Shown piece by piece: positions 1 through 64,000 of a DNA stretch of 64,000 bases. Within the stretch, counting starts at the first letter, position 1. The number at the start of each line of letters is the position of its first letter. The DNA is from Plasmodiophora brassicae (lineage: Eukaryota). The translations under genes were made by a program, and so were the position numbers. The notes below the pieces were generated by a model. It was not told the DNA's origin. It was given only the letters and a program-made list of their open reading frames with translations, and searched no databases. The stretch spans positions 186,001 through 250,000 of the forward strand of contig CP145416.1 of NCBI GenBank assembly GCA_036867785.1. The letters run 5' to 3'.

Positions 1-2
1 AC

Positions 3-209
3 GAGCACAATTGGAGCTCGGTCCAGGAAAGCTGGCCGGGTTCGTTGGAGTTCGGCGCGGTGTGTCTGGTCGGCAACGTCATGGGCCAGATGGTGAAGAG
101 CATGGTGCATCGTACGTACCATGATATGGTTCCATTTAAAACGTCAGCCGGTCGGGCGGACGCCGTCGCTGGACAGCGCGTTGTCGAACGTGTTTCGACA
201 TTCCACTGA
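3..209 (+). CDS. 3' end of an upstream gene (truncated by the window), possibly a paralog of the 781-2376 protein
   Basis: Open frame from the window start to TGA at 207-209. Segment GAVCLVGNVMGQMVKSMVHR weakly resembles GAATGVAGTVIGRIIGARIRR near the C-terminus of the 781-2376 ORF. Confidence 0.3.
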   Translation, partial: EHNWSSVQESWPGSLEFGAVCLVGNVMGQMVKSMVHRTYHDMVPFKTSAGRADAVAGQRVVERVSTFH

Positions 210-240
210 CTACGCACCGATATGTACTAACGTGATGAAT

Positions 241-440
241 TGACGTTTCGCCGGAAGCGATCAAGTTCAAGCTGAGGTCCCCCTGGCTGTAGCTCTCGGA
301 CAGTAATCGGTAGACGTAAGATGGGCTGTACGGCCCACTGTGTCCACGTCCAGCTTAGAGATGGCGAACCACACGTTGGTGATGTAGAGCATACGTATAG
401 GTGGTGCTGACATTGTCATGCGAGCGCTGCGTTGTAGATC
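241..440 (-). pseudogene. Decayed duplicate of the eIF2B-beta 3' end (last exons, last intron and 3' flank)
   Basis: agctctcggacagtaatcggtagacgta.gatgggctgtacggcccactgtg and acacgttggtgatgtagagc match 2670-2895. The intron is shortened (~35 vs ~58 nt) and indels break the frame upstream. Confidence 0.85.
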
Positions 441-780
441 ATCGATGGGCTTGAGCTTTTCCGGTGAGATGTTTTGCAGACCGGACCGCCCAAATTAGGC
501 CACGAGAGCAGCTGCTTTCGTGGCCTACCTATGTAAGTTGGGCGGTCCGGTCTACCTACAGGAATTTTCCGAGGTACCCCTGGACTCTTGTAGGGTGCTA
601 AATACGGAGCTACCGGCTGTACAGCAAACTCCGCGGCAGGTGCGCACTCTTGCGCGCGCTTCAGCCGCCACGGGGTGGGCAACCAGGGGTCCGGAATCTT
701 CGACGGCGTTTCCATCGTCTCGACCCGGATGCAGCTGCGGGCCGCCTCCACAACAGGTTTCTATCTCGGCGGGCCTGGCC

Positions 781-2376
781 ATGTTATTGGTTGGGCTTGT
801 CGGTATCTGCCTATCGACGGTTGGTGGCGGGTCCGTTCCCGACCGTGCGGACCTCCAGCGCCTGATATCGTCGACGCTGTCTAACGTGTTCTGCCCGGTG
901 CTCGACGGCGAAGAAGCGCCCATCCTATGCAACAGGCTGGCGTCTGACCTGGCCCCCGTTGTCGTTCCTGTCATCATAACCGTGTTCGACAGTGAGGCTG
1001 ACGTCGTCTTCGAATGCCTAAACGGGCAGCGACCCTTCATGGACATTGCCGGCATCAACTGGCAGCATGTCGCCGCGTTGCATGCTGACCCAGAGCGCGT
1101 CACACGTCGCTTCGAAACGTTGTTGGAAACGATCCGCCCCGCCATTTCTGATTCCCTGCAGACGCTGAACGATCGTCCTTTGGTCCAGCGCATCGTCCGA
1201 GGCGTCGTCCGGCGCGTCGTCGAGGGTCTAGCAGCCGGGATTCGCGACGACCATCAGTGGACGGTGTACGGGACGCGCTCGCTGGTCGAGATTGCAACAC
1301 GACTGTCCAAGTTCGACCCGGTGCAATTGGACAGGTTCCTCAACTCACTGTCGGTCGCGTCCATCCGCGATGCGGCCCTCGCAGCGACGGGCCCATATGA
1401 CCTTGGCCAGTTTGTCACGATGGTTTTCGATCGAATGGACGGCGCTATCCGTTCGAGCATACCCGAACTACTGTCTCTTCTTCATGCTGTTGGGGCTGTT
1501 GACGTCCACGGGCACGTCCACATCCACGTTCTTGCTGACGAGGAGGCAGCCGCTCAGTTGGTGTCGACGATCCCCATTGTTATCCGTGAGGAGGCTGCGA
1601 GCGCTATCGAAGGGCTGGTCATGGATGGGCGCCTCCATGTGGTCAACGACATCGTTTCGCGTCATGTCGCCGACGGTCTTGGTCGCGTATCCGGTCTCGT
1701 GAACTCGCCCAGGTTCGCATTCGACAGTGCCAGGTTAATCAGCCAGACCATCGAAGTGGGCAGGTCCATCCTTGTACAACAAGGGCTCCTCCGTGATGGT
1801 GCCCGTCGAGCTGGTGTACCACTTCGGAGGGCAGCGCCTTCAGGATCTCCTGGTACTTCTCGCCGAGATCAAACCTTCGCACGAGTCCCAAGCGCATCCG
1901 GGAATCCCATAGGGAATACGGCGAGACGCGTTACGCACACGGTCACGCCACCTTGTCGTGGTATCCCTCCAGAGAACAAGACGTATGGTCCATTGTTTGC
2001 ACGATGGTTACTGCAAAGCACTCTGTTTTTACCAGCACAAATATGGCTGTACCGGCGACTGCGGCGGCCTCGTCCAGCGCCGAAAGGTGGATGGTTATGG
2101 GACGGGCACAAAATGCGTTTCGCCGGGGCTGCTACGGGGGTTGCTGGCACCGTCATTGGCCGGATCATCGGTGCTCGGATACGTCGTCGCCTTTCGCCCG
2201 TTTCTCACGATTCGTTCCCTGCTCCGTCATCTTCCGATGACGCTAGCACGTCTTTGACATCGTCCCCTGCTGGCGGCACCAGCCCATTCATCCCGAACTC
2301 TGCCGTACCTGCGTATAGTGTCATCCCTGCAACGATTGCCGCGGTTGTTGTGCCGACCGTTATGCTGCTGCCGTGA
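781..2376 (+). CDS. Intronless orphan protein with predicted signal peptide and C-terminal hydrophobic tail (secreted/GPI-anchored candidate)
   Basis: ATG 781 begins MLLVGLVGICLSTVGGG (signal-like). A long helical body follows, then a Ser/Thr-rich stretch and terminal hydrophobic VIPATIAAVVVPTVMLLP. Confidence 0.6.
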   Translation: MLLVGLVGICLSTVGGGSVPDRADLQRLISSTLSNVFCPVLDGEEAPILCNRLASDLAPVVVPVIITVFDSEADVVFECLNGQRPFMDIAGINWQHVAALHADPERVTRRFETLLETIRPAISDSLQTLNDRPLVQRIVRGVVRRVVEGLAAGIRDDHQWTVYGTRSLVEIATRLSKFDPVQLDRFLNSLSVASIRDAALAATGPYDLGQFVTMVFDRMDGAIRSSIPELLSLLHAVGAVDVHGHVHIHVLADEEAAAQLVSTIPIVIREEAASAIEGLVMDGRLHVVNDIVSRHVADGLGRVSGLVNSPRFAFDSARLISQTIEVGRSILVQQGLLRDGARRAGVPLRRAAPSGSPGTSRRDQTFARVPSASGNPIGNTARRVTHTVTPPCRGIPPENKTYGPLFARWLLQSTLFLPAQIWLYRRLRRPRPAPKGGWLWDGHKMRFAGAATGVAGTVIGRIIGARIRRRLSPVSHDSFPAPSSSDDASTSLTSSPAGGTSPFIPNSAVPAYSVIPATIAAVVVPTVMLLP

Positions 2377-2698
2377 CGGGAGGCATTGCCACCCAGTTCG
2401 CTCCCATCCCATGCATTGTTACAATACATGTCTGGCTCGCTGCCGATGCGGCGTGAAGGACGACAGTACTGGTAATCGAGAGCAGGCAGTGCTCTAACGG
2501 AGATCGCTGACCTACTGTAGATGGATACGGCAGCCATATTGCCGCACGAAACGGCGCATCGTCCATGAAGTGCATTTCACCAGGCGCTCGCCGCTCGGCC
2601 GGGCTATTAACGAACACAAAATGGGGCTTCCGCTATCTGAACCGACACAGGTACTCGCGCGCGCTGCACTGACGATTCGCCGGAAGGGAGCAGATGAT

Positions 2699-4261
2699 CT
2701 ATTTCAGGTCGAGATCCGCCTGGTGGTAGCTCTCGGACAGTAATCGGTAGACGTACGATGGGCTGTACGGCCCACTGTGCCCACAAACCTGGTCAGAGAT
2801 GGCGAAACGCAGTTCGGGCGTGCCGCACTGACACGTTGGTGATGTAGAGCGTGATGTACGTGGGGCTGACGTAGTCGAACGCCGGGTTGTAGATGTGGAT
2901 CTGCGTCGAGCAGCTGTCTTCGTACGCCATGATATCGCTCGGGCGTTTGTGCGCATTTAGCGTGTCTTGGCTGAACGCGTACAGCGGGCTGAACCTGACC
3001 AGGCGACCATCAGAAGGATGTCGTACGGGGGACCCGATGGCCCAACGCACTTGAATAGCCCAGCGACGACGATGACAGGAACGGCGTGGGCCTGGGCACA
3101 CGCGGCAATGTTATGCGACCCTGTATAGCCGAGTATGCCCCCATCGGCAAGTACGGCCTGAGATGACATCCGATCAGTGGCCAGGTCGTCACGATACGCG
3201 CTAGCTCGCGGGCCAGACCTGTGTCCCGATGATAACCTTGTTGACAAGCGGCATGATGGCGAACACGTGCGAATCGGGTATCAGCGTCGCGCGGATCCCA
3301 CGCTGGGCCAGCAGGGCACACATGTCGTGCCCGTGACGCTGTGGACCGGATTCGGCAACGACCACCGAGACGTCGCGACTGCCGCCACCGGCCACCAGGA
3401 ACGACAGCACGGACGACGACTTGCCGAACGTGAGAATCACCTCGCTGGACAGGCGGACGGCCGTTCAGCATCCATACAGAGAGAGAGAGAGTCGGGCACG
3501 CGACGGCAAACCTCGATCGAATATGATCCTTGGCGTACTGCGTCACGTTCGTCAACGTCAGGTCTGCAAGGGTGGAAACGTTCAGGGAAGGGGGCACACA
3601 GCGGGGCCGCCGAGCGAGCGCAGTACCAATCTCTTCGGAGAGCTCGCTCATCTCCAGCTCGACGGCCTCACGCATGGCTAGAACAACAAGTTGGGACGGG
3701 GTCAGACCGGCGTGCCATCGACAATTCGAGATGACGACCGACAGGGCGTTAAAGGGTCGTTCAAGTCGATGTGATCCCCCAGCGTGGACATGGTGCCGTC
3801 CTCCTGCGGGGCCAGTCAGACGACCCATCAGGGATGGCGTTGCTCGCGGGAGCGAATTACGGAAACGTGTCCCTCGTCGACGTGCGCGCTGCGAACAATG
3901 GCGAGGACGCGCCGGACGATGTTGCCGATGACGAGCTCCTGCGGCTTTGTCCGAACCTGGGTAGACCGACCGGCCGCGTCAGAGGGCACACAGCGGCAGG
4001 CGGCCATGGATGAATCCGCCAGCGTACGAGATGATTGCCGGAAGAGCGAACGTAGTCGAGCAGGCCGATCACCGTGTGCGCATTGCAGTCGCGGACGAGG
4101 CGCGACAGGACCTGCCGAGCGCGAGCGTCAGGGGCGGGCGCGTCCGCGATACGCGCGCGGCACTATACCCGGACGGTGCCCTTGGCGATGTTGATCGACC
4201 CGTCAACGCTGCCGCTGCGCAGCGCCTCGGCGAACTCGGCCAGGATCGACGAGTCGCCCAT
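2699..4261 (-). CDS. EIF2B2: Translation initiation factor eIF2B subunit beta (multi-exon)
   Basis: Exon peptides ILTFGKSSSV, LIPDSHVFAIMPLVNKVIIGT, AVLADGG, AHAVPVIVVAGLFK, NPAFDYVSPTYITLYITN and PSYVYRLLSESYH are typical of eIF2B-beta. ATG at 4261 (MGDSSILAEF). Confidence 0.85.
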
Positions 4262-4909
4262 CGAGTGCAGACTGCAGTCCCGGACTGCGCGGCGCTGTCT
4301 GGCACGACGACGACGACGACGACGACGAGGTGCCCGGCCTCATGTGGCGATGGTCGGCGGACGTTCGTCGCCCGCCAATGCGAATACAGCTACCGCGGTC
4401 TGTTCCATATGGGTGTTCTACGACGCCTACCTCTGGCTGGCAATGTTGACGTTCGGCGAGCGGGCGCCGATCCCGTCCTGTCGAACGGGAGAACAGCAGC
4501 GCAGGTCGCTGATGAGAAGACGACGCGAAACGAGCACCGGGTTGTGTCGGCACGCGCCCGCTGCGCGAAAAGCCGACAGGGAGGACAGCGGCGGCGGCAT
4601 CGGAGTGCGTCAGTGACGCGCGCGCGCGCCCCCCGCCGTCGTCGTCCGTCGGTTGTGTGCGTGTCGCCATGCAGAGTAGGTGGCGCGCCTAGTTGCAGGT
4701 TCGAGGGGAGGGGCGCGCTGAATGCAGTCTGGATAGGTATCGATGGCGTCCTGCCGGGCGGGTCGCCGCCGTTGCAGACCGGCCTGCTCTGGAACGCCGA
4801 CCAGGTCGCCGATCGCGAGGGAAACGCGGCGCCATCGTCGTTGCTGACTCGGTGGCAGGTGGCGCATTTGCCAGCGGTCGCGCGGGCGCCGTTCCTGTAC
4901 GTGTCGACG

Positions 4910-6783
4910 ATGCTGGGCGTCCCGCCGAGCATGATCGTGTTCGTGTTCGCCATGCTGCTGGCGATCGTGGCCGGCGCCGGCCATCGTCTGGTGCACGGGA
5001 CGACCGCCCGGCACCTGTACTCGATCGCATGGGGCACCTGCCTCCTCCTGCTCGCGTTCGGTCGCTCCTCGCTGCTCTTCTTCGCCCTGGCCGCGCTCGT
5101 CTACGTCCTCGTGCCCGTCCTGCCGCGGGCCCACGTGAACGTCGTCGTCTTCGTCGTCAGCCTCGGGTACCTGTCCGCCTGCCACCTGTACAACATGCTG
5201 GTTGCGTTCGGTAGGGCCGCACTGATGCCCGCCTGCTGGTGTCACCCCTCCTGATGACGCTCCCTGTCTAGGCGAGTACAGCGTCGACATAACGGCGCCG
5301 ATGATGGTGCTCGCCATCAAGTTGATCGCGTTCGCGCAGAACTACGAGGACGGGCGGCGTCTGCAACGGGCCGAGGTGCGGTCGGCGGGCGATAGTGCAC
5401 TCTGGGTGCAAGCCTGACTGCTGGGCGTTAGACGCTGCATCCGAGGGAGGCGCTGCACGCCTACTACAAGGAGCACGCGCTGCCGCGATACCCGACCCTG
5501 ATTGAGTACGCGTCGTATACGCTGTTCTACGGCACGTTACTCTCGGGGCCGTTCATCGACATGGCGTCGTACACGAAGTTCATCGACCAGACAATGTTCT
5601 ACGAGGTGCTGTTCGTTCATGCGCGCGTCCGCCAGGTTGCTGTACTGATCGTGTCGGTAGGCCGGGTTCCGGTCGGCACCTGCATCGACCTGGGCGACGT
5701 TGCGGACCATGGTCAACGTCGTTCTGGCGTACGCCATGGTTTTCACTGCCAGTTTCTTCCCCCTGTCGGGATATGTCCACACCAAGGAGTTCATGTCAGG
5801 GACGACGTTCGTGTACAGGTCTGTAGTGCTATCGTGCCCGTTGTGATCGTCGTCCTTAGCGCCGTCCGCTAGGCTCGTCTATTTGCTGATCGCCGTGCCG
5901 CTCTTCCGGATGAAGTACTACTTCTCGTACGTGCTGTAGTCGTATCGTGCGTTTCTGGTCCCGCGCCTGACCCGTTTCGTCAGGTGGTTCCTGGCGGAAG
6001 CGGCCTGCCAGGCATGCGGTTACGGTTTCAACGGGTTCAGTGACGAAACGCCCGAGGGACGTGCCCGTCGCATCAAATGGTGGGGCCCAACCACCATGGC
6101 CGCCTGCGCGAACCGTTTGTTGATTTAAATGCAGGGATCGGCACCACACGGCGCGTCCGCTGCAAGTGGAATTCGCAGCGAACGTTCGCGAGCAGACTGA
6201 CAACTGGAACTCATCTGTTGGCGACTTCCTGAAATACTGTATGCAACCGGCCTGGACGCCGTGTCTCGCGCGCTCGTGTTGCTGACGCGTCTGTCTGCCC
6301 AGACGTGTACTTCCGAATCGCGATCCCCGCCCCGTTCGCGAAGATGATTAGCCAGAGAGCAGCGGCCATGGTCGCCACGCGTCTGACCAGCGCCTTCTGG
6401 TCCGTGTGACGTCGTTGGCGTTACGCGTCCTGCTGCTGTCTAATGCTGTTGGAAGGCACGGGTTCTACCCGTCGTACTACCTGTTCTTCCTGTCTGCGGT
6501 CCTGATCAACGTCTTCGACACGGGCATGCAGAGGTTCGTGTACCCGATGACGACCAAGGCGGGCGGCGTGTTGCCGACGCCGGTCTACTCGTTCGTGTCC
6601 GGCCTGTTGACGTTCTCCCTGATGAACTACTTTGGGGCGGCCTTCACGATCCTGCACGTCGGCGACGTCGTGGAGACCTGGAGATCCGTCTACTTCTGCG
6701 GGCACATCTTCGGCATATGCATCGCCGTACTCCTCGCTGCCGTGCCGCCGAAACGACCGACAGGCAAGCAGCACGTGCAGTAG
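4910..6783 (+). CDS. MBOAT-family lysophospholipid acyltransferase (ALE1/LPCAT-like), multi-exon, start uncertain
   Basis: Hydrophobic exons with GPF, RMKYYF, WN and SAFW-HGFYPSYY (catalytic His) motifs. Stop TAG at 6781-6783. Confidence 0.85.
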
Positions 6784-7010
6784 CAACGAACCTCATACCC
6801 ATTGCCAATACACCGGGAACAACGCTGCCATGCACTGTTATACGATAGCGGGCCCTTGCAGCCGGCTCCAGTGGCACCGAACGATGCCAACGCTAGCGAG
6901 GTTCCCATGGTCAGGCCAGCATGCATCTGGAACGGCTACTGTGGGATTTAACATTATACTAGCGGGTCAATGATCGCGTTGCCGACACACGCCCCGTGTC
7001 TGAAATGCGG

Positions 7011-7460
7011 TTACCGGCCCGACAGATCGTACAGCAGGGACAGTTCGGCGAGATGCGACTGCATGGCCGGGATGGCATCGCATTGCTGTGCGGAAATCAG
7101 AGGCGAACCAGATCAGTCACGTCGTCAAAACGCAAGCGACGTACGGCCTGAAGCAACGCGATCGTTTCCGTGTCGCGTTCGTGCTCGCGAACGGCGGCCG
7201 CCAGGCACGCGCGCAGCTTGACGATCAGGTCGCCCTGCGCCTTGATCGTCTGCGCCTGCGTCTCAACCGTCGTCCTCAGGGCGTCGTCGGGCGGCGCCGT
7301 CACGGGCGCAGGTTTCGCCTTGGCGGCAGGTTTCTATACGACACGGTTGAGGACGAGTGCGCCTCGGCCGCCGTCCGACGGATGGCCGAACCTTGACGAC
7401 GACGACGTCGGCACGGACGACGACATTCTCCGACAACGTGGACAACGGCTGACGCGCCAT
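7011..7460 (-). CDS. Small hypothetical coiled-coil protein (3 exons)
   Basis: ATG 7460. Plausible GT-AG introns join MARQPLSTLSENV..., LRTTVETQAQTIKAQGDLIVKLRACL and a last exon ending TAA at 7011. Confidence 0.45.
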
Positions 7461-7872
7461 GCTCTCTCTCTACCTACCCACCCGCGCGCACACTGCCCGC
7501 TCCCGACCGAAATCTGTCGTCGGTGTCGCGCGCGCCAATCAGTGCACACACCGTTCAACCGATTTTGCGCGCCCAAAATCATGGCGCGCCTTTTGCCGTC
7601 ACGTCGCGTACGACCACCTGCCGAACACGCCCGCCGCACTCCTCATTCCATTCGCGATTGCGGCCTGTATCGCGAATCCCGTACGGTTGTGTATTGGACC
7701 GGTACTCGTCTCCACTCACGAGGTGCCTCCCCCCTGAGTGCAGTTCCATGAGGGGGTGCCTGCAGCTCCCGGACGGCGGAGCGCGCACGATATACCCCGT
7801 GGCGGACTCCGTGGGGACCGGGGTACCCTCGACACGTCGCACCCCCCTCCGGCCGACTGCACGAATCCAGGC

Positions 7873-9600
7873 ATGGCGCCGCCGCCGCTGGTTCGTGCAG
7901 TTAGGATTGTGAGATGGCAGAACGCGTGGGTCAGGGCGCGACCCGTGACGTGCGCGGCGACGTCGGCAGCGCCGCCGACGTTCGAGTCGTTTCCGTTGTC
8001 GCCGGCAACGATGTACGCATTGAAGGCGATACAGGTGACGTACACGACGCCGGTGCAGGCCCAGATCCTTCCCAGCGCCTTGCAAGGCAAGGACCTCCTT
8101 GTGAAAGCCAAGACCAGCGCTGAGAAAGCAGGTGCGTCGTCTCGTGTCGATGTGTCAAACGGCACACACACCTGACCCGACGTCTAGTGGCGTTCCTGAT
8201 TCCCGCTATTGAAAAGATCGCCGCTGCTGAGAAGAGCCTGAAGTTGGATCGCCAGAAGATATCGGTGCTGGTTCTGACGCCGAGTCGCGGGCACGCCGAG
8301 CGGATCCAGCAGCAGGCGCGCGCACTGGCCCAGTACCACCGCTACTGGGTCGAATCCATATTCGGCGGGTACAACGTCAGCAAGGAACTCGACCGAATCC
8401 GCTCGACGAGCGTTATCGACATTCTCATTGCGACGCCCTCTCGCCTCCTGACGCACGTTCGTGAAACGGACGGGTTCGCCAAGCGGCTCCAACAGGTCCT
8501 TCTTGTCGTCGTCGACGAGGCCGACGAGCTCGTCAACCGGGACTTCCTCAAAGGCACTCGTTTCTCGTATTCCGTCGCTGACGGTGAACTGACGCGCCCG
8601 TTCGCTCAGATATGGTCCAGGTTCTGGGGATCGTCCCGAACAGGACGCTTCGTCAGACGATGATGTTCTCGGCAACGGTGACGCAGACCATCCAGTACCT
8701 GATCCGGTTGTCGCTGCGCGCGGAGCACACGTTCATCGACACGATCGGCAAGGAGGACCTGAACGCTGTTCCGGACGTGGAACAGTACCGGGCGGTTGTC
8801 CCGCTGCAAGACCAGCTCGCCGTCCTCGAAAGCGTCCTTCAACGGCACGTGGACCAGTGCCCGGATTACAAGATCGTCGTGTTCTCGCCGACGGCTCGCC
8901 AGGCATCGTTCTGGTCCATGCTGTTCGGCAAGCTGGGCCTGAGGACGCTGCCGAACCACAGCAGGAAGTCGCGCGCCTACCAACGTAAGGCGGGCGACGA
9001 GTTCAACAGCGCCACCCAAATCATCATGTTCGCGTCCGACATCATCATTCGGCGGAACGCGTTCCCGGACACGACGTTGGTCGTCCAGGTCGGATGGGTA
9101 CCTCGCGACATGTACGTTCGGCGAATGCAGCGGACAACGCGCGAGGGCCAGGTCGGCAAGAGCGTGTTCCTGTTAAGCGAATTCGAGGCGGCATACGCCC
9201 TGGATGCCATGCCGGACCTGCCGATCAAGGACATCGGCCAGGACGACGTCGTCGCCAAAGCGGAGATGTCTGCGCAGCTGAAGGAGGTGCTAGACAGCGT
9301 GGAAAAGGATGCTGAACTAGCGAAGGCGGCTGGGCAGGCGTACCAGGCCTTCCTAGGATTCTACAACAGCCATCTGAAGCCGCTGAACTGGACAAAAGAT
9401 CGTCTCGTCGAAATGTCCAACGAGTTCGCGTCGCTGATCGGCCTGGAGCGGCCTCCAGCGCTACCCAAGGTCAGAATGCTATTCGGGGAACACGCGGCAC
9501 GCCTCGCGCCTGACTGTTTCCACAGCAACTGGCCAAGAAGATGGGCCTGATGAGGGCGTCCGGCGTCACGATCGCTGACACCGCCGCTACGTCATCGTGA
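7873..9600 (+). CDS. DEAD-box RNA helicase-like protein with degenerate ATPase motifs (probable pseudo-helicase)
   Basis: Q motif TPVQ, DEAD and SAT are present. Motif I is AKTSAEKA, Ia PSRGHA, V ASDIIIRRNAF and VI YVRRMQRTTR. Same three intron positions as the downstream paralog. Confidence 0.85.
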
Positions 9601-9747
9601 TCGTTTGCTGCCACACAGTCAGCACGGTCGTCTAATATATACCATGCGCTGGCTCAGGCAGTCACGCACCAGTCACAAGCGTCGGTTCCTTGCGGACCAC
9701 GCCGCGGAGTCCGCCACGGAGTCCGTACGGCACGGCCCGGTCAGACG

Positions 9748-11608
9748 ATGGACCCGCAGCGGAACGGGAGGCAGGCGCCTGTCAAGGCTGCCGGTGGCGA
9801 CCCCCGCCAACATGGTCGACGCCGACGCCGCCCGCGACCTGCTGGGCCTCGTCCGGCGCCGCTCGACAATGACGTCGTCATGACGGATGCCGGGCAACCG
9901 CCGTCCCCGAAACGCCAGGCCACGGATGCACGGCCCGCTGCGAGATCGTCGTCGTCGTCGAGTTCGCATATGACGACGGTTAGCTTCGCGTCGTTGCCGA
10001 TATCGTCGCCGAGTCAGCAGGCGATTTCCGCCATGGGCTTCGCGAACCTCACTCAAGTCCAAGCGCAAACGCTGCCCCGGATCATGACGGGGAATGACGT
10101 GCTGGCCAGAGCCAAAACTGGAACGGGAAAGACAGGTGCGTTGTCGTCGTATCACCCATAACGCCGCCTGATACCGTGTTCCAAGTGGCGTTCCTGCTGC
10201 CATGTGTGGAGATGCTGGCGAAGGCGTCGCCATCGGGTGTCTCAGTCCCTCGCCAGAAGGTGTCGGTCCTGGTGTTGAGCCCGACCCGCGAGCTCGCCCA
10301 GCAGATCGCCGCCGAGGCGAAGGCGCTGACCCAGTTCCATGGCTTCAAGGTCGAATGCGTGTTCGGCGGGTCGAACGTCAACCGCGAGCAGGCGCGCCTG
10401 CGATCGCCGGCCGGCGTCGACATTCTGGTCGCCACGCCCGGCCGTCTGCTGGACCACCTGAAGAACAGCCCGGGTGTTGCCAATCAGTTGAACGCGCTTC
10501 GCGTCGTCGTTTTCGATGAGTGCGACCAGCTGCTGGATCGCGGCTTCCAGCAAGGTCGCCAGCCGTCGTCGTTGCGTTGCGCGGCATTGCTGACCCGCTT
10601 TCCCTGGGTTAGACATCACGAAGATCCTGGGCTTTCTGCCGCCAAAGCATCAACGCCAGACGTTGCTGTTCTCGGCGACCGTCCCGGACAAGATACACAG
10701 CATCGTCAGCCTGGCGTTGCGCGACGGCCACGATTTCATCGACACGGTCGGCGACGAAGACACGCACACGAACCTGCAGGTGGAGCAGTTCAGCGCGGTG
10801 GTGCCGTTCGACGCCCAGCTTGCCGTCCTCGAGAACGTCCTGCGCGTGCACATGAAGGAATGCCCGCAGGACTTCAAGATCATCGTCTTCTTCCCGACCG
10901 CGCGCGTCGTCGGGTTCTGCGCCCAGCTGTTCACGTCGATCGGCCTACCCGTCCTGGAGATACACAGCCGGAAGTCGCAGGCGCAGCGCACGAAGGTGTC
11001 GAACCAGTTTCGGGAGGCGACACGCGCCATCATGTTCACGTCGGACGTCAGCGCGCGCGGCGTCGACTATCCGGACGTGACGCTGATCGTCCAGGTCGGC
11101 CTGACGACGCGTGAGCAGTACATCCATCGCGTCGGGCGAACGGCACGCGCGGGACGGCAAGGCAAGGCGGTACTGCTGGTGTGCCCGTTCGAGTCGGCCA
11201 TCCTGAAGCAGTTGAAGGACCTGCCGATCCAGGATATCAGCGAGGTGAGCGCCATCGCCAGGGCGACCATGACCCCTGAATTGCGGGCGGCGATCAGCGG
11301 CGTGCCCGGCAACGATGCGATGGTGAAGGCGGGGTCGATGGCCTACCAGGCGTTCCTCGGGTTCTACAACAGCAACACGAAGATGCTGGGCCTGTCCAAG
11401 GAGCAGCTCGTCAGCATTGCCAACAGGTTCGCTGGCATCATCGGCCTTGCCGAGGTACCCGCGTTGAGCAAGGTACCGATGTGGAATGCGGTGATGTCGA
11501 CGTTCGCCTTTCGTTCTGAGCAAACCCCTCCCCCCGTTGTAGAAAACGATCGGCATGATGGGACTCAAGGGCACCCCGGGCCTGGTCATCGACCAACACC
11601 GCCAGTGA
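9748..11608 (+). CDS. DEAD-box RNA helicase (Mss116/RH31-like)
   Basis: Canonical AKTGTGKT, PTRELA, TPGRL, DECD, SAT, ARGVD and HRVGRTAR motifs. C-terminal AYQAFLGFYNS. Three introns. Confidence 0.92.
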
Positions 11609-11747
11609 CATGTCCAGGCGTTGGTTGGCGGCCGACCCGCTACGAGGGGCGGGCGCCGGGTTCGTACCCGAACGCGACATCGTTAGATCAGTACAGACTT
11701 GCCAGACCTACGTAGCGGGACGATGGAATCGTTTAGGGTAGGCAGCG

Positions 11748-12915
11748 TCACTCGACGTCATCTGTGTCGACCTGCAGCAGGATCTTGCCGGTTGTTTTCC
11801 TGGCGGCCAGCAGGTCTTGCGCCTTGGCCGCATCGCCAAGCGGCAGGATGCGGCCAATGTGGACGTCGAGCGTGCCGGCCGCGACCCATCGGTAGATGTC
11901 GCGTATTCGATCCAGCAGGTCGGCACGAGTCGTGACGTAATGCGCCAGCGTGGGCCGCACCAGCGTGATCGATCCGGATCGGCACAGGCGCAACGGGTCG
12001 ATCGGCGGCACTGGCCTACGGGAGCATGGGCGTCAGTGCACAACGACACGACAAAACTTGTTTGGCTCGGTTCGTCACCCGGAGGCGTTCCCGAAGAGAA
12101 CCAGGTGGCCACGGCAACGCAGGCAGGCGAGGCTCTTCTCCCAGGTGGACGCGCCCACGGAATCGTACACGACATGGACGCCGACGCCGTCCGTCACCTT
12201 CCTGACCTCCTGGTCGAACTCGCATTCCGTGTAGATGATGACGTGGTCGGCCCCATTCCGTCGGGCGATCTCCGCCTTCTTCTCGCTGGACACGGTGGTG
12301 AGGACGCGCGCGCCGCGCTGCTTGGCCATTTGGACCAGCAGGCTCCCAGTGCCACCCGCCCCCGCATGGATCAGGACGAGGTCGCCCTGTTGCACAGGGT
12401 AGGTCGATGTGACGAGGTAATGGGCCGTCAGGCCCTGCATGCCAACGGCGGCGGCTTGCTCCAGGGATACGCCCGCAGGGACGGGCATGGTCTTGTCGGC
12501 GTCAACGACGACGTACTCGGCGTAGGTGCCTTCGGCGGCAACGAACGACACGCGATGGCCGTCGGGGAATTCCGCTTCGCTGACCGAGGCGCCCCGGGCG
12601 ACAATGACGCCAGAACCTTCCTTGCCGATCGTGAACGGCAACGCCAACGGGTACAGGCCGGTCCCTGAACCGATGCGACGTCAGCTGGGACGCGCGCCAA
12701 TGCAGTCCGGCACATGATACGGTTGTAAATGTCGACAAAGTTCACGCCGGCGTAGGACATCTACACAGCGCGTCAGAAAAGGAGGGAGGCGGGGAGACGG
12801 ATCAAACGGCACCGACCTGGACAAGGACCTGGTTGGGGCCGACGCGCGGCACGTCGACGTCCGCGCAGGACAGCGCCGACGAATCGCCGAACTCGTCGAC
12901 GCGAACGGCCCGCAT
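11748..12915 (-). CDS. NADPH:quinone oxidoreductase (zeta-crystallin/Qor, MDR family)
   Basis: MRAVRVDEFG, AGVNFVDIY, GKEGSG, LIHAGAGGTG, VYDSVG, FGNASG and RKTTGKILL motifs. Confidence 0.9.
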
Positions 12916-13145
12916 TGTCGACACGAACCGTCCAGCTCGTCCAATGCCCAATGCTGCGGGCGCCGCGACCCGCTGTCGCACCGCCACCGCCGGGCCGACC
13001 GTGCAAAAACGCTTCCCACACGCCAACCAAAACACACGTCTGACCTATTATTGTACAGCACGTCGTCGCGGTCGTACGGGCGCGTCCACCTGATGGGCGG
13101 GTGGTGTGCAGCTCGGTGTGTAGTGGGGGGACATGCGCGCGCAGG

Positions 13146-15309
13146 TTACGGGTTCCTGAACGGGAGCTCGGGCTGGGCTGATGATGTCGACCCGGGCGTT
13201 GGGTCGACGCCGGCGCCGTCCAGGGTGTGCGCCAGCGTGCGGATCTTGCGTTCGATCGCGGGCATCATGAAGTCGTCGGACGTGCCGCGGACGATGACGT
13301 AGTGGTACGTGCAGGACGGGCTTTGCTGGCCGATGCGGTGGATGCGGTCTTCAGCCTGGAATCGGCATGAGCAGCGGGCCGTGCCGGCCGGAGCGGACGA
13401 ACCAACCTGGAACAGCAGCGCGGGTGTCCATGGCAGTTCGGCGAAGATCATAGAGCTGCAGGCGCTGGCCAGGTTCAGGCCAGTGGCACATGAACCGAAC
13501 GACAGCAGAGCGACGCGCGCATCCCCCTTAATGAACCGGCGGACGGCGTTATCGCGATCAGTCGGAGACGTCGCGCCGTCGATTCGTACGAATGTGGTGC
13601 AGGTCTGATCCAGGATGGCCTGCAGGCCGTCCAGCACGAGTTCGTGGTGGCCGAATACAATGAACGGTGACGAATCCTTCTGCAGAAAGGTCCGGATCAG
13701 GGATGCGGCTGCGACCAGCTTATGGCTTGCCGACTCGAAGTAGAGGTTCACCAGGTTGTCGGATTGCTGACCGCCGCCTTCCATTTCCCGTCGTACGGTC
13801 TCCTCGATTGAGATCGGCGTGTCCACAACGCTGCGCACCATGTTCCTGATCTTCTTCGGCATGCAACGCATGACGTCACGCTTCAGGTGCCGGACCATTA
13901 GGCATCGCGTCAGAACGAGATACAGTTCCGTCTCGTGATGCGAGCCACGATTCATCCAGCGACCGGAGCGAGGGTCTTTGTGGCCCTGACAGTACCGCTT
14001 CTCGAACTGGATCTTCGAACCCAGCAGTCCAGTGGACAGAATATCGACCTGCACGAAACCAGCAACGTTGCCAAACGTAACGAGTGTCACACGACAAGGT
14101 GTCCATACCGTGGAGAACAATTCGGCAGGGCGGTTCAGAGCAGGGGTGCCCGTCAGCAGGATCACTCTGCGGGAGCATTTCAGCCACTTCTTCAGCTCGC
14201 AAGCCCGCTGGCTTGTAGACTCCTTGAGGTGGTGGCTCTCGTCCTAAGGGCAGCTCGCTAGCACCGCAAGGAACAGCACACTCAACAGTTGGGTTACGTA
14301 CACATGCGATTACATTGGGCGTCCAACGGTTTTCCCACCTACGTAGTCCATACCATAGTGCAGTAAGTTCGAATGCGGGACGCGGGCCCGCCCGGAAAAC
14401 GTTACCGGGATTTGATCAAGGGGAGAACGGTCTTGACGAGGGCATACGACAGGACCACGATCTGCGGCAGCGCGAGCATGCCCATAATGTCGTTCTTTGA
14501 CTTTGGAATTGCTATATTGCTGGAAGCGCTCAGCCATTTGCTAACAAGTATCTCCGCGGTCAGACCGAGACAGCCAGGAATGAGCACCACGTCACCGCGC
14601 CATATCCTTCCAGTGCACTCGCATCGTCGCAGGGCATACAATCAGAAGCGGCCAGTCGTCGCGATAGTACTCACAGAGAGCCAGGCACTGCACGGTTTTG
14701 CCTGCCAGAAGGACGAGACGTCAGTGAGCAACGCGGGCACGTCTGGCTGTTGTAAGTCCACGAACCAAGGCCCATGTCATCCGCCAGAAGGGCACGTCCG
14801 CCTCGTTCGACAGCGAACCGGACGCTATCCTGTTGAAACTCGAGAAGGCAGTCCCAGATTTTCGGGATGGCCTGTTCCGGCGGCCGGCTGCTCGTGTGGC
14901 GCGTCTCGTGTGGTGCCCTAGCCAGCTTCAATACTGGCTGCGGAACATGGTCGACGTCGATCTGCGCGAATATGCCTCGGACGGCGGCCGGGATAACGTC
15001 CCCAAGAACAAGATCGTAATCCCGAAGAGGGATCTCGAACACGTCGAATCCGATGTCGTCCCGCCGGCGATACCCCCTGGTCGTTAACTTGCCGGCGACA
15101 ATCGGCGACAGCGGGAAGACCTGCAGCGTGAACGCCGTCCAGGACGCCAGTTCGACAGTCACGAGGAGGCGCGTCGGGGCAGGGCGCCCGGGTGGCAGCA
15201 CCGCCCAGCATCGCGATCGCACGGGCAGGACCGCGCACCGCCAGACGCCCTCGACGCAGACGCCGGGCTGCTGGTGCCCGGCGCACAGCGGCGCGCTCTG
15301 CCCAAACAT
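13146..15309 (-). CDS. SNF2-family annealing helicase (SMARCAL1/ZRANB3-like), multi-exon, start uncertain
   Basis: GRALLADDMGLG(KT), DESH, LLTGTPALNRPAELF, RIDG, GLNL, FAELPWTP and QAEDRIHRIGQ motifs. Confidence 0.85.
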
Positions 15310-15437
15310 CGCCCCGCACGGCCACTTCCCAAATGGTCGCCAACTGCGAACTGCAGCGACGACTGGGCGCCGTTACCGCCCGCCCGGCGCTGCGGGACAA
15401 CGCCCCCAGACGACAACAACGCTCAGCGACCCGTCAT

Positions 15438-16322
15438 TTAATCGGACTTGCGACGCGTCGTGTGGTCGTAGATGACGGCCTGTGGGCGACACAGCCACGG
15501 GTGTGGGAATCGCGCTGGGTGATTTGCATACGCGTGCCTGACCTGGACGTACTCGTCGGTGGCGATCACGGTTCGCGTCGAGTTGTCGCCGCACGCGCCT
15601 TTTGGGTCCACGTTGATCACCTTCCGGTCGCGCTTGTTCTTGAACAGGATACCGGTGTGGCTGTCGATCACCTGGAAGTTCGACGACGGCGTCGACGTGG
15701 CCAGCTGCGTGTCCCAATTGTAGTAGCTGTGCAATGACATGTGTCAGGTCACGACGAATGGCATGGCTTGGCGCGGTTCCACCACCTCAGATCCGACGTC
15801 CGCGGCAAGAACCGCTTCTTCAGCAGGAAGTACTGCTCGAAGTCGTCGACCTTGAGTCGTTGCGCGTAGTCGATGTATCCGGACACTTCGTGGCCCTTCG
15901 CGTTCCGATCGCGAATGAACACGATGGTCTGCTGCGCGTGTCAGTGGATAAGCGCCTATGCGGTTCAGCATTCGTACAGTGAGTTTGCCATTGCGGATGT
16001 CTTCTTCGCGATCAGCGAGCGCCTTCAGGAGACGGTGGGCGCTGAGGTCCTTGCCGGCGCTACACAGAGTTTGCTGGGCCTTGCGTTCCTTCGGTTTCGT
16101 CGACTCCAGCATGTCGCGCTTGCGTTGCATGAACTCATCGCGTTTCAACGTGAACCCGTGGCCGCGGTACCCGAGCTCGACCAGCTGCCTGGCCAGGTCG
16201 TCGTCCTGCAGGTAGTACCGGTCCTTGGCCGTCACCTGCGACTCCAGGTACTCCTCGTACGTGGCGAACGATGCCACATCGGTGTCACGAGTGTCGTGCG
16301 TACGCGCTTGGAACAGCGACAT
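15438..16322 (-). CDS. CFAP299: Cilia- and flagella-associated protein 299 (C4orf22/DUF4464)
   Basis: [10 protein letters not shown]...[59 protein letters not shown] and YDHTTRRK. Confidence 0.85.
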
Positions 16323-16576
16323 GGGGGCGCGCCGGCGGGGAGGAAGGAGCCCAACGTATGCGGTAGTACGCTAGAGCGCTCCTCCTCAGCAGATATTTTA
16401 CAATGGTATATATAGGCACGATCAGGCGCCGACGCTCAGTCTACCAGCCACGTCAAATGAATCTTGCCGGCAGAGAATTTAGACGGGATATGTTAATATG
16501 TACATAGCTTCGAACGAGGCAGTAATACGTCCCCCGCATACGCGGCGCTGGTCCGTACGGACCGCGGCGACGCCCG

Positions 16577-17233
16577 ATGACGTCGTCGGCGTCGGTGTCG
16601 ATCTCGGAGGCGTACCATGCGGCCCGGCGTCACGCCCAGCACGTCGCCGACATGCTGTCGGTGGTGAAGGACGCGCCGCCGGGCAGCCAGGAGCGCAGGC
16701 AGGCGATCACTGACGTGTCCGGCGTGGTGAACACCATGTCGGGGGCGGTGCGCGACCTGAACCCGATGGTCGACCGGGAGCCGCGCGCCAGCCAGGCGTC
16801 GTGGCGCGCCAAGATCCACGCGCTGGCCCAGGACGAGAACATGTTCCGCCAGGACCTGCAACGCCTGATGACCATGCAGCACGAAGCGGAGTCCAGACGG
16901 GAATTGCTGTCCAGGCCGGAGTCCGGACTCGCAAGCCGCCCGATCGCCGCCCGAATGCATCATGAGCGACAGGTCCTGGAACGCGCCGACGAAGAGGTCA
17001 CCGTCATGATCGACCGCGGCACCGAAACGCTGAACGCCCTGCGACGGCAACGGGACGCGATGAAGGGCGCGCAGCGGCGCCTGCTCGACGTCGTCAGCCG
17101 CCTCGGCCTGAGCAAGACCGTCCTGCGCCTCGTGGAGCGCCGCCACGGCCAGGACCGCCTGATCGTCTACGGCGGCATAGCGATCACGACGCTCGTCATC
17201 ATCGCCCTGCTCTACTATTTCGTATGGTCATAG
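16577..17233 (+). CDS. Golgi Qb-SNARE (membrin/GOSR2/Bos1-like)
   Basis: 218 aa. SNARE motif LNALRRQRDAMKGAQRRLLDVVSRLGLSKTVLRLVERR..QD followed by a C-terminal TM helix. Confidence 0.85.
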   Translation: MTSSASVSISEAYHAARRHAQHVADMLSVVKDAPPGSQERRQAITDVSGVVNTMSGAVRDLNPMVDREPRASQASWRAKIHALAQDENMFRQDLQRLMTMQHEAESRRELLSRPESGLASRPIAARMHHERQVLERADEEVTVMIDRGTETLNALRRQRDAMKGAQRRLLDVVSRLGLSKTVLRLVERRHGQDRLIVYGGIAITTLVIIALLYYFVWS

Positions 17234-17480
17234 CGGCGTACACGATTGTACGACGGAAGCAGTGTGCGTGGCGGGTGTCATGTGGCGGACGTAGGGATGA
17301 ACGGCCGGCGGCGACTGCCGCACGGTTCGCGACAGATCCGCAGAACTATTTCTGGCGTCATTTCACTGCGTAGACCGTAGGCCTGCGCCAGCGACGAAAC
17401 GACGCGCGGGCGGCAGCGCGCGGCGAGGTTTTCGTAACGACGAACTGTGACAGGGGCGGGGCGCGGGCCAGACTGGCGCG

Positions 17481-17490
17481 CGTGACTCAG
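17481..17490. promoter_or_regulatory. AP-1/GCN4-like site cgTGACTCAg upstream of HSF copy 1
   Basis: TGACTCA about 40 bp before ATG 17529. The same motif precedes all four HSF copies. Confidence 0.5.
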
Positions 17491-17528
17491 CGCACGAGCT
17501 CGTTCCGGAGTCGACCCGCCCAGAAGGA

Positions 17529-18395
17529 ATGTCGCTGCCGATCGGGAACGACTCGGCGGCGGAGTCGTCCAAGGCCCGATCCGCCGACGACGCCACGGCG
17601 TTCATCACGAAGACGTACGCCATCATCGAGGACAATGACGACGCAGTCCGATGGGCGGACGACGGCCGGTCGTTCATCGTCACCGACTGCGACCGCCTGC
17701 AATCGCTGATCCTGCCGCGATACTTCAAACACGGCAACTACAACTCGTTCGTCCGCCAGTTGCACTTCTACGGGTTCTCGAAGACGACCCTGCCCAACAA
17801 CCAGGCCGAATTCCGGCATTCGCGGTTCATTCGCAACCGGACCGACCTGCTGGCCGGCATCGTCCGCAAGTCGACCGACACGATCGCCCAGCTGAAGAAG
17901 CAGGTCGTCACGCTGAACGAGCGCGTCCAGATGCTGACCGACCAGAACCTCAAGCTGCAGGACATGATCACAGCGCTCATGGCCGAGCGAGGCCAGGTGC
18001 CGTCAGGCGATATGCTGGCGGCGACGGCGTCGAACTCGGGCGGCGATCCGAAAGGGCCCGAGACGCGCGCGCAGCGGCGAACTCGGTCCCGGTCAATAAC
18101 AGATCAGGAGGCGCCGACGTCTCCGCGGGCCAAGAAGCAGGCTGGACCGAGTTCAGACGTTGGCAGGCCTTGGCTGCCCGATGTGCTGGCGGGCGCCGGG
18201 GCACATAGTTCAGAGGGTCGATCCTGTTTCGCACGGAGCGATGTTGTGGTCGGCTCCGATACGACCGCATTCGATCGCGTGCAGCGGCATCCACCGTCGC
18301 CATCGTCGGCACGATCCGACCCATGCATTTCCCCCATGCGACCGCAATGGGCCAGGCCTTTCCCGAGGCAATTTTCGCCTCGGATATGCGAATAA
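17529..18395 (+). CDS. HSF-type DNA-binding domain transcription factor, copy 1
   Basis: FITKTY...VRW..DGRSFIV...LPRYFKHGNYNSFVRQLHFYGFSK...EFRHSRF, followed by a coiled coil. Confidence 0.88.
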   Translation: MSLPIGNDSAAESSKARSADDATAFITKTYAIIEDNDDAVRWADDGRSFIVTDCDRLQSLILPRYFKHGNYNSFVRQLHFYGFSKTTLPNNQAEFRHSRFIRNRTDLLAGIVRKSTDTIAQLKKQVVTLNERVQMLTDQNLKLQDMITALMAERGQVPSGDMLAATASNSGGDPKGPETRAQRRTRSRSITDQEAPTSPRAKKQAGPSSDVGRPWLPDVLAGAGAHSSEGRSCFARSDVVVGSDTTAFDRVQRHPPSPSSARSDPCISPMRPQWARPFPRQFSPRICE

Positions 18396-18564
18396 ACCAT
18401 CAAACTGTTATTGCCATATATTCGTCTCTGGCCCGCACTGGCGCGATATTCGTCCCAAATTGTACCCTGCATACGACGTGCGGAAACGTGCAACGTTATA
18501 TACCCACACAATCGTCGCATCAGTACTGCCATGTGCAATCCTGCAGGGTAGAAGCAAAAATAGA

Positions 18565-19150
18565 TACTCCCTCGGTCCAGGAATGATTGATAGGTTGAAG
18601 ATACATATCACCAGTTCGATTTTACCGTACACGCCAGCAGTTAGTCCACATCGCGGGCGTTCCTATGACACGCTGTATCGAAGGAAAACAGTTTCTCATC
18701 GTTTTCAAAAATTTCCCAAAAGCAACCGGCACGGGGCATGATCAGTGCCTATACGTTGCGTGTTATCGATGCTGAGGTACGGCATTACAACGTTCCATGA
18801 TGCGGATGGTATGTATGATCCACATTGAGCACGTTCGACTCCTTGTCGAAGAGCTCGTTCCAGCCATGAAGAAGAAGTGGGCTACGTCAACGAAATGACA
18901 GCCGGCCTCCAACCAGCAGGAAAACGCGTATGAAGGCCACTAACGAAGGTCGACGTTGCCGTGTATGACGTTGCTGGTCACTCTAACGAGTTCTTTGAGG
19001 CGCAAACATACCCACCGTGTCGCTTTTCAAACCTGGGTCTATATCCTGCCCGGCTGGCCTAGGAGCTGCCGCAAGCACCTAGAACCATCGGCGATCTCAC
19101 TAAAGTTGTCGTGATAACCTTTAGAAAGTACGATACGGTCAAGATATCAC
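18565..19150 (+). mobile_element. Decayed mariner-like (DD39D/Stowaway-type) transposon relic
   Basis: TA+CTCCCTCGGTCC terminus at 18565. Broken transposase peptides LVEELVPAMKKKW...QQENA and NLGLYPA...APRTIGDLTKVV contain stops. Confidence 0.6.
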
Positions 19151-20230
19151 CCATTGCCTGTCCTGTCAGATGGCGCTGCACGCAGCGAAGACAGTGAGGG
19201 GGCAGACACCTTTATAAGCAAGCGGCACTTCCAGAACCAATGGCCCTTCATGTGTATATTGCCTGCAGCGAGGAAGGTGGTCGGGCTGTGATTGGCCGTT
19301 CTCGTTGCGGCCCCTGATCTTGTTTTGGATACCGCGTGCCAAAATTGAACCGCGCTGACGAGTGGCGGAGCTGATGGTCTGCACTCCCTCCGGGCCAGTG
19401 ATCGACGATGACCAGGGACGACGGATCGCCAGGGATCCGTCGTTTCACGAGTCAGCAGTGCAGCCGTGCAGGTCGATGTGTGCTGTACAACGTGGCCTAC
19501 GGTGCGCAGCGACGGTCTCGCGTACCCTAAAACCAGTTGTACCTATGCGACGCGGTCGATGCCGCTACCGATGAGGCCACGGCGCGCCCGTCACGGACAC
19601 GGAGTCACCCGATCCGGTCCGACATACCGACCACGGTCCGCCCGTCGCGAGCGTCCAGGGCGATGTGCGTTGCGCCGGCTCTCCAGAACAAGTTCGCAGG
19701 TCAACGGTAGATCGTCCCCTGACCGGAGATGAAGCGCACGGCCAGGCAGTCCGCTACCCGTGCGACCTAGACGGCACCGGGTCGTCTGTTGGTCGGCCAT
19801 GCACATTATGGTTGGATCCTGCTGCCGCAAACGTCGCGTCGCATTCCAAGCGTTGCCGGCGTCTGCTCAACTCGTGTGCCTGCTACCTATGGTTGTGTGG
19901 ACTCTGACCGACAACCCGGTGGTCGAGTATGCCCGACGAACCCGTCGGCGAACCTGTCGCGCGTTCTCAGAGTCTGTGTATGTCGATCATCTAACCGTGT
20001 GTACGTACGTCGCAGTGACCAAATATACCACATGGACAGTGCGCGCGTCAGGCGGACAACCGGGGCGTGGTGACACTCAACATTCGGCAGTACGGTACGC
20101 GCAGGCTATTTTTGTCGAGGCGCTATTTGGCGTTGGCAGAGGGCGACCGCAGAGTTCGTCCAGTTCGGTGCGTCGTGCTGGGCACGTCCACGAGGCAGGC
20201 CTTCCTGTGGGTCCCCCCGGCCCCTCCGCC

Positions 20231-20241
20231 CGTGAGTCACG
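20231..20241. promoter_or_regulatory. AP-1/GCN4-like site cgTGAGTCAcg upstream of HSF copy 2
   Basis: Palindromic CGTGAGTCACG about 115 bp before ATG 20356. Confidence 0.5.
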
Positions 20242-20355
20242 GTGGATCCATCCGTCGGCCAGGGCGCCAGTGGTGCGTCACTGGGGTCGCCCGCGCGCGG
20301 TTCCCCACAACTGTACGGTCCCGCTGCTGACGACGTGTCCGGCCACGATCCGTAC

Positions 20356-21346
20356 ATGGATGAACCGTCGTCCGCGTTCATCCAGAAGACGTACACGATG
20401 GCGTCATCGCCCGATGACGACACCATCGTGTGGAGCGACGACGGCCAGGCGATCCTCGTTCTCGACATCGCTCGCCTGGAGCGCGAAACCCTCCCGAAGT
20501 ACTTCCGGCACAACCAGTTCAAAAGCTTCGTCCGTCAACTGCATGGCTACGGTAAGCCATCATTGTCGTCGGTCCAAGGCGACGGTGATGGCTGATGAGC
20601 ATACGTGTCCAGGGTTCTCGAAAACCACTCTGCGAAACGGCGACAGCGAGTTCAGGCACCCGCTGTTCGTTCGTGGGCGCCCGGACCTGCTGAAGCAGAT
20701 CGGGCGTAAGGCGGCGGACGCGCAGGAGGAGCAGAAGCAGCGGACGCGCGCCATGGAGGAGCAGATGCGGTGGCTGGTGGAGGAAAACGAGCGCCTGCAC
20801 AGCATCGTGCGCCTTCTGTTCGAGGATCACGCTATTCTTTCTGCCCGTATCCGCATGTACGAACCCGATGATGTCATGTCGGCGCCTGCTGCCGCCGCCT
20901 CGGCATACTATCACGGGAGCCAACAGGGGCAGCCTGCTATGGGGTCAGCCTCGCCTGGCCGGGACGCCATGCGGGCAGCCTCCGCTGACCGGGATGGCAT
21001 GCGGTCAATGCCGCTCTGCTACGAGCAGCAGCAGCAGCAGCAGCAGGTGGAACCTGCATTCGGTACAAGCAGGAGTAACTTCGTACTGCCGCGGTATGAT
21101 TCCCAGCAGATGCAACCGGCAGCAGGCAGCCCTGTTCCGAACAGGGACGGCATGCCCTCGCGATCGTCGAGCACCACGACAGATGAGACCGCCGCAGGTG
21201 CCAGTGGCGGTGGGATCGAGCCGGGCGCGGGCGTGCCGCCTGCGTCGTCTGGCGGGTCGGCCATTCCTCCAGACGGTCGCGATGTTACGCATCGGCAAGC
21301 GAATCCCATCGCAAGAAGGTTCACACCGTACATAATCAACAAGTGA
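20356..21346 (+). CDS. HSF-type transcription factor, copy 2 (one intron 20552-20612; polyQ tract)
   Basis: AFIQKTY...IVWSDDG...LPKYFRHNQFKSFVRQLHGY|GFSK...EFRHPLF, then a coiled coil. (CAG)7 at 21026-21046. Confidence 0.88.
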
Positions 21347-22011
21347 TCGTTCTCTTTGTTATGGTCATGTGGCGGTTGACTATATGCGGCAAGTGCGAAC
21401 CTACATAGGCTGCGGTATCAGAAGTCGGTCGCATCCAGCGCACCGGTGAAATCAGTTTCAGCCAGTTGCCCTGTCGTCGTGGCGCGCGGCACCTTGTCAG
21501 CCCTTCGAGAGCCGCGTGATTGTTATGTAGCGTTTGGATTGACAACGAAGGACGCATTGAACGGTCCGACAACTGGCGGCCTGGCGTGCGCATCACGTCG
21601 TTCGTCGTCTCCAAAGACGACGTGCGGTGCGGTATGGACCGTTGCGATATGACCTCGCGCCATTTAACCCGTTCGTGGTCGAGCCAATTCGATCACGAAC
21701 CGATATGTTTGTCGGGCCAAGCGCGCGACCCCATCCGCACTGGCACTCGCTCGTGTATCGTCGCGAAGAGCGCGCGCCTCCACCTGTGTGTCTCGGTACA
21801 CGGCTGTGCTGTGCTTACGCAGCTCGGCATGTGCGTACGTCCCTGCAGGTGACGGCGTGCGTCATACATACTGCGCGCAGTTCGTGCCGCAATCTGCGCG
21901 TGTTGTCGGACCTGGGCGGCGGCCTGCGTCGGAAATATTCCGGGCCTAGGAAGAGCCGTACGTTCCCCAGGGGCAGGTAGATGCCCGTGTTCGGCCGGTT
22001 CCGGATCACGG

Positions 22012-22022
22012 CGTGACTCACG
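22012..22022. promoter_or_regulatory. AP-1/GCN4-like site cgTGACTCAcg upstream of HSF copy 3
   Basis: Palindromic CGTGACTCACG about 80 bp before ATG 22101. Confidence 0.5.
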
Positions 22023-22100
22023 GTTCACATCCCCAGAAAGAGGCGTGTCCGTGCTCGCCGCCCACAGATGATCCGCTCGCGTCCGCGGCAGACTATCCCA

Positions 22101-22871
22101 ATGCCCCACAAGCCCATGTTCCTGCAGAAGGCGTTCGACATGGTCGAGTCAGATCGTGATGCCGCGTGCCGGTGGCTGCCGGACGGCCTGTCCTTCATTG
22201 TCGACGATGTCGAGCGCCTGGAACGCGAATCCCTGCCGAAATACTTCCGGCACAGCAACTTCCTCAGCTTCGTACGGCAGCTGCACTTCTATGGGTTCAC
22301 GAAGCAGACCATCTCGGAAGGACGCGCGCTGTTCTACCACCCGAACTTCCAGCGGCAGCGTCCCGAGCTCCTCCAGCACATCGAACGGCGCTCGTCCGAT
22401 AGAGCCAACAACCAGGGCGGTATCATCGTCAGGATGCAGGCCCAGATCGACGACCTGCAGCGGCGAAACGTCGAGCTGACAGCCGAATACGACCACCTGC
22501 AACACGTCGTCCACACGCTGCAGGCGACGTCTGCCCCGAGAAGGTGGTCCCTGCCGAGTATTTCGTTTTCAACGTCGGCGGATTACTCGCTAGTTGAACA
22601 GTACGGATACGACGATGCGAGTATCGGTACGGGGCAAGTGTCAGGGGCATCAGGTGGGGCCGCCGATGTCAAAAACCAGTTGATCATGCCGATTCCGATA
22701 CTGGCCGCGAACCTGAAACCGCCGTCCGGGTCTCCTGACGGGTCCGCATGTCGTATGCCCGTCATCGGCGATGGATCCAGTGTGGCATCTGCATTGTTGA
22801 CCCAGGCGCCATCGGAACCGACCGCCTTTCACCCGTTCAGGTCGGCGTCGACCGCAAGGACATCTGGATGA
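22101..22871 (+). CDS. HSF-type transcription factor, copy 3
   Basis: MPHKPMFLQKAFDMV...LPKYFRHSNFLSFVRQLHFYGFTK...HPNFQR, then a coiled coil. Intronless. Confidence 0.88.
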   Translation: MPHKPMFLQKAFDMVESDRDAACRWLPDGLSFIVDDVERLERESLPKYFRHSNFLSFVRQLHFYGFTKQTISEGRALFYHPNFQRQRPELLQHIERRSSDRANNQGGIIVRMQAQIDDLQRRNVELTAEYDHLQHVVHTLQATSAPRRWSLPSISFSTSADYSLVEQYGYDDASIGTGQVSGASGGAADVKNQLIMPIPILAANLKPPSGSPDGSACRMPVIGDGSSVASALLTQAPSEPTAFHPFRSASTARTSG

Positions 22872-23017
22872 CCCAGTGTCATGTCACGTTGTCAATACAA
22901 CTGTCATCGGGCGACCCTGTACGACTGTCGAATATTATACGTACCAAATTCTCTGTGGGAGCCGACGCGCAACGCCAGGGCTGCCAGGAACGTGCCATGT
23001 TTGCAGACTGGGCGTAT

Positions 23018-23177
23018 TGTCGCTAGGGCGCGCTATAAATATATAAACCTCAAGTGACTGTGGACACAGGTCTATGAGACAAACCACGTTTACAGACTCG
23101 GAACATGTCGCTAGTGTACGCTATAAATAAACTTCAAGTGCCCGTTGGACACAGGTCTATGAGACAGCACCGACACG
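23018..23177. repeat. Imperfect direct repeat, two copies with an 88-bp period, each containing CTATAAATA
   Basis: tgtcgctag..cgctataaata..aac.tcaagtg...tggacacaggtctatgagaca at 23018 and 23106. Confidence 0.8.
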
Positions 23178-23785
23178 TCATCGTTCCGTGAACGCCAGGC
23201 ACATACGGCCAAAAGTCAACCAGACATCGGCTGTTTCCACAACACTGGACAACCGACAGACGTCGGTGTGCGCGAACGGTTTATTGTTGTCTTCCTGCCA
23301 ACCCACTGCCGGTAAGTTCAACGTAACCGTTACCAGTACGTACGCACACCGCACGTGCGCGCGTGTTCCGGTCGTAACAGCCCGCAAGTACTTGCTCGCA
23401 ATTGGCCAATCCCCCAACCAGACGCCCAAGACTGCAAATGACTGATGAAGACACGGGCACATCAGATTTAGTTGAACGTGATGGCTTAACGCGTATAGCT
23501 CACCTAGCCTGCCTGCGGAGTGAGAAGCCCCTACAGAGTCCTGTAAGGACAGGAGGATGGGTGCGCGAAGACGTACTTCCTCCCAGACTTACGTGTAAGG
23601 ACATACAACTGGAGAATCGGATCCATCGACCGATTGTCAACAAGTGCAATGCGTGGAGGCTGCCTGCAACCCGCCGGCGTCCGAGCAGGCCGCGGGGTGC
23701 CGGGCTTGTCGCGCTCCCGTCAGCGGGTGCGCCGCGGATCGGCAATCCTGGGCGCAGGCGGCCAGCGGCCAACGGCGACGCCGCG

Positions 23786-23850
23786 ACGCGCCGAGTCCGA
23801 TGAAGTCCGAAGACGCGCCGAGTCCGAAGAGGTCCGAAGACGCGCCCAGT
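23786..23850. repeat. 27-bp tandem repeat (about 2.3 copies)
   Basis: gacgcgccgagtccga(t/a)ga(a/g)gtccgaa repeated. Confidence 0.75.
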
Positions 23851-24531
23851 CGCGATCCTTTTTGCCAGTCCAAACTTCTGCGGTCTGGTCGCGGTGTGCC
23901 GCTAGTCTCTGTCCGCAGCAGACCCCAACACGTCGTCGATCGAGGGGTATCACGATGACCTCCCCGTCTGCCGTGCTGCTTTCGCTATGACTTTATATGC
24001 AGCGACGGCGTTGCAGTCGACGCAGGCATGATCACGAGGGCGCAGACACGTTTAGATAGGTATGCAGGAGTTGAAAGATGGGCGGCTGTCGTCCAACCAG
24101 GCGCCGAGGTTGCACCTGCCTAGAGCAGGGGCGCCCCGTCAGCCGACAATTTCTACCGGGCACCCCTGCAGGAAATGGGTTCGCATACGCTCGTCATGTC
24201 CCGTATCAGCTTGTCCGTTCGGGCCTCGTCAGCCGCAACGGTATCGCACCGCTGCATGTAAAGTGCGAAGACCAACACGACGTGCGCACGGAGCTGATTC
24301 ACCTGCGTCCTCCTCCTCCTGCTTCTACTGTCGTCCGTCAGCACGTAGGTCGGGGTGGGACAATATTCGCACGCCCCACGTACCGTCATATGGGTCAATG
24401 TGCGCCTGACGAATCATCATGCCCTGGATCGTCCGCCGTTTGTGGGAATGGTCTGTTGCAAAAATCCGTCGAGGCGCCTGCACAGTACGAGACAGGACGT
24501 CTTGCTCCTCAAATTGCCGTGGGGGGTATGG

Positions 24532-24542
24532 CGTGAGTCACG
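24532..24542. promoter_or_regulatory. AP-1/GCN4-like site cgTGAGTCAcg upstream of HSF copy 4
   Basis: Palindromic CGTGAGTCACG about 85 bp before ATG 24626. Confidence 0.5.
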
Positions 24543-24625
24543 ACAGGCGTCCGGAAGAGTACAGGTAGGCATCGCTGCCCATTGCTGTTCTGCGAGCCCG
24601 CATCCGAAGCGCCTGGCGCCCCGAC

Positions 24626-25369
24626 ATGCCCGACAAGCCGACGTTCCTGCAGCGGACGTTCGAGATGCTCGAGTCCAAGGACGACGACGCGTGCCGCTGG
24701 CAGCCGGACGGCCTGTCGTTCGTCGTCGAGGACGTCGCCCGCCTCGAGCGCGAGTCGCTGCCCAAGTACTTCCGGCACGGGAACTTCCTCAGCTTCGTGC
24801 GCCAGCTCCACTTCTACGGTTTCTCGAAGCAGACCATCTCGGAAGGGCGCGCCCTGCTGTCGCACACGAACTTCCAGCGCGACCGCCCCGACCTGCTCGA
24901 CCGGATCGTGCGCCGCTCGTCCGACAAGGTCAGCAACCAGCGCAGCGTGATCGCGCGCATGAAGGCGCAGGTCGAGACGCTGCAGCAGAGGAACGCGGAG
25001 CTGTCCGCCGAATGCGACAACCTGCGAGGCATGATCCGCGAATTCCACGTCCGCGACGTCGCACCGTCCAGGAGGTCCTCAATTGTATCACTATCCACGT
25101 CGCCGCCCCGGCCCATGCAGGAATATCGATGCGATGGCGCAAGCATCGGTGCCGTCAAGGCGTCGTCGTCGGGCGGCCCCGCTAACAACCCGAACAAGGC
25201 ATTACTGAGGCCGATGCCGACCCTGCCGGGCCCGTTCCTGAAACGACGCCGCGTCGACCTGCTCGAAGGTACGGACGACGACGAGTTCAGCAGCATGGGG
25301 ACGTCCTCGGTCCGGATCACACCGTCGGAGACAACGGCGTTCCTGCCGGTCGGGTCCCGCCTTGTATAA
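24626..25369 (+). CDS. HSF-type transcription factor, copy 4 (closest paralog of copy 3)
   Basis: MPDKPTFLQRTFEML...LPKYFRHGNFLSFVRQLHFYGFSK. Shares the C-terminal PSE(P/T)TAF motif with copy 3. Confidence 0.88.
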   Translation: MPDKPTFLQRTFEMLESKDDDACRWQPDGLSFVVEDVARLERESLPKYFRHGNFLSFVRQLHFYGFSKQTISEGRALLSHTNFQRDRPDLLDRIVRRSSDKVSNQRSVIARMKAQVETLQQRNAELSAECDNLRGMIREFHVRDVAPSRRSSIVSLSTSPPRPMQEYRCDGASIGAVKASSSGGPANNPNKALLRPMPTLPGPFLKRRRVDLLEGTDDDEFSSMGTSSVRITPSETTAFLPVGSRLV

Positions 25370-25831
25370 ACCACACCCTTGCCACGATCAGCGACACGGG
25401 ACTTTATCGATCGCAACGAGCCCAGATTACGCACCGACAGAGCGAACGTGGGCACCCGCCCGTGCATATAGGTACGCCTGGGAAGCCACGCGGCCCCCCG
25501 ACTGACCATTACGAGCGCATACAGTATTATACGCGTACGTACTGCTGGGCGCGCAAGGAAACGACAATGAACCCCGACGCCCCAGCACCTCGACGCATGT
25601 GCCCCGAGCCGTCGCAGCTGGCGGCAGGGCCCTGCTGGATCGCCGTCCCGGCTCGACCATTCTTCAGACAGTGGCGGGGCGGCAATATGTGGCAAAATTG
25701 CGCCCTGTGCGCGGGCTGTATCGCGCGCGCCCCCAGTCACGAGCTGCACCGGGGGCCCCCCGCCCACTGCACCGTGCACAGTGCTGGGTGGCGGAGTGCG
25801 TGGCGGCGCGGGCGCCACAGGGAATGCCGCC

Positions 25832-28800
25832 ATGACGTCCGCCTACGCCAGCGTCCAGCAGTGGCATCATGCCAACGCCGTCCACCTCGCCTGCAAGGCC
25901 GACCTGTTCGACCAGCGCCCGTCGCTCGTTGTCGTACGGAGCAACGTCGTCGAGGTGTACGCCGTCGTCGACGACCGCCCGCTGCGCCTCCGCCACCGCC
26001 TCGTCCTGCAGGGCACGCCCGTCGACGTGAAACCGGCGCGGTTTCCCGGGTCGCAGCGCGACTCCCTGCTCCTCACGTTCATGGATGCGCTGCTGTCGCG
26101 CCTGGACTTCAACCCGGAGACGAACCGGTTCGAGACGACGGCCATGCACGCGTACGAGATGCCCAAGAGGAAGCTGGGCGGCGTCAACGACTTCCAGCCG
26201 CCGCTGCTGTGCGTGGATCCCCAGCAGCGATGCTCGGCGTACGTTGTCGCCTCCGACTCGATCATGATCTGGCCGTTCACCGACCGGGTCGAGTTCGGCG
26301 CCGTCCACGTCACGTCGGACGCGCCCAAAGGGTGGGTTGCCCGCAACGCTGTCGTCCGGCCACGCTCGTCAGTGCGCCTGATTCGTGGGCCGTGCTCGCA
26401 CACAGGGTCGTCTCGCAGCATGGCGTCGAGACGCGCGCGGGCCTCGTCGTCGACCTGTCCGAGTACGGCGTCGACCGCATCAAGGCGATCACGTTCCTGA
26501 ACGGGTTCCTGGAACCGTCCGTCCTCGTCCTGCACGATCCGGAACACACCTGGGGTACGCCGCGCCGCCTGCCGGTCCACTGATGGACCCGACCCTGACG
26601 CGCGTCCTGCCGTCCAGCCGGGCGGACCGCCGCCAAGCCCAGCACCTGCGTGCTGACGTCGATCTCCATCAGCCTGGACACGGGCAAGCACTGGCTGATC
26701 GCCAACGAGAAGGGCCTGCCGTACGACGCCGAGTCGCTGCTCGCGCTGCCCATGCCCGTCGGCGGGGCGCTCGTCTTCTCGTCCAACCTGGTGATGTACC
26801 ACAAGCAGAAGATGGAGGCGGCGCTGTCCGTCAACGAGTTCGGCGACCGGGTGACGACGCTGCGCGTGTCGCCGACGCAGCCGACCCACTGCGCCCCGTT
26901 CTGCATGGAGCGGGCGGCCGTGGCCGCCCTGGCGCCCGACGCGTTCGTCATCGGGACGCGCGCCGGCGACCTGCACCTGCTGACGCTGCAGACGCTGGGC
27001 GACTCGATCCGCAGCATGGACGTGACGCGCGTCACCCGGTCGCACATCGCCTCCTGCCTCTGCGCCCTGTCGCCATCGCTGCTGTTCATCGGGTCCAAGC
27101 TCGGCGACTCGCTGCTCGTCCGCTACGAGACCGTACGTTTCGTTCGCTCGTCGCCCGTCTGCACCGAACGCGCTGACTTGCCGGCAGACGACGGTCGAGG
27201 TCGACGTATCGTCCGGGGCGCCCGACGGCGACCGGCAGCCTGATCGAGGTCTGCTGCTGTTGTGCGCGCGTGTGCATGCCGCTCCTGTGCGATTTGTAAC
27301 CGGGGGCGCGGTTGGTCTCAGACGATGCCGCCATGGACATCCTGTTCCGCGAGACGCCCGGCGCCGACCGGCGCGTCGTGCCGACGTTGTCGGCGACGGT
27401 TCGCGATTCGCTGTTCTGTGTCGCGCCGCTGACCCGCATCCGCATGACGCAATCGGTCGGTAGGCGTCGCGGACGACGACGACGACGCTGGGCTAACGGT
27501 GCGGCAGGGGACGCCGGCGCGCGCCGAGATGGTCGCCTGCAGCGGCTACGATCGCACCGGGGCGCTCCTGGTCCTCGACGACTGCGTCCGCCCCACCCAG
27601 CTGGCGTCGTTCGACATCAAGCAGCCGGCCACGTTAGGCTTCGTGTCCTCGATGATGCGTCCCAGACCTGACGTTTCCTGCTCGCCCAGGGGCTGCTGGT
27701 CGCTGCTGGCGGACGACGACGCCCTGTACCCGACGTTCGTCGTCATTGGCCAGGAATCGCGGACGCTCGTGCGCCGCTCCACCGGCGACGAGTTGCTGAC
27801 CGTCGACCAGTCGGGCTTCTGCACCGAAGGTCCACGCCCGCGTCGCTCACCGCGTCCTCGCCCGCTTTGACACACCTACACCTGTAGAGGCGACCGTGGC
27901 CGCCGGGAACGTGGCCGGGCGGGAGCGGATCGTGCAAGTCCTGCGGCGATCCGTCCGCCTCCTACGAGCGGACACGACGGCGACACTGATCGCTGAGGTC
28001 GGCGTGCGCGTCCGCCTCTAGCTGTCGCCAGGGCGCGCTGACGCTCGCTCGTTGCAGATCGCGGTGGACGGCGTGGTCCAGTCGGCGCACGTCTGCGACC
28101 CGTTCGTCGCCCTGCTGCTGGACGACGGGTCGTTGCTGTTCGGGGACGCGGCGGCGCCGGCGCTGACGCTGGAGCGCGTCCCTCGCGACACGGCCCCGGT
28201 CGCCATTGCGCTCTACCGCGATCGTGGAACGTCCGGGCTGTTCTCGGCGCGCTCCATGGCCGACCCGCAGGCATCGGCGGGCGTTGAGGCGATGGGCGAC
28301 GACGGCGAGGACCTCGAGGCGCTCCTGTTCGGGTCCGGTGACGCGACGGCGACAACACCAACAACGGACGAGGCGGGGCCCGGCGCGACGCAGGGCGCCG
28401 CCGCCGCCGCCGTCCACATCCTGGCCTGCGTCTCGTCGACGGGGACGCTGGACCTGTACCGCCTGCCGGACGTGCACCTGCTGTTCCGGGCGCGGTCGCT
28501 GTGCCGGGGCGCCCAGCTGCTCTGCAACGAGGTCGGCGGCGCCGACGACGACGACGCGCCCGTCGCCGCCGCCGACGAGGAGCAGCAGCAGCGTGTCCGG
28601 TTCCTCCTGGTCGACACGCTCTGCGACGACGACCTGGCGCGCCCGGTCCTGATCGCCGCGCTGGCCAACGACGACATCCTGATCTACAACGCGTTCCCGT
28701 CGCCCGCCGGCCACGCCCCGGTACGTTGGCGAACGCGCCCGCGCCCGTCGTCACCGTGTGCTGACAAAGACGCGCGCACACGCACACAGGTGCCGCTGGC

Positions 28801-30621
28801 CTGGTCCCGGTTCGATCACGGGCGCCTGACGCGGCCGCTGATGGCGTCCGGCGTCGTGTCGACGGCGCCGTTCGCCGTCAAGTTCGACGCGATCGCCGGC
28901 CGGTCGGGCGTGTTCGTCGGCGGCGTGCGCCCCTGGTGGATCTTTGGCACGCGCGACTACGTGCAGACGTTCGCGGCGGCCGCCGAGGTGGGCGGCGGCC
29001 GCATCACGACGTTCGGCGCGTTCCGCAGCGCCGCCTGCCCGTCCGGCGCCTTCCTGTACGGCTGCGACAGCACGCTGCGCGTCTGCACGCTGCCCGACGG
29101 CGTCGCCTACGAGGGCGGCATGGCCGTCCGGCGCAAGCCGCTGCGCGCCACGCCCATCCTGCTGACGGTACGGCCGACGTGTGTGGCCAGCAGCTGGCTG
29201 ACTGACCGACCGACCGACGGTTGCCCAGTTCCACGTGGACTCGGGCATGGTGGCGCTGCTGACGCTGCGCAAGGCGCCGGTCTGGAGCGTCGAGGAGGTG
29301 ACGGCGCGGTCCGTGCCGGTGCAGGACAACCGGTGCGCGCTGCACCTGTGCCGCAACGGGTCGTTCGACATTGTCGACACGTTCGACGAGATGGAGCACG
29401 ACGGCGAGGAGACGATCCTGGCCGTCGAGGACGCGCCGCTGGCGGTCGGCGGCGCCGCCGACGGCAAGCGCATCCCGTTCCTGGCGGTCGGCACGGCCAA
29501 CGTCGAGAGCGAGGAGGTGCAGTGCCGCGGGCGGATCCTGCTGTTCCGCGTGCACGACACGACGCCGTCGGACGCGACCGGCGCGGGCATGCGCCTGAAC
29601 CTGGCGTTCGAGTCGAAGGAGATCGGGCCGATCTCGGCGATCGCCGCCGTCCAGGGCTGCCTCTGCGTCGCCGTCGGCCTGCGCGTCGTCATGTACCGCT
29701 GGGACGCCGACCGCCTCGTCGGCTGCGCCTTCTTCGACGCCGACTTCTACGCCGTGTCGCTGGCCGCCGCCAAGGGCTTCATCGTCCTCGCCGACGTCTA
29801 CAACTCGGCCTACCTGCTGTACTGGGAGCCCCGCCTCAAGCAGGTCATGCTGCTGGGCCGGGACCCGGTCTACACCGAGGTGTACGCCGCCGACTTCCTG
29901 ATCGACGGCGACGACCTGTCCGTGGTCGTCGCCGACGCCCACGGCAACCTGCGCCTGGTCGGGTACGCGCCCTACCGCCCCGACAGCCTCGGCGGGCGGC
30001 GCCTGCTGCGCCGCGCCGACATTCACCTAGGTCGGTGGGCCCGTTCATGACGCCGACCGTTGCTGGTCTGCTGACTGTGTGTGTGTGTGCGCCCGTTCGC
30101 GCACCCGTAGGCACCCGGGTGACGTCGTTCGTGCGCCTGCGCGGCCGCGACCTGTCCGGCATGACCGTGTCGAGGGGCGGGCGGTACCCGCTGGTGGGCG
30201 CCGGCATCGACGGATCCGTGTCATGCCTGGCGCCCGTCACCGAGACGCTGTACCGACGGTAGGAGGAGCGCGCGCCCTGTCCGTCCTGCTGTTGCTGCTG
30301 CCGAGTTCTGACACGCGCGCCGCTGTGTGTGTGTGCCGCAGGTTGTACTCGCTGACGACGCTGCTGACGTTCCAGGTGCGGCACCTGGGCGGCCTGAACC
30401 CGCGGCAGTACCGCGCGTGGAAGGCGGCCGGGCGCGGCGACATCCTGACGACGAACTGCGTCCGCAACGTCGTCGACATCGACTTCCTGCTGCGGTTCGC
30501 CGGCCTCGACTACGCCCTGCAGGGCCAGCTGGCGCAGAGCATCGGGACGACGCCGGACCAGATCGTGGACAACCTGCTCCAGCTGCAGCTGTCGTCGTCC
30601 ATGCAGCCGTACCTGGCCTAG
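25832..30621 (+). CDS. CPSF1: Cleavage and polyadenylation specificity factor subunit 1 (CPSF160/Cft1), multi-exon
   Basis: RDSLLLTFMDA, FLNGFLEPSVLVLH, LFIGSKLGDSLL, LAVGT...E...RGRI, GFIVLADVYNS, LLRRADIHLG, GLNPRQYR and LAQSIGT. Confidence 0.9.
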
Positions 30622-30702
30622 GGACGGGCCTACTCCTCACTGTACGACAACGACGACTACGATAGGGTGTTTGTACTGGTGTGCGTGTCGTGGACGTTCG
30701 CT

Positions 30703-32958
30703 TCAGAAGGCGCTGCGGCAGAGCGGGCAGGTGGCGCCCGTGGCCGACGAGGCGAACCACTTGTAGAGGCAGGCCGAGTGGAACCGGTGCTTGCAGACGC
30801 GGCAGGCGAGGCGCGGCACCTGGTCGGTGACGGCGTGGACGACGGCGTAGCAGATGGGGCAGTCGTCCAGGCCGGCGAAGTGCGCCTCGACGTTCCGGCG
30901 CCACTGCCGGACGGCGTCGCCCACCGACCCGTTGCGCGACGCCAGCACGGTCGCCACCGTCAGCGCCCAGCGCCGCACGCGGCCCGCGTCGACGCCGCGG
31001 TGGTCGCTCAGGTCGACGTCGGCGACGCGCAGCGGGTGCTCCGCCGCCAGACGGATCACCAGGCGCACGGCAACGTCGGCGTGCGGGCGCACGGTCGCCG
31101 CGATCTCGCCGGCGCGCGTGCACCGCACCACGAACCCGTCGCCGTCCTCCTGTGTCGTCGGCCCGGCACGGAGCGCGGCGACCTCGTCGGCGATCAGCGC
31201 GGGCGTGAACCGCCGCGCCGTCACGCGGCGGTACGCGTCGGCGGCGGCCCGGTCGCTGCAGGCGCTCCACCAGGCGCGCGCCACGACCGGCATCGCCTGC
31301 AGCGCCCGGTAGTAGCAGGCGGTGGCCAGGCCCGCGTACAGGCGCCGGCGCACGTGCCGGTGCCGGTGCACGTGCCGGCCAGGCAGGGCCGCGTTCGCCC
31401 CGACGTCGACGACGACGTCGGCCGCTGCGGGCCTCGGCGCCGACGACAGGATCTGCACCATGCATTCGTCGAGGAAGGCGGGTGCCGCGTCGCGCACCGC
31501 CGTCAGCAGGAGCAGCGAGCGGCGGCGCGCCCCGACCTGGTCCAGGACGGCGAGCCAGACCAGCAGGTAGCAGCGGACGTCGTCGTCGTGGTTGACGTCC
31601 GGGCGGCGCGTCAGGACGTCAACGAGTGCCGCCGGGATGAGGTTGTTGCTGTCGCGGGGCTCGTCGTCGTCGTCGGCGGCAACGGCGGCGGCCAGGCCCC
31701 CGATCGTGGCGGAGAAGACGGCGTGGGCAAGCCGGGCGATGGCGTCACCGGCGTCGTCGTCGTCGTCGACGGGCGCGTCGCCGCCGTGGCGCAGCAGGGC
31801 GACCAGGTTGTCGAGGAGCAGGGCGAGGCGGTCGGCGGGCAGCGACGTCGCGAACGGGTACGCGGTCAGGACGCCGGCCAGGCGGTCGACGGTGCCGGGC
31901 GCCAGGCGACGCAGGGCACCCGGCGCCAGCAGCGGCAGGCACAGGTCCAGGGCCGGGCGCACCAGCGGATCATCGTCGTCGACGACGTTGGGGCGGCGCA
32001 CGACGACGACCAGGCCGCCCAGCAGGTCCAGGGCGGCGTCGGTGCGCTCGTCGTCGTCGTCGTGGTCGGCGTCGTCGAGCGCATCGACGACCCAGGCGAG
32101 GGCGTCGGCGCGCTCCTCGCTGGACGGGGCCGGCGGCCAGACGGCGACGGCGGCGGCCGCCAGGCGCAGGCCCGCCGTCGTCGTCGTCGACGCCAGGCGC
32201 GCCGCCACCCGCCAGACGGCGTCGCGCGCCACCACGTCGCCCAGGTCGGGCAGGGCGCGCGCCAGGCACAGCGCCGACCGGTGATCGCTGTCGTCGTCGT
32301 CGTCGCCCTCGCTGTCGGCCAGCCAGCGCCGGGCGGCCTCGGCCAGTGGCGCGCCGGGCGTCACGAGGCGCATCGCGGGCACCAGCGCCGGCGTCGTCGC
32401 CGGCAGACGTGCCAGCAGGGACGCGCGCGCCGCCGACGACGACGACCGGGCCAGAGCGTCGGCCAACTGCTCCACGTCGTCGTCGCCGGCCGCCGCCGCC
32501 CACAGCCGGTCGACAACGTCGCGCGTCACCAGCGAGTCGTTGTCGTCGACGAGGCGGGCGGCGATGAGGCGGCGGGCGCGATGCCCGATGACCCGGAGGC
32601 GGGCCTCGAGCGCCCAGAGCGACGGGGCCAGCGCCCAGAGCAGCGGCATCATCCTGGGCGCCGCCCCCAGCAGGTCCAGGGCGTCGAGGCAGGCGTCGCG
32701 CGCCCCGACGGCCAGGTCGCGGCGCGCGATCGCGTCCAGGTCGGCGCCGGTCGGGAAGCAGGCCCGCGTCGTCGGCCAGGGCACGGCGCTGGCGACGACG
32801 TGCGCCCAGAACACGGGGTCGAACGACGACGACGCCGACGCCCCCAGCAGAGCGACCCGGCGCAGGTCGCCCGCCACGACGTCCAGCACGCGGGCGGGCA
32901 TCGACACGCCCCGGGCCCGCTGCGCCAGCGCGACGACGTGCGGCGCGGCAACGTCGCC

Positions 32959-32993
<35 letters not shown>

Positions 32994-35106
32994 GCTGGAC
33001 GACGTCGGCCAGGAATTGCAGCCAGAAGACGGACACGAGGACGTCGTCGTCGTCGTCCGGGGGGCGCTGCGGCGGGAGGAGGACGTCGAGGGCGACGGTG
33101 ACGCGCGCACAGGCCCGATCGGCGGCGTCGGGGTCGTCGGCGAACCGGGCGGGGAAGGCGAGGGCGCGGACGGACCCGGCCAGGTCGGCGACCAGGGCGG
33201 CCAGGCGGGCGCGGGCCGGGTCGCCCAGGCGCGCGAAGCACGCCGCGAACGACGGCAGGCGCGCCGCCGGCAGATCGTCGGCGACGAACGCGTCGAACAG
33301 CGCCTCGGTCAGGGCGACGCGCCCATCGTCGTCGTCCAGGCGGGCGTGCGCGGCAACGGCCAGCAGGGCGGCGACGTTCGCGCTGCGGCGGACGACGCCG
33401 ACCAGGTCGGAGGTGGGCGTCCGCGTCGTCCGGCAGACGACGCGGACGAGCGCGTCGGGCAGGTCGGCGTCCTGCAGGGCGCGGCGGAACTCGCCCTCGA
33501 CCTGGTCGCGCAGGTCGTCGTCGACGATGCTGTCGTCGACGAGCGCACCATCGCACAGGGCGATCGCGTCGCGATGCCCGCGGCGGTACGCGTCGAACGC
33601 GGCCCGGACGACGGCCCGGGTCGTGCGCGGCAGGGCGGCGCCGGCGACCAGGTCGGACAGGGCGCGCACGACGACGGCGCTCGGCGGCGGCGTCGTCTCG
33701 TCGAGGTGACGCGCGCAGACGCCCGCCAGGCGGTCGTCGAGGTCGGCCCGGTCGTGGAACAGGGCGCCCAGGCGCGCGAACGTCACCCGGGGCAGGACGT
33801 GATGGTGGGCGCCTGCCGACGACGACAGGCGCGCCAGCGCGTCCGACGTGCAGTCGAGCAGGTGGTGGGATGACGACGCGGACGGCACCTGGTGGAGGAC
33901 GTCGGCGTACGCGTCGAACAGGGCGGCGGCGGCGGCGGCGTCATTGGTGCCGGCGGCCAGGACGGGCGCGCCGGCCCACAGAGCGGAGAGGAGACGGGTG
34001 CGCGCGTCGTCGTCGTCGGCGAGGTGGGCGGCCAGCGCCGGGCACGCCCGGTACATGGCCGGGCTGTCGGCGGCGGCCGGCTGCGCCAGGCGATGCAGGA
34101 CGCGGTCGACGACGCCGGGCGACGTCAGGCGCGCCGGGTCCCGTTGCACCAGGGCGAGCAGCGCGGGCCACATGGCGCGCCGGGCGCCCGCGTCGGCCTC
34201 GTCGAGGAGCGCGTCGACGCGAACGGCCGCCGCCGGGTGCACGACCAGCAGGTCGTAGATCGCGCGACGGAGCGCCGGTCGGCCGCACCGGGCGAACCTG
34301 TCGACCAGCGCCCGACACAGGTCCGCCAGGTCGTCGTCGGCGTCGGCGGCGTCGTCGTCGGCGACGAACGAGGCGGCGGCGGCGATGACGCCCGCCATGA
34401 CGCGGTCGTAGCGGTCGTCGAGGTCGTCGCGCGTGTCGTGCGGGTCGCCGAGGCGGGCGGGCGACGACGCCGCCGTCTCGATCAGGGCGGTGGCGAACGC
34501 GACGAAATGCGGGCGCAGGAATCGGCGGGCGGCGGCGACCCGGTCGGGCGTCGGGAACGCGGCGGCGAACGACGCGGCGGCGGCCTGGGCGACGGACGCG
34601 ACCGGGTCGTGGATCGCGACCAGCCAGGGCCCGGCCAGCGTCGGCAGGGACGGGGCGATGTCCTTGCCGACGTTGGCGATCAGGGCGCGCAGGGCCTCGT
34701 GCTGGGCCAGGCGGACCATGCGCGAGTTGTCGAGCGTGAGGCGCGCGAACCGGCCGGCCCAGTCGGCGAGGAGCGCGCCGCGAAGGTCGCCGGGGGCGCG
34801 CGTCGCGAACAGGTCGCGCAGGTCGCCCAGCGCCTTGACCCGCGTGATCGGGTCACGCTTCGACAGCAGGCGGGCGCACCGCGCGTACTCGCCGTCGTCC
34901 GCGTAGATGGGCGCGGCGGCGAAGATGGACGTCGGCGGCGCCGCCGTGCGGAACGCGGCCAGGCCGGTCGCCGCCGGGACGTCGCCGGCGGCCCGGGCGC
35001 TGCTGGCCCCGGTCAACTTGGCCATGCGGTTGCCCGCGTTGCGCTTCCTGGACTCCTTGACGGCCGCCGAGCGCTTGCCGCCGCCAGTACTGCCGGCGCG
35101 CTTCAT
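30703..35106 (-). CDS. LTN1: Listerin E3 ubiquitin ligase (ribosome quality control), intronless
   Basis: N-terminal ASSARAA and LSKRDPITRVKAL. C-terminal RING FAGLDDCPICYAVVH...CRVCKHRFHSACLYKWF...CPLCR. ATG at 35106. Confidence 0.9.
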
Positions 35107-35490
35107 GATGGACGCCGCCGCGGGATCGCGCGAACTGCAGTCGGGCCGCGGGCCGCGCGCCCACTCCGCCGCCCGCCACTGCGGCGTGACATGGCGTGAC
35201 GGGTGCCTCGGCGCGGTCCTCCGCCTAGCGGGCGGAGTCGGCGCTGCCTCCGCCTGTGCTCGCCAATACGACCCAGCATGGGTGCGGTACCCATGTCGGC
35301 GAAGATATACGGGCGCGGCCCATTCGAGAACGTGCACCCCCCGGCGCGTCAGCGGTTCTGGAACGTGCGTCGCAACGTGGTCTGCAGTCCCGCGGTTCTG
35401 TGACGAACCTTCGCAGGGGGTGGAGGAGATGCCGGAAATACTACGTACCTTGTCTCCGACGGTGTAGGTAGTACACAGCGCGCGCCGACG

Positions 35491-36600
35491 ATGGCGCAGG
35501 GGACGGCCACGCCGGCCGTTGTCGTCGTGCCGGCGGATTTGGGGGCCGGCGACCCGGTGCCGGACGACCTGGCCGACCAGCTTCGCGCCGTGGCCACCGC
35601 CCTGGTCGACGAATGGAGGGCGCGTCCGCCGGCGGCGTTGCGGGCGACGTGCGTCGAGGGCGGCATCACGAACAAGCTGTTCCGACTGCAGGACGCGTCG
35701 TCGCCGGCGGGCACGTGCGTTGTCGTCCGCGTCAACGGCCTTGAGACGGAGCGGGTCGTCGCGCGGGATCGCGAACGCGACGCCAGCGCCCTGCTGCCCG
35801 CGTACGGGTTCGGCAAGCGCGTCTACGGCGAGTTCGGCAACGGGCGCGTCGAGGAATGGCTGTCGGGCCGCGCCCTGCAATGCCAGGAGCTCGCCCGCGA
35901 CGACGTCATGGCGGATGTCGCGCGCCGCATGGCCGCCCTGCACCGCGTCCAGATCCGGTCGCCGCGGTTCGACCCGCACCGGGCGACGATCTGGGACACC
36001 GTCGACCGGTACATGGACGAGGCCGACCGCGACACGTTCGACGATGCCACCCTCGGTCGCCTCGATCGGGTCGCCTGGCGCAACGCCGGCCAGCGCCTGC
36101 GGCACCTGCTGACCCAGACGTCGCCGGTCGTCCTGGCGCACAACGACCTGCTGGCCGGCAACATCATCCTGGACGAGTCGCCGGGCGCCCGGCACCGCAT
36201 CCAGTTCATCGACTTTGAGTACGCCGCCTACAACAGCAGGGCGTTCGACATCGCCAACCACTGGTGCGAGTTCGCCGGGTTCGACTGCGACTGGGGCAAG
36301 TTCCCGGGCCCCGCCCAGCAGGCGCGCTTCGCCCGGTACTACCTGGGCGACGGCGCCACCGACGACGACGTCCGGGCGCTGGTCGACGAGGTGCGCCCGT
36401 GGCCGCTCGTCAGCCACCTGGTGTGGGCCTTCTGGGGCATCGTCCAGGCGCGCGTCTCCGCCATTGACTTTGACTTCATCGGGTACGCCCGGCAGCGGTT
36501 CCAGGGGTTCCACCACTACCTGCGGACGGCGGTGCCGCACCTGGCCCCTGCGCTGCTCGACGACGTCGACGGCGACGGCCTGGCACAGCCCGCCTTGTAG
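35491..36600 (+). CDS. Ethanolamine/choline kinase
   Basis: GGITNKL, Brenner motif HNDLLAGNI and IDFEYAAYNSRAFDIANHWCEFAG. Confidence 0.92.
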   Translation: MAQGTATPAVVVVPADLGAGDPVPDDLADQLRAVATALVDEWRARPPAALRATCVEGGITNKLFRLQDASSPAGTCVVVRVNGLETERVVARDRERDASALLPAYGFGKRVYGEFGNGRVEEWLSGRALQCQELARDDVMADVARRMAALHRVQIRSPRFDPHRATIWDTVDRYMDEADRDTFDDATLGRLDRVAWRNAGQRLRHLLTQTSPVVLAHNDLLAGNIILDESPGARHRIQFIDFEYAAYNSRAFDIANHWCEFAGFDCDWGKFPGPAQQARFARYYLGDGATDDDVRALVDEVRPWPLVSHLVWAFWGIVQARVSAIDFDFIGYARQRFQGFHHYLRTAVPHLAPALLDDVDGDGLAQPAL

Positions 36601-36808
36601 CGCAGCCGGTAGGCACACACACACACACGCCATCTCCATAAATCTGCCGTCTTCTCGCAGGCGTAACCGGGCAACGCGCGCCCGGGTGGAACATTCGCCA
36701 GTACATGCGCTGCAGAGCCAGCTGTATATTTGGTTTCGCGGGCGGCGAACGACGGACGTGTCGGCGCCGCCGCGTTTAGAATTTGGCCACCATTGCTGGT
36801 GTCGCGCC

Positions 36809-37770
36809 ATGTCGTCGCCGGCATGCGCCACCACCGCATCGCTGCTCCTGGTCCTGGTCGCCGTCTGCGCGCCGTTGACGTCGTCGGCCGGCGCGCTGGT
36901 CGTCAGCGGGCGGCCGTCCCGCGGATTGCTGGACGGCGCGGTCCGCCTGCTGTCGTCGGTGCTGGCGACGCAGTCCTGCGCGACGCCGGCCCAGTCTGCC
37001 GGCTGCGTCATTGGCAGTACGGGCGGCGGCGATGACGGCGATCTGGTGGCCGCCTACGGGCGGAACCTGCAGCGGCCTGAATGCGCGATCAGCATGCTGG
37101 ACCTCGGTGTGGAGCCAGTCGTCGCCAGCGATGGGTACACTTACCGTCTGTCGCCGCTCATGACCTGGTAGGCGCTGTTGTTGCCCTCCCGGTTGCGTCT
37201 GTCGGGTCATGTGTGTGCGTGACCTGCTCAGGTGTGCCAGATTCGACTATGGCTCGTGTACGTCGCCGTTGACGCGCGAGACCATCCGTCCCGAGGTCTA
37301 CTATAATCAGGACCTGGAGGTGGTCATGAACACATGGGGCGACCAGGTGCGGCGGAAGCGCCATGGCACCACCATGTCCTGGGTGCAGCGGTTCTGCGCC
37401 GACACGGTCGTGATCTGCCCTGACGGTCGGTCGTATACGGAGGAGGAGGCCCACAAATTCAAACTGAGATGGTGCTATCTGAACCGGGCCCTCAAGAAGG
37501 TGGCCATGGAGGTGGCTGCCCTCGACGTCCTCAGCGTGCAGCAACAGCAGGACCTGGAACCCGTTGCCGAAAGGTACTGGGCGGGTGCCGCCCCTGTTAC
37601 ACGATGGGGCGCGCGCCGCATGCTGACGACGTCGCGATGTGTCCTGCAGAATGGCGCGACGGTCGTCGGTGCACCTGCCGGCGCCGACCGGATGCCGATC
37701 CTGGAACGACGTTTACGTACACCGAGAAACCCACGAGCGTGACGCGTTCCTGGACTACCTGATACCGTGA
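36809..37770 (+). CDS. Signal peptide + U-box domain protein, copy 1 (3 exons)
   Basis: SLLLVLVAVCAPLTSSAG leader. U-box CAISMLDLGVEPVVASDGYTYRLSPLMTW|C...TSPLTRETIRPEVYYNQDL spans intron 37168-37231. Confidence 0.75.
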
Positions 37771-38000
37771 GCGGTCCTGCTGCGTTCATGGCCTTAGGAG
37801 ACGCAATACAGGATAATCGGCCTATACGTGCAGGACGGGACACGCCCGACCCTCTGCAGGAGGCGCAGTGTCGCCACATTGGCGGGCGTCGTGGCCGGGG
37901 AACGGTGGTGGCGCGGACCTGCAGGCAGTCGGCAGATCAACCAGCGGAGGGACGGGAGGACGGACAGTGCGGCCGGATCCCCGACGTGCGCTTGCAAACC

Positions 38001-38893
38001 ATGCCGCCCGGATCCACGATGGTCCTGGTCGTTCTGGCAATCGGCTTCCCGGTCGCCTGGTCCGGGACGTCTTCGCCGACCCCGCCGCTCGTCGTCCAAG
38101 GGAGCCCGCCGTCGCCCGGGTTCATCGCCCGCACCGCCGGCTGCCTGTCGTCGGCGCCGTGCCTCCCCGACGTCGACAGGGCGCCGATCGGCGTCGTCCC
38201 AGACGACGATGACGCGATCAGCGACCTGATTGAAGAATACGGTCGAGGTGTGGACCCGCCCGAGTGTCCGATCAGCATGTTGGACCTCGATGCGGAGCCG
38301 GTCGTCGCCAGCGATGGGCATACCTATCGCCTGTCGACGCTGATGGATTGGTACATCGTCTAGTGAGTGCGTTGGTGTGCGACCATGACGGCCCTGGCTG
38401 TGCGCTGGTGTCATCTAGGTGTGCGAGATTCAGTCGTGGGCGCTGCCTGTCGCCAATCTCGCAGGTGCCGATCCGGGCGGAGGTGTACTACAACCAGGAC
38501 CTGGAGATGGTGGCGACCTCCTGGAGCGATCAGGTGCGGTGGTGGCGCCACGGCGTCACCCTGCCCTGGGTGCAGCGGTTCAACGCCAGCAAGGCCATGA
38601 TCTGCGCCGACGGGCGCTCGTACACGGTTGCGGAAGTCGGCGCGTACCACCTGATCACGGCCTGCTACGTGAACCTCGCCCTCGCGGAGGCCGCCGCCAA
38701 GATTGCCGAACTCGGCACCTTCAGCACGGACCAGCAGGAGATTCTGAGACCCGCCGCGGAACGGTACCGGGGCAACCAGCTCGCGCTGCACTGCAATACT
38801 GGCCCCGGTCGCTGACAGCGCTGCGCGAACAGGATGGCGCAACGCTGCCCCATGATGCGGGCGCTGTCACCCCGGCGGCAAACATCACACTAG
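38001..38893 (+). CDS. Signal peptide + U-box domain protein, copy 2 (3 exons)
   Basis: MVLVVLAIGFPVAWSG leader. CPISMLDLDAEPVVASDGHTYRLSTLMDW|C...LSPISQVPIRAEVYYNQDL. Same intron positions as copy 1. Confidence 0.75.
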
Positions 38894-39130
38894 CGGCCGC
38901 CCCCGTTGCTCGCGCACGTTACCGCATGCAGACGCTGTCCCCCGTCAACTGAATATATACACCAGCGACACTGTCCCCGTCGGCGGGTTCGCCTGCCAGC
39001 AGACGGAAGAAGCAGGCAGCGAGCACGGCGGCGGCGGGGCGATGGCGGGCCGGGCCCGGGGCACCACGTCGCGCAGTCCGTCAGCGGTCGTCTCGCGTGT
39101 TGCTCCGTTTCGTCGTGGCGTCAGAGGGAT

Positions 39131-39882
39131 ATGCAGTCGGTCCTGTCCTGGTTCCAGCATGCGCGCCATCAGCTCAAGGCCGGCAAACGAAACGTAACGA
39201 CCCTGTGTGCGTCGGTCGGGTTCGCGGGTTGACGCTAAACGTGTGCCGTGTTGTGTGTGTGTGTAGATGTTCCTGCAGGTCATCCAGCTGGGCATGATCG
39301 TCAGCACGGCGCTCATGATGTGGAAGGGGCTCGTCCTGGTCACCAACAGCGAGAGCCCCGTTGTCGTCGTGCTGTCCGGCAGCATGGAACCCGCGTTCTA
39401 TCGCGGCGACGTCCTCTTCCTGACGCGATCGTCGGCGCCGATTGAAGTTGGCGAAATCGTCGTGTGCGTGCTGTTGCTGTGCCAGGGGCGGCCAGGCGTT
39501 TAACGGTTCCGGTGTAGGTTCAAGATCAAGGGCCGTGACATCCCGATCGTGCACCGCGTCCTGGAGACGCACTATCCGACGAATCCCGGGCAGAAGGTGC
39601 GCCTGCTGACCAAAGGCGACAACAACCGCGTCGACGACCGCGGCCTGTACAACCGCGGGCAGTTCTGGCTGGACCCCGACGACATCATCGGGCGCGCGCA
39701 AGCGTAACGCGCCCCCTGCCCCCGTGTCATGCACCGGATCGTATCGTGACGTGTCGTTCTGCGCTCGTAGATGGTGCCCGTACGTCGGCTTCCCGACCAT
39801 CATGCTCAGCGACTACCCGCTGCTCAAGTACGTCGTCCTGGGCCTCATGGGCGTCATGGTCATCTTCTCCAAAGAGGAGTAA
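39131..39882 (+). CDS. SEC11: Signal peptidase complex catalytic subunit SEC11
   Basis: [42 protein letters not shown] and PYVG. Confidence 0.93.
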
Positions 39883-39979
39883 ACCGACCGGAACTGTGCC
39901 TGACGAACGCTACCAAAATTGGGACGCGCCCACGTAAAGCGCTCCAGGGGCCTGGTTGCTGTATATTGTACGGAGGAGC

Positions 39980-40587
39980 ATGGCCCTACCCACCCGACAG
40001 CAATGTGACCGCCTGCCGCAGACGGCCGCCGCCTGTCCGGTAGGCAGTAGCAGGCGATGGCAGCGTCGCCGACGGCGCTGGCGCATCGTGCTAAGCGCGC
40101 CGTCCTCGACGAGGTGCAACACGGCCAGGCCTGCCTGAGGCAGATCGTCCATGGGCAGGCCACCCGCACCGACCTGTTCTTCATCGACTCGGCCGTTCTG
40201 GGTACCGCCTGACGTGCGCTGGAGGCAGGCGAGTTTTCTGAATCGGTGGACCCACGTCCAGGCCTGGGTGGGCTCGTGTCCGTTCTGATGCCAACGCTGG
40301 TGACGGGGCTGTACGGCGGCGGGTTCTCGTCGTCGTCGTGGGAATCGTGCAGCACGAGGACCGTTGGCGTCTACATGGTCGGCCTGGCGGCCCTGGTCTA
40401 CGCCTGCGGCCACGGCACCGATCGCATGTCGCGCGCTCTGCTCCTGCTCTGGGCCCTGGTCACCTTCAACGCGTTCGCTGTCATCGTCTACTCCACGTCG
40501 GGCACCCTGCTGCACTTCGTGACGTTCCTGGGCGCCCTGGCGCTGACCGGCGCACACGCCCTCGACGCCAAGCTCGTCAAGATCTGA
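39980..40587 (+). CDS. Small hypothetical membrane protein (5' structure uncertain)
   Basis: Last exon encodes three hydrophobic segments ending ALDAKLVKI. Codon usage is gene-like. Confidence 0.4.
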
Positions 40588-40677
40588 TCTGTGTACACTG
40601 GACGATTCGTTCGAAGGGGCCCTCCCCGCCGCCGGGTACGGTCCGGCGGTCGTTGCGTCCATTGACGATTGGTTGGC

Positions 40678-41679
40678 ATGGCGACGACGTTGGGCCTGTC
40701 GGGACCGGCCTGGGCGTGCCTCAGCGCGCATTGCGTTCAGGTTCGGGTCGACACGGGGCGCCTGGACCTGTCCAGCGATGTGGCCGCCGGGCGGTTCCTG
40801 CTGCAGGGCTCCATGACGACCATGAACGGGGACGTCCTGGGCCCTGGCGCACTGGTCGGCCCGTCGTCGTTGTTCCCCGGCGTGCCCGCCGACCCGATCG
40901 CGTCGTCGTCCGATGCGGCGTTGCTGGTCCTGCCAGCGCCTGCCTTCGACAGGTTACGCGAGGCGCACCCGCAGGTGGCCCTAGACGTGCTGGGTGCCGT
41001 TGCGACGGCGATCGTCCAGCGCGGGTCGGGGACGGCGACCTGGAGGCGTGACATCTGCAAGTGGCGCCGGTTGGCGTGCCTCGGGGAGATGCGGGTGCAG
41101 AGCGCCCTGCAGGAGCGGGACCGGTTGCAGAAGGACGTCGACGAGTTGCGCCGCGAGGTCAGGCGGGCGGTCGGCGCGCATCGCCATTGTGACGCCCGGG
41201 AGGAGGCGCTGCGTGCACAGCTGATGCAGGCGCTCCGGCAGGTTCGCAGCCGACAGGCGGCCCTGGAGGCGCAGGTCGCATTGAACGCGTCACTGGGCAG
41301 GACGGCGCCGCCGCCCGCCCGGCGCCTGGGATCGCCGACCACCTTGACGAGGTCCGTGTCCAGCGTGGCGTTCGGCCAGCCGGCGCCAAGATCCAGGTAC
41401 CGCCTGCCGAACACGATCAAGACGAATGGTGACGACGATGGGCGACGGGCGGCGACGCCGGCCGTGTGCACGTTCAGAAAGACGTACGACCAGGTGGACC
41501 TGTGCGTTGGAAGCACGCGACCGGGGACGGCACAGGACGGTCCCGGCACGACACGAAGGGCAACGGGGACGCCAGCGGTTGTCGTTGAGTGTCGGCAGCA
41601 GCGACGAGCGCAGCATTGTCAGGCGTCGAGTACGCTGGTGCCGTTCAGCGAGCGTGCAATGAATCGGGAGATGGCGTGA
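40678..41679 (+). CDS. Hypothetical protein with cyclic-nucleotide-binding-like segment and coiled coil
   Basis: FLLQGS...LGPGALVG..SL...ALLVLPAPAFDRLREAHPQVA resembles a degenerate cNMP-binding fold. Heptad region follows. Confidence 0.45.
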   Translation: MATTLGLSGPAWACLSAHCVQVRVDTGRLDLSSDVAAGRFLLQGSMTTMNGDVLGPGALVGPSSLFPGVPADPIASSSDAALLVLPAPAFDRLREAHPQVALDVLGAVATAIVQRGSGTATWRRDICKWRRLACLGEMRVQSALQERDRLQKDVDELRREVRRAVGAHRHCDAREEALRAQLMQALRQVRSRQAALEAQVALNASLGRTAPPPARRLGSPTTLTRSVSSVAFGQPAPRSRYRLPNTIKTNGDDDGRRAATPAVCTFRKTYDQVDLCVGSTRPGTAQDGPGTTRRATGTPAVVVECRQQRRAQHCQASSTLVPFSERAMNREMA

Positions 41680-41715
41680 GTGCCGCGTCGCGTCCAGTGT
41701 ATTGTGCGGGCAGGG

Positions 41716-42364
<649 letters not shown>

Positions 42365-42491
42365 CCGTGACGACGACTGCACGAACTGCCAACGGCCGCA
42401 ACGGCGAAAACGCTCCGCCTCATGCCGCACACCAGTCGCCAGTTCTACATGTAGTGTATTCCGTACGGGGGCGGGCGGTGTGCACGCGAGG

Positions 42492-43048
42492 TTACCTGAG
42501 CAGGCGCAGGCCGGCGAACAAGGGACGAATCATGGACTGCGGGTACGGGGCCGTGCACAGGCACGTGGCAATGTTCTCGGGGCGTTCCATCTGGCGGGCA
42601 GCATTATAGTGCAGTCACTCGGCGCCGAGTGCCCGGTTAGGTACGCACCCAGACGTGATGGCGAACGTCCCGGGAGCGCAGTGTCGAGGCGAACTCCTGC
42701 AGGTGGCGGTCATTGTCGACCTGAAGGACGACCTTGCGCATCTGGCCGAGGTCGGCCAGGTACCTGGATGTGTACTCGTCATTGTACGATTCAGCGATGG
42801 CGGCCACCGCAGCTGGTTGTCAAACGTGAGACGGGGCCAGCAGTACCGCGATACAGTCTACGTACATACCATGCGCGCCCTGTGCAACGACCGATCCAAT
42901 GGGCCAGTGCAGATCCTGACACGCTTCGGTCATCAGTACAATGGAATACGACGGGCGGCAGCACACCCGCGCATGCCTGGATCAGATCGCGCCTGACCAG
43001 GATGTACTGCAGGACGGGGTCATCCGCAGACGACAACGACGACGCCAT
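42492..43048 (-). CDS. PTRHD1: Peptidyl-tRNA hydrolase domain-containing protein 1
   Basis: VLQYILVRRDL, GSVVAQGAH, MRKVVL and ERPENIATCLCTAPYP...LRLLR* across exons. Confidence 0.8.
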
Positions 43049-43200
43049 CAGCGCGGCGCAACTCCGAACACCCTAAAGGCGACAGGGTAGGTACCTACTA
43101 CGGCTGCATGGGCAATCCGCTCAGGCGCTGTGTCGGGCCGCTCACGGATCACGGCTACACGCGAGCGGCGGCCGCGAGGGCCCCCGACAAGCCCTCAAGT

Positions 43201-43222
43201 GGGGGGGGGGGGGGGGGGGGGG
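43201..43222. repeat. Poly-G tract (G22) in the divergent PTRHD1/GST intergenic region
   Basis: 22 consecutive G. Confidence 0.9.
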
Positions 43223-43517
43223 CGGACGGGCACGTCAACCGTCCGCGTGCGCCACGTCGCCCATGCGCTGCCGAAGGCGAATCGCGAAAAGCCGACTGCG
43301 CCGCTGGGGAATCCGAGACGTGTCCGAGGGCTGAGTCGTCCAGGAATAGCCTGCCTGTGCTGGCGGCTGCTGCCTCCCCAGTGGGGGTAGGTACTTTTGC
43401 GGGTGCCCCCCGTGGCCCCGTGACGCCGACCGACGCGGACACCGGGCACGCTCGCCCGCCATACCGCAATTGGTTGTCGTTCGTGCAGACCGATCGATCG
43501 CGTCGCGCTCTAAGGAG

Positions 43518-44165
43518 ATGGCTCCCCCGTCGAACATCAAGATCACGTACTTCAAGAACCCGGGCGGCGCCGCCGACCCGACCTACATCACGCTGCTGAT
43601 GGCGGGCATCCACTTCGACAGCGAGCAGATCGTGTACGGGTCGCCGGAGTGGGAGAAGCTCAAGTCGTCCAAGACGCTGCCGTTCGACCAGCTGCCGGTG
43701 GCCACCATCGACGGCAAACAGTACTCGCAGTCGAAGGCCCTGTTCCGCTACGCCGGTAAGCTCGCCGGGTACTACCCCCAGGACCCGCTCACCGCCCTGA
43801 AGGTCGACGAGATCACCGAGGCCCTCGACGACCTCATTAAGGTCGCGGCCAAGGCGTTCTACGAGCAGGACCCGAACACACGCGCCAAGTACGCCGACGA
43901 GACGTTCCAGACTTCGTTCCCGAAGTTCGTCGGCGGCATCGAGAAGCTCCTGGAGAGCAAGGAGTTCGCCGTCGGCCACCAGGTGACGCTGGCTGACATC
44001 TACACGTTCACGACGATGTGGGCCCTGAAACACAAGCTGAAGAAGCACTGGGACGACAAGCTGCTGAAGACGTACCCCAAGGTCGAATGCATCTGCAAGA
44101 AGATCGAGGGCAACCCCAAGGTCCAGGAGTGGTACGCCAAGAACCCGTTCCCGCAGATGGCCTGA
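43518..44165 (+). CDS. Glutathione S-transferase (sigma-like)
   Basis: KITYF, LPFDQLPV..IDG..YSQSKALFRYAGKLAG.YP and VGHQVTLADI. Confidence 0.9.
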   Translation: MAPPSNIKITYFKNPGGAADPTYITLLMAGIHFDSEQIVYGSPEWEKLKSSKTLPFDQLPVATIDGKQYSQSKALFRYAGKLAGYYPQDPLTALKVDEITEALDDLIKVAAKAFYEQDPNTRAKYADETFQTSFPKFVGGIEKLLESKEFAVGHQVTLADIYTFTTMWALKHKLKKHWDDKLLKTYPKVECICKKIEGNPKVQEWYAKNPFPQMA

Positions 44166-44251
44166 TCGGCAGCATGCCGCATGCGTGTCGCAATGGACGA
44201 ATGATCTCGTGTCGCACGTCTCGACCCCCGTGTGTGTGTGTTGCCAGCCAA

Positions 44252-46018
44252 TCAATCGGACGGGTTTAGTTTCGACATGACCAGGTCGAGCAGCGCCTTC
44301 ATGTCGCGTTCGCCGCGCTTCCGTCGAAGGAATTCCGGCGTCGTGTCGGTGTCGGCAACTGGCGCCGCTGGCTTCACTGTCGCCTTGGCTAGCCGGGCAT
44401 CCAACTCCGCGTCGAACTTGGCATGCACGCTGGCCATCGAGCGCGGCACGCGGTACCGCTTCGAATCGGCGATGCCGTGCCTGTCCGGCATGGCGGTCGG
44501 CTTCAGGTGGTCCGGGTGGCCGACGCGTCGCGCCTGCTCCCGATGTTCTGTCGACGCCGTCTTGCGCTCGCAGTGGCGCTCGTCCAGCTTCGTGTGGTAG
44601 ACCAGGCCGTGGTCCAGCGCCTGGCGGAGCATGTCCATGGCTTGGTGCACGTTCAGGGACGGACGGTCGGCAAAGTGCCCGGCGCTGTTCACGTCGTCGC
44701 TGCACAGGTTCACGTGTCAGCATCAGGCCATTATCGCATGAACGACGGCTGACATCTTCCGTCCCAGTTCCTGTTCAATGCGACGCAACGACCATCCATC
44801 GCCATCATCAGTACTAACCGCAGTCATGAACGTCTTCTGCAGAGCGACGCGCCGTTCAGCAGACGATTCACGACGCAGGCAGGAGAGCAGAACGCAGTAC
44901 CGTGTCTGGCTCGTGTCGAGTCGGTTCGACGTGGCCGAGCTGTTCGGCCCCATCGCCGTCAGCAGGTTCCTCGTCGTCAACGTCGGACGCGATATCGGGC
45001 ATCAGCAGGTGGCTCTTGTCGTTCGTGAATCGGGGTTTGGGTTCATGAATGATGGCGGTCAGTTCGCAGGGTTCAATCAGGCTGCTGTACAGGATCGGGT
45101 ACTGCTGGCGCAGAGCGAGGCCACGTTGCGCCGGCTTGATCAACGGGTTGCCCCGCAGGTCGACCATCTCGAGATTCGTGAACCCGGCCAACGCCAGGAC
45201 ATCGCTCTCGTCCGCCAAGTAGTTGTACGATGCGTCGAGGAAGACGAGGGCGCTGAAGCCCCCGTTGCCACTGATGAACGATGACGGTACCGTCTTCAGA
45301 GCATTCTCGCTGATATCCAGCACCTGCGGCAGGGCAGGTTGGTCCAGGCGGCAACAAGTAGTAGATAGCAACGAAGCAGGCGTACCTCTAGGCTGGGGAT
45401 CTGGCCCAGGGCGTGCCAGACGGCGTCATCCCGCAGCAGGTTGCGTCGCAGCGATAGCTTCTTCAGGGTTCGGAACGCGGACATGTCCTGCGGGACGCGC
45501 GTGATGTCGTTGCAGGTCAGGTCGAGCTCCTCGAGGCACGGTATACGCGCCAGCTCGCCAATGGATGCCGGTGTCAGGCCGTTGTACGCCAGGCCCAGGA
45601 TACGCAACGACGGGTACGACGCGTCGTCCAGGACGATATGGGCGATGCCGTTACAGTGCAGGTGCAACTCGTTCAGGGACGGCAACGCGGCCAACCACTG
45701 CAGGCGCAGGTTGTTGTCGCCGACGTCCAGGTACTGCAGCGCGCGGAACAAGGCCAGGTCGTCGGCGTCGACACGCGACAGCGACTCGCCGGACAGGACG
45801 ACGCTAGCGGCTTCGCTTGGCGTGTGGACCTCGGCGGCCGCTAGGATCCTGGCCGCGTTGAGGACCCCGTCGGTCGAGGCGACGAGCGACGACCTCCGGG
45901 GCGGGCGACGGTATATGATCGGGTTGCGTCGCAGGAACGAGGGCACACGCAGGCGACGCGATCGGGTCGACCCGCTGAACACGTAGTCGGGCAGGCGCGA
46001 CTCGCCGGTACCTGCCAT
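44252..46018 (-). CDS. Leucine-rich repeat protein (XRRA1-like), multi-exon
   Basis: LRR units LQYLDVGDNNL, LNELHLHCNGI, LRILGLAYNGL, LEELDLTCNDI and LEMVDLRGNPL. Confidence 0.75.
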
Positions 46019-46234
46019 CGCACAGACCCGGCAACGCTCAGTGTGCTGGCCGCGGTACACGACGTGCAACGGATCGTGCATTACGGGATGCGGGTTCGAC
46101 AGGCGGGACGTCATCGAGCGTGAGGGTGACGCGCGCCAGTGGAACAGGCGTGCCCATGGTGCCCGCCTGGCTCATGGTCGGTCCGGTTGCGGGCGCCGTC
46201 TGTTCAGGCGCCGTCGCTCCCGTCCATTACTACC

Positions 46235-47290
46235 CTAAGGGATCGACGGACGACTTCTACCTACCTGCCGTGTGTACGGTCGGGGTCGACCAGCGCGAGT
46301 GCACGCGCGCCCGGCTCCGTGTATTATTAGGACGGCGGCGGGAGGTGCTGTGCGCCCTGTCGGACAGACGACGATCAGATACGACGGGAACGCCGGCATG
46401 GCATACCGAGAACGGGGGGACCTGTTCCAGTTTCGGCCGTTTGGAGCTGGCGGCGGCGGTGGCATCGGCGCCCACTTTCCGTTTCTTCTTCACCTTCTTC
46501 TTGGGTTTCGCCTTCATCATCGTCTGTAGCTGTGCGGCGGCAGGCGGCGATTAGCATCCGGTGGGTGTCCATCGGCGTCAGTCACCTGCACGTACGAGTT
46601 GTAGCGGTGGGCCCGGCTCAATGTGCAGACTCGACTTCCACTGCTCCGGTTCGATCGGTTTGACATGGACAGGGGCGCTGCCGCCGATCGAGTCGATCAG
46701 GGGCATCAGGCGCGATTCGAGCGTGAACTCGACGGGCGAGCACCCGGGCAGCATGTCGATGGCGGCGGCGCCCAGGTCGACGTTGGAGAATCCGATCAGG
46801 GCCAGCAGGTCGGCAGCAGCATCCGCTGGACGTGCAGCCGTCAGTCGACAATCGGGGCCATGCAACGACGCTGTCGGCACGCACCGGCACGCAGGTTGAA
46901 GGATTTACCGGCGGCAGGCGTCGCGGCACTCGACGCCGCCATCGCGCTCCCCCCGCCACGCACCACGACAAGACCGCGGCGCGCCGATCCTGGCGCCGAC
47001 GACTCGAGCCCCCTCCTGCGTGCCGTTACCTACCCGCCGCTGACGGTGATCCCAACGCCGTTATCGATACGTGCTGGATCGCTCCATGCCATATGGACTA
47101 GAACGACGCTGCATTCAGATTGCGCGTCGCTAGATATGCCCGGCGGTGGGAGCGGGACACCTTCCGGAACCCGCTCCTGCATACTGGACTATCGAGACCG
47201 CCCTGTGTCGCACCAGCACATCTGCGCCGCGCGTCTGTTGCGCAGCTTGCACGTGTCCGCTCTGTAGGTTGACTGCAGAGTGTAGACATG
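46235..47290 (-). CDS. Hypothetical multi-exon protein with Lys-rich NLS-like segment
   Basis: Exon-like peptides DLLALIGFSNVDLG...SRLMPLI and KAKPKKKVKKKRK. Boundaries uncertain. Confidence 0.3.
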
Positions 47291-47419
47291 CTCTTAGAGC
47301 ATGCAGGGCCGTCTTGCAGCTGCGCTCTATATTTAGGCGAGGCAGTCACGGACTGCGCCGCCCGCCCGTTCCGCGGTGGAGGGTGCCCCGTGTGCGCGCG
47401 CAGACACGCAGCAACACGG

Positions 47420-48525
47420 ATGGTGGGCGGGACGGTCGATGCGGCGGCGACCAGCAAGAGGTACCGGGCCGTACGCAAACGCCTACTGGCCGAGCGGGCA
47501 GCTGCGCGCACGACCTCGACGCGTGTGCCGCTGATTCAGCCCAGGACGGCACCACCGAAGCGCACTGAAGAGCGACGCAGCGGCGCGACATCCGTGTCGG
47601 CGGCGGCGTTCCAGGACAGGATCCGTGCTCGTCTGCAATGTTTGAACGCGTCCAAATTCCGGTGGCTGAACGAGTAGGGGGCCTGATTGCAGACGTGTGT
47701 CCTCGTCAATGTGAACATGACTGTGTGTCAGGGTGCTGTACACGAGCCCTAGCGAACGCAGCCTGCAGGTCTTCCAGGACCATCCCGAGCACTTTGACAT
47801 TGTATGTCGGCCGGTGTGGCACATGCCCGTCGTGTGGCGTTAATACTGATGGGGGGCGAGCAGTACCACCGGGGGTTTGCCGACCAGGTCGACAAGTGGC
47901 CGACGAATCCGGTCGACACCGTCATTGCCGCCCTGCGTCAACAGCCGCCGGACCGTGCGATTGGCGATTTCGGGTGCGGCACGGCCAAGTTGGCACAGGC
48001 GTTCCCGGACAGGACCGTGCACTCGTTCGACCTCGTCGCCGTCAACCGCTTCGTCACCGCCGCCGATATTGCCAACGTACGGCGAGCGTTGCCCGGCCGG
48101 CAATCACACGCTCGCGTGCCTGATCTGCGACGTACAGGTGCCGCTCGATGACGGCTCCCTGGATATTGCCGTCTTCTGCCTGTCACTGATGGGCACGAAC
48201 TGGTGGCAGTTCATCCGCGAGGCGAACCGCGTCCTCAAGACGAACGGGGCCCTGAAGATCATCGAGGTCAAGAGCCGCATTCCCGACGCGCGTGCCTTCA
48301 TCGACGCCGTCGCCTCGGCCGGATTCCATTTCCAGCGATCGGTACGTGCTGCGTGCGTGCGCGCGCGCCATCCGCCTGTCCCTAATTGGTCCTTGTGTGC
48401 CGCAGGACGACCGCAACAAGATGTTCGTCGGGTTCGATTTCCTCAAGACGGCGCCCGCCCCGGATCAGGCTGCCCCATCGGGTCTGCAGTCGGTCTTGAA
48501 GCCGTGTCTGTATAAGAAGCGCTGA
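47420..48525 (+). CDS. RRP8: rRNA-processing methyltransferase RRP8 (nucleomethylin)
   Basis: [51 protein letters not shown] and LKPCLYKKR. Confidence 0.92.
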
Positions 48526-48567
48526 ATACAACAAGGGTGGGCGTCCCTCTGCAGGTGCGACGTCTGC

Positions 48568-49164
48568 TCATGCTGGCCGGGCGGAGAGGCTGCCAGCCAC
48601 GTGTAGCAGCTGCCCATCGTCCTGTCGTACCGCGACGAGGTCGCCCATGTCCTGGATCGCGTTGGCATGCGGTTCGCTCGGGTCCACGCCGCTGTACGAC
48701 GCGCCATGCACGGCCGATGATGCTGCCCGTTGCTCCCGGTTCGATGCGTCGAACATGTTGCCAGGTAGGCCGCCGCTGCCGGTGCCGTCGTCGCGTATCG
48801 TTTGGGTCGCCGGCCGTTCTGCTTCGCACGTGCGATGTACGACGGTCGGCGTATGAGGCGGCGCCTGGCGTGGCCCATGGCTGAATCGCAGACCGTTGAT
48901 GAGCACCTCCAGCTGCTTCATGTCTGTGACGCCCGGGTCGCGCGTCAGGAACGCCATCATGCGCTCCAGAGGCGTGCCCTGACGGATGGCCCGGATGAGG
49001 GCGCGCTCCAGGGCCAGGCGCGAGAACTGATAGAAGGCGGTGTGGACGCAGCCCGGGCAGGAATGACGGCCATGGGCGGCATGCGGGCATCCATGGTGTC
49101 GTTGCCGATACCGTTGGTCGGCCACCGATGCCAGCGTCCGATGCGGGTACCAGGGTGCCTTCAT
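48568..49164 (-). CDS. Hypothetical protein
   Basis: Open frame with protein-like central segment (CPGCVHTAFYQFSRLALERALIRAI). No recognised domain. Confidence 0.3.
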   Translation of the reverse strand: MKAPWYPHRTLASVADQRYRQRHHGCPHAAHGRHSCPGCVHTAFYQFSRLALERALIRAIRQGTPLERMMAFLTRDPGVTDMKQLEVLINGLRFSHGPRQAPPHTPTVVHRTCEAERPATQTIRDDGTGSGGLPGNMFDASNREQRAASSAVHGASYSGVDPSEPHANAIQDMGDLVAVRQDDGQLLHVAGSLSARPA

Positions 49165-49338
49165 TGTCGCCACCCGGGTCCCGCTCGTCGTCATGCGACG
49201 ATGATGGCACTGCATGGCAGACCGCATCGAATATCGACGTCTGTGCAGATATTCCCACCCCGACACGTATCTGGGTGGCAGCAGAGATTTCTGTTCGTCT
49301 GCCTGAGCGTACAGGTACGCCTCGCTGTCGGCATCGAG

Positions 49339-50721
49339 ATGAGCAACGACGACGATGGGCGCGTCATGGCCGCTTACGGTCCCGCATTGGGGCGCCTGCT
49401 GCAGTTGGAGGCGATCTGTCAGGGTCACCTGGAGCGTGTCACTCAAGATGTCATCGCCCCGTTGCTGCGTCAGTGTCGCAGCCTGCGTCGGGCCCTGCGT
49501 GCAACGTCGGCGGGCGTCCGCCTGGCCACGTTCCGCTCCCTGATCCATAGCCGGCGCCGTTACCTGAACAGGTTGCAGGGCGGGTTGCCGCCCGACCAGG
49601 TCGCCCCGCTGATGGCCGACCATCTGGACGGTATCGTCGAGGGCACATTGCGCTGGCAGCAAGATGCCCCGGGCGTCCTGGACGCCCTGGACGCCGTCCG
49701 ACGCGATGCCACCGTGAACCTATACCGACACGGATTGGGGGACGTCCAGGCCGCTCGGCACCTGGCCACGGTGGCACCAGGGGATCAGCGTCATCGGGTC
49801 GGTTTGCAGGCGGACAGCCCCGTCGACCTGGCCAGTGCCCTAGTCCTGCCGCTGACGATGGTTGTCGATCTGGAGCGCTGCTCCCGTGGCGTACCGGCCG
49901 TGCATGGCAAGTTCGCCCACCTGCTGTGGCAGATGGGACGCCGGGGACGCCCCCACCTGCAGGATCTGCTCAGGAAGGCCGTCCTGCTGTCCGTCCAGAA
50001 CGCCGTCCAGTACGGCCCGAGCCTGCTTGGCGCCAGCCGCCGTCGACGATTTCGAATGGCGGCAACGTTCCACGGTGCGAATGGCGACCTGATCGTGTAC
50101 GCGTTCGACGACATGGTGATGTGGTGCGAGGCCAAGGACGCGGACGCCATCATCATTGGACATGCAGAGGTTGGCCGCCTGCTCCTGCATAGCCAGTCAC
50201 CGGTCGTGATTGGCATCGCCGGCGAAGCGCATCGCTGGCGACTGGCCGATGGTCATAACGGGGGGCCCTGGTGCGACCTGATCAGGAGGGGTGCCAGTGC
50301 CGCCCCAGACAAGGTCAACGTGCGTGGTCCCATACGACACGGCAGCCTGCTGAATCGGTACCCGCCCTCTGAACTGACCATTGATGTACTCGCCGCTGCC
50401 ACGACGGACGCCGCCGCCGACGACGACCCGACGACAAGCAGGGTCACGTCGTTGGACCGTGTGGTGGAGGACGGGCACCCGCCGGCCACCATTGTCGTCG
50501 GCACTGGCGACTACCCGCTGCAGCTGGCCGAATGCCTCGTCGCTCGCCTGCACCTGGACCGGAGGATGGCCGGTCCTATAGCCGGCCGTATATGGCGACT
50601 TGTCGATCGGTACGGGCAGCAGGTACGGCAGCGTCGCCAGGAGCACATCCCGGTCAAGTTCCTACACGGACGCGCCCAGGCCTTGTACAAGGCCCGACGG
50701 GTCGCCAACGAGTGCCTGTGA
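49339..50721 (+). CDS. Hypothetical protein, possibly a divergent DH-PH (RhoGEF-like) protein
   Basis: LGRLLQLEAICQGHLERV..VIAPL and DLASALVLPL resemble DH conserved regions. VYAFDDMVMWC resembles PH strands. Confidence 0.45.
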   Translation: MSNDDDGRVMAAYGPALGRLLQLEAICQGHLERVTQDVIAPLLRQCRSLRRALRATSAGVRLATFRSLIHSRRRYLNRLQGGLPPDQVAPLMADHLDGIVEGTLRWQQDAPGVLDALDAVRRDATVNLYRHGLGDVQAARHLATVAPGDQRHRVGLQADSPVDLASALVLPLTMVVDLERCSRGVPAVHGKFAHLLWQMGRRGRPHLQDLLRKAVLLSVQNAVQYGPSLLGASRRRRFRMAATFHGANGDLIVYAFDDMVMWCEAKDADAIIIGHAEVGRLLLHSQSPVVIGIAGEAHRWRLADGHNGGPWCDLIRRGASAAPDKVNVRGPIRHGSLLNRYPPSELTIDVLAAATTDAAADDDPTTSRVTSLDRVVEDGHPPATIVVGTGDYPLQLAECLVARLHLDRRMAGPIAGRIWRLVDRYGQQVRQRRQEHIPVKFLHGRAQALYKARRVANECL

Positions 50722-52899
50722 TACGAATGGCGGTGCATCCATGCATGGCACACCGATATATAACCGCTTCGTCCCCCGGGTTGACACGATACAGTCGGGT
50801 GCGATGTCTATTGAGGAACGTTGTACGGCAAGTTGGCACAGGGACGGGTGGGCACCCGGTGGTGCCAGGTCGCGAGTCGCAGCAGGTCGGTCGACTGGGC
50901 TGACTCACAGCCCAGTCTCGACCCAGTGAGCACTCCAGTGACTTATGACGATCGACGGGGCACTACGACGTACGGCCGCTAGTATTAGGCAGTACGACTA
51001 GGGGGTAGGCGCCCGGCACGTCAGTCGACGTAGGCGTCCGGTTGGGCCCAGATCACGGCGGCGGGCTCGCCATTCACCACATCCACACGTCGGCCGAAGC
51101 ACACACCCGCCTGCCGATGAAGGTCGTTGACGGCGTCAAATCCAGGGCGCCCCCGCTGGCCGTTGTCGTCGCCACTATCGCCAGGCAGCACCGGCGCCGT
51201 CGCCGCCAGCCGCAGATCATCCACATGGCAACGATCGCCGACCCTGGCCCAATGCGATATGGCGCCACAGCAGCAGCAGTCTGGGCCAGCAGCCGGAGCA
51301 GGCGACCGTATCCCCACCCGGCCTGGGCGCGCGCCAATATTGCTGCCCGAACAACATGGACGTCGTGTGTCCCTGTTGACCACGATGACTGGGCGACGAC
51401 CGTATCCGAGACGAACCAGACCGCGACGTCGATATCGCTGGCAAGCACGCGCGCTGCCGCTGACCAGCTCACCGGTCTCACTACGATTACCGGTCGACAC
51501 GGCCGTATGGCCACCGCAGACGACAACGATACGGTCAGCGTGGGGACGGGCGAGTGCAGTGCGGCGTACAGCGTCGTCGGCGATTCGGACGACGACGTCA
51601 GGAGCGGCGCGGCCACCATCGACAGTCGGCGACGATAACATGCAGGATCACGTGGGCTGCCCGAGGGCGTCGTTTAGGCGCGCGAGCACCCTACCTGATA
51701 CGCTGGCCGAGCCGCCCAGATCACGTGGACCTGCCGCGCGCCTGATCATCGCTACTAAACACAATAGTCAGCAGCACGTACAGCAGGCCGCGGCCGGCAG
51801 GTGATCGGGGAGGTCAGCTGGGTTTGTATGGGAGAATCGATCAGCGCTTTGTCCTGCAGTGCACGGGCATACATATGCAAGACGTATCTCTAGTATGGTG
51901 TATGTATACGATCTCCATCGGTATCAGCAGGGGGGCCGGGCCCCGTCTGGCTGTACGTCGTCGTGTTGTGCGTGGCGCCGCGCGATGGGGCGACCGCGCG
52001 CGCGCCCCGCACCATTCAGGGTGCCGCCTGCACACGGCATCGCGTCGTCGCTGCTGGTTCGTCATGTCGCTCGTGTGGCGCTTCGCCCGCCGGTTCCTAT
52101 CGGTCGTCCATGTTGCTGATGCGCCGGTACTGCCCCGACCTGCCGCCAGCACGGCGCCATCGATGCGCGCGCACCTGACCACGACGTCGACCGGTGCGGA
52201 CGGCGATGGACAACAGAAGCCGCACCTCAACAAGAAGGGCAAGCTGTAAGACGGTGCATGCGCTCGAACGCATGTCGTCTGTATACTGATGAACTGGATG
52301 GGACTGGGTAGGGCGAAAAAGAAGCACCGTAAGAAGCAGGGCAAGCAGGTATCCCTGCGGTACCGCGGTTAAACGAACAGGACCTGTTGTTCGCTTCAAT
52401 CCAACTCATTTGGTTATCGGCGATCGTCCAATGCCTGCTACTGGTGACCCATATGGCTATACTGCGGAAGTACCGTTTGTAACACTGTCCCATTTTAGTA
52501 CTTGCTGTGCTTGCAACTGTCTTGTACTGGCTTGAGACGTAGGACGCTAGGTGAAGTGGAACACACGAACGCTACGGCGATGCAGAGAGCGTGCGTGGGA
52601 CGTGATGTATCGAAGTTCGGAACACGAGTGATCCTGGGGTGGGGTCGCGAGACCACATGGCAGTGCATGACATCGGGTTTTAGGCATGTACCCACACCCG
52701 TACCCGGCCGCCGCGAGGACAACCCCACCCGCACCCGTACCCGACCGGTCGGATGTAAAACATCATACCCACACCCGATCCGACCCGCGGCAGGGAATTA
52801 CCAGCCCATACCCGATGCACACGGCCCGACGATCCAGTTTCGTGGCCACACCCGGCCGGCCGATCAAAGTTAGATGCTTTATTTGAGATCCCTGTTAGA

Positions 52900-54245
52900 T
52901 GTGGTGACCAACCGTCGAATGAGGCACAAACGTGTGTACGTGAAAGTGTAATGAGAATCGTGGGCAGCGGGGGCAGCTGCCAGGACAGTAGGTCACAGGG
53001 CGTGCGACGTCATGACGTGACCAGGTCACGTGTACAGGTCCGATATCACTCCCCTCCAGACGGCGGAGACGGCGATGAAGAGGAGGACCTGAGATCGGAG
53101 GATGAAGCCAATGGGCCTGGGCGTGTGTCTTTGCTGGATCGGGTGACTTGAGCTGTGGCGTTGCGCGTGCACCAGTACTATATATACTGGATGGGGGCCG
53201 TGGAGATAAAGTTGGACGCGGGTTCCCAGGAATTGTGAGAAGCGTCGTAACCGCGCCGCTGAACGAGGTAACGGCGCGCGTGCTGAGGTCCCTTGTAATC
53301 CAAGATCCGGTCGACGAGGCACGTGTCTGGATCGAGTTCCGGTGGGATGGATGCCAGTTTGAGGTAGGACGGTGGAGGATTACGGGGAAAGGCCTGACTG
53401 TTGGAGCCAAGCAGTACATACGTTCCGCCGCGGGTGCGACGAAGTACATTAAAGGGGCCGACGTAGTACGGCTCGATCTTGGTGGAGCGCGTGTGGTCTC
53501 GGACCATGATCATAGATCCTACGGGAAACGTATCACTCTTGAGAATACGGTGACGCCGGGCGAACGCCGCGATGGCTGCCGATGCGTGCGACGCGTGACG
53601 GTCGCGTATTGCCGGGAAAATGACCTCTTGCGCCCACTGAACGCTCCGGCGAACGTCGCTGTAGGAGATGTCAGCCACCGGCATATCCATGAAATCGCCG
53701 AACAGGTTGCATGGTCGCGTGTGCATGATCGTGAACGGTTGGGACGCATGCTTGTCCGCGACCTTAAGGTTGAAGAACAGTTGCGCGGCCGGCACGTAAC
53801 GGTCCCAGTTCGCGTCCTCGGCGTTCAGCAGCTTCTTCCCTGTGACCTACTGTCCTGGCAGCTGCCCCCGCTGCCCACGATTCTCATTACACTTTGTGTA
53901 GCCTCACGTACACACGTTTGTGCCTCATTCGACGGTTGGTCACCACATTTTTACGTGAAGACCCTGAGTACCACCACGGAAGAGGACCCGGTCCAAGATC
54001 CTGCTCCCGGGGTGGCGCCGCCGATGGTGCAGGGTCTTGGACCGGCCGGGTCCTCTTCCATGGCGGTACTCAGGGTCTTCACGTAAAACATGTAGTGACC
54101 AACCGTCGAATGAGGCACAAACGTGTGTACGTGAGGCTACACAAAGTGTAATGAGAATCGTGGGCAGCGGGGGCAGCTGCCAGGACAGTAGGTCACAGGG
54201 CGTGCGACGTCACGTGACCAGGTCACGTGTACTGCAGGTCCGACA
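52900..54245 (-). mobile_element. Non-autonomous Ty3/Gypsy chromovirus derivative (LTRs 52900-53045 and 54091-54245, TSD TTAGA)
   Basis: ~150-bp direct LTRs with TG...CA-type ends. TTAGA on both flanks. PPT GGAGGGGAG next to the 3' LTR. Integrase tail (YVGPFNV) and chromodomain (VDRILD...RYLV..GY...NSWEPASN). Confidence 0.88.
53838..54200. repeat. Long inverted repeat (arms ~53838-54004 and ~54029-54200, 24-nt loop)
   Basis: The LTR part plus leader ttttacgtgaagaccctgagtacc...ggtccaaga.cctgc is present in both orientations. Confidence 0.9.
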
Positions 54246-56709
54246 TTAGAGCGCAGGCACATGAGCATGTTCTGTGTCGCTGGCTTCAGTCCGTTGCGCT
54301 TGGTGGTGGCCGTGTTGCAAGCATCAGAAAATTTGTTCTCGGACTTGGAGCTCGCCGCCGGAATGGCGAGAACCGATCGAACTGCGAGCGCGATGATGGG
54401 CCAAGTTGACGCCTTGGCCTTCCACCAGCCAAGTAGCGTCCCTGACTTGTGATTTCCCGACTTGAACATCGCCTTGTCTTCCTTGGTCACGCAATACGAG
54501 GCATTGGGCGAGTAGCTCCAAGTTGACCCATATTTTCAAAGCGGCTAGAGCCACCGCCTCGCTGTCAGCCGCGCCATCTGTCGATACCGCATGGCCCTGT
54601 CATACCTCCGAGGCCAAATTTTATGACGTCATGACGTCATAAAGGCGTCATAAGGCGTCATAGGCGTCATAAGGCGTCATAACCACGAAACATATATGGC
54701 AAAAGGTAGTACATCAATCATTCGTCATCTTGCTCACTGTCCGAATCTGGTAGAGCAACATCTGCATCTGTTTCGACAGCGTTCCAGTCTTGAAGTGGCG
54801 CAGAAGATGGGTCTGCAGCCAGTAGAGACTGCAACTCCATGATCAATTCGACCTGCAACAGATGGCCTTCAGAGAACATAGAACGCGCTCCCGACATGGA
54901 TTGGAGAAGCCTGCTGAAAGCTGAATCTCTGGGCGGAAGGTCCTTCTCGTGCCGTAGTTGCACGTTATTGTAGACACAGGCAACCTGCTTGTCGGCCTTT
55001 ACGGGATTGAAGTTGTTCCGTTCTTGACTTTCAATGCGCGCCATAACTTTGAAGTTCCGCTCTCCTCCATTGGATGACGCCACGAGAGTGAACACGGGAA
55101 TGGCGATCAATTTGGCAAGATCGCGCCAAAATGCCTGGAATAAACCCCAAGCGACCTTGGGATGCATAACAGCATTCGCCCGAACCAGCGAGTTCTCCAT
55201 GCCGGTCACAAGAAAGTCGGAGTACTGGTTGACTAAGCGTTGCCAGGTTCCATCGCCGTCTTCCACACCCAAGTTCTTCATCCGCAAATTATGCAGCCAT
55301 TGCATGGCCAGGATGCTTTCAGCCTGAACGTGTTCGCCTCCAAGTTGTGTAATACCATCCGCCCGCAGGGAAATGAACAAGGGATCCAGCATGAAAGCTA
55401 GGTACAGAACCGGATGGCGGATACGGAGCCAGCGACGATCGAGGCATGCGATCAGGCGTTCCAATTCTGACCGATCGAAATGCAGGACGGAACGAAACCC
55501 GGAGAGCGACGGGTCCGTTGAGTAGTCCAGGAGAACTTTCTTGATAAACAAGAACGAAGCGACTGTCGAGGAGCATGGAACGACATCCCCTTCGAGGTGC
55601 CGACTCACGTACACCAACTGGCGGGTAATGTAGGTCGTACGTAGCCTTGATGGAATACCAGAAACGCCGACTGGTGACGACAGCTTTCAGTCGGGGTGGC
55701 AGGTCACAATCGAATGACGAATCTTTCAGCCCATACGACGCATACTCGACAAAAACGTCCTGTAAGCTGCTGCAGGTTGAGAGGAGTTTGTCAATGAAGC
55801 CAAACCAGGTGTAGCTTAAGCTTGGCGGGTGAACGACTTTCTTGAGATGGGTTTGCATGCATGTCGCGAGGAACGCCATCGGCCGATGCGACTGCCGAAA
55901 GAACGAATGTAGCTCAGAAACATCACAAATCAATCCTAGAGAGAACGCAAATTCAGCAACTAACGACCGCACCAAAGGCCGACAGTGCTTCCCTACCTTT
56001 GACAACCGGATTCTTGGCAAAATCTTTACAGAAGTTGTGAATCGAGTGAACTGGGTCACCGTAAGACACGACATCAGGATCTCGACTCCTGCCAGCCCTC
56101 ATCACGTTCGTCGAATCCGAAAGTATCCCCATAGCCAAGGGACGCGTCGGTTGGCACTTCGAAATTCCGCGGACAGGACCTGACGTGCCTCTGTGGTTCA
56201 TACGTTAGCAGAAGCGAAATACAACAGATGTTGTTCTTACTGCAGAACATGCCGTACACATAGTCAGCGTCGGCCTTTTCGGTATCCTTGTTGTGCCGAC
56301 TGAAATAATACGGGCGAGACACGCTACCATCATATTGTGCAGCGATTGATGTTTCGAGTTGGACCAGCCATCCGTTGTGAGAGCGACTGCTTCCGATTGC
56401 GTAATTATACGCATGGTACGACACATGACGTCCTCATATAACAATGGCAAGTGCACGTTCGACACGTACTCGGCAGTGGGTGGTTGATAATTGATCGGCA
56501 AGAGTTCGAACGCGGCCTTGAACTCAGGACTTTCGAGAATATCGAATCCTTTGCCCTTCAATATCACCGCAGAGCAAAGTGCAAACTCAAAGGCCTCGCG
56601 ACGGGCCCGATCCCAAGGCATCTTGGCTACGTAGTCGGTCATTCGTGTTTGGGAAGTTGCTGTGGGCGACGGCAACGATTCCTGCGAATTAAGGACAGTA
56701 CTGGTAGAT

Positions 56710-59700
56710 TGAGAAGGACAATAATGAAGTGGATGTATTACGTACGGCGTGTGCGGCGGACGTTACAGTGGCGACGTAGTCGCCGACGGTGTAACGGTTG
56801 CCAACGCCGGCGGGCACGGAGTCGCGGAGTTCGTGACGGCGTTCACGTGCTGCAGGCATGTGCTGCTGGTCGTAGTGGATACGTTGTTCGACACGCCCCC
56901 TCCAGCAGCACACGGCCTGGGACTTGTGTCGATGATGCCGGCCAGGAGCAGGTTCGCATGATACGAGGTGCTGAGAGCGGGCTTCGTGAGGTAGTCTGCA
57001 GCCATCTCGGCGGACGGGCACTTGTGGACCACGATCAAACTGGCCTCGACGGCCTCCCGGGTGTAGTGAAACTGCACCTCGATGTCCTTCGTGCGATCAT
57101 CCATCCGACGATAGCCAGACCAGGCCTTCGCGCCTTGATTGTCCTCGTATACGATCGTCGGACTGGAGCGTGCGAAGCCGATTTCGGTCAGGAATGACCG
57201 GATCCAGGCCAGCTGGCGGGTAACAGCACACAGCGACTTGATCTCTGCATGTGTGGACGATAAGCTAACTTTGACTGCGCCCAGGTCTTGGCGACGTGAC
57301 TGCCAGTGCACGGGGCCGCCAGCCAGCAGGATGATGTGGCCGGAGCGCGACCGTCGCGTGTCAGGGTCGGATGCCCAATCAGCGTCGGCGTATGCGATCA
57401 GACGATCTTCGGGCTGGCGTTCGTATCGGATGCCGTGCGTCATGGTGCCGGCGAGGTACTTAAGAACGCGTTGCCCCGCACGCCAATGCTGGATGCCGGG
57501 ATTCGAGGAGAATTGGGCCAGTACATTCGTTATGTACGCGATGTCGGGACGGCATCGATGGGCGAGCCATGTCAGGCAGCCAATAAGTTTGAGGTACGGC
57601 TTGGTCGCCATTTCGTCACGGTCGAGGTCGCTTTGTGGACTCATTGTCGTTGATAGGTGAACGCCAGGCTGGTGCGGCGTGTCGACCGGATGACAATGCG
57701 ACATGTTGAAGTCGCTCAACACCTTCTCGATGTACTCGGCTTGGTCAAGGGTGATGGCGCCGGTGCCAGGTTCGCGTCGGATGCGCATGCCAAGCAGGGT
57801 CGACGGTTCACCTTGATCGGTGATCTCGGCCATCGTGGAGAGCTTCTCGAGAACGGATTCCGCGAACGGGACGTCATTGTACGCCAGCAGACCGTCGTCG
57901 GTGTGCACCGACATGATCATGAACTTTCCATCGCGATCGTACCGGAAGACGCAGGGGTCCGCGATGATCGATTCGAATCCGAGTGATAACAGCATCTCCC
58001 GAAGCGTCTTGTACCAACGTTCGGCGCCTTGTTTCGTTCCATAAAGGGCCTTTTGCAGTTGACGAACTCGGTACGGGACGTGATGATCGGTGAAGCCATC
58101 CGGCTGACGAATGTAAACATCATGGAGCATGTCGGCGTTCAGGTATGCGGCCACCCAGTCGACCTGGCGAAGATGCAGGCCGTGCTGCGCCGCGAGCGCT
58201 AGGATAACGAGGAACGCAGTGGCACGGGCGGTCGGCGCGAACGTATCGTCGAAGTCGATGCCGGGGCGTTGTCGGAAGCCCTGAGCACAGAGTCGGGCGG
58301 TGAACTTGCGGATGCCACCGTTGCCACTGAGCGAGGACTTCACTCGGAACACCCACTTGGCGCCAACAGCGATCTTACTTTTCGGCAGGTCGATTAGCGG
58401 GCCGAACGTGTCCTTGGCGTCCAGTGTTGCCATCTGGGTGACGGCGGCGTCCCACCAGTGGCCAGCGAAAGGTGATGAGAGGGCATCGGCCATTGAGTTG
58501 GGTACGGGAATGTCGGTCGCTTTCAGCTTCGACAGGTCGGGTCGTGGTAGACGGGCTGGGTCGATCGGGGCGGATACCTTGGCTCGACATGCCTTGGCAG
58601 CTGCGCCGCGACATGTCGGACGGTTGGACCTGATGGCCTGATCGATCAGACGGCGCTCCTCAACCTGCTGCCAATGCCGGATCAGTCGGCGGGAGCGACG
58701 AGGAGGGCGCTGTGTCGGGAACGTTAGGGTCGGATTCTGGAACCAGGCGTCGACCGTCGAGGACCACCGTGTCGACGAACGATTGGCCGCCTCCGGCGCC
58801 TTCCACCATTCACCAGGCGGTTGACGACGACGATTCGATCGGCGAGGGCGTGGCACGTCGATGACATTGTGGTCAACGATATCAGCAGCATCGGAATTGT
58901 CGTGGACGTCGGGGTCGGCAGCTTCGTTGGGAGAGTCGTTGCTGGACGCCGAACCTTCGTAGTCGGGATCATCTTCAGCGTCATCATCATCTTCGTCGGT
59001 GGATACGTCATCAGGAGACGGTGAGCGCGACGGTCGGACGATCTCGGAAGGCGATGACGCAGCGGCAGGTGACGGAGGCTCGGGAGGGGATGCTGCGAGA
59101 GAGGATGCTGACGTCGATGGTAGAGGTGCCATGACGGCGTCGGAAGAGACGGGCGTCGGGACGATCGTGTCAACGTTCGGCGCAGAGCTCGACTCGGGAC
59201 TGGACGGTGGCGCTGATGATGAACTAGCAGGGCTGGATCTTCCAAAGCCGAATGTGAACGAGGTCTCCAGGAACTCGGCAGTCGTGCTCTCGAACGTGTC
59301 TTCCCGGTCCACGTCGTAGAACCGCCAAGCCTTCATGCCGGGCGTGAAACCGATAAACACAGCGCGAACACGACGAGGCTCCAACTTGCTCGGCTTCTTC
59401 GTGGCTGGATGCGGTCGCATGGCATAGGCATCGCAACCGTAGACACGAAGGGCCGAGATGTTAGGTAGGGCGCGACGAGCAGCCTCGAACGATGTGCGAC
59501 GCCCGGGAAGGACTGATCTGGGGTGGATGTTGTACAGTATCGCAGAGTAGGACAGCGACCAGGGCCACGTGGAGTCAGGCATGCGAGAGTGGCACCGGAT
59601 TGAGCTTTCGATACCGCAGAGCGTGTGGTTGACGCTTTCAGCGCGGCCGTTCTGCTCGGGCGTGTACGGGACAGATTTGCGGTGCAGGATGCCGGACTCG

Positions 59701-61945
59701 TTGTAGAACAGGACGCACGCCTTGGAGTTGTACTCGCCGCCACCGTCGGTCTGGAACGTCCGGATACCACGTCCTTCCTGGTTGCGAAGACGCGCGTCAT
59801 AGTGCTTGATGACGTCGAGCGCCTCCGATTTGCGACGTAGCAGATAGACGGACAGGTACCGAGAGGAATCGTCCAGCATGGTCTGGTAGTACTCAAAGCC
59901 GCCGACACCGACGACAGGCCACCGTCCGGACAGATCGCTATGGACGAGATCGCCAACACGACGCGCGCGCGACGTACTGGGAGGGAATGATGACCGTTTG
60001 CCCTTGGCGAGTAAACATGCAGCGCATGGACATCGATCTTGCGGCCTCGGGATTGGCCCGTCGAACTTCATGCCACGACAACGTTTGTGCAGGATGCGCA
60101 GGTTGCCGTAACCCAGGTGGCCGGTTCGAGCGTGCCAGACAGCTGGAGCTGCGGCGGTGACCTTAGCGACGCGGCATGAGACGCTGGATGCGATCAAGGA
60201 GCAGACTCGGGCAGAGTGAAGTGTGCCGGGCGCGGAGGTTGGAGCGGATAATGGAACCCGGTACAGGTTATCGTGTCCTCGTTGACTGACGGCCACTGGC
60301 TGACCGACGGGCGCCGTCCAGTTGGCCCCCGAGTAGATCTTCGCGGTATCGCCGTCGAACACGATCTTGTGACCTGATCTGGTGAGCTGGCCAACTGATA
60401 CTAGCGCTTGGCCAAGTCGGGGAACGTGCAGCGAATCGATACTCGTCGCCTGGACATCCATGCCGAATGACGTCACGCCTCGACCGGAAGTGGTCGTACG
60501 CGACAGATCGGCTAGCTCAACTTCCGGTCCGGTGCCTTGGCGATAGCAGCTGAGATGTCGGCGCAGGGGCGTCATCGTCGTGGAACACGCTGAGTCCAGT
60601 AGGCCTACTGAGTTCGCGTACACGTCGATGGCGTGGCGTGCCGACAAAGCACGCATCGGCTCGGGCGCCGGATCGATCGGATGAGCGCCAGACGTTGGAT
60701 ACTCGTTGGACGTTGGTGAGGATGTATTGCTTTTCGCGTTGCTGTCGCGGTACCAGATGTGTCGTTGCAGCGTGCATTCGCCGTTAGTGTGCTTGGATCC
60801 GGGATGGAAGACGCAGGACTCGTTGCGTCGTGGTCCACGGGGACGCGTCGATGTGGCGCAACTGGAGCGGTTGGCCGTTTGGAACGCGTCGTGTCGGTCC
60901 CGCACGTCTTGGACCCTGATCTCCTCGCTTGTCAACGACCCGACGACCTCGGAGACACTGGGCAGCGTGTCCAGAGCACGATTGTGCAGGCCAGCGACGA
61001 CGGCGTCGAGATCGGATGATGCGTTGGCCAAGATGAGGACGGCGACCAATGCGTCGGTGAGGGACAGCATCTCGGTCGGTACCGTCGACCGGACGCGATG
61101 AGCCGCTGCTTGAACTCGGGCGGCGTACGTGGCGACCGACTCGCCGGGCATGTGCTGGACCGTGACGAGGTCGCGGACGGCGCGCACGACCGATGCCAGC
61201 GACGACGGGCTGTACGCCTGGAACAGCACGCGCCAGCACTTGGCAGCCGAGCCTGCCTGAAACAAAGACAATGCGGACGCGATCTTGTGGTCCAGCATGT
61301 GGACGAGTAGAATCTCGCGCGCGGCTGCCTCGAGAGCTGGGTCGTGTGCCGTACCGGTTGTCGCAGTCGGCGAGCCATCTTCGTTGATCCCGATGACGTC
61401 CGCGTACCCACGATTGCGAAACCAGAGTGCAGCTGTCTGAACCCAGGACGTGAACGAGTCGGGAGTACCGTCGAACTTGGGCATGGGCAGTCGGCCTGCG
61501 TCGCTTCGGCTGTGCGCCTCGGCGATGATCGGCATGGCCGGGGTCGATGGACAGCTGGTCGGACGCGCCAGCTGCTGCTGCAGGACACGGAGACGGTCGA
61601 TCTTCTCCTGCCTGGCGATCGTTGCCTCCGCTTCGGCAATTCGGGTGTCGATCTCCTCGAGCGACAGATGACGCAGCGGGTCGTCATCCGTGTTAGGCGT
61701 CGCCTGGCGCTCGGCCATGGCGAGTAGAGGCTCAGCGCCTGCGCCTATACGACTGTTAATCTGAGAAGGACAATAATGAAGTGGATGTATTACGTACGGC
61801 GTGTGCGGCGGACGTTACAGTGGCGACGTAGTCGCCGACGGTGTAACGGTTGCCAACGCCGGCGGGCACGGAGTCGCGGAGTTCGTGACGGCGTTCACGT
61901 GCTGCAGGCATGTGCTGCTGGTCGTAGTGGATACGTTGTTCGACA
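56710..61945 (-). mobile_element. Full-length Ty1/Copia LTR retrotransposon (LTRs 56710-56893 and 61762-61945, TSD TAGAT)
   Basis: 184-bp LTRs that appear identical, TG...CA ends, 5-bp TSD, PPT GGAGGGGG and an uninterrupted gag-pol. Confidence 0.95.
56763..61718 (-). CDS. Copia gag-pol polyprotein (gag-PR-IN-RT-RNaseH), 1651 aa
   Basis: LLDSAC (PR), WHARTGH..CAAC, VHSDL/TDGGGEY/PEQNGRAE (IN), ARLCAQGF/KALYGTKQ/HTDD (RT) and YADADWA (RH). IN lies before RT. Confidence 0.95.
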   Translation of the reverse strand: MAERQATPNTDDDPLRHLSLEEIDTRIAEAEATIARQEKIDRLRVLQQQLARPTSCPSTPAMPIIAEAHSRSDAGRLPMPKFDGTPDSFTSWVQTAALWFRNRGYADVIGINEDGSPTATTGTAHDPALEAAAREILLVHMLDHKIASALSLFQAGSAAKCWRVLFQAYSPSSLASVVRAVRDLVTVQHMPGESVATYAARVQAAAHRVRSTVPTEMLSLTDALVAVLILANASSDLDAVVAGLHNRALDTLPSVSEVVGSLTSEEIRVQDVRDRHDAFQTANRSSCATSTRPRGPRRNESCVFHPGSKHTNGECTLQRHIWYRDSNAKSNTSSPTSNEYPTSGAHPIDPAPEPMRALSARHAIDVYANSVGLLDSACSTTMTPLRRHLSCYRQGTGPEVELADLSRTTTSGRGVTSFGMDVQATSIDSLHVPRLGQALVSVGQLTRSGHKIVFDGDTAKIYSGANWTAPVGQPVAVSQRGHDNLYRVPLSAPTSAPGTLHSARVCSLIASSVSCRVAKVTAAAPAVWHARTGHLGYGNLRILHKRCRGMKFDGPIPRPQDRCPCAACLLAKGKRSSFPPSTSRARRVGDLVHSDLSGRWPVVGVGGFEYYQTMLDDSSRYLSVYLLRRKSEALDVIKHYDARLRNQEGRGIRTFQTDGGGEYNSKACVLFYNESGILHRKSVPYTPEQNGRAESVNHTLCGIESSIRCHSRMPDSTWPWSLSYSAILYNIHPRSVLPGRRTSFEAARRALPNISALRVYGCDAYAMRPHPATKKPSKLEPRRVRAVFIGFTPGMKAWRFYDVDREDTFESTTAEFLETSFTFGFGRSSPASSSSAPPSSPESSSAPNVDTIVPTPVSSDAVMAPLPSTSASSLAASPPEPPSPAAASSPSEIVRPSRSPSPDDVSTDEDDDDAEDDPDYEGSASSNDSPNEAADPDVHDNSDAADIVDHNVIDVPRPRRSNRRRQPPGEWWKAPEAANRSSTRWSSTVDAWFQNPTLTFPTQRPPRRSRRLIRHWQQVEERRLIDQAIRSNRPTCRGAAAKACRAKVSAPIDPARLPRPDLSKLKATDIPVPNSMADALSSPFAGHWWDAAVTQMATLDAKDTFGPLIDLPKSKIAVGAKWVFRVKSSLSGNGGIRKFTARLCAQGFRQRPGIDFDDTFAPTARATAFLVILALAAQHGLHLRQVDWVAAYLNADMLHDVYIRQPDGFTDHHVPYRVRQLQKALYGTKQGAERWYKTLREMLLSLGFESIIADPCVFRYDRDGKFMIMSVHTDDGLLAYNDVPFAESVLEKLSTMAEITDQGEPSTLLGMRIRREPGTGAITLDQAEYIEKVLSDFNMSHCHPVDTPHQPGVHLSTTMSPQSDLDRDEMATKPYLKLIGCLTWLAHRCRPDIAYITNVLAQFSSNPGIQHWRAGQRVLKYLAGTMTHGIRYERQPEDRLIAYADADWASDPDTRRSRSGHIILLAGGPVHWQSRRQDLGAVKVSLSSTHAEIKSLCAVTRQLAWIRSFLTEIGFARSSPTIVYEDNQGAKAWSGYRRMDDRTKDIEVQFHYTREAVEASLIVVHKCPSAEMAADYLTKPALSTSYHANLLLAGIIDTSPRPCAAGGGVSNNVSTTTSSTCLQHVNAVTNSATPCPPALATVTPSATTSPL

Positions 61946-62755
61946 TAGATGAAGCGGGAGACGCCAGTTGACGCTCGGGAACAGCCGAGCGCGATAGAAA
62001 CCCATTTCCGGGTAGAAACCGGTCGTTCAGAGTGGAACACACGTTCAAGTGCGACCTCATTCGGGTTGTCGTCGCGGTAACATCACAACCGCAGTGGTTG
62101 CACACACAACGACGCTCGCCGCCGTCGGCTCCTTCATCGTCTCTGGGCTGATACGGGGCTGCGAAGTGCTGTCTTAGAGCCGCAATATCGATAGCTCGCG
62201 GTCGCTCTGGTGCGCTTCGCCGGCCTTGGCATCTCGTGCTCACGTACGGCAGACACAGTGAGACTGTGAAACTGACGAAGTAACCGTGGTGACGTGGTCC
62301 GTTCGGACTAGAGTACGGGCGTTTCGCGGATTTTCGGAGGCCGCGCACCACTGGGTATGACGCCTTATGACGGAGGCCCTCAGGGATGACGTCATATGAC
62401 GTCATATATTATGACAGGGCCGTGCGATACTGCCTATGTCTTCGTCGTCCCCTGCCGGGCGGCTCCGTGCGCCGTGCGCCGTGCGCATAAAAAAAAGTCC
62501 GCACTGCGCACTTTGGCGCCCGCGGACTGCAGTCTGCGATTTATTGCGTCTTCAGCACTAAATGAAACTCCTACGGTGATTTTGCGACGCACTCGAATTG
62601 CGACGCAGCGGCTGACCCAGCCGTCTATCGCAGCGGTAGCCGTTTGACGACAACTCTTCACAGGTCGTCGACCGATTATCCGATCCGATGCCCCGAAGGC
62701 CGAAACCCGATCCGCCGTGGACGTTTCGGTCGCAGCATTTGCTAATTGCCAGTCA

Positions 62756-63934
62756 TGTCAGCGCCCATGGGCACGCCGGAGGATGTCACCTTCCCGATGG
62801 AGTTCAGGATAACTGTTCGGGACTTCATGGGCAACAAGGCGGCTCCTGTTATCGAGTCAAGCTGGAAGGTTCGTGTCCGTAACTACCGTGACCTGGTGGC
62901 ACAGGTCTGGGAAAAAGTTAGTGGGTGGATCCAAGGCGAAGCCGTATTTGACGGGGACGGCAACGACGACCGCGTCCGTCGATGACCTTGAGAAGTACGT
63001 CTTGTTAGGCGACGAGAAGCAGAAGAGAACATTCCATATGTCGCATCTCACCGAGCAAAAGACGCTAAACAGTGCGCGAGACCGCGTCTGGCATCTGTAT
63101 GTGCACAGATATTCTATGTCGGTCAGTTCCGCCGAGCTGTATCGGCGACTGAAGCACCGGCTTCTAGAAGCCGAGCAAGATCGCTCGGGGGCGGCAACTA
63201 CCGCGGTAGTGGCGGCGCGGGCGCGGACGCTACAGCAGCTCCACCCTGATTTCAAGGTGTTCGAGGTCAATTGGTTCCAATGGAAGCCTTCCAAAAGTGA
63301 CTTACACGGCATTTTAGATTAGATCTAGTTGGCCTCGGAGAAAGAATGTAAATGCGGAATGTAGTGGGAAGGCGAAGTCGGACTGCGCACAGACAAATGT
63401 AAGATTGTAAGAATCTGCGTCTGGTATCTAAGAAGACCGTTTCGCGGTCTCCGCAGATCTAAGACGGATCTTAGAACAGATCTAATTCGCTCAGATTGCG
63501 GATCTTAGGCGACGCAGATTCGTGATCTAAGGTATTTTTGGAAGGCATCCAATGGACAATGTGGATTGAAAGTCTTCCACTTCATGTTCGCTATGACAAA
63601 TCTCGCCAGCCTCCACCCCCACACACAGGCAGCATATCGGCTACAGCGGGGCTACAATTCTGCGGAGGAGCTACAAATCGGCTACATTAGTGGACACATT
63701 GGTGACATTTTCTTCCGCCTGCCCAAGGAGTGCGCTGATGGGGGGGGATATTGCCGCTATTGTTCGAAATGCAAAATGCGCGATGGAAACAATAGCGCAG
63801 CGCTTCAGTTCGAACGAACCGTAGCCGATAGCTCCGCCCGGGTAGAGCGGGGCTCTATATTTGGCATCCCGTACATCAACGCGCTGCCGTCTCGCTTGAC
63901 GCTTGTCACGATCGGCAGTCCACCGGATCACTGA
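62756..63934 (+). pseudogene. Frameshifted, MITE-interrupted ORF, probably transposon-associated
   Basis: Frameshift near 62960. DRSGAA...LQQLH...WFQW|TMWIESL...PPPPH reads in frame once the 63285-63547 insertion and one TSD copy are removed. Confidence 0.5.
63285..63547. mobile_element. MITE, 263 bp
   Basis: TIR GCCTTCCAAAA/TTTTGGAAGGC. Flanking direct repeat TCCAATGGA (63276-63284 and 63548-63556). Internal GATCT(A/T)AG repeats. Confidence 0.8.
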
Positions 63935-64000
63935 GGCTGGCGCGGACCAAACGGACTGCGCGAGAACCGTAGCAGATTTTGCATTTTGGATGAAAACGAG

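Follow-up and report, generated by a model that had tools for sequence, protein, structure and literature searches.

Drosophila copia and yeast Ty5, which belong to the genus Hemivirus, are reportedly primed by initiator tRNA-Met through its anticodon stem-loop or 5' half, and yeast Ty4 is said to use tRNA-Asn as primer by its 3' end. Hemiviruses use just a short tRNA segment, according to the ICTV profile (PMC8515867). Half or internal tRNA sites for tRNAs other than iMet are described in two further papers (PMC6317226, PMC4139406), in the first of which tRNA-Asn is the primer for 2% of the plant elements analysed and primers are mostly used via the 3' end. The half or internal sites named in the literature searched, as far as its available text goes, are those for Met, Ile and Arg, and no description of a half tRNA-Asn or half tRNA-Lys site was found there.

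The minus strand of the window, by which we mean the whole 64-kb stretch of DNA analysed, carries a Ty1/copia element that looks intact by inspection of LTRs, target site duplication (TSD), polypurine tract and reading frame. Its features are the following:

61946..61950, minus strand: TSD ATCTA, upstream copy (reads TAGAT on the plus strand)
61762..61945, minus strand: 5' LTR, 184 bp, TGTCG...TCTCA, 184/184 identity with 56710-56893
61748..61761, minus strand: predicted primer-binding site GATTAACAGTCGTA, complementary to tRNA-Asn(GUU) positions 27-40
61730..61735, minus strand: CTGAGC (GCTCAG on the plus strand), possible second contact at the D-arm start, weak, proposed from its spacing
56763..61718, minus strand: gag-PR-IN-RT-RNaseH in a single frame, 1651 aa (P0001), from domain matches
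56894..56903, minus strand: polypurine tract GGAGGGGGCG, directly before the 3' LTR, from sequence
56710..56893, minus strand: 3' LTR, from comparison of the LTR pair
56705..56709, minus strand: TSD ATCTA, downstream copy (reads TAGAT on the plus strand)

The LTRs have TG...CA termini and are 100% identical, the TSD is 5 bp long and perfect in both copies, and together with the polypurine tract these characters agree with the Ty1/copia group (Pseudoviridae). The same assignment follows from the domain order of P0001, gag - protease - integrase - RT (RVT_2) - RNase H, with matches to Retrotran_gag_2 (residues 133-271), Pol_BBD (373-449), gag_pre-integrs (511-572), rve (590-687), SH3_retrovirus (752-822) and RVT_2 (1108-1349); the final 131 nt of the frame lie inside the 3' LTR. 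A protein search matched P0001 at 100% identity to an entry that bears the name Plasmodiophora brassicae, and the other relatives were copia-type. A P. brassicae paralogue with 57% identity (P0006) was also seen. The identical LTRs, the intact frame and the perfect TSD point to a very recent and successful transposition in the P. brassicae genome.

The plus strand reads GCTCAGCGCCTGCGCCTATACGACTGTTAATC at 61730-61761, and the element strand reads GATTAACAGTCGTA from 61761 to 61748. As the LTR bounds are fixed at 61762-61945 and 56710-56893, this 14-mer starts at the first base past the terminal CA of the LTR. The 43-nt leader that separates the LTR from the gag ATG (61718) was searched for TGG and has none, and no site for a tRNA 3' CCA end (TGG...) adjoins the 5' LTR, which confirms the first-pass annotation in placing a TGG-free site directly inside the 5' LTR. 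The complement of the site, (A)TACGA-CTGTTAA-TC, has the form of an anticodon arm, with C32, U33, the anticodon GTT, A37 and A38, followed by T39 and C40 that are able to pair with A31 and G30, and if 61747 is added the complementarity extends to tRNA-Asn position 26. The loop complement is CTGTTAA, with anticodon GTT, and not the CTCATAA of the classical initiator tRNA-Met primer. The 14-mer is found once in the window, where 0.16 chance matches with at most two mismatches are expected anywhere in 64 kb; a coincidence at the exact position adjoining the LTR is far rarer, and the motif also recurs in related elements.

The tRNA-side motif GATTAACAGTCGNAT was scanned in viral contigs, where it is present in at least 117 stretches, and ARAGORN was run on 80 of these loci (L079-L158). 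Of the 80 loci examined, 45 have it as the anticodon arm of a tRNA-Asn(gtt), none has it within another tRNA, and 35 have it outside a called tRNA; 11 of these 35 are cut or partial tRNA-Asn genes when read by eye. The claim that the complement is a tRNA-Asn(GTT) anticodon arm ending two bases past the loop is thus upheld. None of the matching genes is eukaryotic, all lying on contigs of phages and giant viruses, and against these viral tRNA-Asn genes the site is complementary to the anticodon stem-loop over 14-15 nt, ending about two bases past the loop. Position 28 is the most variable stem site among the sampled tRNA-Asn (T in 23, C in 13, A in 7 and G in 2 of the 45 genes) and is always paired with position 42, by 44 Watson-Crick pairs and one G:T pair. 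The seven genes with A at this position read ATACGA-CTGTTAA-TCGT and give a 15-nt match to the window.

Among 78 related copia loci from metagenomes, nine have together 10 half-tRNA-iMet sites of the form GGTTATG[AG]G[CT]C, preceded by ..CA in seven cases, ..GA in two and ..TA in one. The site in the window has an identical register, with the loop and two stem bases adjoining the LTR, in line with the earlier comparison to the half-tRNA-iMet geometry of copia and Ty5. The locus whose RT/RNase H region groups with the window element (L001, 44% aa identity) has an LTR at 4048-4229, then TA, then GATTAACAGTCGAATG, then a gag frame. Its site differs from that of the window solely at tRNA position 28 (T vs A), which judged against the viral genes is tRNA-like variation, and the LTRs and leaders of the two elements are otherwise unalignable. 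The L001 site sits behind the downstream LTR. After the upstream LTR-like end (1-130) comes a truncated gag, with no such motif, and the layout suggests a chimera made in assembly, a copy with a deletion or two elements side by side. Among the related loci read, L001 is the only further element with an Asn-type site.

Two more relatives have GATTAAGAGTCCCA in this position, after ..CA in L002 and after ..TA in L051. Its complement TGGGA-CTCTTAA-TC corresponds to the arm of tRNA-Lys(CUU) in the same register as the window site. In 80 viral loci the Lys-type 14-mer is the arm of tRNA-Lys(ctt) in five and of no other tRNA, and the other 75 are not tRNAs; many of these loci come from one metagenome, and the motif is therefore much less tRNA-specific in that collection than the Asn-type. 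Moreover, three of the four bases at the one differing loop position give real anticodons, and the Asn or Lys reading alone is thus a weak test. The distance from the site to the nearest CA is 2 nt in L001 and 7 nt in L051, where the LTR ends are read from a single copy. Polypurine tracts matching that of the window element are found in all three relatives (L001, L002 and L051). In a quick RT tree of 53 rows the Asn-type and Lys-type sites each occupy one of two sister subclades (SH-aLRT support 100 and 88, and 98 for the clade joining them), and no element of the clade, consisting of the window element, L001, P0004, P0005, L002 and L051, has a TGGTATCA site. The tree, with its long branches and unresolved forks, does not place the clade with the four half-iMet rows. 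The sites of the next outgroup, L054 and L061, were read and could be assigned to no tRNA, and a search with alignment A3 gave no relatives in viral contigs or prokaryote genome contigs. The conservation of the motif that the first-pass annotation had asked for is accordingly seen within the clade, as an Asn-type site in L001 and Lys-type sites in L002 and L051, all in the same register.

From these sequence comparisons the window element most likely primes from a cut piece of tRNA-Asn, bound through its anticodon arm, and not from the whole tRNA, a reading to which we assign a probability of roughly 0.75. The 14-15 nt after the 5' LTR would constitute the minus-strand primer-binding site of a recently inserted and apparently intact Ty1/copia element, pairing with positions 26/27-40 of tRNA-Asn(GUU) and not with the CCA end. 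Pairing should involve the anticodon stem on its 5' side, all of the anticodon loop and, on the 3' side of the stem, two more bases. The 3'-OH at tRNA position 40 would serve as the start of reverse transcription, so that the primer should be a 5' half, made by a cut on the 3' side of the anticodon stem. We infer that the host's own tRNA-Asn has such an arm and is cleaved, and the identity of the cutter is likewise a matter of inference. Priming by a 5' half of tRNA-Asn, as originally suggested, is in this way partly supported, namely by the specificity in viral tRNA genes, the register and the conservation in the clade; the additional suggestion of a tie between mobility and tRNA cleavage is speculative. 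The GCTCAG at 61730-61735, located 12 nt inward of the site, had been taken to fall at D-arm spacing. The spacing is plausible, as 27 of the 45 viral tRNA-Asn genes contain GCTCAG with a gap to position 27 of 10-12 nt in 26 of them (exactly 12 nt in four), but the match is absent from the corresponding place in L001, L002 and L051 and thus present in one of four clade members, and a D-arm contact is only weakly suggested.

The site might instead have been built for the tRNA-Asn of another or earlier host and be imperfect with the present one, or the element might by now have turned to another tRNA whose loop is similar. The 31:39 pair varies among eukaryotic tRNA-Asn genes: it is G31-C39 in human and plant nuclear tRNA-Asn (GGCTGTTAACC) and of the A31-U39 type in yeast tRNA-Asn. 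An arm with G31-C39 mismatches the second base from the primer 3' end, and if the proposed pairing is correct the host tRNA-Asn must therefore be of the A31-U39 type. ARAGORN detected no tRNA genes in the 64-kb window or in the 78 related metagenome loci. The contigs of four runs containing the window (X3, X7, X8 and X9) were compared at 80% likeness with a tRNA cluster of a giant-virus MAG (L099:1-815), which includes a tRNA-Asn with the predicted arm. In these runs the Asn gene of the cluster was touched only by low-depth contigs (2-8x), one with plant-like flanks and another with an encoded CCA end, which are therefore read as host-plant and bacterial; the contigs at 125-168x, read as the organism's own depth, covered just another tRNA of the cluster, and the tRNA-Asn of the organism itself did not emerge from this comparison. 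A mismatch with the present host is nevertheless unlikely, given the signs of very recent and successful transposition in this genome.

It is also quite improbable that the motif is a conserved cis-element of the clade that serves in packaging, dimerisation, translation start or the like and resembles a tRNA by coincidence. GATTAA-N-AGTC is common to the window element, L001, L002 and L051, and a lineage-specific signal is therefore conceivable, but both variants match real tRNA arms with the stem bases included, they vary where tRNA stems vary, and they sit at the place, and in the register, that sister elements show for half-tRNA sites of the proven type. Furthermore, no other primer site is found in the leader.

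Canonical priming, with a whole tRNA bound by its 3' CCA end to a TGG further in, has very little probability and was rejected on the TGG-free leader. A TGG is present at the gag start codon, in TGGCCGAGCGCC, which overlaps the gag ATG, but this lies far from the LTR (44 nt) and is not conserved, L001 having TGGAAGGGC and L002 TGGCTACAAGC at its ATG. The canonical TGGTATCA[GA]A occurs in 30 related loci, mostly right behind the LTR end, and is absent from the window element. Self-priming, in which the transcript folds its own 5' end onto the site and is then cut, has been described for Tf1 and is a prediction for plant TAR elements (PMC7175516 and PMC6317226). For the window element it is the least probable reading and was rejected, since the most stable duplex of the LTR RNA with the 20 nt following the LTR (-12.3 kcal/mol) is no better than chance (mean of 500 shuffles -12.7, with 54% as low or lower) and the longest Watson-Crick complement between leader and LTR is 6 nt.

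If a tRNA-Asn half is the primer, the listed primer species, iMet-CAU, Ile-IAU and Arg-UCU together with the predicted Asn-GUU and Lys-CUU, all belong to the ANN class, and a possible though doubtful generalisation is that half-tRNA priming is open only to tRNAs reading ANN codons. A37 carries t6A in these tRNAs. The ANN-reading primers share U36-A37-A38 on the 3' side of the loop, and every such site therefore begins NN-TTA. Under such a rule the cutter at position 40, whether a nuclease of the host or, on the annealed duplex, the RNase H of the element, would read the loop, and the rhizarian/soil copia clade would switch primers within the class by one to three base changes, for example from Asn to Lys by GATTAACAGTCG to GATTAAGAGTCC. 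The Asn-type and Lys-type sister lineages might be a small natural series for studying primer switching and the cut-site rule. Anticodon-arm sites for Asn and Lys would widen the primer repertoire of half-tRNA priming and extend the mechanism to Rhizaria. Automatic annotators of LTR elements seek matches to tRNA 3' ends and so will report 'no PBS' for the family of the window element. As the element looks recently active in the genome of a crop pathogen, it is a candidate marker for recent transposition and for differences between isolates.

Like Tf1 and TAR, the window element is without a canonical site for a tRNA 3' end, but those elements need a transcript 5' end complementary to the site, which was tested here and not found. 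Ty4 and some plant elements share the tRNA species of the predicted primer, using the CCA end of the whole tRNA via a site initiated by TGG where the window element would use the anticodon arm. The tRNAs other than iMet with half or internal sites read ANN codons, like Asn and Lys(CUU), and the tRNA species and hosts differ. Copia, Ty5 and the window element are alike in being Ty1/copia elements that lack a TGG site, in having the site next to the LTR, and in a pairing, predicted for the window element, that takes in the stem's 5' strand, the loop and another two bases and so ends the primer at about nt 40. In contrast to copia and Ty5, the proposed tRNA is Asn(GUU) and not iMet, the host is a plasmodiophorid (Rhizaria), and the case is made here from sequence. 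Descriptions of half-tRNA priming exist already for iMet, Ile and Arg(UCU), and the window element would therefore represent a new primer identity for a known mechanism.

The Ty1/copia element lies between two 184-bp direct repeats that are identical at 184/184 positions, start with TGTCG and finish with TCTCA on the element strand, and are bordered at either end by a 5-bp duplication, ATCTA. Its features in the window are:

61762-61945, minus strand, 5' LTR
61761..61748, minus strand, putative primer-binding site GATTAACAGTCGTA, beginning at base 1 past the terminal CA of the LTR
61718..56763, minus strand, single open frame between the LTRs encoding the 1651-aa polyprotein P0001
directly 5' of the 3' LTR, minus strand, polypurine tract GGAGGGGGCG
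56710-56893, minus strand, 3' LTR

The Pfam domains of P0001 follow the order copia-type gag, Pol beta-barrel (protease region), gag-pre-integrase, integrase core, retroviral SH3-like and RVT_2, and the product is 100% identical to a public-source protein attributed to Plasmodiophora brassicae. The frame terminates 131 nt into the 3' LTR (window 56763-56893), and that of the related metagenome locus L001 likewise enters its LTR by about 70 nt (L001:4048-4117), so the short LTR encodes the C-terminal tail of pol. The identical LTRs, intact frame and perfect duplication point to a very recent insertion, and no second copy or solo LTR of the element was found in the 64-kb window. About half of the sampled words from window 54500-64000 are present in the runs of organisms B and C, against 0.78-0.90 in those of organism A, and the element or its flanks could be absent in the B and C runs, i.e. 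an insertion polymorphism.

Elsewhere in the window, a 312-aa frame is enclosed by two direct repeats, each about 150 bp long, which are 90% identical and 1.19 kb apart (52899-53043 and 54090-54243); this arrangement may have arisen by tandem duplication or be a small LTR-like element. A 400-bp direct repeat with 78% identity has its copies 2.5 kb apart (22101-22500 and 24626-25025). One long frame is an ordinary host gene and no mobile element:

30703-37011, minus strand, 2102-aa listerin-type frame with listerin (Ltn1) N-terminal, HEAT-repeat, UBC-like and RING domains

No TGG occurs in the 43 nt that separate the 5' LTR from the gag ATG, and a site for a tRNA CCA end is thus lacking. The complement of the site, TACGA-CTGTTAA-TC, is built like an anticodon arm: five stem bases are followed by a 7-base loop with U33, A37 and the anticodon GTT, and then by two bases able to pair back to the stem. 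Sequence and LTR boundaries thus agree with the first-pass annotation, which had described such a motif directly inside the 5' LTR in the absence of TGG.

When viral contigs were scanned for GATTAACAGTCGNAT, at least 117 stretches were obtained, and ARAGORN was run on 80 of these loci (L079-L158). The motif lies within the anticodon arm of a tRNA-Asn(gtt) in 45 of the 80, in no case within another tRNA, and in 35 outside any called tRNA, although 11 of the latter are tRNA-Asn genes, partial or cut at the locus end, when the flanks are read by eye. The base at position 28 differs between the 45 genes (T 23, C 13, A 7, G 2), being paired with position 42 in all; the seven with A read ATACGA-CTGTTAA-TCGT and match the window over 15 nt (61747-61761). 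These genes, which are of phage and giant virus and not of eukaryotic origin, show the motif to be a tRNA-Asn arm as a class, and the host's own tRNA-Asn may have such an arm. Neither the window nor the related loci fetched contain tRNA genes, and sequencing-run contigs matching a tRNA-Asn gene with the predicted arm were of low depth only, host-plant- and bacteria-like. A G31-C39 pair, as in the nuclear tRNA-Asn of humans and plants, would not fit the site, and the A31-U39 of yeast tRNA-Asn would.

An alignment of P0001 with three relatives, used as query, yielded 78 copia loci in metagenome contigs, all of which were scanned for motifs. The initiator-tRNA 3'-end site TGGTATCA[GA]A is found in 30 of them, mostly directly past the LTR end, and GGTTATG[AG]G[CT]C, the classical half-tRNA-iMet site of copia, adjoins the LTR end in nine (L003, L005, L017, L025, L030, L044, L045, L063 and L072; 10 sites, after ..CA in 7, ..GA in 2 and ..TA in 1), L030 and L045 having the copia half site given in the first-pass annotation letter for letter. 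Here the LTR is adjoined first by the complement of tRNA positions 40 and 39 and next by that of the loop. The site of the window's element is in exactly the same register, in support of the copia-type geometry proposed earlier.

That the motif should be kept among relatives also holds, with a tRNA-Asn-type site in L001 and tRNA-Lys-type sites in two further metagenome loci, L002 and L051. The sites and the LTR concerned are:

L001:4048-4229, LTR of 182 bp with CGAGGGGGCG directly before it
L002:203-216 and L051:2596-2609, Lys-type site GATTAAGAGTCCCA beside the LTR, its register matching that of the Asn-type site

The L001 polyprotein is 44% identical to P0001. Its LTR is followed by TA, GATTAACAGTCGAATG and a 200-aa open gag frame with 27% identity to P0001 gag residues 112-256 (pairwise E 4e-8), and the LTR-leader regions of the two elements can be aligned only at the motif and the last bases of the LTR. 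The complement of the L001 site, CATTCGA-CTGTTAA-TC, equals the commonest tRNA-Asn arm of the viral set over 16 nt and differs from the window at position 28, the variable one in the 45 viral genes. The L001 contig holds either a deleted copy or two neighbouring elements, or else is an assembly chimera, since the motif adjoins its downstream LTR and the upstream end leads to a truncated gag without the motif. That LTR-like end (L001:1-131) diverges from the downstream LTR after ...cttcctatt and passes directly, with no primer site between, into a gag frame that is short of about 290 N-terminal residues.

In a quick maximum-likelihood tree based on RT/RNase H (53 rows, SH-aLRT support only) the window's element groups with L001 and the relatives P0004 and P0005 (support 100), and L002 and L051 form their sister (joint clade 98). 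No element with a TGGTATCA site falls inside the joint clade in this tree, whose long branches keep it from placing the clade relative to the four half-iMet rows. L002 has a 277-bp LTR ending in CTAACA, then GATTAAGAGTCCCA and the gag ATG 6 nt on; in L051, GCAACA and a 7-nt gap precede the 14-mer, and a unit of about 45 bp (catatatacacttaggtgtacaattttcttca...) is repeated in tandem about six times between primer site and gag start (L051:2640-2925). The complement of GATTAAGAGTCCCA, TGGGA-CTCTTAA-TC, is a tRNA-Lys(CUU) anticodon arm: 5 of 80 viral loci with the 14-mer are tRNA-Lys(ctt) genes with this arm and none is another tRNA, the remaining 75, many from one metagenome, not being tRNAs. Across the 78 loci and the window, GATTAA.AGTC stands beside an LTR only in the window, L001, L002 and L051, the other matches being six near-identical copies within integrase coding sequence and a single one in L037.

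A cis-element with no tRNA role is an unlikely reading of the site and leaves the stem-base match and the tRNA-like variation unaccounted for. In the clade the place and register of the site are kept while the apparent tRNA identity switches between sister lineages, and an account without tRNA pairing is therefore hard to find. A canonical site further in was rejected, as the sole TGG lies across the start codon and is not kept in all of the four elements, and so was self-priming, the best site-LTR RNA duplex, at -12.3 kcal/mol, being no more stable than the shuffle mean of -12.7, with a longest complement of 6 nt.

The hexamer GCTCAG is present 12 nt further in, as the first-pass annotation had noted, and its reading as a D-arm contact is borne out in spacing (10-12 nt from the arm in 26 of 27 viral tRNA-Asn genes carrying GCTCAG) but not in conservation; being absent at the corresponding place in L001, L002 and L051 despite the fitting spacing, the match is probably due to chance. 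Cleavage of the tRNA, the nuclease responsible and any link to stress-induced tRNA halves are what we infer. Stress-induced halves are usually cut inside the loop and not at position 40. The element's own RNase H, acting on the annealed duplex, would be at least as likely a cutter; such a cut is described for Tf1 self-priming in PMC7175516.

The primer-binding site of the window's element is real, well formed and of the half-tRNA type, and the tRNA is most likely tRNA-Asn(GUU); the copia element that carries it has been active recently in its plasmodiophorid host. Copia and Ty5 are primed by half of tRNA-iMet, and Ty4 uses a tRNA-Asn primer. The half-tRNA mechanism is already known, Hemivirus being defined by use of a short tRNA segment in the ICTV profile (PMC8515867). 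According to Neumann et al. (PMC6317226), half-tRNA sites occur in about 2% of plant elements, with half tRNA-Met in Osser, Bryco and part of Gymco-II and half tRNA-Ile in Bianca, and tRNA-Asn primes 2%, in a list of mostly 3'-end primers. No half tRNA-Asn or half tRNA-Lys site was found in the literature searched, and the supplementary tables of PMC6317226 may list more types. Three things appear to be new, namely the tRNA that serves as primer, the switch between Asn and Lys inside a single clade, and the group of hosts. The half-tRNA primers reported or proposed to date (iMet, Ile, Arg-UCU, Asn and Lys-CUU) all read ANN codons and therefore have U36-A37-A38 in common, a pattern worth following.
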